64,000 nucleotides of DNA from Podarcis bocagei (GCA_964188305.1 OZ076895.1); one strand, 5' to 3'. Positions 1 to 64,000 are shown, counted from the stretch's first letter. Made by a program: numbers and translations. The notes: generated by a model from the sequence alone, not told the origin.

Positions 1-420
1 AAGAGCTGTATTTTGAATCCCAGAAGCATTTGGGTATGAAAGCTGGCGAAGGCCCCACACTGAAACACGAGGCTAGTAGTGACAGGTTCTTTTCACCCTT
101 TGCAGACACCAGTGGGCGTGATGGGTCAGTCACATCCTCAGAAGGCTCTGGAGGGAAGAGTAAGAAAAGGACTTCTCTCTTCTCCCCCCGCAAGAACAAA
201 AAGGAGAAGAAGTCCAAGAATGACAGCAAGCTCTCTGACAAATCCAGCAGTGCGGCTGAGGAAGCCACGAAGCCCAAATCACTGTGGAAGTCTGTGTTCT
301 CTGGCTATAAGAAAGACAAGAAGAAAAAGACAGATGACAAATCCTGCCCTAGTACACCTTCCAGTGGGGCCACAGTGGATTCTGGGAAGCATAAGGCGTC
401 TCCAATAGTTAGAGCAGCAG
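1..420 (+). CDS. MICAL3: MICAL3 large internal coding exon, 3' part (5' end outside window)
   Basis: Open frame reads ...KSKKRTSLFSPRKNKKEKKSK...KSLWKSVFSGYKKDKKKK...SCPSTPSSGATVDSG..., recognisable as MICAL3. Donor CAG|GTATAG at 420/421, phase 1, matches the next exon. Confidence 0.92.
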
Positions 421-2284
421 GTATAGTGTCACTGACTGCATTCTTTAGTGAACCTGAAAATCTTTTGCAGATTCCTTCCATGCACAGAATATGAGCCCAA
501 GAGATATTTGAGCAATGTAACCTGTGATTTGGGAGGTGATTAAGGGGGGAGGGGAGAGATAAGCATAAAAAGGCAGAAGAGGAACAAGGAAAGCATGAAA
601 AAAATAGTATTTTACAAAAGCATGGGATTTCTAGTTTTAGCTCGAGGAATAGGAATATGTGTTCCTCTGGATGTTCATGTACCCCAGTTCCAAGCAGTCA
701 TGGATGGTATCTGGCGAACAACACACCACACGCTCCCCTTGAAGTGATGTATGCAAGGCACATGTATATTTTCTGTGGGTGCTTTCAGGGACTCCTTCAA
801 TTCTTGCAACCTCTTTCTCTTTTAAAAATGAAATTGTTGAAACAGCTTTCTTGTGGGAGGCCGGATTGTGGGGGGGGCAGTTGCTCTGATGATGATTGAG
901 AATTAGCCCCCTACTCCTAAGCAGCATATTCATAGGCATGCACATTTGGGGGAGGGGTACACAGCTACCCAGTGGTATTACTGTCCCCTGCCTAACTGGG
1001 AGCAGCTGTTTTATCCAAGGGCCCCAAATGGGCTACAAAAGATCCCATGTGCGGCCTAGTTTTGTGAGGCATGACTGGACACATCCATGAGTTTCCATTT
1101 TGCTGCAACACCCAGACTCTAGGGATATTTGAATCAGCAGCAGTGTTAGGCTTGATGTATGAGTCATCGTTTTCTCCCCCCAGTTCCCATCTCAAGCCTG
1201 GTGAAGTCAGTATGAACAGTCTGCTTCATTGTCAACCACGCTTGGGAGTTTAGGATTAGGTTCATCTGGTTCTGTGCCCTGCTCTTATTTTAAGCCACTT
1301 GGACAAATCCGTTTGGAGGATAGTGTTCTGAGTGATCTGATGGTTTTCTTTCTCATATATTGTCTGACTCAGTTTATAACTTTTAAAATAGCAGGTTGAT
1401 TATCTGGAGAATAAGTAATAATGGTGCCTGAGACAAAATCAGAAATATTCAGCAACTTGCAGCTTGAGGCCCAGCTCATAAACTTCCATTCCAGTTGCAA
1501 TGGTATCGACCTAATTGGTAGCATACCTTCCAGATAACTTGCTTGGCATGGAAAGAATAAGTCCCAGCTGTTCTTCAAGAAATATCTACACTGCTTTTTG
1601 AAGAAAAGTATTGAAGAAGTATAAATCAAGGCATCTGAGAAAGTTACTAGTGGAGGTGCAAAAAGGTCACACTCTTAGATCTTCCGCAGATTATTATAAT
1701 TAATGCCAGCAGCACGATATCTCTTTCCCATGTCATAGAAGAGGAGGGATGTAGTCTTACTGTAGGTAAAACAGGGACAGATAAACCTGGTGTCTATTTG
1801 CTTTCTTCCACCGAACTCATAGATGCATAAACACACACTCCTTTTTATCTTCACAACAACAACCCTGTGAGATAGGCTAGGTGAATACCTCAAGGTCACC
1901 CAGTGAACTTCATGACCAAGTGAGGATTTGAACCTGAGTCTTCCCAGTTCCTGCCCAGTTTGACACTGTAACCACTGCACCACCATGGCTCTTAGTGATG
2001 TGGTTAGAAATAAATTTAGTAGGGACCAGGGAGGAGAAATGTGTCCTTCAGCATTAAAGAAATTGAGCACACAGATGTCAAAGAACATCATTAAAAATGG
2101 GGAGGGGGAATCACAAATGGCCAGGGCATTGCTCCGGGAGAAAGGGGTATCTGTTCTAGTCAATGTAGCAGCAGCGGGTGGTGTGTTATTTTTTTCAGAC
2201 TTCAAGAGACTCATCATCTAAGTTCATTATGATGCCAGCTGCTCCTCTGGCTGTGTCATCTGATTTGTTTCTTTACCATCGCAG

Positions 2285-2379
2285 ATTTGCAACTACGTCG
2301 ACACTTAAGCTTCTCTGAGGACTCTGACCTCTCCAACGATGACGTCTTAGAGCGCTCTTCACAGAGATCCAAGCGAGAG
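2285..2379 (+). CDS. MICAL3: MICAL3 coding exon (DLQLRRHLSFSEDSDLSNDDVLERSSQRSKRE)
   Basis: Acceptor ...ttaccatcgcag at 2283-2284; donor GAG|GTAAGA. 95 nt, phase 1 to 0. Peptide matches the MICAL3 LRRQLSFSEDSDLSSDDVLE segment. Confidence 0.95.
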
Positions 2380-3439
2380 GTAAGATTAAACTGGGTGGGA
2401 AATGTTGAGCTAGCTGTGCTCTTTCAAAGCCAAGATAAATAATAAAACCTTAGGAAAGCTGAAGTGATTAATGTTTAATATTGCCTATTAATTTACTTTA
2501 GCTGGGCTGGAAGAAACCTGCAGACAAAAGCCCACTTTTGGATATATCTGGGATTATACTGTAAAAACTCAGTGTTTATGAAGAACATTGCTTTTCACAT
2601 CTATTAATAACTATATATGGTATCTACATAGGTCAAATGATCTGCCTATCTATACAAACACACTTTTAGCAAATGTAGGATCTGTGACATGCATATTTAG
2701 CACACTGACCACTTAATTGCTTTATATCAGTTGTCCATTGGGGTATAGAACAAACACATTGATCCAGAAATATAGGTCCTCCTGAGAAATCCTCACTTAT
2801 GGCCTGAAATGCTGGATCTCTTTCCTAAATGATTCCACTGGCTATGTCTCAACCTCAGTTGTGTGATCTGTAGCATCAATTTATCATCTCACATTGCTCC
2901 TGTTGAGAATGAGATGCAGCTTGCAAAGCTGGTATGTTTGTTCCAGTTGTTGTTCCTCCGATGTGTACTGCGAATGGCTTGTATGGATTACACCTCATGA
3001 CAAACCATATCACTGGTTTAGGACTCAATTTCCAATCTTTATGGGAAAGTCACTACCTCATCAAAGAGGTGCTAAGTTCCTTGCACTGTTCAGTTTTGTG
3101 ACAGTGAAGAACACCCTACAAGCGCTGTTTCAAATGGCAAGATGGAGGTCTTATTTGCAAGTATGATTATTTGCATGTCGAGTAAATAATCTGTACTTTT
3201 TCCTGCTAAAAGATCTGCTTGTGAGTAAGCACTCAGACTGGCCACTTTTATCTTGGATGATAAATTACAGCTCAGGCAGCTGTCCAAGGATGATGATGTA
3301 AGCTTGTAAATGTGACTGTCTTTCATACTGAGACGCTGAGTTTCTTCCCATGTTTAACATACCTATATTTGAGCTGTTGTTGTTTTTTATTGGACCCTTC
3401 CCTGCCCCCCCCCCCAACTTCCCACATGCTTGCCTTCAG

Positions 3440-3490
3440 GCTTTTCCTGGCAGGTTCCACATTACATCTGGGATGCAAAGGAAGGAGGAG
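3440..3490 (+). CDS. MICAL3: Candidate MICAL3 alternative cassette exon (AFPGRFHITSGMQRKEE)
   Basis: Pyrimidine tract then catgcttgccttcag acceptor. 51 nt, open in phase 0. Donor GAG|GTACCT has the same intronic hexamer as the constitutive donor at 10746. No homology evidence. Confidence 0.35.
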
Positions 3491-4474
3491 GTACCTGGGG
3501 ATGCTGGAAACAGCATCATGGGAGAGGGTAGTAGTAACAATGTGGTGGGTTCTGATAAGTCATGAAGCAGTTACTTAATCATGTCTTCACAGAGCAGAAG
3601 TGGGAACCTGTGGCCTTCCAGATGTTGTGGGATTCCCACTTCAACCTTCCCCAGCCAACATAGGCAATAGACAGGGAGGGTGGGAGTTGCAGCCCAGCAA
3701 CATCTGTAGGGCCTTGGTACCCAATCCCTGGCTTAGAGTCCTGAAGCTGCCTCAACGTTCATATAGCTGCTTAGCATGGATTGGTTAGTGCTTCTACCAC
3801 ATCTGATTCACACAGGTGGCCAACATGTGATGAAGAGTGAGAATTACTTCACCCCTAAATAGCCATTGGGGTGCTTAATGGTTGTTTTGTTGTGTATTTT
3901 GAATATTGCAGACATTCCAGGTATCTTAATCCTCAGCAAAGAACTGTTATTAATATGCATTGAGAGTTGCATCAAGAAGGAATATGTACTGAAAGAGTAG
4001 AAGTAACTGGTCATTTTACCAATCTTAACTCCTCCAGTTACATGGATGAAAGGATGGTTAAACGTTCCATGGACTAACTAATCCTCTCCAGTTCTGATAT
4101 TGAGCTGGGATGCATAAAACAAAGCAGCTCCCTTACCTCAGTAGAGAGATCAGGAGCAGGCTGCAGGATTGTGTCAGTGACAATACATGGCTTGACTGCA
4201 GTGAAGGAGAGAGGGGAGCAGCTGTGAGGAAGAAATACACAACTGCAGTCTGTTCCCCGTTGCTTAGTTGTACTTCATAGAGCCACCTTTGCTCTTCACT
4301 GCCCCAGTGTGATGTTTTCCATGCTGGTGAGTTGTGAGAACAGAAATGGCAGGGTGTTGTGGGACAGTCTTAATTTGATTACTAATCTGGAATGCAAGGG
4401 CATGGTCTTGTGTGTACCTCCTGAGCCAGTATTTTCTTCTCTCTGCTACATGACCGATCATGAACTGCTTATAG

Positions 4475-4528
4475 ACCAAAACCCAGCAGCTAGCGCTCTC
4501 GTTGCAATACCAGATCCTCTTCCCAAAG
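4475..4528 (+). CDS. MICAL3: Candidate MICAL3 alternative cassette exon (TKTQQLALSLQYQILFPK)
   Basis: Acceptor ...gaactgcttatag; 54 nt, open in phase 0; weak donor AAG|GTTGCC; CTAAC about 60 nt downstream. Confidence 0.4.
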
Positions 4529-5013
4529 GTTGCCTGTTTGATGTGGTTTACTGTAATGTTTGCGATTAGCTCTTTAGTTTTGTCTGCTGTCTAACACTAG
4601 AAGCAGCTTCTAAATAAATGCTGGTATAGCTTCCTGTGGGATATGTGCTTCTTGGAGCTTTGGTCAGTGTATGTGTGTATGTGCTGATGTTGTAAATATT
4701 TGATATACTTAGTATCTGGCTGTTTGTTCAAGGAAATATTTCCTTCTCTGGTAGCTTGATGAAGGCTGAGGTTTTGTCTAAAGCAGGGGTCCCCAACTGT
4801 CATGGCTGTTACGGTCATGGAGGACCCCTGCTAGTTACAAAACAGATCAACCTTTGGCCTGATCCACTAGGCTTTTCTTATGCTCTTATGCTAAGGGGGA
4901 TGTTTGACACTGTGGGTGTCACATTGGAGGACCCAGAGTCTAAACTCTGGTTGCACTTCAGTTTTCCCTTCATGTTTATGCATTTATTTAATGAAGATTA
5001 AGTGTACTATGAA

Positions 5014-5374
5014 TCAAGGGACTCGGGTGGCACTGTGGGTTAAACCACAGAGCCTAGGACTTGCTGATCAGAAGGTCGGCAGTTCAAATCCCTGCGACGG
5101 GGTGAGCTCCCGTTGCTTGGTCCCTGCTCCTGCCCATCTAGCAGTTCGAAAGCACGTCAAAGTCCAAGTAGATAAACAGGTATTGCTCCAGCGGGAAGGT
5201 AAACGGCGTTTCCATGTGCTGCTGCCGTTCGCCAGAAGTGGCTTAGTCATGCTGGCCACATGACCCGGAAGCTGTACGCCGGCTCCCTCGGCCAATAAAG
5301 CGAGATGAGTGCCGCAACACCAGAGTCGGCCACAACTGGACCTAATGGTCAGGGGTACCTTTACCTTTACCTTT
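5014..5374 (+). mobile_element. Full-length Sauria SINE (Squam1) with target-site duplication
   Basis: GGGACTCGGGTGGCACTGTGGGTTAAACC head; B-box-like AGTTCAAATCC; (ACCTTT)n tail; duplication ttaagtgtactatgaa at 4998-5013 and 5373-5388. Confidence 0.9.
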
Positions 5375-6810
5375 AAGTGTACTATGAAAGTACTGAAAGG
5401 CAGAGTGACATGTGTGCTTTAAGCAATTCCATAAAAGGTACCATACAATTGCAAAAAAACTGGGCACAAAATTCAGTATTCTGAAAAATCACATTTCATT
5501 TTTAAAAAAAGAGTCACACTTATAGCCTATGAAACAGAGATGGGGAAACTCTGGTTTACTAGCTGCTGCTGGACACCATTCATCCCTGTCCTTTGGCTGA
5601 GCTTCCTGGGACTGATGGGAGTTGTAGTCCAACAATTTCTGGAGGGCTACAGTTCCCCCATTCCTGCTATAACACTTCTGAGATGGGTAATGCCTTGGGG
5701 AGGAGGAAGATTTTCCAGGGTAATTGACCGGGCTTCAATGCCCTGTTTGGCTCTTTGCCCTGCATAACTATCCAAAGCAGCACCACGTGCAAATTTTCAT
5801 TTGCAAAATTGTTTAACTCAGTGCTTTCCAGTGAAAACAGGGTGGAAGGATGCCTAGGTGCCCTGTGGAAAACCATAACGTTTGTAAAGGTAAATCTCAA
5901 TTTAAGTAGAAGATTGGAGTCAGAATTGAATGTCAGACTAGGCATTCATACACAGTTTCATTAGACAAGAAATAGTTATGTGACTATTCCTCGGGGGAGA
6001 AGCACAGATACACATATGGGGGGGGGGGTATGATCAGCTGCTTTCTCCCATGTGAACTCTGTCACTGCCATAGTTGTCTTTAAACTCCCTCCTTCCACTA
6101 TTCCTTCTGAATAGTGACAGAAGCTTTGCAGAACCCTTTTCTTCCAATCCACCTGCTCTGCAAACTTCCATTTGCTTCTGCCTTGGCCCAGGCAAGGATG
6201 CAAGCAACAGAAGAGTGAAACAAGGAGAGGGCTCTGTGTAATCCTCTTTTTACTGTTCATGCAGGAGCAAAGAGAGTTAAGCTTCTGCATGCATTATGAT
6301 AGTGAATCAGTAGGCTGAGCAACAATAATAACGTCTCTTAATTAAAAACAGCTGCTTTGTTGCTATGTTGTACCTAAATTGGTCTGGCCTGGACTTCCAC
6401 AAGTTGTGATCCCTGCCATCTCCCAAGCTGAACAGTGCTCCCAAGCCATGTATATTAGTGCACCAAGACTTTGATGAACCAACTCTTTCTGTTGCCTGTG
6501 ACTACCAAAATTGGCAGCGGGGGTTGGGTAGGGTTGTACATCTGACAGGCTACAATACATGGCTTGTAGGCTGCATTTGGGTTTGGGTCACAGGCAGTGC
6601 AGGCCTGGTCAAGTATTTGTTTCCTGATTCTGAAGCATTCACCCTCATACATAGTGCCATGTTGCACTTCAAGCAACCTTTGTGTTTGTTACTGTTCATT
6701 TTGTTTTCAGCGTTTTAATGTTTAACTGACTGTGCTCCATTTTACGTGTGTGGGTTTTATTATTTATTTATTTTTGCCTTTGCCATTCCTTCCCCCTCCC
6801 CCTTTTAAAG

Positions 6811-6861
6811 TCGATTTACGTCCCACACGCCTTGGCATTCAAGAGATCATACGCATCAAAG
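6811..6861 (+). CDS. MICAL3: MICAL3 alternative cassette exon (SIYVPHALAFKRSYASK)
   Basis: Strong pyrimidine tract ending ccttttaaag; 51 nt, phase 0-0; donor AAG|GTAGTG; CpG-retaining coding-like sequence; three downstream TGCATG. The peptide resembles an insert I recall in predicted MICAL3 isoforms (not verified). Confidence 0.8.
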
Positions 6862-9466
6862 GTAGTGTCTCCATTCTCATTGACTGGCCACAGTTGCATG
6901 CCTTCCCATTATTAACCTACCAGAACTATAGTCTATGTCCCATCTCCCTGCCTTTGTTCGTACTAATGTAATTCCTGACTGTGCATGTATGAAATGGTTA
7001 AAAGAAAATAAGGACAACCTGATCAAGGAAATGTCAAATCCTAAACCTTCATGCTCACTTGAAATGCATGCAGTATGTGCATCAAGGATGAACCAGAGAG
7101 AGAGAACCTGTTGATCTTGGTTTGTTGCTTTTTAAAAAGGTTTTAAAGGGTATTTTGCTGGACATATTAGGTACTTACTTATATCTGGTATAAATTGAAA
7201 TTATTTTACTTTATTATTTATTGCATTTTTATTCTGCTGATCCTCCAAGGAGATCAAGGTGGCTTACAAGATTTCCCCGTTTTATCCTCACAACAACCCT
7301 GATAGGTAGGGTAAGCTGAGAGGAAGAGATCAGCTGAAGGTCACCCAGTGAGCTGAATGGAGAGTTGAGCTTGGATCTCCCCAATTGTAGTCCTCTACTC
7401 TAATCACCATGCCACACAGTAGCCTTGGCCATTATAATTTATTGATATGTTTCTGTACACTCATATAAGTCAGTGTAAAAATATAAGTATACACATAGGT
7501 AGAGTGCACAAAACAAGCATCATTTTACCAACAAGAACAACAACAACTTTTGCAAATACTTGTGTTGATTCCCACAGTTCTCCAAATCATTTGGTTAATT
7601 CTGAATTATTGATAAAAGCTGAGGTATCACAATATCACCTCAGTTGCCCCTCTTCCCAGTCTAAGCACATTCACATCAGTGGCTGTAATTGGTTTTGTAC
7701 CTGTTCCATTTCCCTAAGGAACTCTTGAGTTCTATGTGAGTGTGACCTAGATCTGTCAAACTGACTTCTCAGCAAGCTACAGTTCTCAAGATTCTTGGGA
7801 GAAACCAGTATCAAGTTTGTTGTGCAGCGATGCCTTCCAACTCTGCTCACAGGTTATATTCTCATGTTACCATTTTGTGTGTCGAAATCTACACATCTAT
7901 GAAGGCGTGCACATTGTAGTGTGAGAGTTGTCATCCCGGTGTGTTTTCTTCTTTTGGCGTAGTATATGCTTCAACTTCTTGATGCATACATTGAGCCAAA
8001 TGGGAAAGAAATGTGCAAGCATTCTCAGCTTAGGAAATGCTGAAGTGTGGATTTTAACATATAAAAATAATATGAGAAGTAGCACTTGGTTTCAGGTTGG
8101 AGTCTTGAATAAGAAAACAGTGAAAGAGGCAATTCACGGATTTGCTTTTCTCAGGGCAAACACATCACTTTTACACATTCTGTGGCCAAATACTTACCGT
8201 ACATAAGCCACCGGTGAAAATGTTAGGTATGGGCTTTGTGGGGCTCCAAAGTGATCTTCCTGTGATTTAGCATCTTTTTAGCACTAATAAACTCTGGTAA
8301 CGCTAATGACTTCCAATCTCTAATCTGACCAGGATTTCAGCCACCCAAATCTTGTTGACTTGATTTTTTAAAATGGCATGAAGGGGATGCTGGGATATTT
8401 GTGTCAATGGGGGGCTGCTCTGAATTGTCAAGGGAGGATAATAGGTTAGGAAAACACATGCTCCACACATCTTGTTACAACATGGATGTGAATTCTCAGC
8501 CCCAAAGCAACTCTGTAAGTTGCATGTCTATCTTGAAACTAGTTGTGTATATTAATGATTTTGACAAGATGTTTAAAAGACACTGGAGCATGTGTCCATA
8601 AAACTAGAAGACATAGGCAGCTTATAACCCCATAGAGCTAGTTCACACCACAAATTTATAGTTAAGTTGTATGATCAGCAGGCCCATGTGACAAAACTGC
8701 TACTTGACCATTTAAGACTGCCGTTAGGGTGCTCTCACAGTTGTATGCTTGCCTAGAATGTTTTTATGTTAGCTGGAAGGATATTTGTGTAGCTTTCCTC
8801 ATTGTGTTCTAGTTTTGTATGTGCTAAGAATTGACTTTTTAATATAGGAAAGAATTCATATCGCCATTATTCCCTCTTGCAGGTTGAAGTGATTACATAG
8901 GCCTTTAGTGCATTACATAGGCCTTTAGATCATGAGTTTCCTCTATTGTTGCATTGAGAATGCAGGTTGAGTGGTTCCATGCCCTGCTGATTAAGTGATT
9001 GGTAGGAGTTGCAACCTGGACTCATGGTAGCACAAGGAAATAGGCAGTATACCATGTGTTTTAATCTACAACGAACTCTCAGCCTACTTCGTAAGATGAT
9101 TTGGGCATGGGTTTATTTTTTTTACTTTGCCTAGGTCAAAAAGTAATACAGTAGGCTCCCTTCTTTGTAAGAAAGTTGATGAAATCAGGGACACCTCCTA
9201 TCTTTAGGGCAAGCCACAAGGAGAATTGAAGAGAATGCAGCTGTAACTGGAAGCTCTCTGTTAAATCACTGCTTTGCACCTGATTCATGCCTTTCCTTCA
9301 CACCTTACTTCTGCACCAAGGCCCACGCACTGCACTGTTAGCACTCAAATTGACAGTTTGCCCACTGAGAAGAAAGCCCAGCAAGTAGCACCTTCTGTTC
9401 CTACTTATTGAGGCTGACAGCTTTGTTGTAAGGGACTGAAATGCATTCCTCTCTTTATTGCTGCAG

Positions 9467-9574
9467 AAAGCATACACGGAGGATGAGCTCAATGCCAAAC
9501 TGACCAGGCGGGTGCAGAAAGCTGCTCGCCGTCAAGCCAAGCAGGAGGAGCTGAAGAGGTTACACAGGGCTCAG
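9467..9574 (+). CDS. MICAL3: MICAL3 coding exon (KAYTEDELNAKLTRRVQKAARRQAKQEELKRLHRAQ)
   Basis: Acceptor ctctttattgctgcag; donor CAG|GTAAAG; 108 nt, phase 0-0; start of the C-terminal coiled-coil/bMERB region. Confidence 0.96.
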
Positions 9575-10651
9575 GTAAAGCCATAATTTTTATCCATAAT
9601 TTCCAGGAAGAAAAATTTATGAGCCTTTAAGAAGATGACCTTCTATGTGCACATCTTTGCAGTGTGCATCAGCAAACTGCATGTCTCGAGGAAGGTCACA
9701 TTACATTGACCTGTCTGTTGGTATGGTCCTGAAGTTTTCCCATAATTAACTCCACTTCCTACATGTAAGGTTTGATACATATTATTCTCTTGTTGCTGCC
9801 TGGAGTGCCGCTTTTGTAAGACACCAGTATGAGCAGCTGCAAGCGATATACCTATGTACACTTCTGCCTTGTACGGATCCGAAACAGTGGCTGGAGAATG
9901 TGTGACTTATCAATATCCTGAAGACATTTCACACAGCAGCACAAACAAAAAGGCATATCCCTGCCCTGAGGAGCTTTCAGTCTAGATTTTGACCAAATGG
10001 AGACAAAGGAGAGGAAGGTGGGCACTGGGGCAAGAGGAAGAATATACACAAATTCATATAACTCAAATATAGTAGGGGGTTGTGGTTAAGAGATGTTGTG
10101 GAAAAGGTAGGATTTGAAGAAAGATTCCAAATTATTTGAAGGTATTTTTGAGAAAGGTGTGTGAGTACTTCCCACACATCTAGGGCTTGTCCATACTTTG
10201 CTTGTCCCATGCCTAGAAAGCATGAGTCTGAGAAGTTTTCTGTTCGCCCCGCTGCTTGCCTCATGAAAACCCACTCTTCAGTGCTAAAGAGTAGATTTCC
10301 CTGGGGGAAAGCAAAAGTGCAGACGAGCCCCTGGTCCCCATAGTGCGCACACCCTGAATCCTTCACCCACCATTTTTAAGGACACATAGAGAGCATGTTG
10401 CCCAACCAGGTACTGGGGGGGGGGGAATTCCCAGATGGGCCACTGTTTGGAAAATATCAATGCTCTCTTTTCCCCCAGGAGTTGATCATCAGTTACAAAA
10501 CCTTAAGGCCCCTCTGGTGTGTGCCTCTGGAACAGCTCTTAGGTGGCGCTGGTCTGCTTTGGAAGCACTGGAGATTCTTGAAATTAGTATCCTGCCATTT
10601 GAACACAGGAGAGTGGGAACCTATGTGTGTGTTTTCCCTCTTTTCCCATAG

Positions 10652-10745
10652 ATTATCCAACGACAGCTGGAGCAAGTAGAAGAGAAGCAAAGGCAGCTGG
10701 AGGAGAGGGGAGTTGCTGTTGAGAAGGCTCTTAGGGGAGAAGCAG
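10652..10745 (+). CDS. MICAL3: MICAL3 coding exon (IIQRQLEQVEEKQRQLEERGVAVEKALRGEA), bMERB helix 1
   Basis: Acceptor ttttcccatag; donor CAG|GTACCT; 94 nt, phase 0 to 1. Confidence 0.96.
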
Positions 10746-12057
10746 GTACCTTCCAGTCTTCCATCTTGTGTTTTTCTTTTCTTATTACATTTTTATGCAA
10801 AGGTTCATAGCAACCTGTGTGCTAGCTATACAGACTGGTCTCTTCCTAAGCTGCAAGTTCTTTTATTAAATTATCTTTTTAAACAAATGAATTAAAATTC
10901 ACCATTTCCCTTCTCTATCAGATCTTGGGCTTCTCTGCCTGTGAAGCTACCTAAATGGCAAGATCCCTTAGCTGGGTTTCATTTGCTCTGAAAATACGTC
11001 TCACTTCTTCAGGACAAAGTTTTGTCCAATTATTAGTTGCATCTTGGAAAAAGGTGGTAATACATATAGGTTACCCATCTGCTAGCTTTCCTTTAGGAAA
11101 TAAAACTTGGTCGTGGCAAGGAAGCCTCCACTTTGCCCAGCAAGATGAAAAAGAGAAGAGAGTAATTGATATAAGTTTGTGTTTTTTAATTCACTGTGCC
11201 TTGAATCAGCATTAGCACCCTCATAAGGGACCATCACAGAACAGTCCCAGCAAGTACCACATGATCTCTGCAAAATCATACACAGCTTCAAGGCATGTAG
11301 AATGAAATTCAATACAACATGTGAAACAGTTGTCATCGTCATCTGCTGTTAATAGAATGAACCTCTATACTTAATGGCCTGGTCTAATGAATGGTACTTG
11401 GAATTAACATAGATGAAAGACATTAAGAGCAGAACTAGATGTTACTGCACACACAGGACTGCTACTGAAAACCCAAAACTCTGTATGTAGTCTTCTGCCC
11501 ACATACCCTTCTTAATGGCCAGTGAAATTTGCTATGCAACGTGATGTCGTCACTCTTGACTTTCCCTGCCTCCCTCCCTCCTTCACTGGGTGCCGAGGTG
11601 AGAGAACTCACTGCAAGACAGTGCCACATCACATGGTGAGTTTCACTAGACCTTATAGGGGAGGAAGAAGTAGTAATGAGAATACTGTTTTACCTGTAGC
11701 CCTGTGTCTGCCATAATGTCTAGTTCATCCGTGGGAGAGAACATAGTTAGATGATGCTTTCCTCGCTTGATATATCCTAACACTCCTTCCTTGAGAAATG
11801 AGTAGAGGCAAACACACAAAGACCCAGGTTATTTCACATGATCCATTTACCAGAGGTGTAAGAGGCAACCTACTTGGTGAAAATGAATTGAACTTAATTT
11901 TGAGATATGCCTTTTGTTTTACTGACCTTAAGTTTGGGAAGGAAATGTAACTAAATTGACTTTCCTCAAAACAGCCTGGAAGAATTGTTTTTCTGCTTTA
12001 TTTGAAGCTTGGATTGACACACTGAAATTTCCAATATGAATGTGGTAGGATTAAAAT

Positions 12058-12170
12058 AAAAAAATTCCTTCCAGTAGCACCTTAAAGACCAACTAAGTTA
12101 GTTCTTGGTATGAGCTTTTGTGTGCATGCACACTTCTTCTTCTTGTGTGCATGCACACTTCTTCCTCAGT
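12058..12170 (-). mobile_element. Penelope-like element terminal fragment
   Basis: On -: gaagaagtgtgcatgcacacaaaagctcatacc...ttggtctttaaggtgctactggaagga, a typical PLE terminal-repeat pattern; local duplication of the gtgtgcatgcacac palindrome. A related fragment lies at ~16231-16328 (+). Confidence 0.65.
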
Positions 12171-13338
12171 CCAACTTAATCCCTGGAATACTTTTACAAC
12201 TATTTAAATATTGTTGTTTAAATTGTTTCATAAAATGAATGCAGGTATATAGTTTTAAAAGAATGGAAAGAATTATGCACCTCTACATTCAACAGTCTAC
12301 AGCCATCTCAAACTCTTTTTTTGTCACCTGACATTCATTTCATTGTCCCCCAGCATCCTTATAGGTGGTGTCATCAGAATTTGAGGAGCTTTGCAAACAA
12401 CTGAGGGCTTTACTTGCCACACTTCATGGGCAGTGGTGGTGCTTTGGCAAGCAGAAAATTATTAGAGATGGCTTTAGATATCTAAAATGTGATGGGGAAG
12501 TGGAGAGGGAGAGACAAATGAAAAAGCTGGCTTATTTTTGGGCCTCACAGGTGTGCCTATGAGTATTAATAATTGCCTTTTGAATTCAGGATTTATTCAG
12601 TAATCCCATGAAAAATAGACTGTTAATGGGGCATGCTCTTGTTTCTTGAGATGAGAGAATTGTTAATTTTTTAGATTTTCATGTGCCTTAAAACCTCTTT
12701 TTCCTTACACACCTTCAATATCAGCAGTAACTTATTTCTGTATACTGTCCAAACAACCTTGACTGCCTTATGCAGCGTACGTAGTATTGGCCAAACCGAT
12801 ATGCCTTGCAGACTACAGTTACAAAGCCCTATTCTCTTAATGGCTAGTAATAGGTTTGCTGGAAAAGGAGCTTCTGCTTTGGTAATGCAGATGGGAAGAG
12901 AACACCTTCCCCAAACTACCCATTCTTTATTGTTAAAACAGCTTCCTTGTGTATGGGTTAATTAGAATTTTGTGTCCATTTCATGCAAGACTTATTCTAC
13001 ATTGATACTGCTTCTAATGTTAAGAGCATTGCATGCACACTTTAACATGGGACAAATACACAAAAGCTCTCCTACTATGTGCACTTGTGGTGAAACAGAC
13101 ATGGTATGTGCTTATCATGTTGTAATAAACACACAGCATACATGCCCTTGCCGTATGTAGACACTGTGTTTACATAGGAAGTGATTTTCTGCCTGGAGCA
13201 CTTTTGTACACTTTCTATGCTACTTTATATATTGAAAACCGAAGTTCATCTTATTGTGTGATGTGTCAAAGGAACATACTTCGTGCATTCCATAAACAGC
13301 CCAATGCACTTTGGTATTCCAGGCAGAAAATCCAAGTA

Positions 13339-13589
13339 CAGTCGTACCTTGGAAGTCGAATGGAATCTGTTCCAGAAGTCTGTACGACTTCCAAAACATT
13401 TGGAAACCAATTTGCAGCTTCTGATTGGCTGCAGGAAGCTCCTGCAGCCAATCAGAAACTGCGGAAGCCCCATCGGACGTTCAGATTCCAAAAGAACGTT
13501 CGCAAACCGGAACAATCACTTCTGAGTTTCCAGCGTTCAGGAGCCAAAATGTCTGAGTTCCAGGGCGTTCAGGATCCGAGGTACGACTG
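13339..13589 (+). mobile_element. Tc1/mariner (Tigger-like) MITE, family A
   Basis: TIRs CAGTCGTACCTTGGA / TCCGAGGTACGACTG; TA TSD on both sides; internal 23-bp hairpin. Confidence 0.88.
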
Positions 13590-14492
13590 TAGTGCCCTTT
13601 ACTACTTGGTAGTAATAATAATTAATTATAGTTTGGTGGCCTTTAATGGTTTTCCCCAAAATATCTGGCACCTGAGGCCAACTGGCTCAGCTTGCATAAT
13701 AGAAGGTCCAAACCTGTCTTGACCCAAGTGAAATTTTTGAGCATTGGACCAACTCTGACACCAATTTTCTTGAGTCTGTGTGGTGCTTCCTTCTCAGGGG
13801 TTGAAACTAAAGTAACAATTGACATTTTATTTCTGATTAGAAATAAATTAATTTGAAAAGTGCCATGCTGAAAACATAAGGAAACCCTTTATGATGAGCA
13901 GTTCAGAGGATTTAAGAACTGCTTTAAGAATATCCATACATATTTTTGTTCTCTTGAGTTAAGTGACCCTAAAGTCTGTTGCATACATCATTACTGCTTT
14001 AATAAGGCTCTTCATAGTTTACCAGAATGTATAAAGATTTCCAAATGTTATATACTCCCAGCAGACATTGACATGATTATTAGGCATACTGGATGCCCTA
14101 TTTAAACTGGAGGGGTTTTTGTTTGGGTCAGAATGGAGACTCTTTGTAGAACATATTTATTTTAGGGGAAGAACCCTTACATTCTGCAGGAGGGGCATGG
14201 CAACTGCTTAGTTTTTCTTAGCTATATGGTGTTGAGTTCCTTGCCCAAATCCAGACATCTGTGGCCCATGTGGCCATTTCATGTTTCCTACTTCTACAAC
14301 ACATCCTATAAAACAGTATCTGTCATTTATGGAAAGTGATCGCAGGAATGTAGATGTGTGAGAAAAGTTACCAAAGAGTTGGCTATGCCCTTAGCTTTCC
14401 CAAGGTCAGTCTTAAATGAAAGATCCCAGATTCCATTGGGCTTGTTTATGGATTTACACCGGAGGTAAAAAAACTTACCAAAAAGAAGCTGC

Positions 14493-14739
14493 AAGAAGAA
14501 GAAGAGTTTGGATTTGATATCCCGCCTTTCACTCCCTTTAAGGAGTCTCAAAGCGGCTAACATTCTCCTTTCCCTTCCTCCCCCACAACAAACACTCTGT
14601 GAGGTGAGTGGGGCTGAGAGACTTCAAAGAAGTGTGACTGGCCCAAGGTCACCCAGCAGCTGCATGTGGAGGAGCGGAGACACGAACCCGGTTCCCCAGA
14701 TTACGAGACTACCGCTCTTAACCACTACACCACACTGGC
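14493..14739 (-). mobile_element. tRNA-derived CORE/MIR-like SINE (Squam3-like), young copy
   Basis: On -: A box TGGTGTAGTGG, B box GGTTCGTGTC, GGGTGACCTTGGGCCAGTCAC core, (TTC)n tail. Older copies at ~1843-1990, 7200-7420, 38000-38310, 49425-49605 (-) and ~18915-19040, 34730-34860 (+). Confidence 0.8.
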
Positions 14740-15317
14740 TCTTCACTCTTCACTCAAGAGAGAAGACCCTAGTACTTTTCTGGTTGCTTAGCCAACACAA
14801 AACAATGTAGCTGAATAAAAAGAAGGATGAAATGAGAAGACCCAGCCCAACGCCTTCCCCTACTCTCTTGAATGGAGATGTATTCTTCCCCGAATTCCCT
14901 CCCTACTGGAGAATGTCTGTGGATCCTTCCTTAATGTCCCGCAAAATAACAGTGCAGTGTCTCATCTTGATACAAACCAGTATAGGTGACAAATCCTCAT
15001 ACAGAGTCCAGCCTGCTCTCCTTCTCTGCCTGGAAATCCATGCCTGCCTGTCCTCCCTGCCTATTTACCAGGGAATACTTTATCCTCCCCCTGTCTTTAC
15101 AGTATATACCGTATATATGTATGTGTATATATTTATTATAGAGTTGCATGATTTCTTGTTTCTTCTGTTTCTGTCTCTCTCTTTCCCTGTCTTGCTTCTC
15201 TTATGTATGCAATTTCTCTTACAGAGTGCTTTGAATCCTGGGCAGGGAGTGGGGAGGGCTAGCAGGGTTGGGTACTTGAACCAATAACTCTCTCTCTTCA
15301 CCGATTCCTTGTTGTAG

Positions 15318-15368
15318 ACTATTGGGGAGAGTCTTATTACAGTGACCTCATCGACTTGCACCTGGGTG
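15318..15368 (+). CDS. MICAL3: MICAL3 alternative cassette exon (DYWGESYYSDLIDLHLG)
   Basis: Acceptor ttccttgttgtag; 51 nt, phase 1-1, matching the flanking exons; donor GTG|GTATGT; ACTAAC at 15398-15403. Confidence 0.8.
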
Positions 15369-15564
15369 GTATGTATGGCAGAAACCTCTTTGCTGGCACT
15401 AACCCTGCTGACACCTGCTCCCGCCACCCTCTCCCTCCACCTACTTCTTTCCATCCCTGGCTCCTCACAAGCAATGAGAAGAAACCAGTCTTGCACCTAA
15501 TTGATTGGCTAGGGCCCTTTTCCAGCTCGGAGGAGAACTAGCAGTCCTTAATGAGCAGTGTTTT

Positions 15565-15719
15565 GGAATCGTAGAATCTCACAACTGCAGAGTTGGCAGG
15601 GACCCTGAGGGTCATCTGGTCCAGCGCCCTGCAATACAGGAATCCTGCTCACAGCCTTCCCAGGGTGGGCTTGAACCACCAGCCACCTAGTTAACAGTCA
15701 GATGCACAATTGGGCCATG
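15565..15719 (-). mobile_element. SINE with tRNA-Asn(GTT)-derived head and CR1 3' tail
   Basis: On -: TGGCCCAATTG..GACTGTTAACTAGGTGGCTGGTGGTTCAAGCCCACCCTGGGA resembles tRNA-Asn; then a CR1-type tail ending in (ATTCTRTG)-like repeats. Confidence 0.75.
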
Positions 15720-18439
15720 TCACATGAAGTCTAGGCTTTTTGCAAAACACCCCAGTGACGGGGGGCGGCGGCAATGGTTTCCATTGTGGTTTCCTGTAGG
15801 AAAACAACCAGGAATGAAAGTGGAAGAGATGTGCAGAAGTACAGAGAATTTATTTCTCATCACTTTTTGAATATTAAACCCCTTCTCAAGGGTTGATTTT
15901 TTTACTCTTTTCCCCACCAGGATAAACCTCTGCACCAACTTAAAATAACCTTTCCTGAGAAAGAAGTTTAATACTCAAAATTTGTTGGGCAACAAATTGT
16001 CTTTTGTACACATTTTGAAATTTTTCCTTTTTTATTCTGGGATTCACTGGAGGCCTGATCCAAAGTGTCACATGCTGAGTTCTGTGCATGCACAGGGGAC
16101 TCTCTTGTAAGTTGGGTGCCTTCTTTTTCCTCCAACACAATAATACTGGAGAAACCATTTCTGAAACATGGAGGTAAAAAACCCTGAGTCATCTCCTCCT
16201 CCTCTCTCCATTGGTGACATTTAAGAATTTCAGTCCATGAAAGGTTACGCCATAAAAATGTGTTAGTATTTAAGGTGCCGCAAGACTATGTTTTTGCCGC
16301 AGTGTTCTAATTTGACTATCCTTCTGGCATTTAAAAATGTGTAGTGCCACATTATTGCAATGAAAGACTTCCCATTCATTTTGTGGCAGCCAATGAAATG
16401 GAGGGGGACAAGGAAGTGCAATATTATATGTTGCATGTTTTTAATTTCTAAGCATTTCAGGGGATCCAGGAAGAGGAGAAAGAGAGACTGCTCTTGCCAG
16501 TGGTCAGTGTCTGCTGTGAAAAGTAGTTGTAGCTTGAATGTAGTTTCAGGTGGTGGTGCTGTAATGAAAAACAGAGGGACCTCTGGGGTACATGTACAAG
16601 ACTTTAGCTAAAGGAGCTCTCTGGATCATGGCCTCTTTTCAAACTTCATCATTTAACCTGGGGTAGCTAACCTTTGAGATGTTGTTGAACTACAGCTCTC
16701 ATTAGCCCTGACTGTTGGCCATGCTGTTTGGGACTGATTGAGGGCCATAGGTTAGCCACCCCCAGTTTAGCCCCTAAACTTAGTTGTGCTATGCATTTTG
16801 TTGATAAGTAAATCCAAACTATTGATTAGATTTTTCTTCCCAAAGATAATCTAGCACTTATATGCTTTATTCTCCCTCAAGGATTGCCCCAACCCTCAAA
16901 GCAGTGACAGCTGCTCCCTCAACACACTTTGTTACACTTTATAAGGACTGCTATATTTTCTTTTTAAATGCTATGCTTCTTTAAATACCGTTGCCTGTTA
17001 TTGTAGAGAAAGTTGTACAGATTATCACACTTAATCTGCACTGCTAAACTGCAATTTGAGTGCTAGAGTTCCTACAAATGGGTGGGTGGCCAGGAGAGTA
17101 CACAAATGTTGCACATGCCCTGTCATTTCTGAAATTAAAGAGTTTGAACAAGCCCTCAGATGGTATTCACAGGCTCTTTCTCTTTCCTTGTGTAAAGTTC
17201 ACGCTCAAAGATCACCACAACATGATATAGTTCCTATTCTTTTCTCTTTTTTGTCTTTCTCCCCCCCCACTCCCATGTATAGTGACTTTTTTATGAATAA
17301 CACCCCCCACTCTGCAGTAATATTACAACTTTAACACAGGCCAGCACAAATTGTGTCCCATCAAGCTTACCGGTCATGTATTATGACAGGTACTTGATAG
17401 CCTTCCTGTTTTTGCAGTCTGAGGCAAAACAAAACATCAGATATTGCTTGAAACCCTGGTGGGCTACATTTGACATGGTGGGTTACCAGTCATGCAGGAC
17501 TGATTCAACACATCTTTGGTACTACAGCTGTTTTCCAAGGTGTCTTAAATTCTTGTCCTTACTCCTTGGGAGTTTGTGACAGAAGGATGTATTGCCAAGT
17601 CTCTTTAAAGTGACTTTTGTATATCACTAATGTTTTTGAACTTTTGCTGCGTCTCTTCCATAAAAATCAAGCAAGCTACCCGTGTTCTTCAGACTGGCAG
17701 TTTGCAGGTTAAGGAGATCAACAGTGTTTTGTGGTTTCAACCCTCATAGTTTAGAAATAGGTAAGTGGTAGCCCAGGAGGTTATAGGCCCCCAGGAATTT
17801 CCTAACTTGGCCCTATCATAGTCCCAAATCTCAAAGGGTCCCCCTTTCATTATTTTGCACCTTTCCTCCATGCAAAGGAGACGTAGACCCTTTCTTCCCC
17901 ATTGTGAGCAGCAAAATGCTCTGCCAGTTTTCTTCCTCCATACTTCAGCAGCTGACATGGAAGCTAAATACAGAGGTCAGTTTGGAGAGTTAAGTGCCTG
18001 AGGTGCTTGCCCACCAAACTATTTCTTGTTTTAACATGTTGTGGGAGATAACAGAAAGATTTAAGCCCTTTCTCCATGCCTCCACTCACCTGGAGTCAAT
18101 CAGTAGGTGGAGCAAATGCTGTTGACTCTCCAGCCCTTGCTCAAAGCAAAATGACACATCCCTGCTAGAAGGAGTTGCTGGCTCCTCTCTGGAGACCAGT
18201 GCTCTGCCTATGTGGGGTTTCTTTCCAAGTGTGCCGCTAGGGGGCATTGTGTGCCCACAGACAGAGCTGTAAAAGGGTTAATGCAAAGTTACACCTAACA
18301 GGTCCTGCTCCTAGCTGATGCAGCTCCCACACTTCCTTCTCCTTCCCCCCCCCTTCCCTTCCTAATTCCCTCTTGAAGGCAGCAGTCTTGTCATTTTTGC
18401 TAACAGTGGCTTTAAAAAGTAGTCATCAGAGTCATTTAA

Positions 18440-18784
18440 AGGGACACTGTCGTTTTTCACATTAACTAACCTCACTTTCTGTCATAAAGAACTAGCATAA
18501 GTAAATTAATAAATCTCATTTGCTTCTCACGATTATATCCTTTTGTTCCCTACATTTCCTGTTTGGATAAATGTACGCAATATTAACCATGGCTACTTCT
18601 TCCCTATACTTTTGGGGTTTTAAAGACATTTTTTATTTTTTTATTTTTGCTAGTTTCAACTCCAGCCCAGATAGCAGTAATAATTCACAATTCTGAATGG
18701 AAGATCATTATTATTTTAATCTATCTTGATTTCTTTCTTTCTTTTAATCCCCAGCAGAAAACTTCACTACTTGGCAGTATCCCT
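18440..18784. mobile_element. Kolobok/T2-like MITE with TTAA TSD
   Basis: TTAA|AGGGACACTGTC ... GGCAGTATCCCT|TTAA: 12-bp TIR with 2 mismatches, TTAA on both sides, AT-rich interior. Confidence 0.6.
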
Positions 18785-20932
18785 TTAAATAAAATGCAGT
18801 GTTATGTGCAGAAAAAGACACACGTGGCTTTGTAGTGTTAGTTCTTTTTATACTCCTCTGTGACTGGTGTTTGTTCAGTACTTCCTCACAGGGCTGCCAG
18901 AGTGCTCAAGAGTCACTGTAGCGTAGGGGCTAAGAGACTGTGAGCTAGGGAATCCCTGGTTCAGACCTCACCTCTGCTGTTCTCACTAAGCCACCTTGGG
19001 GAAGTATGGGCTTAATAATGGCTGCCTTAAATGGTTGCATATAATACGTTTCTATGCCTGTTGTAATAGATATAATAGGATGATTGGTTTGAATAGCCAA
19101 GGCACTTCACAAAGCACCACATAAATGCTAAAATTTATATATACTTCTAAAGGTGGTGAAAGAAAGTCCTCTCCTTCATCTTGCCAGTAAATGTAACCAA
19201 TGGGTCTCAACCTGAGTTGACTTCTGCATTCACAATGGGTTCTGCTCAAGATAAAGGAGGAAACATGTTCCAACCACGTTCTTGCTATTCCCTGGGCATA
19301 TGTTCATTTGTGATCTGGCTACTAAATGCTCTTGCTTTGATACGAGAGAGATTCAGCGTGCAGATGTATTCTTAGGACCCCTAAGTTGCTATATATGGCA
19401 GAGATATATGCCACACCCGTGAATGCCTGCGCATGTTCTTGTATGGCATATGCATGGCCTAAGAAATGCTCAGCAATCATGGCTTGATCACCTGGTGAGT
19501 ACAGGAGAAGGATGTTGTGCTGAGAAGGGGCTCAATGCAGGCATTTCCTTCTCATCACTTTAGGTGTTTAGCACCAGCAGCAATTTCAGGTGCTGGCATG
19601 AAGGTGTCTCCCATTATTCTTGGTTTCGACTCCAATATCCATCATTGGAAGCAAAACTCCAGTGGCTACATTCAGGGCTATTGGTGCTAAGCTCCAAACC
19701 CTTTGGTCAGACTCATACTCCAGCTGGGTCAGTGGGTTAGATGGAGGCAGATTGCACAATAAAGCCCAGCCATGGTATCACCAAACCTTAGCAAGGGGAG
19801 TCCGGAAAGCTGTGCCAGGATCAAACCAAGGTCAGAAGGGATCCGTCTACTCCAAAAGTAATCCAGGACAGCATTGGTAAGCTTGGGGTCCAGGGTTCAG
19901 CAACTGATGAGCTCTAAGAAGGAAGCAGGGGGAGGCAAAGGAGTCAGGTTCAGAAGTAAGGAGCTGGATGGTGGATTGTCTTCAATAAGCAGCAGACTCC
20001 AAATGAAGCCTGATATAGCCTAGACTTCCAAACCATGCCATCACCAGCTTCAGGTGCTTGAGTCTGCCGTAAGAGCCTTTGCTCTTGAGTTTTGTTAGTT
20101 ACAATGAGCCTTTGACTCAATAATTACACAGCAACACTGCACTCCCAAGTGTGCATTCTCTCACTGACTAGCTGCCTGGGCTGGATCTTCTGGCCCCAAT
20201 GTCTTTGAAGCCTGAGGGGTTGATTCAGCCTCCCCCTTTGACTTTGCCTGGGCTTCTCTGCCAGGGGTGGCTCAGGAACCCACTGCAAGGTCCTTTCAGA
20301 GCATCCCCTAGTAGTAAGCCTAGGCAGAGGCCTTCTGGTATACCAGGGACTTCAAAACTGTCATTATGGAGGTGGGGGGGGAAATATTTCACCTTGGGAC
20401 AACGATCAGGAGGTCTTGATGATATTGGGTTGAATGCATGTTGTTTTTATCCTTAGCTTGTACAGCAAATTAATTTTCAATTTTATTGTGTAATAGTAAA
20501 ATGTATCCACTAGCCAGAATCTTCTTGGATGTCTCTAAGTGATATTGGAATAATTATTTTTAAGCACTAGCAAACCAGGGCAAAAGAAGGCAGTGGTGTA
20601 GCCAACAGTATCAAGGAGTGTAGAGGCAGTACTGGTCTCTTGGCATGTAAGGAGTCAGTTCCAAGGACTTTGCAGCAGGAGGAAAACATGGTTATCAGCA
20701 TTTGATGCCAATGCCAGGCTTATGGCTGAGTAATCTTGCACTGGAAGAAAGGGGAGGTATAATTGATTATAAAACAGATTTGATCAGAGATGGAGGGGCA
20801 GGTCTGACAGATGTTCACAAGAGAGATGTTCAGACTAAAATGCAGAGGGTCAAACATGGCTCAAATAGAAATTTATACTTCCTCACTTCTCTCTGGATTC
20901 ACCTTACCCAGATGGACAGGGTACAAATGTAA

Positions 20933-20933
<1 letters not shown>

Positions 20934-21013
<80 letters not shown>
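20934..21013. repeat. Compound microsatellite (TTA)n(CTA)n
   Basis: Directly visible; grown from an L2 tail. Confidence 0.95.
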
Positions 21014-21015
<2 letters not shown>

Positions 21016-21624
21016 GTGGTTCAGCAGTCACCCTTGCTTCAGTTCCCTGACTTGACTTTTTTGCCTGGTGATGCATAATGCAGGACACCCTTCTCCAACT
21101 CTTGAGTGAATTCTTGAGTTTTGGAACATCTGATGCCAAACTTAAGTGATCATATGATACCATTATGCATGCTGATTTGAATACATCACACTTATAGGCT
21201 GATTATCAATATCCAGTGAAAAGGGGAGAAGGGGTGTTTCATATTTATTATATATCACATACGGTATCATATGCAGAAGACTAACTGCAGCCAAATGTAT
21301 GGAATTTGGGTTTGTATCCAGTGTTAGCATCCAGTGCACATATGTGTGCATGCATTTGTACAGTGGGTTTATCTGTTTTAAAGTTATTTTAGTGCTGCAA
21401 TAATCTAGGGTTACCATATTTCAAAAACCAGGACCTTTTTTTTTTTTACAAAAATGCCAAAACAACGTGGTGTCCAAGAAATCCAGATATATGGAACCCT
21501 ACAATAATCCACTGTAAGTTGTACCTGTACCTAGTGCTTAAACAAAAGGGAGACATTTATGGTAACAAAGTAACATCTTTGGGTCTCATGTGTCTTACTG
21601 TCAACTTTTTTTGCAATGGTAATA

Positions 21625-21858
21625 CACTTGTACCTTGGATCCCGAACACCCTGGAACTCAGATGTTTTGGCTTCCGAATGCCGCAAACCTGGAAGTGATT
21701 GTTTCGAATGTTCTTTTGGAACCCAAATGTCTGACAGAACTTCTGCAGCTTCTGATTGGCCGCAGGAGCTTCCTGCAGCCAATCAGAAGCTGCACTTTGG
21801 TTTTGAAAGTTGAACAGACTTCCAGAACGGATTCCATTCAACTTCCAAGATACAACTG
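21625..21858 (-). mobile_element. Tc1/mariner MITE family A, inverted copy
   Basis: Reverse-complement similarity to 13339-13589; TA flanks; same internal hairpin. A partial third copy lies at 62235-62329. Confidence 0.85.
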
Positions 21859-24800
21859 TAGTTCAGTTAATGCAAGATGACTGTGCATTGCATCAGAACT
21901 TCGGCACCTGTACTTCCAAGCAAACATGCATAGAACTGGATTCCAAGATTCATTTAGCTTGGGCATTTTTGTTTCTAGTTTTGGAAACATACACTAAATA
22001 ATTATCTTTTGCTGGATGCATTCTTTGTGTTGGAACTCTGCAAGTATCTGAGCTACATAAGATCTATTTCAGTTCATGTCCTAAGCAGAACAAAAAGGAT
22101 GGTGTGATCATGTTCAAGTTTGATGCCTTGCTGCATGGTACTTGAAGGCATTTCTTGACCAAACCCAAAGTGAGTTGAGTTGCCGCTTGATCCTAGTTGG
22201 CCTAGCAAAAAGTTGATCGGGATCAGTCTAGTTTTTCAATAAGATATGTATTTCACAAATTGCTTCAGGCTTTTAAATAGTCTCTCACTAGTCAGTTACC
22301 AGTGGTGAATCATCATCTCTTGGCAATGGGAGCTTTTATAAATTATTAGACATTTTGTTCTGAGTGTACTTTCAGGCGGTCTGTGTGCTATACATAACTT
22401 GCTAATATAGGCATTTGTTGACGAGCAATAGAAATGTTTTCTGTCTAGTAGCCTTTGTGATTTTTTTTGCTTTAAGTTCAGTGATGCGGAGAAAGGATTT
22501 ATCCATTTATATTATTGAATTATCTGTATACATAATGGACTATTCAACACATCTTTACTAATCGGATGCTATGAATATTCTCTGGGGATTATCCATGGAG
22601 TTGGATAAGACATTCTATTAATGGTCCAGCTTCTGCTGCAGGTACTGTTGGGGGAAAACATTGTAGCTATTGGATATAGGTTTATTGACAATAGTAGCAA
22701 GAGGCCTGCCTATCGATGTGGTGGAATAAGCCCAAGAACCTCCACCCTCCATAGTTGATAATTTCAGTCTGCCTTCAAGAGATCTTGAAACCCGTCTCTA
22801 CTGACTCCAGTATCAGACTCTGGGAGCAAGGGTATCCTGTGGTTCCAACTGACTTAGTTACACCATAGACGGAGGGGATTGTCGGGGGGCTCCATGGAGA
22901 TACTTAAGATATTATGTCAAACCATGGTTTGCACTAGCAGTGGTTTTGCCTCCAAGCTCAATTTACTGTTATCTCACCTGGAAAGCTTCAGGTGAGATCC
23001 CATGCAATGGCCTTCAAAATTGGGAGGTGGTCTGTGCTTGCATAGAGGTACTGTTATGTGAACTGGCATCTGCATGTGGGGCAGGAATGGGAAACCTGTG
23101 GCCTTCCAGATCTTGTGGGATTACAGATCCCATCAGCCCTAGCTAGCATGTGTAGTGGTCAGGAAGTGATGGGAATTGCAGCCCAACATCATCTGGAGGG
23201 CCACAGGTTGCCACCACTCATTCAGGATCTGTATCACTGAGTGTGGCAGCTAGAACTAGGTTGCTGCAACCATGGAAGTGGTAGAAGCTCCATATATAGC
23301 CTTGATACACACTGAATCTGCATAGAAGCCTGGTCTAGTAGCAGCCCAGTACACAATGGAATCCACCCAGTTCAAAGCAAAACATAAAGGTCATCTTAAC
23401 CTTAATCATGACTGAGGAAGAACTTCAGCAAATGCAAGAATATTCAGAGAGTATTTCCCTTGGTGTACAGCTTGACTGTGCATTTTAGAACCATTTAATC
23501 CAAGCAACCCACTTGTATTCTTGTATTTTTTACACATACTAAGAATGGAATACATATCTATCCAAGATTAGCCCTTGAAGGAGACCTGCGAAGTAAAAAC
23601 AAAGCACCATTGCATTGCCACTTTAAAGAAAAACCTGTGTCCATTGTTACACTACATGGATTTTCATGGATCTCTTTCCCAAGCGACAAAAATACTTTCA
23701 AGGCATTCAATTTGTTGGTTGTTTGGTTTTTTTGGAAGGGGGGGAGAGAAGAAAGTTGTCTGGGGATACTATGGAATGTCTTCAAACAAGATGAGTCTTC
23801 ACGTACAGATGGGCAGCATGTAACATGTATATGTGATGTACTTTTAACCCTTTTCACACTGAGTATACATGTTTCTTCCTGTTGAGAGATTCACATTGCT
23901 CATTCACACACTATTTGCAAACTGATGTGCCTCCTCCCTTTTAACTTTGGTCTGTCCTGTGTGTTACTGCTCTAGTTCTGTGATGGTCCCTTCTAAAAGC
24001 TGTTCCCTTCCCAGACCTTATCTTCGTAAATGAGAACTGAGGCTTTCCCTCTCCATTATATGTGCGTGTAGATCTGATTCCAGTGGATTATGAATGTCCT
24101 CTTTTTTATAAATTCAGTCGCTCCTTGTTACACAGTGGCATTTTTCTTTCACTTCCATTCTACTCACAGATTAGTCAATGGGCCACAGGTCTTTCTGTAA
24201 TATATAGATCACTGGGAGTTAACAAAGCACCATGGACTGCGCTACTCAAGCCCCAGTGATCAGCTGGTTGCTGGGGCTTCTGTACACAGCAGCACCCAGT
24301 TCCTCATCCCTATTCTATAAGATTATTCATCTCTTTATGTATAATCTACTGCAATAATTCCCAAACCGAGGAATTCATTGGATAATTGATGGTTCCTATA
24401 AGTGCCAACCCATAGGAAGAGGCTATTCTCTGCATCAGAGTGTGTAAGTTTGAGAAGTATTCCTCCCATTTTATTATTTTTTAATACAAACTACCTCTTT
24501 TATCAGAAATTTGGGAAATGTTAATTTACTGTGTTTTATCTAATTAATTGCCACATACTCAAACTCCCCCCCCCCCAATCAAACAAACAAACAAACATAC
24601 CAGTGGAGCATAGTCCTCAACTTTCTGTCTACCCTTGATATTGGCAGGGCCAGAAATACAAACTATGCATGAATATGTGTAAAATACCGGTCAAGGCTTT
24701 GGTTAGACCCAGGATAGGGGAACATTTGGCTTTCCAGAAGTTGCTGGACTACAGCTCTCATCACCCTGACTGTTGGTCATGTTGACTGGGGTGAATGAGA

Positions 24801-25462
24801 ATCCAAAATCTTTTGGGGAGGGGGACAACAGGTATCTGTATCCCTGGTTTAGTCTTGGTTTGTTTGCCCATCATAGGCAGTCAGTCCTGTTTTGCGCCAT
24901 GATCTGCCTTTGTTTACTAAACACATAGTACTTGCCACTGTCAACCTACTTCCTTGGACAATGTCACAAAATAACCACATGGAATGTGCCAAGCTAATTT
25001 TCAAGATGGCCTTTTAAAACCTATTTGCTCTCCTGGTCTTTTAGAAACTTCATGTTGTCCACCCTCCTCTTTGTGCTTTTATCTCTTAACTGCACCATGT
25101 GACATGGAGGGTGAAAAGTCACCAAGCACAAGAAAAGTCAAATGTTGGCATTTCCCCATTATCACAGTAACTTTTGTGGCCCACACTGTTTCCCCTCCCA
25201 GTGCCACAGTCTGCTCTTCTCCATTATTCGTGTTGACAAAGGATGTTCCATCTGTAGACTGTTCCCCTTGTTTCTGCTTCTCCATTTCTTGTATTATTAT
25301 TTTCTTTTCTACTTCTTCTTGTTGTTTCTTTCTCACTCTTGTGCTTTTTTGTCCTTTTGCTTGTCTGTTTATTTTCACCCTGTTTCTCCTCCTCTCTTCC
25401 TCTCCACTTCCAACTTCCTCTTCCCTTCCTTTCTTCCTCTCCCATCTTTGGTTCTATTGAAG

Positions 25463-25528
25463 TTGAGCCCAATGCCGGGACACCACGCCGTAGACCTCTC
25501 TCCTTCTGCCCTTGCTGTGCCCATGAAG
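25463..25528 (+). CDS. MICAL3: MICAL3 alternative cassette exon (VEPNAGTPRRRPLSFCPCCAHE)
   Basis: ~200 nt AG-free pyrimidine tract then attgaag acceptor; 66 nt, phase 1-1; donor AAG|GTAATG; CpG-rich coding-like content in an otherwise CpG-poor intron. Confidence 0.8.
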
Positions 25529-27370
25529 GTAATGTAATTTCTTGCATTCCCTCCATTCCGTTCCCAAACCGCCATTGGATTGGTGTAGAGACACTAGTGA
25601 GCTAGCAACAATATCAAGTGGCTCACCGCCAAACTTTTCTTTCCTTCAATCTCAAAGAAACCCTCTATAACAACCTTGTTATGAAGTGTGTCTGGCAGGA
25701 TCGTAAAGGTACAGTATCCTTTTTTCAGCTGTGCATTGTGGGGATAAGGATAGTCTTGAAGTTTATTGGCGCAATTGATCAGAAATGACTGTAGTGGCAT
25801 CAGTTTCATGCCTTAAGGGTTCTGTTTGGCGTGTTGGATGATCTTGCAGGGGAGTGGGGTGTGAGTCTACTTCCTTTAAAAAAAAAATACACATGGGTTA
25901 AAGGCATACTGTCTTTTGTAATGACTGGTTTCCCCAACAACCCTTGACTTTGAAAAGGCACCCTCCTGATCTGCCATAATCTAGACTGGTCTTCTGCAGT
26001 CCGTATCTTGCTAAGCATCTTCTTTATCCCAAGTGGAACCAGATTCCCACTGAAGTGTTTCCATTTCCCAAGGCATGGGGGAAAAGGGGTGGAATGTGAC
26101 CGCCATGTATAACTTCGGCTAACCACTCTCTGCTTTTCATGGTGTGCTTTCATCAATTGTTCATCTTTCCTCCCCACCCCTGCCTCTCCCTCTGCTCATT
26201 GGCTGTCTAAAAATAATAATAATAAAAAATCTACATCCCACAAATGAACAAAAGTTTCCATAGGTCAGTGTTGACATGTATTTGGCTGTTTTGTGCAGAA
26301 GTTTCTTTTCTGATTATCCTCACAGTGGAAAGGGTGGGGAGATTCCCCAGTGCTTCTCATGGCTCCAATGCACTGGGCATCTGCATGTGTAAGCTTCTCT
26401 CTTTCCACCATGGCTATGAGGGCACCTTGTGCAGAGATGCTCAGAGAGGCTTAATTGAGACCAAGCAATGGATAGGTATAGCCATCCACAGCCATGATTG
26501 GCTAGGGTGAGATTTTCGTACTGTGTATGTTTGCTTCTTGTGTTCTGGAGCTGTGTTGGTGGTTTTGAAAGAGGAGGAGAATTCTCGTTACCTGAGAATA
26601 AGTGGTAGGAACAGGGCTACCAAGAACCTCTGGACCATTTTGTTTTCTTGACCGTGATGGGAAATAATGTCTTGCTGCATAAAGGCATCCTCAGTTACAA
26701 ATCACGCATTAGTCAGTGTCATCCAATACTGACAAGCACTACCAGGAACAGATAATGCTGCTTTGGTAGCTGGATCTGACTTGGTAGCTGACCATCCCCA
26801 TTCTAGTGTGTCTCCCTTGGGCTTCCATAACCCCATAAGAAGAGTCTGCATTTTTGAATAATTAGAATAGTGTCTAATACAAATATTTTGCCATTTGCAC
26901 ATAAGTAGGCACAAATTTTGCATCATATTTTCCTTAGAATAGATGTCCCCATTAGTTTTATATGAGATGAGAACTCATATATGGTATGGATGAGAAACAG
27001 GAGTTAACCCTGTCTGCAACTTGACTGTGTTCTTTCCATGTACTAGTTTCCTAAACTATTGACACCTCTGATAGGATGGTGAAATCTGATAGGTACAGGA
27101 AACAGCTGGAATCCCTCTGGGCCTACGGTGGTTAGGCCAAGACCCTGATCATCTGGAGCACATAACCAGGGCTTCACTTGCTTCCAAACTGATTTTTAGG
27201 ATCTGAATCCAAACAGCTACCCATAAAGAGCTGCATATTTCATTACTAGATATGGGTTATGGATGTAGCTCTCTAAAATAACATAAAATGGCTATGCTGT
27301 TTATTTCATATCAGGCTTTGCTACTGGGTCTACTAGCTTGGTTTTCATTGATTAAGCTTTTATTGAAATA

Positions 27371-27603
27371 CAGTCATACCTCGGGTTGTGAGCGCTGCAG
27401 GTTGTGTGTTTTCGGGTTGCGGACCGCGCCAAACCCGGAAGTACCGGAGCGGGTTACTTCCAGGTTTCAGTGCATGCACAGAAGCGCAAAATGATCCCAT
27501 GTGCGGAAGCGCTAAATTGCTTTACATGTGTGCACAGATGCGGCATTGTGGGTTGCAAACGTGCCTCCCGCACAGATCACGTTCACAACCCGAGGTATGA
27601 CTA
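27371..27603. mobile_element. Tc1/mariner MITE, family B
   Basis: TIRs CAGTCATACCTCGGGTTGTGA / TCACAACCCGAGGTATGACTA; TA flanks. Confidence 0.85.
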
Positions 27604-28420
27604 TACCTGGGAAGGTACCATGCTTCCTCTTCCTTTTTATGTGAGCAGATTTTCTTCTTGTGCTTTTCTACCATGCACTAGTGGTCTTGAGCTGGTGAAC
27701 TTCAACTGATTGAACCTGTATTTATGCCACACAATACGTGTTTTTTGTTTAAGCGAGGGATCTCTAGCAGACACATTGAGGCAGATCTGCCTGGTGTGAC
27801 TGATAAAGCCAAGAGGAAGGGAAATTATTGATAGCAGTGGTCAGGAACTGGTTGCTTTCAGTCATTAAGTTAATGCAGGTGGCTTGAAAAGGGGAGAGCA
27901 CAGCACGCAAGACTACAATACTGGTAGGAGCCAGAATCAACTCTGAAACAGCCCATCAAGGAACTGTTCACTAATTGCTCTATAGTTATATGTAAAGTGG
28001 ACAAATGGGTGTTGATTAAGGTGTGAGTGAGAAAACATGGCTTGAAACAGGTAGGCTTTGTTGGAAAGTGTTGGAAAGTGTCAGAGTGTCCAAATTGAAA
28101 AGGACAACAGTAGAAAAATACTGAAAAGTGACTGTAATTATGGCTATTGGTTTGGCAGGAGATGTGATGGGGAAGGTAGATTCAGGGCACATGGATCCAG
28201 TGGGGTTTTTTTGTTTATTTTACTGGAGGTGACCCTCCTTCCTGTGTGCCATAGACAAACTAAACAAGCAGATCTGACAAGAGTGCTCTGGCAGCATCTA
28301 GCTCAGCTTTCTTTGCACATTTTGCCCCACTCCCATTTTTGTTCCTGCCTGCCTGCCTGCTGGATTTATGGAAATGGCGGGAATCTTTTTCCAAGCTGAC
28401 CTAAACTGTTCTCTTGGCAG

Positions 28421-28520
28421 GCATGGGGAAGAAGGACGACCCCAAGCTGATGCAGGAGTGGTTCAAGCTGGTGCAAGAGAAGAATGCCTTAGTGCGCTAT
28501 GAGTCGGAGCTCATGATATT
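28421..28520 (+). CDS. MICAL3: MICAL3 coding exon ([34 protein letters not shown]), bMERB helix 2
   Basis: Acceptor ctcttggcag; donor ATT|GTAAGT; 100 nt, phase 1 to 2. Confidence 0.97.
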
Positions 28521-29118
28521 GTAAGTAAGGAGAGGAATTTCTGCATGCTTGGTCCACGCAGAGAAGGGGAAAGACGAGACAACTATCCCCAGGCAGAGAT
28601 ATGTTATGGAACCTGTTTCTGTCTTCACCTTTGATGTGATGACAATGTACAGATGGGAATCCTGTTGCTCTGGAGACCCATAGGCGCCCCAAGTAAAATA
28701 AAATTTTATAAAATTGATGAAGTGATCTGCTGCTGAGACCTGGTTCTCTTAGCATTTCCTTTGCATTCATGATTCCAAATAAGGTCAATGTAAGAAGGAA
28801 GATCTTGTCCCTTGCAGCTCAGCCCTGATGTGCAGTGGGCAGTAGGGGCCAGATGGAGTGACTTGGCATTTTCCTGTTATTTTCTCATCTGCCTTTCTGA
28901 CCATTCCGCAACATGGGTTTAGGTGAAAAACCAACATGTATGTTCATCAAAGGAGGTTGTTCTGAACAAGGTTCTTAGTACAACTGAAGGGTTGCCTTAC
29001 AATCAGTACTGAAAGGGAATACTTTACTACCTGAGCATGTTAGATTTTTAAGCCAGTAGCTTAGACTGCTGCTGAAACAACCCAAACCAGACATTTGCCT
29101 GTTCTTCTCTCCTTGCAG

Positions 29119-29192
29119 TGCTCGGGAGTTGGAGCTGGAGGACAGGCAAAGCCGACTACAGCAAGAACTTCGGGAGAGGATGGCAGTGGAAG
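29119..29192 (+). CDS. MICAL3: MICAL3 coding exon (ARELELEDRQSRLQQELRERMAVE)
   Basis: Acceptor ctctccttgcag; donor AAG|GTAAGT; 74 nt, phase 2 to 1. Confidence 0.97.
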
Positions 29193-29285
29193 GTAAGTCT
29201 CATCGATGTACTTTGGTTCCCAGTAGAAAGCCCCTGCTACTTCCTTGGCTAGTTTGACAAGACTGCTTGTCCCTTTCTTTCCTAG

Positions 29286-29470
29286 ATCACCTAAAGACAG
29301 ATGAAGAGTTGTCAGAAGAGAAAAGGATCCTGAATGAAATGCTAGAGGTGGTGGAACAGAGAGATTCTCTTGTGGCCCTCCTCGAAGAGCAGCGACTCCG
29401 GGAGAAGGAAGAAGACAAGGACCTAGAGGCAGTCATGCTGTCCAAGGGATTCAACTTAAACTGGTCCTGA
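29286..29470 (+). CDS. MICAL3: MICAL3 last coding exon (DHLKTDEELSEEKRIL...MLSKGFNLNWS*)
   Basis: Acceptor ctttctttcctag; TGA at 29468-29470; C-terminus matches MICAL3. Confidence 0.97.
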
Positions 29471-32400
29471 GCTTAGCAGCGCACTCGTCTGACGATCTGC
29501 GTTGTCCAGTTGGCATGTGCCAAGTTGGCTGGAGCTGCCTGGATGGAGGAGATATCTTGGCACAGAAACCTCTTGAGGGTTCTTGCAGCGCCTGAGTGCT
29601 TCTTCCTGAGAGGAGGTTGGATCGAAAAGTGCTGAGGCCTGTATGAGGCCTGCAAACCCCAAGCCTGAGGTGGTCAGCTAAGGTTGTGTGCCTTCCTCAA
29701 GGACCTGTGCAAAGAGGCCATTGAGTTTTTGCGATCTCTGAGAGAGGCTAAAAAATGAGATGAAAACATTTTATTTAAAAAAAAAATACACCACAACTTT
29801 AACCAATTCAGGTGGGCCGTAGCTTGTCCGTTTCATATTTACTTAGCTGGTTGTGTTCTTGTTTTTGTTTTGAAATACAAAGGCGAGAAGTGGCTACTCT
29901 CTTCTGAAGCATCACCCTGCAGCAGCCCACGGGAGAGCAAACCACTCTGTACCCCAGAGCACACTGTGTGTATGTTTAAGGTTCTCCTCACCAAAGAAGC
30001 CTGAAGCTGCCATTATTGTCTGGGTATGGAGGAACCCTGAATTCAGAGAGGACTGGAGACTTGGAAGGCTGGCTGACATGAAATACTTGCCCTGTGTGGT
30101 TTCTACAGAAGATACAGGCTCCAGTGGACTAGCTCTCTTTGCTGCAGCCTCCACAAGTTGCCATTGTTCTAAGAGGGGAAGAGTGTGTAAGCCACCCCCT
30201 TTCTGCCATGCAGTGCTCTGGACTGAAAGTCACAGTTTTTCTGTCTCCATTGACAGTAGACTGCTCTGTTGTGAACCATGTGACAATTTTGACACTGGAA
30301 AGTGCTGATTTTGAAAATGGGTTACTTATGAAGCAGTTTGCGGGAACGCTTGGATGAAACCCCTTGCTTCGAATCCCCCAAGAATGGACTCTCAATGGGT
30401 TTTTGTTTTTTGCGTATATATCTATATCTATAGATATATATCTTTATTATTTTTTGCACGTTGGAAATGAAGCAAAAGACCTACCCGGGCCCTTTAGTCA
30501 CTTTAGACCCTTTAATGTCTATTAACTTATTTTTTAATACTTGAAAGATTTGGGTTTTATACCTTTTTAAGAAGTGAGCAAATGTTTGAGTGGTGAATCT
30601 GTGTGCCTGCTGCATTCCCCAACCTTTTTCTTTTGTTGTTCTTATTTTTAATTTGCTGTTCTCCCTTTCCCTGTACCTATTTATTAGAGTTCTATTAATG
30701 CTGTCACAGTTACACGCTACTTTTGATGTGGAGAGGAGATGCTTTTATGTACTTTGGACTTGTCGAGGGGCAACCCTAGGAAATATGCAGGCAGGGTTCC
30801 CAGGTAAGGTGTCTTCTCAATTAAGCTGCATCCTCACGAAGAGAGCTCACAAAGCTGAGTGGTGATGGCAGACTTTGCCCCTGCACTCCATACCCTCTGC
30901 TCCTGAATGGCAAACCTGTGCTTATTTTAACTACTGCTGTTTAAGGTTTTTGTAATTATAATTGTGGCATTGCCACTTTACCCCATATATTTAAAAAAAA
31001 ACCCACACATGCTGGCTCTGTAAAAATCTGCCTCCCAAGGGAAGGATTAGCACAAGCCCCCCTGGTTTTGTCCTAGGCCTTCATTCAGTTGGCTCAGAAA
31101 AAGGTCTTACAGTACAGTAGCAAATAGGAAATAACACAGAATAGACTCTTGTCTATAACCAGCTGAGAGGTTCCATAAGCACACCATGTCTTTCACAATA
31201 ACTTTCTCAAAAGTGCCGACCTGCCACAAACAGAATTTTCCATTCGCATTTTTTAGCTCCAGTTGGGCTTAGTTTAAAGAAAGAAAGCTGTACAGTAGTT
31301 CTAGTCTCCTAACAAAGTGCAGACTATTTTTTTAATTAACTTTTTTTTAGGGAGGCAGTCATCCCAAGAAAAAGACATGTCCTTTAAAGCAGCCACCATC
31401 TTATCTCTAGGTTTCAAAACAGGAAATGCTGTGTTTTCAAAACAGGAAAGACTAGAAAGAAAAAAGGGGGAAAGGTTTTAAAACACCCATCCACTTCCTT
31501 GTTTAATAAAATGTCAGTACTGATAACGCTGAACAGAAAGCTGTTGAAGCAACAGCATGTGTTGAAATGTAGCGTCAGAAGATTTTATGCCAAAGGGGTA
31601 CCATGCCTGGCATTTGTTGAATATTAAGATATTGAAAGATTGTGATGCTACACTGGCAGAATTCATACCACATATAGTCCCAGAACAAGCAGCACTCGTG
31701 TGTTCATGGTTCATGAGACTTGGTGTTTATTTGTAGCTTTCAAAACGGGGGGGACTAATCTCTGGCTTTCCTAATATTACTGGACTACAATTCTCATAAT
31801 CCCTGACTACTGAGCATGCTGGATGGGGCTGATGGGAGTCCAATGGGAGTAGAAGGTTAGCCACCCCTAACTGAGGAAGAAAAAGAACATATAACTTCAG
31901 TTGTCTCAGACAGCATCTTTGACATCCAGAGACCAACAGGGGAGTGTATGGCAAAATGGAAGTTAAGCTCCCCTTCGATTAGGATGGAGCTAGAATTCAG
32001 TTGTTAAAATTTGGTGTCTAGCCACATGAAAGAGGCAAATCGGAATTTGCATTAATTGTTTCTGCTGTGCCTGGTGCAATTTATAATGGAACTGAGAAAA
32101 TGGATTGTTCTGTAAAGTGGTCGTAATTGAACTCACTTCTATCTGTTCTTTGAATTTTTTCACTGTAGGAAAACGTTGACACGCTAAGCTTCTTCCTAAG
32201 CTGCCTATAGCTGCATGTGGAATGAGAGTAGAACAGTCTGTCTGAGAAAGTGGAAGGGAAAGTCCTTTCCAGCTCCAGTGCAGCTGTGTAGCTCTGCCTC
32301 TAGTTAGCCCAGACTTCTTTTGGGCAGCTAAGACTCCCTTGTCACTAGAACTGCAGAGAGAGGAGAGGGTTTTTTAGAGCCCGTGATAGCACCAGCAGCA

Positions 32401-33047
32401 TTAATCATATTTCCTCTTCCACTCTTAACATTTCCTGTAATATGTTGTGTTGATTGTGCTTGATCCTGCTGTCAGTCAAGAGGTTTCTTTAAATGCAGTG
32501 TCTGGCCCTCCTTTTATGACACGGTGCTAATGCAGAAGTAACAAGCACACCTGCTGCATCCTCTGGGTTTTTAATCTGTTTTTTAAAATACATCCAGGTC
32601 AAAGGCATCTTAGAGCATCAACAAATATATCCAGAGTTGCATGACCCAGTAGCACAAATTCTTTTTATGGCCAAAAAAAAAAAAAAAAAAAAAGGTGATA
32701 CCCTCCCCGCAAGGTTTTAAGAAAATGTATTTAACAGAATGTTTACATTTGGGCCGTGAGACGAAAGTGGTGTATTAGTTTTCCAACCTCGTGTTTAAAA
32801 AAGAAAATGCTGTGATTGTTTGCAATAAAAATGTACTACGAAACAGTCTGTTTGATATGAAGAGGTAGAGGAGGGTATTTCTCTCTCAATGGATGATAAG
32901 AGGACAGAAGGCTTCCAAAGAATTGCTGCCTTCGAGAGCCCTAGCAGTGGAGCTTCATAAGCAAGGAAGGTAGATGAGAATGTCACTAAAGCTATTGGAG
33001 GAAGGGATGTCATGTTTTGATGGCATTGCAGTAATTTAATTTTATAC

Positions 33048-33072
33048 ATATATATATATATATATATATATA
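33048..33072. repeat. (AT)n microsatellite in the MICAL3 3' UTR
   Basis: Directly visible. Confidence 0.9.
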
Positions 33073-33344
33073 AAGAAGTATGTATGTGAAACAACCCTGT
33101 CCCAAGGAACTGTGGTATCTTCCCCTTGGGACAGGTGGGAACTCTGATATTCAGACTGTTTTATTGTTGGCGTGTGTGCAGTGTAACAGGAAATTGTGTA
33201 CCGTACCTGTTTTCATGTCTAAAACATCCCAACCCCTGTTTTACTTCCTATTTTTGGTTGCATTTCATTCTGTACGTTCTTATGCACACTTGCTTTGTTG
33301 GTGTTGAGAGTTTAGCACCTCAGGTCACCAACGTAACTAAAAAA

Positions 33345-33358
33345 AATAAAAAAATAAA
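33345..33358 (+). terminator. Tandem polyadenylation signals, probable distal MICAL3 poly(A) site
   Basis: AATAAA twice, with downstream U-rich sequence (attttttcttacttc). Confidence 0.6.
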
Positions 33359-35779
33359 GTCATTAATTTTTTCTTACTTCATTGGAATTTGATTTTGCTT
33401 CACGGTTCACGCCAACAGCAAATTGTTGGCGGCCCTATTCTGCACCGTTTCCAGTTCGACACTATCCTTTTTGAGATGTAATAACCAGAGCAGTACACGG
33501 TTGTGTACAATGCTGCCATTTTGCTCCTGCAAGTCTTACACTTGTGCAACAGTACTGCCCCTTCTCTCCCCTTAAAAATCTGTTCTAGAGGGTTGGCGGA
33601 CCATCTGGAACAGTTTTCATTTAGGGGGGGCAGGGATAGGAGAGGAATTAGAAGTCCTATTGCATGAGCAGAATGTCAATAGCACCACTATAGCACAAAC
33701 CCAGTATTACAAGTTTGAGAGCACCATAGACTTTTTATAAAGACGCTATACCATATTGGCAATTTTATTTTCTATTGCTTTCCTAATTATCCACCACAAC
33801 TCGTATGATGTGTTTCCGGTGTTGCATTGGTGGCTTAAGTTCTATAGCATGGTGGACGTGTCATTTATATATATAATACCCCAAAGCAAAAGAGGATGTA
33901 TCACAAGATGCTGAAAAATTTGATTTTGTTTTCAGAGCAGCCCAACATGCTATGGCCAATTTTTTACTTAAAAGCTGCCTTCAGAGCATATCAAAACAAA
34001 TATAATAAATCATGTAAATAACATATACATGCAACTCCTGCTTAACAAACACAATGTGTCCCCAGGAAGTTGTTCACATAATGAGCCCACAATTTCCATT
34101 ATTTCTTATGGGAACACTTGTAATGCAGGGTTTGCTATGTCTCTCCTCAACCCCACCCCTCTGTCCTGAAATCACTACAGCCAATCAGTAAAAGAGAGAC
34201 AAAGTAAAAACAAAAAAAAAACCCAATCTGATTTGTCTGACTTCTCCTGCTCCCTGATTTGTCTGATTCCCCCCCCCCCGCTCTCTGATTTGTCAACTAT
34301 CACTCCCCTCTTCCATAGTTGCTGCCTGAAAATGGCCACCACTGACCAGCACAGCAGAAACAACCAAGAAAGTAAGAGAGCCGGATATTCGGATACGTGA
34401 ATCTGCAGAGCCAGGGCTTTTTTTCAGCCGGAACTCGCCGGAACTCAGTTTCCAGCACCTCAGTTGTGGAACCCACCCTTGGAATCCCCTCCGCTTGAAT
34501 AGTGAAGTCCTTCCTCTTCCAACAAGCCTTTTAAGTTGAGATCTTTCACTGTCTGCATCTGAACTGGAATGGGCTGTAAGATGTTTTTATCGCTTGTTTT
34601 TGCTTCCCTGGTCTCCTTTGTGAGGAAGGATAGAATAACTATTTAATAAGTAAAATTAAAACATTGGCATATGCGCATATATGTGTATATATATATGCAT
34701 GCATTTATATACTGCCAGTTCAGGCAATATGACACGGCACTAAGTATTGAAGGAGACCCAAGTTCAGATTCGTAGATAGCCCTGATGCTTCCTGGGTGAC
34801 CTTGAGACACAGCCAAGTCTCTCTCGGCCTAACCTACGTGGCAGGGCAGTTGTGAGTACTGTTATCAGATAGGAGTTGGGGGTGAAGCATACATACATAG
34901 TTCGTAACTTCTCGGTTCAGACATGCTAAAACCAGCTGTCAGTTTCACTTTCTATTGCTAGGAAAGAGGAAGTTCAGAAGACAGTGTTGGGAAGATTTTG
35001 AAATGTATGAATCTGCAGTTCGAGTCTATGCCGCATTCTCACCCCACCCCTTTCTATTTCAAGCAAACGAACCCTTTGAACTACATGCTGATAAAACTGG
35101 CACAGTCCCTTGTTTTAAAGTTGCTATGTCACAGTGTTATGAAGAAGCATTCCTAAGAAGGAGTTTTTTATATTTTTATCATGATTTATTAAACTAGGGG
35201 GTATATTTGAAAGACCTACTTTTTCTCCTTAGCAGAGATAAGAAACCATTAGGGCAACTGCTTTGAATGCCAGATCTAGAACCTGCCTAAAAGGATTCAC
35301 ACACACACACCCGATCCTTTTATAATTACATATGCAGTATCAGGATGCTTTCAGATGGGGGCTTAATACTGCAAATTGTTCATTTAGATATCATAAATAA
35401 GTTGCTAGCAGCAGGGTTGTTGTTTTTTAACTTACCGGATTCCCCCATTCCCACCCTGGGAAGAGTAAATTCAGATTAAATGTGGGAGGTGGGGAGTACA
35501 GGCTGCCATTCTGATGGCAGGTAGGCGCTGCAAAAAAACTTTTATATGTCACTTTATTAGTTCTTCAGAAAAGGGTCTTCCTTTGATAAAAGCAGAAAGA
35601 CAAGCAGAAACCTATTACATGTATCGGTAAGCAGAACTCTCTTCCTGCTTTTGTTTTCTGTCCCTGCCTTTGTTACCTTGGGGTCCATCTTGCACTTCTT
35701 GCACACTTTGACAACTGTGACTTTAGAGAAGAGGTGGCAACTCTCTCTCCCCACTTCTCCAGAGGCACACAGCCATCGA

Positions 35780-36260
35780 TAGCACTTTTGCTTCTTGGAT
35801 TGATCTTTATTACGGCCATTGGCCCGTTACACGACAGTTTCCCATACCGACATATTATACTTAAACCTCCAAATTTAAAATCGCCAAAACTTACAAAAGA
35901 CAAACAGTAACCGAAGCAAAACAAAAACAAAAACCACCATCATACAAACAGAAACCACCATCATACATTACAATAATTTTGTAACCTATACATCGCCCTC
36001 TGCTCATAAATTAATCAGGGATATCAATGGTGATATCGCCTAAAACATAGATCATGGTTTAAAACAATGGTGATATCACCTAAAACACAGGTCATGGTTT
36101 AAAGGGGTTGTCCGAATCACACAGGAGACCGTTTCTCTTCTTTAGGGATAGGACGCTGATCAGGAATCTGGCAACCATGAGTGATTTTAGGGGGTCATCA
36201 TCAATTAGTAGATATCTCAGTCACTTTTGCTTCTTCATGTGCGGCAGTCTTGGGAACACA
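35780..36260 (-). mobile_element. Non-LTR retrotransposon 3' fragment (possibly RTEX-like) with internal tandem duplications
   Basis: On -: LRYLLIDDDPLKSLMVARFLISVLSLKKR-like ORF2 end, then ...ggccgtaataaag. A 40-bp duplication at 36025-36103 and a ~21-bp duplication at 35931-35968. Confidence 0.4.
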
Positions 36261-36865
36261 GCATAACAATTGCATGCTCCTGCAGCACCACGAGACATAG
36301 TATGAGTCAGTGAGGAAAGCACCTCATTGCATTACTTTTTAAAGACGTTTCATTCTTTCAGTGGGGCAAAAACAGAGGATTCCCCCAGTGTCCCAGCTCA
36401 CCTGTTCAGCAGGGGAATTCCCAAATTCTTCCCCACTGAGCCCACACCTGCCGTCTTCAGGAAGGGGAAACGGCATTGGCTAAAACAGCTGAGCCCACAG
36501 CCAATGCACCCATTATAAGAAAGCACCAAACTCTCACTCTGCATGTGAGAGAACATCTGCAGGGTGCTTCATTTCCTTAGCAATCAAAATGAACAGAGAG
36601 CAGGTCTAACTTACTCCTGTGTAAGTCTGCACAGGGTTGCAAACTGAACAAGCCAGCAAGTCAAATCTCTTATCTGCCATCAACTCAACAGGTCGCTTTA
36701 AGCAAGCTGCTGCTTCTCAGCCTCCCAACGTATTTTGCTGTTTTCCATGTACAATACCCAACTGGAAAGGCATTTAAATCCTACCTCCACATTGGTGATG
36801 CTAGTGTTGCCACTGTCACCTGAGGGCAGGAGGCTAGCTGAGGATGCACAGGCAGATTTCACATA

Positions 36866-37470
36866 CCGTATTTTTCCCTCCATAAGACACACCTGACCAT
36901 AAGGCGCACCTACTTTGGGGGGGGGATTCAAGGGGGGAGGAAATGCGGCTCTTGGGGGCTTTTGCGGGAGGTGGGGGAAGTGAGAGAGCCTCGCTCTCCC
37001 GCAAAAGCCAGATAGCTGTGCGAAGCCTCCCCAGGGCAGCGGGATGAAGGCTCCCCGCTGCCCTGCGGAGGCTTCGTGGGCTACCCCAGAGCTGCTTGAC
37101 CCAAAGAGCAGGTCAGGGAGCAGTGGAAAGGCTGCGTGCAGCCTTCCTGCTGCTCCCCGGGACTGGTGGTAGGGGAAGCGCGGCTTCCCCCCCCACCAGC
37201 CCCACAAGCTCGGGGAGCAGCCTTTCCGCTGCTCCCCGACCTGCTTTTTGGGGAAAGCCACCGTCAGCCCCAAAGAGCAGGTCGGGGATCAGCGGAAAGA
37301 CTCCACGCAGCCTTCCCGCTGCTCCCAGAGCTTGTCGGGGCTGGCAAGGGAAGCCTGGGTTCTCCCTCCCCCCAGCCCCAGGGACCACACATTCGCTCCG
37401 TAAGACGCACAGACATTTCCCCTTAGATTTTAAGAGGGAAAAAGTGCGTCTTATGGAGCAAAAAATACGG
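36866..37470. mobile_element. Non-autonomous Tc1/mariner-superfamily (Tc2/Tigger-like) element with GC-rich repeated interior
   Basis: ~27-bp TIRs CCGTATTTTTCCCTCCATAAGACACAC / GTGCGTCTTATGGAGCAAAAAATACGG; TA on the left. Confidence 0.85.
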
Positions 37471-37729
37471 TGCCCCCCTTCCTTCCCTACCACTTTCTGC
37501 CTCCAAAACACCTGCTGCCTCATCTTTTTGCAAATTAGCACTCCCACCTTGCTTGCCTGCAGCAATGATTCAGGCAGTTTCATTGCAGTTTTTAGAACTG
37601 TTTTCAAAGTAAGTTTCCAGAGCAGATAGTGTTAAAGTATAAGGCATGGCAGGCCAACTTTGGGCATTTTTAAAGTAACTTGCTGCTACTTCGAAGTCTG
37701 TGGGTGACAGCTGTTGCATTAGAAGAGTT

Positions 37730-37731
<2 letters not shown>

Positions 37732-37780
<49 letters not shown>
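37732..37780. repeat. (ATT)n microsatellite
   Basis: Directly visible. Confidence 0.95.
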
Positions 37781-37781
<1 letters not shown>

Positions 37782-38559
37782 GTCACACCTTGGAGGGAAT
37801 GCCTCTTCCGATATATTGCTTTGTGTGAACATTCGTTTATTTTCAAAGTATTTATTTATGCCATTTTTATTCTGTCCATCAACAAAGTCCTTCAGGCAGT
37901 TTATAAAACTTATAAATCAATAAAATGCAATCCACTGACAAAAAGGGGGGAAAGTTTACCCCACCCACCCCATCATTAGCCATTTACTTCCTGTGCCCCC
38001 TCCAAGAAGCGGAAGATGGTATATGTGAGTCTCCTCCCCATTTTATCCTCACAACAGCCCTGTAAGGTAGGTTAGGCTGAAAGATGGCATCTGGCCCAAA
38101 GTCTTCCAGTTGGCTTCATGGCTTAGTGGGGATTTTAACCTGGGTCTCCTTAGGCCTAGTCTAACCCAGACTTCCCCATGTCTTGGTGCCCACTGGATGT
38201 TGCTGGACTACAGCTCCCATTCTCCTTGACCACTGGCTGCAGAATCCAAAACTTTTGGATAGCGTCAAGTTCAGGAAGGCTGCTCTAACCATTACACCAC
38301 ACTGGCCATAACTGTGAGTGTGACACCTAAAAACGGGTATTCTGGCCCACCTCACCATTACTGCAATAAACTATGCAAACTGATGCAGAATTATCTGATT
38401 AATCATATGTTTGGTCATATATTTAAAAATTTATATACCGCTATGTCATTTAAAAATATAACAAGGCAGTTTACAACAATAAAGCATAAAAACCGTAAGG
38501 AAGTTAAAAGCAGACATCAGTTAAGCACTGTAGAAGGACGGGTTCTTAATTGACTGCAG

Positions 38560-39350
38560 AGGCCTGGCGCAGCAGGAAAGTTTTCAGCAGGCATTTAAAA
38601 CTTGGCCCAGAAGTTCAAAGCTCCCGCGATCAGAAGGCTGCCTTCAAGCGCGCCATAGCCCGAATAACCCGGCGCATTGGACGGGACGCGGCGGGCAAAT
38701 CGCTTCTTGGAAAGCTTGTTCTCAGAAGCGCAGAGCAGCGCCTTGGCTGGACGTCGCTGAATCAGAAATGTGTAATCCCCGCCCCGCTGCCAGCACTTCT
38801 TCCCTAGACCAAGGTACAACTCGTGGGAAAGGCCCGCTCGCGAAAAGGGCCCGTGTCGCTTTAAAAAGCGGGATTTGGAGGGGAGGAGCGCGCAGCGAAA
38901 AGCGGCGCGAGGAGGAAGTGAAGTCAGTCTCGCGGTGGCGAATCCGCTGCTCGGAGCGGAGCGGACGAAAAAAGGAAAGAAAGCGAGCAGGCGGCGGGGC
39001 TGCGGGACCTGAGCTGGGCAGAGCCGCTTTGCATGGTGAGTGGCTTCGGAGAAGCGGGGTTTCCCGCCTCTCCCGCGCCCCGCTTTGGAGAGACCCTCTT
39101 TCCCCGGCGCGCGCGCGAGGGTGTGGTCGCAATGGGGGGCTTTGCTGGCGGCCGGTTGGCAGCGACCCCTCCCTCACCCGCCGCCGAAAGATCTCCGGCC
39201 TAAAAAGAGAGTCAAAAATGTTTGGGAATGTTGAGAAGGCACTGACTGGAATCCTCCTCCTCCTCCCCGCGCTTCCTTCACTAGTTAAGCCATAGGCGAG
39301 ACCCGCTTGCTTGATGTTCTGGAGGCGCTTCCTCGTGGCTCTTCCCCCCC
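38560..39350 (+). promoter_or_regulatory. CpG island / BID promoter
   Basis: High GC and CpG density; GC box CCCCGCCCC ~38777, CTCGCGA ~38837, ETS-like GGAAGTG ~38914; contains the exon 1 donor. Confidence 0.85.
38900..39035 (+). other. BID: BID exon 1 (5' UTR; start approximate), ending in an ATG
   Basis: Consensus donor ATG|GTGAGT at 39035/39036 inside the CpG island upstream of the BID coding exons. Confidence 0.7.
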
Positions 39351-39372
39351 AATTCTGTGGCAGTAGCATATA

Positions 39373-39587
39373 CAGTGGTACCTCAGGTTAAGTACTTAAT
39401 TCGTTCCGGAGGTCCGTTCTTAACCTGAAACTGTTCTTAACCTGAAGCACCACTTTAGCTAATAGGGCCTCCCGCTGTTGCTGCGCGATTTCTGTTCTTA
39501 TCCTGAAGCAAAATTCTTAACCTGAAGCACTATTTCTGGGTTAGCGGAGTCTGTAACCTGAAGCGTATGTAACCCGAGGTACCACTG
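39373..39587 (+). mobile_element. Tc1/mariner MITE, family C, at the 3' edge of the BID CpG island
   Basis: TIRs CAGTGGTACCTCAGGTTA / TAACCCGAGGTACCACTG; TA TSD; internal TTAACCTGAA repeats. Confidence 0.88.
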
Positions 39588-40578
39588 TAGTTGCTCCAAA
39601 TGTTGCTATTCGTTTTCAAAAACCGTGGCAAGACTATTAGCCCGCAGCTACGCTTCAAAGTATTGCCGAAGGGAACGCGCCGTTTCCTTAAAGCATTCGC
39701 TCCTTGTCTGGTCTTCCCTTCCTGAGGGCTTTTGTGTGTGCGCTTTTGAGGGAGACTCCTCGAAGTGCCATGAAAAGGCAGGGGACAGCCGATTAATTAG
39801 GTTTATTATTCTGTTTTTAGCATTGGGTGGGTGCGGTTGCTCTTTCTGGGTTTCCCACCTCGTGTTTTGTTGCGCGGTTTTCCTATTTTTTCTCCCATTT
39901 GGAGGTCCCAGGCAGACGTTGCCCAAAACATTCCCCACTGGGGGTGTCCGGAAATAACCGTGGTTGTGATGGTGGTCAGGGGTAGGGCAGGCCTCGGGGC
40001 GCCTTGTCGGCTCCTTGACTGGGCAGGCCGAGCTGGGGGAACAAGAGGCCTCTTTGGCTGCTTGAGAGATGCCCACAGTGGCATGTTCAGCCAGGACCTT
40101 GGGCTTTGGGGGCTCCCTTCATGGGGCAAAGTTCCCTGCTGCCAGTACCCCTCTCCCTGCAAGCATGGATGGAGCAGGAAAGTCAGCAGCCAGGGGATGC
40201 AGAAACAGCAGCTGCCGCAACTTGTTTACTTTCCTTGGTTGGGTCCAGAGGGAGAACCCTGTATGGCTGTGGTGCCCTGGCTGCATTTGCCAGGTGCAGG
40301 CAGGAGGATGTACTGTAGATCTGGGGTCCCCAATCTTTCTAGCCCAAAAGCACTTTTGGAAATCTAAGAAACAGACATGAGCATGAAAAAAATACCCGTT
40401 TTGCATAAACTGCCAAAACAGGCAAAAACATTTGCACTGCCTCAGAATAAATACAACCTCCCCCTTTAATATGTATTTATATATAAAATAGGGAGTTGCA
40501 GGGGGCTGTGGCAAGTGTTATCAGGGGTGTCTTTTGGGTGCCCATGGGAACCCCAGCTCTAGACATAGTTGAACTGTA

Positions 40579-41091
40579 TTTTTTACAATAATTTTTATTA
40601 GTTTCCAAATCCAAAATACACCTCATTATATCTATATCAAATCACAATACCAAATCAAATACCCAATTGTATAATTTTGGTGCCCCCACCCCCCGTGTGC
40701 TAGAATTACAGGTTTGTTTTTTAAAAAAAATCTGCTTCCAAAGTCTTACTTAATCCAGTTGTATTCTAATCGTAATTACTCTATAATCCATTCAGCAGCT
40801 GCAACGTTTATAACTTCTATTTGTATTAACACATTCAATAATTTATTAGTCCACAAATGAAGATCTATATCCTTTTGCTACTGCGTGTAGTAATTATTTG
40901 TCCATAATTTTTCTTCTTTCTTTGCCAAATGTTAATCCATTTGTCCAGAAAGTCCCATGTCGCTCCAGTTGTTCTCTCTCCTTTCTTTTCTCAATTGTAG
41001 TTGCAATATAAATACATCAGCCTAGGGAAAAAGTTAACTGGCACCCCACCAAAGCCCTGACAGTTCTCCAATTTCTCTTCCTTTAGGTATT
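40579..41091 (-). mobile_element. L1/Tx1-like LINE 3' fragment
   Basis: T-rich left end with TTTATT; direct repeat gttgaactgta at 40568-40578 and 41092-41102; Trp/Lys-rich ORF end (TWDFLDKWINIW) on -. Confidence 0.5.
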
Positions 41092-42787
41092 GTTGAACTG
41101 TAGCTCACATCATCCCTGATCTTTGGGCATGTTTGCTGGGGCTAATGGGAGTTGGAGTTCAGGAAATCACTGTTTTGATTTATTTACTAAGCAGTATCTA
41201 AATGCTGAAATAAATAAATAAAATATCTGGAGGGCCACAGGTTTTCGATTCCTAGTGCAGTGTGACCAAACAACAAGAAGCGAGAAATTAGGTTTTGTTT
41301 ATATAACTTTTTAAAAAAAAAATATTGTGGCAGGCAATGTGTGTGTGTAGGAAGAGCTTGAATATTGGAAGCACAGTTCATCTCACGCATCCTCTCACTT
41401 TCTGTTCCCACCTGCCCCAGATTCCTAGTGGTGCAAGGCCACCTTGTATCATCAAGAGTGGAATGGGGTGAGACATTACATCACAATCACATTCCTGAAT
41501 GCAGTGCTATACTTTATCCATAGAGATGAATGGCAACAAGTGACTCACTTTACCTTAGGATAAAGTGGGACACAGCTGGAGGAAGGTGACACTGAGCTTT
41601 TTCACCATATCAAGCTTTATCTTAATGTTTAGGCCCAACCTTGATCTTAATGTTCATGTCGTCAGTCACACCTAAATGTGACAATGTTGGGAACGAGCAT
41701 TTCTGTAGCTAAAGTACCGAAGAGCCTGCCAAGATTACTGGGAGGCAAGGGAGTTCTAGTCATTTTCCCAGCTTCACTTGCTACCATTGCATGTGTCATA
41801 TTCAGTCCCTGCTTCACATAACAACAGCTGCAGAAGCCTCAGTGATGAATAGGTTTGTCAAGGAAATAGGAAGAGTGGTCCTGCAACTGCCTTTCTTTCC
41901 CATCCACCATAGAGGCCATAAGTGGTAGCTTAGGGTCTGAAGTGTGTGATATGGCGCTTGTTTCTCTAAAATGCAGGTAAGCAGTGTTAGGAAAGGATTT
42001 CTCCCACCTTGCTAATATTTTAAAGGGGTAAGTGCCGAAGAATAAACACTAGTGTTTTGGACCTGATTCAGGTTGCATGTATTCTACTTTTGTGTTACAA
42101 CTTTGAACAGTGCTGCGTTTGCTCACTTTTCAGAGCGTGATAATATTCTTGTATGCATTTGGATTTGATAGTGGGTTTCACAGAAGTATAGCTTGCATGC
42201 AGAAGTACATCATTTTTCCAGCCACTCTACAGTGGAAGTATCCTCACCACATTTTGGTTGGAGGAAACCAGCAGTTTTCAGCAGAAGCCAGATTTTTACC
42301 ACTTTGATAGTCTGGCCTTTGTATTAGTCACAAAGCCACATTTTCTTCCTCTACCCAGCACCCCCCCCCCCAATTTTTTTTTAAAGCATGAAACAAACAT
42401 GCACATAAGGCACTTGAAATAAAAAACAATGTGGACAGCATGCCTGATGCACTAGAGAGGGAGCTGTTGTATTTGATTTGGAGACTGTATGTTTCATTAC
42501 AAGAGCAAATGTGAGGAAAATCGAGCTCACCCCTGCAGCAGAACCTCCTCACGTTTGCTCATAATTGGAGGAAATGGCCTCCTTTTCCAAAGTGAATTTG
42601 GGTCTAACTTCAGCCTTGGAATATTATTCTTTTTATTAATAACAATCTTTTTGGCCAGTGACCCATTGAGTAAATTGAGAAGCCTGAATTATATTTCCCT
42701 TTTGCCACTGTGGTTGGAGGCAGGTGTGTCTTGCAAGAAGCTTCTTCTGGAGCCAGGGTGTGAGAATAGAGGCCATAACCCATAGGA

Positions 42788-42910
42788 TGAGGTTACCAGA
42801 CGTCCCCGTTTCCCGGGGACAGTCCCCGGATTTACAAATCAGTCCCCATACAAAATCCATTGAAGTTGAAAAGTGTCCCTGGATTCATCGGAAAAAATCT
42901 GGTAACCTCA
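42788..42910. mobile_element. hAT (Tip100-like) MITE with perfect 8-bp TSD
   Basis: TIRs TGAGGTTACCAGA / TCTGGTAACCTCA; TSD ccatagga at 42780-42787 and 42911-42918. A decayed relative lies at ~21406-21501. Confidence 0.88.
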
Positions 42911-45423
42911 CCATAGGAACTTCGTGCTTGTGTGAATTATTTGCACACATGTGTGTGCTCCTGTTACCCTCTGAATATCTAAAGTCTCCTGTGGGTTTGG
43001 ATAAGATTGGTCTCTGTTACATTTGGAACAGTAAGACTTTTTTCAGCATCTACTTGCTATATCTCTTATCTGTTTCTCCACCACCACCTGTCTTTAGGTG
43101 TGCAGCTGACAGTTAAACTACCTGAGGCAAAAAAAAAAAAAGTTTTGCAAGTTGGCAGCACGTGAGCTGTTCAGGCTGTCTGTCCTCTGCGCAAACACCT
43201 CTCCGCATTTGACAGGCTTCACTCAATGGTTCACATGGGTAGGTCTCTTTCCTGTGAGCAGTTAGCTCTGTGCTAGTGAGCCTGTGAGTAGACACTGTGA
43301 ATGTAATCATAAATGAAAACAACACTGCAAGCCCCCTAAATCACAGTCTAGAGTCAGTGTTAGAAACTCAGATATAAGGACCCAGGTGGGTCCTTAAACC
43401 AGAGTTACAGTTGCCAAAATGGAATGTTTAGTTGCCATTTAGGAGCCAGATAGGTCAAAAGCATATTTTTCAATGCAACTCTTGGGTTCATTCTGATTGT
43501 GCAGATAAAATATCACTGACGGAATTCTACAGGATGTGTTGTTAGTGTGTGAAAACAGGCAAGATTCAGGGATCCTCAGACATGTGCCTCCAGATGGTGG
43601 AGACGTCAGACGCCATTCTGGCTCCTGGCTTCACTTGGTTGCAAGTGACCGATAGCCAGGTAAAAAATGAGCCTGGCACATGGGAAATTTCAAACTCTAC
43701 TAGAGGTGCAAGATAATTCCCACAAGCAACAGGAATAAAAAGGGCTCTTGTCAAACCTACATCCCAGATACTTAGCAGCTGGAAACCTGAACAGACAATG
43801 AGAACTGCTAAAAATAAAATAAAAGAATCATACCCAACTAAAGGAATTAAGGGGTTTTATCACCAAAGACCTCATTCTTACTATTGGAGTTTGAGGTGAG
43901 CAAGCAATCAGTGTAAATAATTGCCTACAAAGCAAAAAAATTAAAAGGGAGCACATCCAGTATTAATAGATGCCAGCTAGTATTCTGGTTTTCAACTTGA
44001 CCAAAAAAGTCCACCTAGAGAACTACTGTCATTCACTCCTGCTTCCAGAAATACAATGTTTTGTGTTTCCTGGAACTTGGGAGCTGAGAATTTGATGTTG
44101 ACAGCTACTTTCTTAATAAATATGACCTTTGCAACATGAGTCATATTTTTTTTAGGTTGTTGACTTGAACATATGTTTTTTCATGGCTGTGACGATGATA
44201 TTATGATGACTGTTGTCCTTATATGATTGACACCCTTCATATCTTTACTTGGCGATTCAAGCACGTACCAGAAAGTTTAGGGTGAGATTCACCTAATGTG
44301 TCCCATCAGCAGAAGCTTCCCCCGCCCCCCGCCCTGAGGATTTCTGCTTGCACAATGGGACTTCTCCCCTCTCTCCTCTCCTTGCCCACCCCCTGAAATT
44401 ATTCCATTTGACAGGCTGAACTGCTTGTGCTGATGGAACATTTCTCTTAAAACAGTGTTGAATTCTTTCCTGAGGTTTCAGCAGTTAATGTAGTCGCCCT
44501 GGTGCAACAGGTCTACTTTTAAAAAAGGAAGTGACTTTTTGTGGTTAGGAAAGTGATGGAGAAGTGTAGTCAAAAGTGTGGGATGAATGAATCAATAATG
44601 CAAAGCCATTTATCTTCCCTTGCATTTTGAAAATTCAGTTTCTTTGGCATTTTTCCTTGGAGCCTTATATAAATTTGATTTCTGAGTGTTTATTGTGCCT
44701 TCTCTCCCCCCACAAAAAAGTTGGTGTTTTTTTGTATCCCCTTGCCAATCTGTGAATTAAATACTTTGGTGTATTTTGCAACCTTTGCAACTAAAGCTAT
44801 TTCACTTTCCCAGTTCTGACAAATGTTTGTACTGTTTTGTATTGGAAGTTTGGTGGCAATCCCTAGGTGGCACCAGTAAACATTGCAATCATTTTATAGT
44901 TTGGTTACATAGGTTCTGTTATCTCCATTTAACCTATTAAGCTTTTTTCTTATACTTGACCAACATTTTCTCTGCACACATTGCATTCAGTATAGGATTG
45001 CTCCTAATTTTTGTACAACATAATACGTTTTGTGATTTCCCCCGCATGCAAAAATTAAAACAAACAGATTTACCAAAGCTTTGAACTTTAAAGCTTCATT
45101 TAAAGTTCACTGCAGGCTCTGTGAAGCATAGAATCTACAATATTGCCACAGATTAATATATGCAGCCTGGGATTTGGACTGGGAACTCATAGTAGGAGTA
45201 GGAGTAATAATTCATTTATAATTGCTTCCCATGGAGCATCCCAAAGGGATTTACAGTATATTAAAAGCATGTATAAAACAGTCACATAGATTGCGTGGCA
45301 GCCATACCTTAGCAACAGTACTGCAGCTTGCTTTGCTTAAGGCAGGTGTGGAGAGGCTGTAGCCCTCCAGGTGATGTTGATCTCCAGCTCCCATCGAGCC
45401 CGGCCACCATGACTGATAGTTGA

Positions 45424-45828
45424 GCACAATTCAAAGTGCTGGTGTTGACCTTTAAAGCCCTAAATGGCCTCGGCCCAGTATACCTGAAGGAGCGTCTCCA
45501 CCCCCATCATTCTGCCCAGACGCTGAGGTCCAGCACCGAGGGCCTTCTGGCGGTTCCCTCATTGCGAGAAGCAAAGCTACAGGGAACCAGGCAGAGGGCC
45601 TTCTCGGTAGTGGCGCCCGCCCTGTGGAACGCCCTCCCATCAGATGTCAAAGCGATAAATAACTACCTGACATTCAGAAGACATCTTAAGGCAGCCCTGT
45701 TCAGGGAAGTTTTTAATCTATGATGTTTTAGTGTATTTTTGGTGTCTATGGAAGCCACCCAGAGTGGCTGGGGAAACCCAGCCAGATGGGCGGGGTACAA
45801 ATAATAAATTATTATTATTATTATTATT
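45424..45828 (+). mobile_element. L2-clade LINE 3' end (ORF2 C-terminus, 3' UTR, (TTA)n tail)
   Basis: Intact peptide VLVLTFKALNGLGPVYLKERL...RAFSVVAPALWNALP...TFRRHLKAALF. Inserted into a hAT MITE that begins ~45342. Confidence 0.88.
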
Positions 45829-46554
45829 GTGCATCAGGGCAGCCACTGGTCACTTGCAGTAGGTGATAAGTGGCACACCTCTCTCCTTGGCTTTTGACAC
45901 CTGAGATGTATGCTTTTTGGACCCACCTTCTGTGGTTGTAAGTGGCTTTAAACTATATTTAACATGGTGCTTTAGTTGTTTCAACCCACGCTGGGACTTG
46001 GGGTGGTGGGCAGGCAGGTCATAAACTGGTTATAATAAGAAGAATACATTTCCAGTCGTTAGTGGATAATTGGAGCCTGAGCCGCAGACCGATACTTATT
46101 TCCTGTGGTTTTTATTGCCAAGTTAAAACAATTTGGTCTGTCTTAGTGATTTCCTATTCCTTTGAGGTTTCCCCTTTGGAGTTTATTGTTCAGCGTCCCC
46201 ACTTCCTTCGTACTCTGCTTTCATTCTCCTTGTCTGAGCTAGACTTAATTGTGCTTAAACTGCTTAGGCAAAGAACAGCAAGATTTGCAGCGGAGTGTGC
46301 AGGCAGACATTGTGGGATGGTAAAAGAAAAAAGAAAGTGCAATAAGCCAGTGTGGAAGTTACCACCTACCTGGGTAGTAAATATACATAGGAATGCCCTG
46401 CATATATATTTAAATTAAATTCAAATAAACGTAGTTAAGCTCATGACAGCTTGACTGCAGGCATTGATTTTCATTGTTACCATTTAAGTGGGAGAAAAGG
46501 AAAGCACTGAGGCCTATTAACACTAATTTTAGCTTGTGGAAAAGCTGTTTATTT

Positions 46555-46690
46555 CAGGCGTAGGCAAACTCGGCCCTCCAGATGTTTTGGGACTACAACT
46601 CCCATGATCCCTAGCTAACAGGACCTGTGGCCAGGGATGATGGGAATTGTAATCCCAAAACATCTGGAGGGCCAAGTTTGCCTATGCCTG
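46555..46690. mobile_element. hAT MITE (foldback) with perfect 8-bp TSD
   Basis: Near-palindromic CAGGCGTAGGCAAACT...AGTTTGCCTATGCCTG; TSD gtttattt on both sides. Older relatives at ~3592-3731, 5535-5666, 16655-16765, 23082-23220, 24710-24846, 31755-31870 and 38165-38283. Confidence 0.9.
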
Positions 46691-47099
46691 GTTTATTTGT
46701 TACGTCAGCATACATCCCCTAGCAGTAATCAACCTGAAAAAATAATTTTATGGATAATAATAATTCAAGGTATTTTCCATTCAAAAATAAATCATTGAAA
46801 ACATTACCATCCCATGTAACATCAGTGACTTTGTTGTCTGGCTGCATTGAGCATCTGGAAATTATGCATGAAAGGGAGCATGCAGATATGTTAATTAAGA
46901 CAGCCCAAGGTGTTGTAGTTTGGAGATGAAAAGCTTTGGGGTTTCTGATAGCAGGGGTGGGGCAGAGTAAATCATTCCCAGCATTTCCTTATGACTTGTG
47001 AAAGTTTCCTTACCATTGGTCCATCTATCCCGGTATTGGTTCCTATGCCTGCCCCACAAGCCTTGGGCTCTGCTACCTGAAAGCCCTTAACATTTTACA

Positions 47100-47520
47100 A
47101 CTGAGTCCTGGGCCACTTCCTTTTTTGAGAATGATTTTCCTCATCATTTTCACCACTGCATCCAAGCAGTGTCCCAGGGACTGCACAGCCTTTCCTGGTT
47201 CAGATGTTATGGAGAAATATGGTTGAGTGTGATCAGCACACTGACGGCACCTTGCCCCGAAACGCCTAATGACCACTCCCAATGGCTTCGTGTAGATATT
47301 AAATAGCACTGGAGATAAGAGAGTCCCCTGTGGCGTAGCTGCCAGGAAGCCAAAAGGCACTCTTCTGATGCTACTCTCTGGACTCGGTCTTGAAGTACGA
47401 TTGCAGCCCCTAATTTCCATTCCCTGGAGCCGGTCCAGGAGGTTGCTGACGAGAGATCAAGAAGCTGGAGCAAGGTTGCACTCCCCCTGTCTGCAAAGGT
47501 CCTCAGAGAATGCTTGCACC
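47100..47520 (-). mobile_element. Decayed L2-type reverse-transcriptase fragment
   Basis: PQGTLLSPVLFNIY and degenerate YADD (CADHTQ) motifs, with frameshifts. Confidence 0.75.
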
Positions 47521-47986
47521 TGCCCCACCACAGACCTCTTCACTACCTTCCCCCAAAAGAAGGAGTATTTGCAACTGGTCAGTAGTTGTTCCAGTCCAGA
47601 GCTGGTTTCTTCAGGAGCTGTTGCATCACTGCCTGTTTCAATGCAGCAGGGACCACCCCCTCACACAGTGAAGTGTCAAATAAATACATATTAATAAAAC
47701 CCATTCATCATCAGCGAAAACACCAGCAGCAGTATATGCAAATAAAGTATATTGAGAAGTTCTGCCTTTTCCCCCAGTCTGTGGAAAGATATAAAATTCT
47801 GGTGTGAAATAGCTGTCAAGGAGGCCTCTATGATCTTCAGATGGTAATTGCTGGGCATATACTGGCCAGCTTGAGCTGCAGAGAGAGAATTAACCAAGAG
47901 ATGAAAAGAAATCACATGCAATTCTTCTTTTGCAGGTAGAAGCCCTGTGATTTCCGAAGATTACGAGTAACCTGGCTTCAGCATCA

Positions 47987-47998
47987 ATGATGGACCAG
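47987..47998 (+). CDS. BID: BID first coding segment (MMDQ) in exon 2 (exon 47936-47998)
   Basis: Acceptor ttcttcttttgcag; ATG ATG GAC CAG|GTTGGA. Mirrors the short MDCE-coding exon of human BID; phase 0. Confidence 0.8.
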
Positions 47999-48402
47999 GT
48001 TGGAGCAAAAATTATTTGCAAATGATTGTATCGTCTGAAGAAATGTTGAGTTGTTTGTCCAAGAAAAGATATTTTTGAGTCACCTTTTCTAGAAGCCCCT
48101 ACCCCCTTTCCCCCTAAAAGTGTTCAGCAGAACAAAGTTAGGAGCAAGCTGTGGCTCTCAGTTACTCCTGAGCTATGTAGAGACATAGGGAATCCCTGCT
48201 TAGGAGTGGTGGTCCCTGTCTCTTCCAAGTTCTCAAAGTTTACAAATTGCTGCAGTGCACAAGCACAGATCCCATATGTTTAGATAAGTGTTTTCTTGCG
48301 GAAAGCACTGCCCTTTTAAGGCAGCTCTAGCTCAGAATCACTTGAGAATTCAGTCCCGATAGCTGGCTTTGATTGTGCATGCACAACTACGAGGGACCAT
48401 TT

Positions 48403-48546
48403 CCAGAAGAGTAGCTGTGTTAGTCTGTTGCGACAAAAAACAGCAAAGAGGCTTGTGGCACCTTAAAAGACAGGCCGGTTTATTATAGCATAAACTTCCA
48501 CAGACATCGCCTGATGAAATGGACTGTAGTCCACGAAAGCTAATGC
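48403..48546. mobile_element. Penelope-like terminal-repeat fragment with inverted hammerhead-like segment
   Basis: gtagctgtgttagtctg...cttgtggcaccttaa (antisense relative to 16231-16328), followed by CTGATGA-hairpin-GAAAGCT. Confidence 0.65.
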
Positions 48547-49013
48547 TGGCACAAGGCTCAGTCAGGCTGGTCCTTAATCTTATTTTGCAGACATCAAGTG
48601 TGAATTAAAAGATGCCAAGATCGCCTTATTAGCAATGGTGTGATGGTGATTCGAAGACAAGGGCAGTCGAAAAAGAAATGCACTACACTACAACAGAGTT
48701 ACAAAATAACTGCCCCTGGGACACTAGAAACCATACTTGGCTCTGACTCCGGAGAGTTTGACAGTGCCTGGTATTTTTAGTATCTTGAGAGCTGCTAACT
48801 TCCCCTTTTTGTATTTAAATATAAACTGATATTCTCCAGTTTCACAGGGTAAGGTTATAGATATGCATAACCCCTGGATCAAGATAATAAAGGATTTCAT
48901 GCACTAGAACTGCTATTATAAATATTTTTAAATAAGCATTAAATGAAGTTGGCTGCATGCTTGTTTATCATAAATAATACCTGTTCTGTTTCTCTCCCCC
49001 CCCCCCATTATAG

Positions 49014-49200
49014 GGTGATTATAATGGCCCCTTTCAGGAGGCACAGCTAACCAAGATTCTTCTCTACTCCTTCCTGGAGAAGTCTTCCGACTGCGCTTTT
49101 GCTTCAGAGCTTTGTGCTTTGAAAAACCAGTTGGTTTCAGAGCAGGACGATGATGATGAGCTTCAGACAGATGGCAACAGATTTGGGCAACCTGAGGACA
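49014..49200 (+). CDS. BID: BID exon 3 (GDYNGPFQ...DDDDELQTDGNRFGQPED), includes caspase-8 site LQTD/G
   Basis: Acceptor ccattatag; 187 nt; donor ACA|GTAGGT gives the phase 1 required by exon 4. Confidence 0.9.
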
Positions 49201-50080
49201 GTAGGTATTTTATCTTGAGCAAACAAGTTTGGTTTGTTTGTTTGATACCCTGGCTTTTCCCTCAGTGCAGGACCCAAGGCTGCTGACAGCATGAATTAAA
49301 ACAGACAGAACTACAAATATGCAATAAATATAAATATTTTAAGAACAGTTAAATAAATAAAACTATTAAAAATAGCTCTGCAAACAGTTAAGGCCATTTA
49401 AAAGCACACATGCAAAAACGTGCATTATTATCCTGGCTTTTCTGCAAGCAGCTCAGAGCAGTGTACCCCTTGCACACATAATTCTCTCAGTAGCCCTGTG
49501 ATGTAGATTAGGCTGAGAGGCAGTGGCTGCCCTAAGGTTTCCTAGCAAGCTTTGTGGCAGGGATTTGAACCCTGGCCATAAATTCACCATGTAACCACCA
49601 TGCTACGGTGGACACTTGTAGCAAATCCTCTGTGCTGTCCTCCTCAGCTGTCTGTTTGGAACCTAACTTAAACCTTGGGCAGATCCATGCCATGTGTCAC
49701 ATCCAGTGCATTTTTAAAGCGCATGACTTCCCCCCAAAGAATCTAGGGAACTGTAGTTTGTAAAGGGCCCTGTGAGTGGGAAGCTACGGTTCTCAGGATT
49801 CTTTAGGGGAAGTCCTGCTTTAAATGTGTGTTGGGTAGTTCTTCACCTGTGTGGTGTGGATATTCCCCTTATTTATTTGAACAATTTATATACCACTTAG
49901 CTACAGTAGTCTTTCAGTGATTTTTTTTTCAAAGGTGCAATACCAAAAATAACAACTAGTTTTCACTAAAAAAACAAAACATCAGTTAAAATGCCTGCTG
50001 GAATAAAAAAAGCCTTCAGTAGGCCCTGGAAGTTCAGAGAGGAAGAGCAGAGAATTCCATTCTGTTTAATCTTTTTTCAG

Positions 50081-50223
50081 TCATATATTCAGATGAAGAG
50101 GAAATTTTCCGGATTATTGGAGCTCAACTGGCTGAAATCGGAGATCAGCTGGCTGCCGAGATTGACCCATCGCTCATACAGAATCTTGCGCGGCAGTTTA
50201 TGGCGGAGAACATGTCCAAAGAG
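50081..50223 (+). CDS. BID: BID exon 4 with BH3 domain (IIGAQLAEIGDQLAAEI)
   Basis: Acceptor cttttttcag; LxxxGD BH3 core; donor GAG|GTGATT; 143 nt. Confidence 0.93.
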
Positions 50224-50674
50224 GTGATTGAGAGGAATGAAATCTAAGGCTTACTTCAGAGTTTCATCTACCATGATAAGTGAAATCCTGGATCCAAATA
50301 ACTGCTGTGTGGTTTTTCTGGGAACCCTTGCAAAGTCCATGCTTCTCTTGCAGAGGTGACTTGGTGAATGGGATGTATAATAATTACTTCAGCTTTACTG
50401 TTGGGACTGAGGAACATAAAATTGGAGTTGGGAGAGTGAGTTCAGGCATGTTTTGCTGTGGATTCTCCTACAATCTCGTGAGCTAAAAGGCAGTAATTTC
50501 TACTTCAGGAATGCAGGGATATGTCTTCTTCTTGGACAGAGGACAACAAGGCATTCAGCTTAGCTGCAAAACTGGCCCTGGGGCACAACAGTGTTCCATG
50601 AAGCAGGCGAGTCCAAGGCTTGCTCCCACTGCTTCCCTTGGGGTGATTTTTTAAAAGTCCCTCCCCCTGGAAGG

Positions 50675-50817
50675 TAGAATCATAGAATTATAGAGTTGGA
50701 AGGGACCATGAGGATATCTAGCCCAACCCTCTGCAAAGCAGGAATCTTTTTATCCAACTTGGTGCTTGAACCTACATCACTGAGATTAAGAGTCTCATGC
50801 TCTGCCAGCTGAGCTAT
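50675..50817 (-). mobile_element. SINE with tRNA-Lys(CTT)-derived head and CR1 3' tail
   Basis: On -: TAGCTCAGCTGGCAGAGCATGAGACTCTTAATCTCAG...GGTTCAAGC matches tRNA-Lys(CTT); same tail as 15565-15645, with ATTCTATG repeats. Confidence 0.8.
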
Positions 50818-51738
50818 GTCACCAGACTTCCATTATTTCTGTGGAGGGTGTTCTCATAAAAGCAGCCTCCCCATATGTGTAATGAAGCAGGCACAACCTC
50901 GAAAACAGAACATCATTTTTCACTGGAGGAGAATCTTGATTCTATGACTGTAATCTGTAATAGTACTTCTGTTGTGGTGGGAGCATGTTTTAAAGAAAAT
51001 TTAAAACATGGAAGAGGTACAACTGTTGTTTTTTCATCTATTGGTGAGAATTGTTTTAAAAGGAATTACTTGTCAGTTAAGCAAAGGAGTGCCTACTAAC
51101 AACAGATGTTGGAGGTGTGGAGCAAGCAAAGCAAAATTGACCCATGTTGTGGTTCATTTGGCCGGGGGCGGGGTTGGTTGCTTTCATTTATGTTAGAAGG
51201 TGTATTTCCATTTTGATCTCCCCCACAATAAATTGCATTAGGTTACTCACCAGAAATATGGTTATAAATGGAGAAGGCAGTCATTATTTTAAAGTGGGTG
51301 GCCAATGCATGATTATAAAAAAGTAGAATGCAACTTAATGCCACTCAAGCTTCAGTGGTGAAGGCCTATAAACAGTTGACACCTGCAAATTATAATCTAA
51401 AAGTATTTTGTCTTCTTTGAGGAGTTACTTTGCTATTGACATATTATTGGATTGCTGAATTTTGAAATCCGTACATAAATGAACCCATGTATAATTTAGA
51501 AAAAAAAATTAATTAATCTATCGTTGGTGGATGTTAATGATTGTTACACTGATCTTTGATGTTTGGAACTATTGTAATATAAACAGCAAAGGAGCAAAAC
51601 AAAGATCCGCCAAATGCCTCGCGGTGTGTGGGGACAAGGGGGAAGAGAAAATAGGTTTTATTTGTGAGGGATTGGAGTAGAGAGGAACAGAAGAGCAGCA
51701 TTTCAAAGAGGTACATTTCCCCCCTCTCTTTTCTTTAG

Positions 51739-51951
51739 GCAATAACCAATCACCTGTCTCAAGTAGTGAAGGAAGTTGTGCGAAGGATGCCTTTGGAAAT
51801 GGAGCAGGAGAGAGCCATGCTAGTGGTAGCTATGGTTTTAGCCAAAAAAGTAGCAAACACTGTGCCATCTCTTCTACAACAAGTGTTCAGCACAACCGTG
51901 AACTACATCAACCAGAACCTCCGTGATTATGTGAACAACTTGGAACCTGAG
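51739..51951 (+). CDS. BID: BID exon 5 (AITNHLSQVV...MEQERAMLVVAMVLAKKVANTVPSLLQQVFSTTVNYINQNLRDYVNNLEPE)
   Basis: Acceptor ttttctttag; 213 nt, phase 0-0; matches BID MEKEKTMLVLALLLAKKVA...VFHTTVNFINQNL. Confidence 0.95.
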
Positions 51952-52599
51952 GTGATATAAAATAAAATCCAGATGTTGCTATTTAATTATCTCCACGCCC
52001 AGTGAATAATTCAGCCCTACATTGGAAGCTAGGGGGGAAAGGAGTGGTTATTCAGGCCGTGTGAAATGTTGTAGGAAAAGAGTTTGTTGGGTCCCTGATT
52101 TTACATCATGTGTGAATAGGATGCACAACTGGGGCCCATGTACAAGTGGTGCTGCTTGTGGCCAGAGACAAAACAATGGGGCATGACTTATATACAGTCT
52201 CCCCATCTTGCATCCTCACATGCAAGAGGCAGTCACTGCAGTTCAAGTGACACATTCCAGCAAGACAGAAGGACTTGAGGGTGCCCACGGGGGAAATGGA
52301 CTGGGGGAAATCCCGAGGGCCTGAAGATCCATACGTTTCCTCTGTTAGGATGAGGAAATTGAGCATTTTTGACTCTGTTTGGTGTGTTAGCCTTTCCAAG
52401 ATCACCAAATTTTGGGGGCTTGCAAACCAGAGAAAACATTGTTAGCAACACACAGAGAGACCCCTGAAGCTTGTTTCATCAACTGCAAGATTTCAGTTGC
52501 AGCAGGGAGGAGTCAGGGAAGGCTGCTGCAGGCACATGTGTGTCCAGAGATGCCATGTTGGCAATATGTATTCTGACTTGTGAACCTGCCTTCAGTTGG

Positions 52600-52654
52600 A
52601 CCCTAAAGGATGGGCTGGGGAAACCCAGACAGATGGGCGGGGTATAAAGAATAA

Positions 52655-52708
<54 letters not shown>
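52600..52708 (+). mobile_element. Short L2 3'-tail insertion with (TTA)n
   Basis: ggctggggaaacccagacagatgggcggggta matches 45767-45797. Another tail with (TTA)n(CTA)n lies at 20907-21013. Confidence 0.8.
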
Positions 52709-52840
52709 TAATACATACAGGGTGTGTATGAAAGAAAAAGCCTTTTGGCGTTCACTTGTTTGGGAAATACCTAAATATGTGGACCATTGAATAGAACTGT
52801 AGTGGACTGAACATAACTCCCTCTTTTCTTTCTCTTCTAG

Positions 52841-52846
52841 AGGTGA
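52841..52846 (+). CDS. BID: BID terminal coding exon (R*), followed by 3' UTR to ~53690 or ~53990
   Basis: Strong acceptor ctcttttctttctcttctag|AGG TGA. Human BID also ends in a tiny last coding exon. AATAAA at 53671 and 53968. Confidence 0.7.
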   Translation, partial: R

Positions 52847-55800
52847 ATGAAGGGAACACAACATGTCTACCTTTAAGAAATCTTTTTTTTTTTTTTTACC
52901 AGGAAACAGTTAAAAGGAACTGTTTTAAGCTTTGCTTGCAATTTTTACCAATAGTAATTAGTTCCATTGTGCTGCTTACCTTGCTCTAAAGTATGAATTA
53001 TGAATGACATTTTTTTTCTACTTGAAATACTTGGTCCTGCTCTACATCTCAGGAGGCAAGTGGCTATTTTTCTTGGGGTCATGGTGGGAGCAGTCCGTCA
53101 TTCCTTGCAAATGACAAGCTTGGAGCAAAGGGTAGATGTTCTGTTCTGCCAGTTGCCAACTGGATTGGAGTGTTTGGGATCACTTATAAAACTACAAAGC
53201 CTTAATGAGCAATAGCAGGTGCTCCAACCCATCTAAGGACATTACTCTTGGGCATCAGTGAAAGGAATTGCACTAATGTGAAAAAACCTTAGCTTGGGGG
53301 AACAGTGCTGGCTATGTATGCTGCTAGTGCCCCATGGTACCTAGCCTTGGAGCAGCTTCATCTTTCCTGTTGTCTTGGAAACTGGCTCTAAAGAGCCAGT
53401 TGTTGTCCAGTTTTTAGCAGATCATTGTTAATTCAGGTAGTTGATATATATGTATTTGTGTTGCTGTTTGTAAAATTTCAACAATGAAAATTGTTTCCTG
53501 TTTTCTTTTTACATTAGGCAGCAAATTTTACAGCAAAGGTGGTTAACCTGTTGCCCTGGTAGCATGTGTTTCTGGACTCATCCGTGCCACCCAAACAGCC
53601 CAAATGAGTGGGAATGCTGTGGCCACAGGTCACCCACTCTTGCTTTAAATGAAGCTGCCTTGTGGTGTCCAATAAAAATCCCTTAAGGTTGCTCGATTGG
53701 TGGGTTCTGCTCTGTCATGCAAGTGTTTTATTTGCACTTGGGAATTTCCAGCTCATAATAGATTAGGTAGCCCTGGGCTCTTTCTTTGTAAACTTGCCAG
53801 CTCTTGGTATCGGTTTATAAATCTCTTGACATAGTTGCAAGCAGAGGGGTGGGTGTCTGTTTGTGTTTATGCGTGTGGATTGCTGGCCTTCTCCTTACAC
53901 CACCAGCTAAATTTGAAAAGGTGTGTCCCCCCCACCCCACCCTATTGGACCACACCCTATAATCCTGAATAAAATTTTGATTCAGCATTAAGGGTTGAGA
54001 AAGTGTACACAGGGTGTATGTGGGAGTACTGCCTTAATAGTTCTCAATTTTAGACAAATTTACTTGACTTGGGAAAAAGTAAAATGTAGTTCAACTATGG
54101 ACTAATTTGGAATTTTGGAAATGTGTATTCCACATGAGGAGTTCCAAGAAGTCCAACAGTAAAACATGGCTCTTTTTATTAAGAAAAGGAAAGGAAAGGT
54201 TAGCCTATGGAGCTAAAATTGCTTTTTTATTTCTTTCACTTCAGCTCTTTATGGCAGCACAGAAAGAATATTTTGAGAGGTGGGATTTTATGCTGACCCT
54301 TTCATTGTCAAAACTTGAGTGCTCGGGAATGTGGTTTTGATAAATTGATCCTGTATTCCTAATCCCTTTTCTTTCTAGCTGCAGTTCTTGTGTTTCAGAA
54401 TTTAAAGGGAAGCCATTACCAGCAGCCAGAGTGTTAATATTGGTGTTAGAGGAAAAGTGGGTGGAATAACAGATGCAACTCCTGTGGCTCGAACACAGCT
54501 ACCGTACCACAGAAAAATCAAAGGTTTTATACCACCACCCCTCCATCCAGACAAGCAAAAAGCATCATGTGACACTTTCCAGACTGGCAAAAGCAGTAGT
54601 GGGCATGTATGGGGCAGGGGTTAGAGCCCCAAAAGAGCCGTGTGTGTCAGATGGGGAGCTGTGCATGGCCATATTCAATCCTCAGGCCTACCAGCTTACC
54701 CACACCTGTACTAAACAGAAGGAAAAACCACACATCTTTTCTTCAAAACTGACTTTATTAAAGTGCAACTGAGGGCTAGGGGCAATGGGTCTTACAACAA
54801 AGCGCCATCAGCAGAGGAAAAATAAACATACCCCTTCAATTTATAAACAGTAGATGAGGGAGCTGGTAACTCCTTTTTAACACTGGAAATAGCAAGTTTT
54901 TTTAATTCATCAAATGGCACAAAAGGCTTCAGACAGTAATTTTGAAAATGCTGTACTTGCATAAGGAATTAGAAAAATGCAGTTCCTTGAACACTTAACT
55001 GATTTGCATGTCACATCAGTATTTCAGAATGCAAATTTGCTGCTTATTGAAAATCAACCAATTGTTTTAGGAATTCACTAGAAGCAAACACAATTTTTTT
55101 TCTAAAACCTAGTCATAACTCAAATCCTCTATGCTTTTGTATGAACAGGATTGAAATAGGCTTTTAACCCATATGCTGATGAGTTGCTTTTACAGTTTTG
55201 GAGCTCTATAGAGGGGATAAATTGTGGTTTGTTATATAGCCTTTCGTTTATCTCATCTCTTTTGCTCTCACAATCAAAATCCATAATCTTTTAGAGTGCA
55301 ACCAAGCTTCAATCTCTTCCAACATAACTTAAAGCATTATCAGAGGTAAAATAGGTTCTACTTAAATGAGCAATGTCTGAAAGTCTGCATTGGTTTGGTC
55401 TACAATTCTGCTAGGACAGTTCCTAGACAAAATTTGCTTTAAGTCCTCATGATCAGTAGTTAGAGGGCATCACTTAAGGAATAACAATGTAATCAAACTC
55501 AGCTTTCTAGCCGTGGAAATAAAGAGTTCTGGGGTTGATATATGAAGTATTACAAGACAAACCTGCTTTCCTTTAACCACAAATTAAGAGAATTACTGCA
55601 GCAGCTGCAGGAATAGCCTCCTCCCTGTTGCAACTAGCTTCTGGGAAACATAGTTTTTCCAGTAGCTACTGCAGTTTTAGTATGCAACATATCAAACATG
55701 TCTCCCTGAAGCTTCCCTGCTGCTGCCAAACAAGACTGCTACAGCACCAGAAATCAGTGCAGGAGTGGGTGAGAGTTAGGGAATCAATTTTAGATTTACT

Positions 55801-58040
55801 GGGATAAAAGTCCAGCTACTTCCTGCTTTTCTTTTGTTCTTAAATAAGTAACTGGGCTTATTTCAGCCAACTCTAATACAAGCCACAGGGAGCAACACAC
55901 CTATCACCCCTAAGAAAGGTGGTCAAATTAGACTTAAGCTGCTGCTTCTTGCCTTGTTGCTTGCCTGGACAGGAAAGAGGTTTTCAATGGCAGCCACCTG
56001 CCCACTGGATTTTTTTTTGGGGGGGGGGGCTGAGAGAGGATGGCAGCCACACTGTTGTCTGAATGTGCATTTGTGGCTTGGTTTGTATGGTACAGTCTAA
56101 TAATTTTAGTTGTTCCAATGCAGAATTGTAGACCACCCTGCTCATAAATAGTACAGTATATAAATGGGTACCTCTAGGTGACACAATTTCACATGGAATA
56201 CATTTCTAAAAGTCCACCTCTATGCCTGTTACTGCTAACATAATAACACATATGTTCATGATTTCTCCTAAATAGTTTGTTTGCAGCTCCAAAAACCATA
56301 TAGACTCCAGCCTGTTGCCTGTGCTATATGAACATTAACCCTGAGAAGTACTGTTGCCAGAGTATAGAATGTTAGTTGTTAATTTATAAACAGACTAGCC
56401 CTTCTCTAGTGATGCTTCAAGAAAAGCTGTGAAATAACACTGCTTCAAAGCATCCATCTCACTGCTAAAAACAGACATTCGTCTGAACCAACTAAATAAA
56501 TGTATGACTATATATCACAGAATAAGAGAAATTATAGTATGAGACACCTTTACCAAGTCCTATTTCATCTTGAAGCCCTAATATCTTCAGGAAAAGACTA
56601 CCCCCCACACACACTTATTTCAGAAACCTACAGAAAATAGAACAGATTATTACTGGTCAATGGTTGAAAGTGGCAGTTCACAGTTCTACACCCTTTAATC
56701 TTTCATCTAACGTTCTTTTTAGCATTTTGAAACTAGCGAAATTAACAGGTGAAGAATACCAATCTACAGTTGCCCATTGTCTCTCTTGCCCACCCCCGGG
56801 CCAAACACATGACCTTAGTATTGGAAAAAGAAAAACAGTACCGGTTTATCCTAATTAATTTGTAGTGCCTGCTAGAAAAATGAGAATTTGTATTGGCAAT
56901 AGCCCTAGCAGATAAGGGAGGGGCTTATTTCAAAGCATGCATAACTCATATTTAAGAGGGTATGTAGTGGAGAAAGAAGAGTTTTGCAAATATGCACACA
57001 GAGGAAACAACATCCATTTCAAACCATCAAATTTATTGAGAGCTATAGACCATTCCCGTCTATTATCGGTTGAATTGGTCTAATACTAGGGCATCTCTAA
57101 ATACTGAGAACCCAAAATGGTACTATTGAGCTATATTAACTCTTGCAACAATGCTAATATCTAATGACATAGCAGCTATGATTTATTTTACCTTCCTCCA
57201 GCATGGGAGGTTTTTCCCCAAAGGCTTTTGGAGCTATAGCTCAAGAATACTCACTATTGGACAATAGAAAGCAGGCAAATATAAAAAAGGAAAACTGTTA
57301 AAGCCCATTGGAATACACTGAGGCACTTTATTCTGGAAAATGGGTAACAAAGACAGCACTAGAAAAAAGCATTGGAAATTACCTAACCAGGAACTCCCAA
57401 CCGCCATGGCAAAGTTCCCATCCTGCTGAATCAAAAAGCAAAAATTCCCATATGGTTAGAGGACACTTCACATACAGCATTTGTAGGTGTGCATGTAATG
57501 TGGGAAGATAACCTCTTGTGTGCACAAACTATGTATTATACATGCATACTCACCAGGGAGGCGAGACTGGCAGTGGCTTCCTCTCAAATAGCCAACCGAT
57601 AGTAAACCCAGGCTTTCTAACACAACGTGTGTAAGGATACTTCCGCCCTACTTCACAATCATTAGAGCCAAACCCTCATCAACTTGGCTACTGTGCTAAA
57701 ACTATGGCTGACTGCAATTACTTTTGCCATCAGACATCCTGGATGCTCCAAACAATCAAGTGACCATTATAGTAAGATGGAAGACAGTTTTATGGTAAAC
57801 AGGAATGCAGACTGTCATACTGGCAACTATCACTCATTAAATGTAAATCAAAACTACACTGAATAAGGGCCTGCCCAGTGAAGTTTCAGGAGTAAATTGC
57901 AATTACAACAACATGAAATAAGTAATAATAAATTTGAGATTTTGAAAGGTGAATGGATTAAAAATGAAACTAGGCTAAAGCTCAAAGACTCTTAAGAGTG
58001 TCTTTCACCTCCTTACTTTCCCTTTAAATTGCATCTAATT

Positions 58041-58372
58041 AAGAGCCTAGGGCTTGCCGATTAGAAGGTCGGCGGTTCAAATCCCTACAACGGGATGAGC
58101 GCCCGTTGTTCGGTCCTAGTTCCTGCCTGCCTAGCAAGTAAAGTCAAAGTCAAAGTGCAAGTAAATAGGTACCACTCCGGCGGGAAGGTAAACGGTGTTT
58201 CCGTGCGCTGCTCTGGTTTGCCAGAAGCGGCTTAGTCATGCTGGCCACATGACCCAGAAGCTGTCTGTGGACAAATGCCGGCTCCCTTGGCCTACAGAGC
58301 AAGATGAGCGCCGCAACCCCCACAGTCGTCCACGACTGGACCTAACGGTCAGAGTTAACTTTACTTTTACTT
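58041..58372 (+). mobile_element. Sauria SINE, 5'-truncated, antisense within the putative BCL2L13 3' UTR
   Basis: Aligns by eye to 5050-5374 (agcctagggcttgccga...ggacctaacggtcag); degenerate tail. Confidence 0.85.
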
Positions 58373-59843
58373 GCATCACATACACTGAGACCTGTAGCAA
58401 TTTGCTACATAGTCTGTCTATGAATTCTAGGAATGGCTATAGGATGCTTCCTGTGGCAAAAGAGCATATTCTATTTACTATCACACCCCTAAAATGAATT
58501 GAAATTGTTGGTTTTTTGTTTGTTAAGAAGCAATTGAGCCTTAAGAATTTTTGCAACAAAAAAATTCAACACAGGTCATAATGAATAGGCCACATGTTGC
58601 CAAGACATTGCCTCCAAAATGTAACGTGTTAACACACGCACTGAAGAAGAAAATCACTGCCACATGATGAGTATACATGTGTTAATTTGAGATGATGATT
58701 CTTTTATTTACAATACATGAATGGAGAAGTTCAGCCTACAAATGTGGTTGAAGGGAATCTTAGGAATTTCCTGATCATCTGTTCTGCAGAGGGTAACTGG
58801 AAAAGGCAGCTATGGCAAGGAACTAGAGAAAACCACTACTCAACACTTTCACATTCCTAAATAGCACTATAGTAAAGAGGTACCTGATTGCCAGACAGGT
58901 AATCATATCCAATTAGTACAGGAGAGGGGGGAGGGGTTCATTCGGCATCCTTTGGTTAGCAGAATAAGGAGGGGGAAAGTTTGAATATGTCTACTATGGT
59001 GGAGCTTGGATATTTTAAAAAGTTTTAAAAAGGTCATATATTTTTTTACTTTTGATTTATACACATCTCAGCAGCCCAAACAAGCTGCAGCAATCGCTTG
59101 AAGGACATGAGAGCTTCCACTCCATAGAGCCAGCAAACACCAACAGAGTAATATTTAAATTTTGTTTCCATCTCACACACACAGCACCAAACACTGATAA
59201 GACATATCTTATTTCTTTCCTCTTGGGTAGAAATCATACCTGGCTGGATTAAAAATAAACTTTCCACAGGTAGCTATTATCTGGCAAGTTTACATGACTT
59301 ACTGGCTTTCAGGTCACCATTCACTCTACAGCCAAAACCAGGCAAACAACTGGGAGGGACAGCACAATGCTGCTTCGGTTGAACTACGTGACTTCATTTC
59401 TTTGAAGACCTTGTGCTTGGCTTTTTATCAGTGGTCAAGGTCAATTTAAGGCTAAGCGTCTTTCACTCTTGAATTTGTGCAAACACAACAGGGAAAAGAT
59501 GTCCAAAGCAGGTGCTTATATTTTGACTTTGCAAGTGGTGCCAGTTCAGCTTACAACTGCTGAACATTTCTCCTTTTTATTCATCAGAATGATAAAAGGG
59601 TCTCTTTGATAACTAAACAGATATAAAAAACAGGATGCATTAAAAGGGCAAAGGGAGAGGGAAAACACAAAAGTTGCAGAGATCAGATACACATGAGGGA
59701 TCAAAGAATATGTCTTCCCACCAAACTCTTATAATTTCATCCCTGCATGGGAGACTATTGCTTTACCCACCCAACATTAAATAGCTTTAAGAATTTCATT
59801 AAATATATATGAGGGGGTAGAAAAGGTATAAAGCAAAGAGGTA

Positions 59844-60069
59844 CAGTGGTACCTTGGGTTACAGACGCTTCAGGTTACAGACTCCGATAACCCAGAAATA
59901 GTACCTCAGGTTAAGAACTTTGCTTCAGGATGAGAACAGAAATCGCGCAGCAGTGGCACGGCGGCAGCGAGAGGCCCCATTAGCTAAAGTGGTAGCTCAG
60001 GTTAAGAACAGTTTCAGGTTAAGAATGGACCTCTAGAAAGAAAGAAGTTCTTAACCCGAGGTACCACTG
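59844..60069 (-). mobile_element. Tc1/mariner MITE family C, inverted copy in the BCL2L13 3' UTR
   Basis: Reverse-complement similarity to 39373-39587; TA TSD. Confidence 0.88.
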
Positions 60070-60567
60070 TATTGAAGTAGCACTAACCCACTGGGGTTTA
60101 AAAGAGATCTGGGAGGTCAAGAGGAGCTGTGCAATACCTGAGGAAGCCGAGACAAAAGAGCTACCAACCTCATGCTACACTGAGCCTCTCATTCAAGAGG
60201 TTAAAGGGGAACCAGGAAGCTGCAAGAGCAGCTTATGGAAGGGAAATCTCCAGGGATAACAACAAACTTTCCTTTTCCCCTGGAATGTTCTGTGCCGGTT
60301 TCCAGTGTATAAGCATCCCCATTTCTCAGTTATACATACATATTAAATGTGCAGGGGTTTTCAAAATGACACCCCTATATGTTAAACAGGAAGATCCGAT
60401 ACCAGTCCACTAAAAACATGATTGTCCCCAGGCTTAGCTTTATAGTGTACCCTTGGCCCATCACCCTTTTTGCTACATGAATTTCCCATTAACAGCAGGC
60501 ACCACAACCCTCAGCCAATGCAACTAAGTGTAGATTCAGGCGCTACCTCCTTGAGGAGAGGCATTCA

Positions 60568-61368
60568 CTACTTCTTCCTCAATGCTAGTGCTACACCTAC
60601 TGCCACAGCTAGGATGGCCACTGCAGCTGCCCCACCATATAGTAGAATTGATTTGCCTTCTGGTAAGAGGATGGGTTTCTCCTCTCCAGCAGGAGTCTTC
60701 TCTTCCTTTTCTTCAGAATAGCTTCCCTTTCTGGTCTTTATTTCTTCTTCTGGAGGCAGAATTCTTTCAGGTTTGGGGGTAGCTTTTTCTTCTGACTGGA
60801 CAAGTTTACTCAAGGCTGGAGCTTCAGGTTCTGGCAGCAGCACCTCTTTCCCCTCTTTCTGATGTTCTGTATGTGAAGGTGCAGAGGGGCCTGGCTTTTT
60901 AAGAGACACAATTTCAGCTTCTGGCTCCAGCAATGCAGTTGGAGGTTCTGGGGAAGCAGACTTTGCAGGGTCAGCCTGCAGGACCACTTCTGACACCACT
61001 GTTTCCTCCACCCCCTCTGGTATCTCCTCCTTTTCAACATGAACAATATCAGAGTTTGAAGAGTTATTTTCACTCCTTTCTTCCCCACCTCCATTGCTGT
61101 CCAAACTCTTCACTTCTTCAGGATCCATAGCCACTTGCTGCCAAGACTCAGGCCCCAACGAGACAGGTAAGCTCTCAGTATGCCAACTCTGACTAGCCGA
61201 CAAAGAAACTGGCAAGCTCTCCGACTGCCAAGATGTTGTCACTGTGGGTGACTCAGGAGGGCTCACCTGGCCTGAGTTGTCACTAGTTAGGATGTAGATG
61301 TCATTGCTATCTTCGGCAATTATTCCGTGGTACTCCTCTTCTTCAGAATCCAAACTAAAAACAGTACC
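60568..61368 (-). CDS. BCL2L13: BCL2L13 (Bcl-rambo) last coding exon: BHNo repeats, LIR motif WQQV, C-terminal transmembrane anchor
   Basis: Minus-strand acceptor tttttcttctag|GGT ACT GTT. Reads GTVFSLDSEEEEY...SWQSESLPVSLSASQSWHTESLPVSLGPESWQQVAMDPEEVKSLDSNG...ILLYGGAAAVAILAVAVGVALALRKK*. 801 nt. Upstream exons lie outside the window. Confidence 0.97.
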   Translation of the reverse strand, partial: GTVFSLDSEEEEYHGIIAEDSNDIYILTSDNSGQVSPPESPTVTTSWQSESLPVSLSASQSWHTESLPVSLGPESWQQVAMDPEEVKSLDSNGGGEERSENNSSNSDIVHVEKEEIPEGVEETVVSEVVLQADPAKSASPEPPTALLEPEAEIVSLKKPGPSAPSHTEHQKEGKEVLLPEPEAPALSKLVQSEEKATPKPERILPPEEEIKTRKGSYSEEKEEKTPAGEEKPILLPEGKSILLYGGAAAVAILAVAVGVALALRKK

Positions 61369-61493
61369 CTAGAAGAAAAATGCACATAATCAATGAAGTT
61401 AGCAGCACTTAATTTTACATGATACAACCATATTACAGAAGAATGGTAGCCTTAATTCAGAACGACCCAGAGAAAGTATAATTGCTACATATA

Positions 61494-61904
61494 CCGTATT
61501 TTTCGCCCTATAGGATGCACTTTTTCCCCTCCAAAAATTAAGGGGAAATCTGTGTGCGTCCTATGGGGCGAATGCAGGCTTTCGCTGAAGCTTGGAGAGC
61601 GAGAGGGGTCGGTGCGCACCGACCCCTCTTGCTCTCCAGGCTTCAGGAAGCTATCAGCAAGCCTGGGGAGCCCGTGGGAGTTCCCGCAGGGCTCCCTAGG
61701 CTGCGGATAGCAGCCTGCTGCGCGGGGCGGCTGTAGCTGAGCGCCCCGCGCTTCGGGCAGACAGCGGATAGCAGGCTGCCCAGAGCGCGGGGCGCACTGA
61801 AGCCGCGGCTGGGGGGGGGAAATATTTTTTTCCCTTTATCCCCCCCAAAAAAGAACCTAGGTTCGTCCTATGGGCTGGTGCGTCCTATAGGACGAAAAAT
61901 ACAG
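61494..61904. mobile_element. Related Tc2/Tigger-like non-autonomous element in a BCL2L13 intron
   Basis: TIRs CCGTATTTTTCGCCCTATAGGATGCAC / GTGCGTCCTATAGGACGAAAAATACAG; TA flanks. Confidence 0.85.
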
Positions 61905-63472
61905 TAGTTGAACAGCCAATGGATACAACGGGTTTCCACCAAAGTGCAGATGCATGCAATTATGGGGGGGGGGGAGAGGCAACAAAACTTTAATACTTAA
62001 AGAGGTTTGCATATTGTAAAAACTAAGTATTGAACAGTAATTGTCTTCTGTCTGGTTTGAGACAAAAGTATTGTACTTGGATATGGGAAAGAGACCTGGA
62101 TTCAGTTCTCTACTATTATGAAATTCTATGTGTGTGCATGCACACAAAAGTCAGGATCACTCACCCTAACCTATTTCACAGGACTGTTATGAGCATAACA
62201 CATGAATCTGATGTACATTATTTCACAATACACATGCAGCCAATCAGAAGCTGTGCCTTGGTTCCCGAACATTTTGGAAGTTGAACGGACTTCTAGGACG
62301 GATTCCGTTTGACTTCCAAGGTACAACTGTAGTTCTGTAGCAATCTCTCACATACTCTATGGTGAATGCTGATTCTATTAGGAAAGTGCCTCAACTGAAA
62401 TTGTACTGCATAGGAGTTACTTTTTTATTTCTAGAAATCTATTCAAGAGTCACCCATAGACATAACAGAATTTCTTCATAACTTATAAAAATTCAAAGCC
62501 TATTTGAATTAATTGAACTTTTTAAAAAAATAATAATAATCTGGTATCTGTATAGAGAGATGATGTTAATATACAAAGAATATTGGAGCATTGCTAACCA
62601 GAACCACTCAGGCATCCTTCAAGCAAAGCTCTCAGAGCTTCTGTTGATGGCTGCCTTTCACAACTATCCATCTGTGCTAATGGAATGTGGCACATGCAGA
62701 AAGCTGCATCGGGGCTGGACTGCCACCACACAGAAAGTAATTACTCAGTAAATCCCCATCCACCCTCTTTCCGTGCTGATCAAGCTGTCTCATGAGCTCA
62801 GGAGCTTTATGGTGAAGAGTACATGTTATTCTGCTATGAATTGTTCCCACTCCTCTGCCCTCTTCATAGCTCCAGGCTAGCTTGCACTATTCACCCTTGC
62901 TTCAGCACCAGAGTCATGTAAAACAAAAATCAGAACACAGAGCACTATACTGCAGACAGGCCCTCCCATCAGATGTTTGTGATATTCTAATCAACAATGA
63001 ACCTGCATCAGAAAACCAAAGGAATATTGAGAAGAGGTCTGCACAGGTAGCATCAAAGATATATTAGTAGGTTTTTTTAAAAAAATAAAAACAAGTAGAG
63101 TATGTTTTAAAATAAATCAATACTAAGAAAGAATAAAAAATGTGTTAGGCACCAGAGGCCTAACTTCTGAAATATTACTTCTAGAGAGTTGAGTTCAATT
63201 AATATCACTCCCAGTGTCATTTCGCTTATATTGTTTCATACAACTTAACCTTATTGGCCCTGTATTTTACTTAATTGAGGACACAAAACTTGCCCAGGGA
63301 AGATCATTCTACAAATACTAAGTTTCTGCAAAACAATTTTGCTAATTTTTGAAGACAGACACTCTGATGCAATTATCTAGGCGGTTTCATTAAATAATCT
63401 AGTATCTGACTTGAAAGATTATGCCCCAAGATGAATAACATTAAGCTGTGTATACTACAAATGAGAACATTG

Positions 63473-63586
63473 TAAGTTGCCTTATAACAAGTCAGATCAT
63501 TGGGTCCATCTTTCTTAGTACTGTTGACACTGACTCGCTTTTACACGCAGAACATGTGCTCTACCACTGAGCTACAGCCCTTCCCC
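63473..63586 (-). mobile_element. Internally deleted tRNA-derived SINE
   Basis: On -: GGGGAAGGGCTGTAGCTCAGTGGTAGAGCAC A-box head. Confidence 0.55.
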
Positions 63587-64000
63587 AACAATGAGTGTGG
63601 AATTCTCAGTTACATGTAGCCAGCAATACTACTCAAATAGATTTCTTAGCTTCATAAAGGAAAGTTGTTGTTACCTCCATTTCAGCACAAACTGCACCAC
63701 AGGCTACAGAATCCTTTTATCTGTACCACATGATCCACAGAACAGGCTATTTTATGCCACTTGAGGTGTTATACTTAATCTTCGTACATCAACAGTGCTG
63801 TTCTTATCTGAAGGTCACACAAAGGTCTTCAGAGTGCAATTTAACAGCTTTCAAATGTGCCAGGAATTAGCAGTTAAAAAAAGAAATAATGGAAAAGATA
63901 GAGCCATGGAATATTAAGTAGCAATGAAGGAAAAGACATCTTAGACAATCTCAAATTTGAGAGTGCAGGCTCCTGAAGAGGTTGGCTTTCCAGGCTTGGG

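Follow-up and report, generated by a model that had tools for sequence, protein, structure and literature searches.

Two ancient alternative exons in the bMERB region of squamate MICAL3 and a conserved pair of intronic boxes that probably coordinates their choice

The stretch of Podarcis bocagei DNA analyzed in this work (GCA_964188305.1 OZ076895.1; 64,000 nucleotides, hereafter the window) contains the 3' end of squamate MICAL3, coding for the C-terminal part of the protein. The exons concerned are the following:

9467-9574, plus strand: exon E-2, KAYTEDELNAKLTRRVQKAARRQAKQEELKRLHRAQ, with AG/GT borders and an open frame, matched by the gecko protein P0073 in tblastn
10652-10745, plus strand: exon E-1 (bMERB helix 1), terminating in ...ALRGEA plus one carried G, phase 1
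15318-15368, plus strand: 51-nt cassette, DYWGESYYSDLIDLHLG, phase 1-1, AG/GT sites
25463-25528, plus strand: 66-nt cassette, VEPNAGTPRRRPLSFCPCCAHE, phase 1-1, AG/GT sites
28421-28522, plus strand: exon E+1 (start of bMERB helix 2), reading (G)MGKKDD...
29119-29192, plus strand: exon E+2, ARELELEDRQSRLQQELRERMAVE
29286-29470, plus strand: last coding exon, ending in ..KGFNLNWS, with the stop codon at 29468-29470

A preliminary description of this DNA had placed a long phase-1 intron between ...ALRGEA and GMGKKDD, and the borders (GT at 10746, AG at 28420; 17.7 kb) and flanking exons do read in this way; the E-1 peptide is 100% identical in the bird, whale, and fish loci. The two clean phase 1-1 cassettes that it had reported inside this intron recur with unchanged position, length, and AG/GT sites in nine other loci (Neotoma, gray whale, two birds, two teleost mical3a, two further fish loci, and one mical3b), where their order and open frame are also kept, together with many synonymous changes. 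Every copy is bordered by ag..gt, both for the 51-nt exon (8 loci) and for the 66-nt exon (10 loci, that is, the window, L009, L010, L001, L004, L005, L006, L011, L013, and the L003 copy). The variable sites of the cassettes are commonest at third codon positions, as expected under constraint at the protein level, and even in the invariant PRRR..CPCC core of the 66-nt exon the Arg, Cys, and Pro codons vary synonymously between loci. The insert of the 51-nt exon consists of 17 acidic/aromatic residues, and the lizard peptide is identical to that of orangutan isoform 4; the 66-nt insert is 22 residues long and has a PRRR..C[PH]CC core conserved from teleosts to mammals. No further conserved coding block was detected by tblastx in the intron (10746-28420) besides these two. 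The conservation check that had been proposed thus came out positive, both cassettes being retained from fishes to birds and mammals; on the basis of this comparison, they are genuine, ancient, frame-preserving alternative exons, whose recurrence is far beyond chance.

The earlier guess that the single exons might already be annotated was also right, since isoforms 4 and 5 of the orangutan (Pongo abelii) are a 51-only and a 66-only form, respectively. Inclusion and skipping of both cassettes are seen in other species: the no-insert forms comprise P0004, P0121-124, P0126, P0229-231, and transcript L002; 51-only forms occur in bat, Salmo, Umbra, Eleginops, and others in addition to the orangutan; and 66-only forms are represented by orangutan isoform 5 and by the spliced 248-aa ORF P0127, the 66-nt exon being joined to E+1 also in the whale and sturgeon models. 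The form carrying both inserts is found solely in two automated catfish mical3b models, with the cassettes in tandem, and the named MICAL3 isoforms are either 51-only or 66-only, within an isoform set that is small and annotation-biased. Orangutan isoform 5, the gray whale and sturgeon models, and catfish mical3b X1 share the same 22-residue insert, the same junction, and the same PRRR..C[PH]CC core, although they are known from annotations only, and no paper on the 66-nt exon was found in the literature searched.

The case of the 51-nt exon is different, in that a rat/human Mical3 exon activated by QK, RBFOX2, RBPMS, and MBNL in differentiated smooth muscle has been published (Nucleic Acids Res 2025, PMC12721327). 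The lizard exon has the same size, phase, and peptide and also lies between ...ALRGEA and GMGKKDD; judged by these correspondences, it is the orthologue of the rat/human exon. That work handles the 51-nt exon alone, via RNA-binding proteins, and mentions neither the 66-nt neighbour nor any long-range pairing; moreover, its evidence on regulation comes from rat and human cells, whereas the reptilian counterpart consists of sequence motifs.

As far as the protein is concerned, the relatives of the exons encoded in the window carry PF12130 (bMERB, Pfam), and P0004, which has exactly the helix-1 exon peptide of the window, matches PDB 5SZG at E = 3e-68. The exon junction had been assigned to the loop between helices 1 and 2 of the three-helix bMERB domain, and the AlphaFold2 model of the no-insert P0004 bears this out: helices span residues 2-29, 40-87, and 96-143, and the junction, A32|G33, falls between the end of helix 1 (R29) and the start of helix 2 (P40). 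The same three-helix domain is present in the structures of MICAL3 (5SZG, whose solved chain is the no-insert form), MICAL1 (5LE0/5LPN), and full-length MICAL1 (8Y6K/9EWY), on which the junction likewise maps to the helix 1-helix 2 loop. Of the structure predictions suggested for each isoform, the one for the 66-nt insert returned a low-confidence loop (105-136, modelled as disordered) with helices 2 and 3 intact. In MICAL1, the surface contacting the CH and LIM domains flanks this loop; hence, the inserts may act as flexible loop modules beside the surface that binds CH/LIM in the autoinhibited state. An effect on autoinhibition has already been proposed for the 51-nt exon (PMC12721327), and, on these structural models, an influence of the inserts on MICAL autoinhibition is plausible. 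The tuning of Rab binding, membrane targeting, and oxidase activity that the preliminary description had also envisaged is putative.

The intron also harbors the local cis-elements that had been listed for the two cassettes, all of which were recovered and are given here together with a distal conserved element:

15145-15150, plus strand: UGCAUG, 173 nt upstream of the 51-nt cassette
15240-15272, plus strand: G-run cluster upstream of the 51-nt cassette
15398-15403, plus strand: ACUAAC, QKI-type response element, 30 nt past the 5' splice site of the 51-nt cassette
25258-25460, plus strand: AG-free tract of 203 nt preceding the 66-nt cassette, 86% pyrimidine over -160..-3
26382-26445, plus strand: distal conserved intronic element, with UGCAUG at 26382 and TGTGCAGAGATGCTCAGA at 26428-26445, about 0.85 kb after the 66-nt cassette

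ACUAAY occurs at +25 to +41 after the 51-nt exon in all eight loci examined, followed by a second UAAY in the teleost and fish loci; at the motif level, this is the arrangement of a QKI-activated exon. TGCATG lies 69-173 nt upstream of the same exon in six of eight loci, while the G-runs are found also in bird L009 and are weak in fishes. The intron plus strand carries 16 TGCATG sites in 17.7 kb, with no special enrichment, the whole window being just modestly above shuffles. Overall, the conserved downstream ACUAAY and upstream UGCAUG are consistent with control by QK and RBFOX, and the motifs around the lizard exon agree with what has been published on its rat/human orthologue, namely activation by QK, RBFOX2, RBPMS, and MBNL.

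The orthologous AG-free tract measures 161-210 nt in seven other loci and 90 nt in mical3b; the AG-exclusion zone is 82-87% pyrimidine from fish to mammals and precedes a weak acceptor (..TTGAAG). Based on the conservation of this pyrimidine tract of about 200 nt, we predict a distant branch point and a PTB-type repression of the 66-nt exon. The PTB-repressed exons of alpha-tropomyosin, alpha-actinin, and c-src N1 are known for distant branch points and for long pyrimidine tracts upstream. The 66-nt exon resembles them at the sequence level in its long, pyrimidine-rich AG-exclusion zone, its dependence on PTB being putative. The distal element is conserved in birds and Neotoma; in squamate, birds, rodent, and teleost L011, its TGCATG falls between +766 and +864. 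PTBP2-dependent Mical3 exons are mentioned in one study, which neither says which exons they are nor gives coordinates (PMC3896118).

The cassettes themselves being already annotated, what is new here is that the intron contains two conserved boxes complementary to each other:

11225-11242, plus strand: upstream box (docking arm), AAGGGACCATCACAGAAC, 479 nt after the E-1 donor
23975-23992, plus strand: downstream box (selector arm), GTTCTGTGATGGTCCCTT, 1.47 kb before the 66-nt cassette

These boxes form a perfect 18-bp complement, for which the chance expectation in the window is 0.02. The upstream box lies 322-488 nt past E-1 in bird, whale, and two teleost mical3a loci; the downstream one is identical in two birds, matches at 16 of 19 positions in teleost L011, and in whale and Neotoma has one change, at the 19th position, outside the 18-nt core. 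Bird L009, teleost L011, and whale L013 possess both boxes with the same topology and duplex energies of -35 to -46 kcal/mol, so that in four introns a duplex of 16-19 bp is predicted. In each of them the 51-nt exon would be enclosed by the loop, the distance from E-1 to the first box being 322-479 nt and that from the second box to the 66-nt exon 704-1470 nt. An unbiased k-mer screen of the four introns (squamate, bird, whale, teleost) returned the pair as their sole common complementarity, and 100 block shuffles gave 0 hits; these reverse-complement boxes are conserved in introns that are otherwise unalignable.

The most serious alternative is that local sites alone regulate the two exons (QKI, RBFOX, RBPMS, and MBNL for the 51-nt exon; PTB and RBFOX for the 66-nt one), the boxes being kept unpaired, for example as DNA-level or protein-binding elements. 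The conserved local motifs might suffice for regulation, and the published control of the 51-nt exon is explained by four RNA-binding proteins (PMC12721327). Furthermore, the boxes are absent from two fish loci (L004, L005) and from mical3b L006, which still keep both cassettes; therefore, the duplex is not needed for the existence of the exons. Nor are there compensatory pairs in the duplex core: its 11 nt are invariant in all four lineages, and for this reason no clean covariation is seen. The ends of the duplex, against this core without substitutions, display one C-G/A-U exchange and gained C-G pairs (teleost, whale), the other changes being one that is G.U-compatible (L007), an A.C mismatch in whale, and duplex ends that are shifted. 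However, two unrelated sites would hardly be expected to match each other as exact reverse complements along 16-19 nt in four lineages, nor to constitute the single complementarity shared by the introns when shuffles yield none, and the C-G pairs gained at the differing ends preserve the duplex length. We thus regard purely local control as unlikely.

The preliminary description had itself envisaged a combinatorial switchboard, in which the 51-nt and 66-nt exons, a 24-nt microexon, and a truncating terminal exon would be four independent modules, freely combined to give many bMERB variants. Both cassettes keep the frame, so that any combination would be translatable, each has different cis-elements, and the catfish mical3b models join 51 and 66 in tandem. 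On the other hand, no 24-nt candidate is conserved in the bird loci, the phase 1-1 candidates at 15225-15248, 15318-15341, 18407-18430, and 26326-26349 losing there either their splice sites or their frame. The terminal exon, with its surroundings, is as follows:

18755-18792, plus strand: candidate truncating terminal exon, AENFTTWQYPFK*, with stop TAA at 18790 and AATAAA at 18788
18435-18789, plus strand: inverted-repeat element (arms 18435-18449 and 18775-18789), called a MITE in the preliminary description

The sequence at 18755-18793 does read as claimed, with an acceptor, an in-frame stop, and a poly(A) signal, but the acceptor and AATAAA are missing in the two birds, L009 and L010; both arms of the inverted repeat are present in L009 and the right one in L010. 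The microexon and the terminal exon are, to judge from these comparisons, probably outside the splice system. With the named isoforms 51-only or 66-only and a conserved duplex connecting the two cassette regions, which points to a coupled choice, the four-way scheme is not supported, and we consider free combination quite improbable. Very doubtful, finally, is a squamate-lineage role of the repeat-associated 18755 exon as a minor alternative last exon ending MICAL3 after helix 1: it combines a pyrimidine tract with a CAG acceptor, the stop that closes its 12-codon tail overlaps AATAAA, the gecko model P0073 likewise ends with a different tail directly after ALRGEA, and alternative last exons are known at other places of human MICAL3 (10.1101/373704), but the signals are not conserved in birds and the P0073 tail has no match in the 64,000-nt window.

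The reading that we prefer, with a probability of roughly 0.6, is that two ancient loop cassettes, each with its local elements, are accompanied by an RNA duplex coordinating the choice between 51 and 66. According to this model, the boxes located 0.3-0.5 kb after E-1 and 0.7-1.5 kb before the 66-nt exon would pair in the pre-mRNA over 16-19 bp; the duplex, by analogy with docking/selector systems, would loop out the 51-nt exon and draw the upstream donor near the 66-nt exon. This should favor skipping of the former and use of the latter, so that the inserts would be used mainly as alternatives; both the direction of the effect and the near-exclusive use are inferred from the geometry and from the small, annotation-biased set of isoforms. 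Since double inclusion of 51 and 66 keeps the frame, neither frame nor decay enforces their exclusivity. The box pair thus probably reflects, as far as sequence comparison can tell, a coordinated 51/66 choice instead of free combination.

A similar layout is known from docking/selector and competing long-range RNA structures that govern exon choice, as in the Dscam1 exon clusters (PMC12962786), human ATE1 (exons 7a/7b, PMC7797038), and conserved complementary regions (PMC8052449): a conserved box just past the upstream constitutive exon, its complement upstream of a downstream alternative exon, and an alternative exon between them that, in MICAL3, would be looped out. MICAL3 differs from these systems in having a single selector and two non-homologous exons, and its pairing is predicted from the sequence. 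It was absent from the supplements of the long-range RNA structure catalogues searched.

A more ambitious version of this model, which we put forward tentatively, is that a docking/selector-like bridge predating the split between ray-finned fish and tetrapods makes the inserts near-mutually exclusive, the acidic/aromatic loop tuning CH/LIM autoinhibition and the basic, cysteine-rich loop, possibly lipid-modified, tethering the oxidase to membranes. If this were true, cells would choose between an autoinhibition-tuning loop and a potentially membrane-tethering loop of MICAL3.

The plus strand of the window bears the last coding exons of MICAL3, and the C-terminal peptide deduced from them finds a better match in a gecko protein than in bird proteins. 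MICAL3 couples the local oxidation of actin to Rab8 vesicles, ELKS and MKLP1, and its bMERB domain acts as both a Rab sensor and an autoinhibitory lid. The 17.7-kb intron lying inside this domain (10746-28420) is bounded by GT and AG and has the phase, 1, that the preliminary description gave. Within it we enumerated every stop-free AG..GT stretch of phase 1-1, which returned many chance hits and two candidates of note, listed here together with the constitutive exons.

MICAL3 exons and intronic cassettes in the window
9467-9574, plus strand, exon E-2
10652-10745, plus strand, exon E-1 (IIQRQ...ALRGEA, then one carried G)
15318-15368, plus strand, 51-nt cassette (DYWGESYYSDLIDLHLG; AG..GT, phase 1-1, open)
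25463-25528, plus strand, 66-nt cassette (VEPNAGTPRRRPLSFCPCCAHE; AG..GT, phase 1-1, open)
28421-28522, plus strand, exon E+1, reading (G)MGKKDD...
29119-29192, plus strand, exon E+2
29286-29470, plus strand, last coding exon, ending ...GFNLNWS and stop

Further 3' of MICAL3, the stretch 36000-40500 is G+C-rich (0.49-0.52) and contains several ORFs of 110-215 codons on both strands, the five longest of which gave no Pfam match when scanned; it may correspond to a CpG island, or to a promoter belonging to an adjacent gene. Long CTG/CTT-type microsatellites, reading as poly-Leu in one frame, occur at 20940-21030 and 52640-52700.

Queried with the spliced peptide, a word search retrieved a catfish mical3b model carrying both cassettes in tandem between ALRGEA and GMGKKDD. 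In the genomic regions fetched around fragment proteins for comparison, the order E-1, 51-nt, 66-nt, E+1 is kept in gray whale, two birds and two teleost mical3a-like loci, and likewise in two further fish loci and one mical3b-like locus; the woodrat (Neotoma) locus shows the 66-nt exon alone, within its 10-kb flank. No locus in this comparison is taken to be human. Across the compared loci both cassettes are invariant in length, are bounded by ag..gt in every copy and contain no stop; their variation is greatest at third codon positions, and even the codons for the invariant PRRR and CPCC residues of the 66-nt exon differ synonymously between loci. A tblastx comparison of the window intron with the distant loci disclosed nothing beyond the two cassettes and the constitutive exons. 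The two cassettes first proposed from the sequence are thus genuine and ancient, having the same order, length, splice dinucleotides and open frame across mammals, birds and fishes, and sequence comparison indicates that both loop inserts have been retained since before the fish/tetrapod split. The copy of the 66-nt insert in a sturgeon (P0133, Acipenser oxyrinchus) has CHCC rather than CPCC, so that the invariant part is the three cysteines and not the proline.

The preliminary description had also guessed that these exons might already be annotated, and so they are: further word searches revealed that orangutan "MICAL3 isoform 4" contains the 51-nt insert only, with a peptide identical to that of the lizard, and that "isoform 5" contains the 66-nt insert only. 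The 51-only form is also found in a bat protein and several teleost proteins, and the 66-only form in P0127, a spliced 248-aa ORF reaching its stop codon; the whale and sturgeon models likewise splice the 66-nt exon to E+1. Neither insert occurs in many proteins and in the transcript contig L002, and among the proteins found the two inserts are present together only in two catfish mical3b models. In one automated catfish mical3b-like model (P0002) the intron following the 66-nt exon appears to be retained. The 51-nt exon has a published rat/human counterpart (Nucleic Acids Res 2025, PMC12721327), which differentiated smooth-muscle cells include under joint activation by RBPMS, RBFOX2, MBNL1/2 and QK; the authors of that study proposed that its 17-aa insert, lying beside the coiled coil, might affect autoinhibition. 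Our literature search brought up no publication dealing with the 66-nt exon. The cassettes as such are therefore ordinary, in the sense that they are already known and annotated.

The same does not hold for a pair of complementary boxes in this intron. Outside the exons, conservation between the window, birds and woodrat is highest in a 19-mer at 23975-23993. The window has its reverse complement at one other place, 11224-11242, which gives an 18-bp perfect duplex; the chance expectation for such a pair is 0.02 per window, even allowing three mismatches. Both boxes recur with one topology in all four complete introns, the 51-nt exon falling inside the loop every time.

Position of the upstream box (after the E-1 donor) and downstream box (before the 66-nt exon) and duplex energy in the four complete introns
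Squamate (window): intron 17.7 kb; upstream box 479 nt; downstream box 1470 nt; -37 kcal/mol
Bird (L009): intron 16.3 kb; upstream box 421 nt; downstream box 1223 nt; -36 kcal/mol
Teleost mical3a-like (L011): intron 6.3 kb; upstream box 407 nt; downstream box 704 nt; -35 kcal/mol
Gray whale (L013): intron 13.8 kb; upstream box 322 nt; downstream box 833 nt; -46 kcal/mol

The pair also emerged from an unbiased screen of the four introns for 9-12-mers followed, 200 nt or more further 3', by their own reverse complement, in which it was the sole shared complementarity; the same k-mer screen on 100 block-shuffled sets yielded zero shared pairs. Strict covariation is absent because the core of the boxes is invariant. 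The duplex ends vary by lineage, teleost and whale having gained a C-G pair at a position mismatched in squamate and bird, and the whale duplex includes one A.C mismatch. In a second teleost locus the upstream box carries a C-to-U change compatible with G.U pairing, the downstream box is present in woodrat, and the boxes are missing from two fish loci and the mical3b locus. An Rfam search of 10746-25259 returned no family, and "MICAL3" was not found in the searched supplements of long-range RNA structure catalogues.

The local cis-elements of the preliminary description exist in the window, and the informative ones are conserved. ACUAAY lies 25-41 nt 3' of the 51-nt exon in 8/8 loci (15398-15403 in the window) and UGCAUG 69-173 nt 5' of it in six of the eight (15145 in the window), while the G-runs at 15240-15272 are common to window and bird. 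UGCAUG as such shows no enrichment in the intron over the remainder of the window, so that only its conserved copies count as evidence. The acceptor of the 66-nt exon is weak (..TTGAAG) and is preceded by an AG-free tract, 82-87% pyrimidine, which measures 203 nt in the window; in seven other loci it spans 161-210 nt, but in mical3b only 90 nt. About 770-860 nt 3' of this exon, a UGCAUG adjoins a conserved TGTGCAGAGAYGCTC block, an arrangement common to squamate, birds, woodrat and one teleost; no complement was found for the distal element 26428-26445. Other conserved stretches were noted in passing: two more squamate/bird blocks within 26050-26449, 3' of the 66-nt exon, which take in a conserved GCTAACCACT and, separately, the UGCAUG element just described; a deep-intron block of about 200 nt (18250-18451 versus L009 6638-6839; 79% identical, e.g. 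GAGCTGTAAAAGGGTTAATGC), non-coding in the bird; and the approximately 200 nt directly 5' of E+1 (28224-28420), which align between squamate and birds at 75%. Intron conservation directly 5' of an exon is typical beside regulated splicing.

The geometry of the box pair is conserved and of the docking/selector type. Pairing would loop out the 51-nt exon and bring the E-1 donor to no more than roughly 2 kb from the 66-nt exon, thus favouring 51-skipping together with use of the 66-nt exon. If instead QK, RBFOX, RBPMS and MBNL assembled around the 51-nt exon, or the duplex did not form, the 51-nt exon would be used, and PTB-type repression at the long pyrimidine tract might decide whether the 66-nt exon is usable at all. 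This model predicts mostly products with neither insert, 51-only or 66-only, in agreement with the named isoforms, a small and annotation-biased sample.

The preliminary description placed two further possible exons in the same intron, and here it went too far: no 24-nt microexon candidate retains splice sites or frame in the bird alignments, and these candidates were dropped. The truncating terminal exon is legible in the window, where a CAG acceptor is followed by AENFTTWQYPFK and a stop that AATAAA overlaps, but acceptor and AATAAA are absent in two birds. A four-way "switchboard" is thus an overstatement, since neither the 24-nt nor the terminal exon is conserved in birds. The candidate terminal exon is flanked by inverted-repeat arms (18435-18449 and 18775-18789) that recur in two birds (L009 6823-6837 and 7101-7115; L010 124-138) with the same single mismatch, which argues against a young transposon; the sequence between the arms does not align between window and birds, and the arms may represent either another stem under constraint or an insertion of great age. 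An automated gecko protein model (P0073) has a different, unrelated 35-residue tail straight after ALRGEA, with no match within the window. Searches of sequencing runs listed none recorded as holding RNA; one DNA run contained 99% of the words sampled, and several related organisms 40-70%. Fourteen small runs, guessed to be RNA (X1-X14), matched 39-47% of the words sampled from a 6-kb stretch that is mostly intron, more likely reflecting DNA of related species or repeat matches than expression.

At the protein level, the inserts fall in the helix1-helix2 loop of the bMERB domain, as had been claimed. The model of the 66-nt insert is loop-like and of low confidence, with helices 2 and 3 unchanged, and neither insert is covered in the solved bMERB structures or binding studies searched. 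Since the CH/LIM-binding surface flanks this loop in MICAL1, the inserts could plausibly act on autoinhibition, or on the binding of MKLP1 and the low-affinity binding of Rabs; that the CPCC cluster might carry a lipid is a guess.

On the whole, the earlier observation was largely right, and the conserved complementary pair, a putative RNA bridge, is a new and testable addition to the known exons. The exon encoding the 51-nt insert marks contractile smooth muscle; if the RNA bridge couples both exons, it would provide a simple handle for isoform switching and hence for asking what each insert does. If true, the bridge would be a deeply conserved vertebrate case to set beside the small number of long-range RNA structures with a demonstrated role in exon choice.
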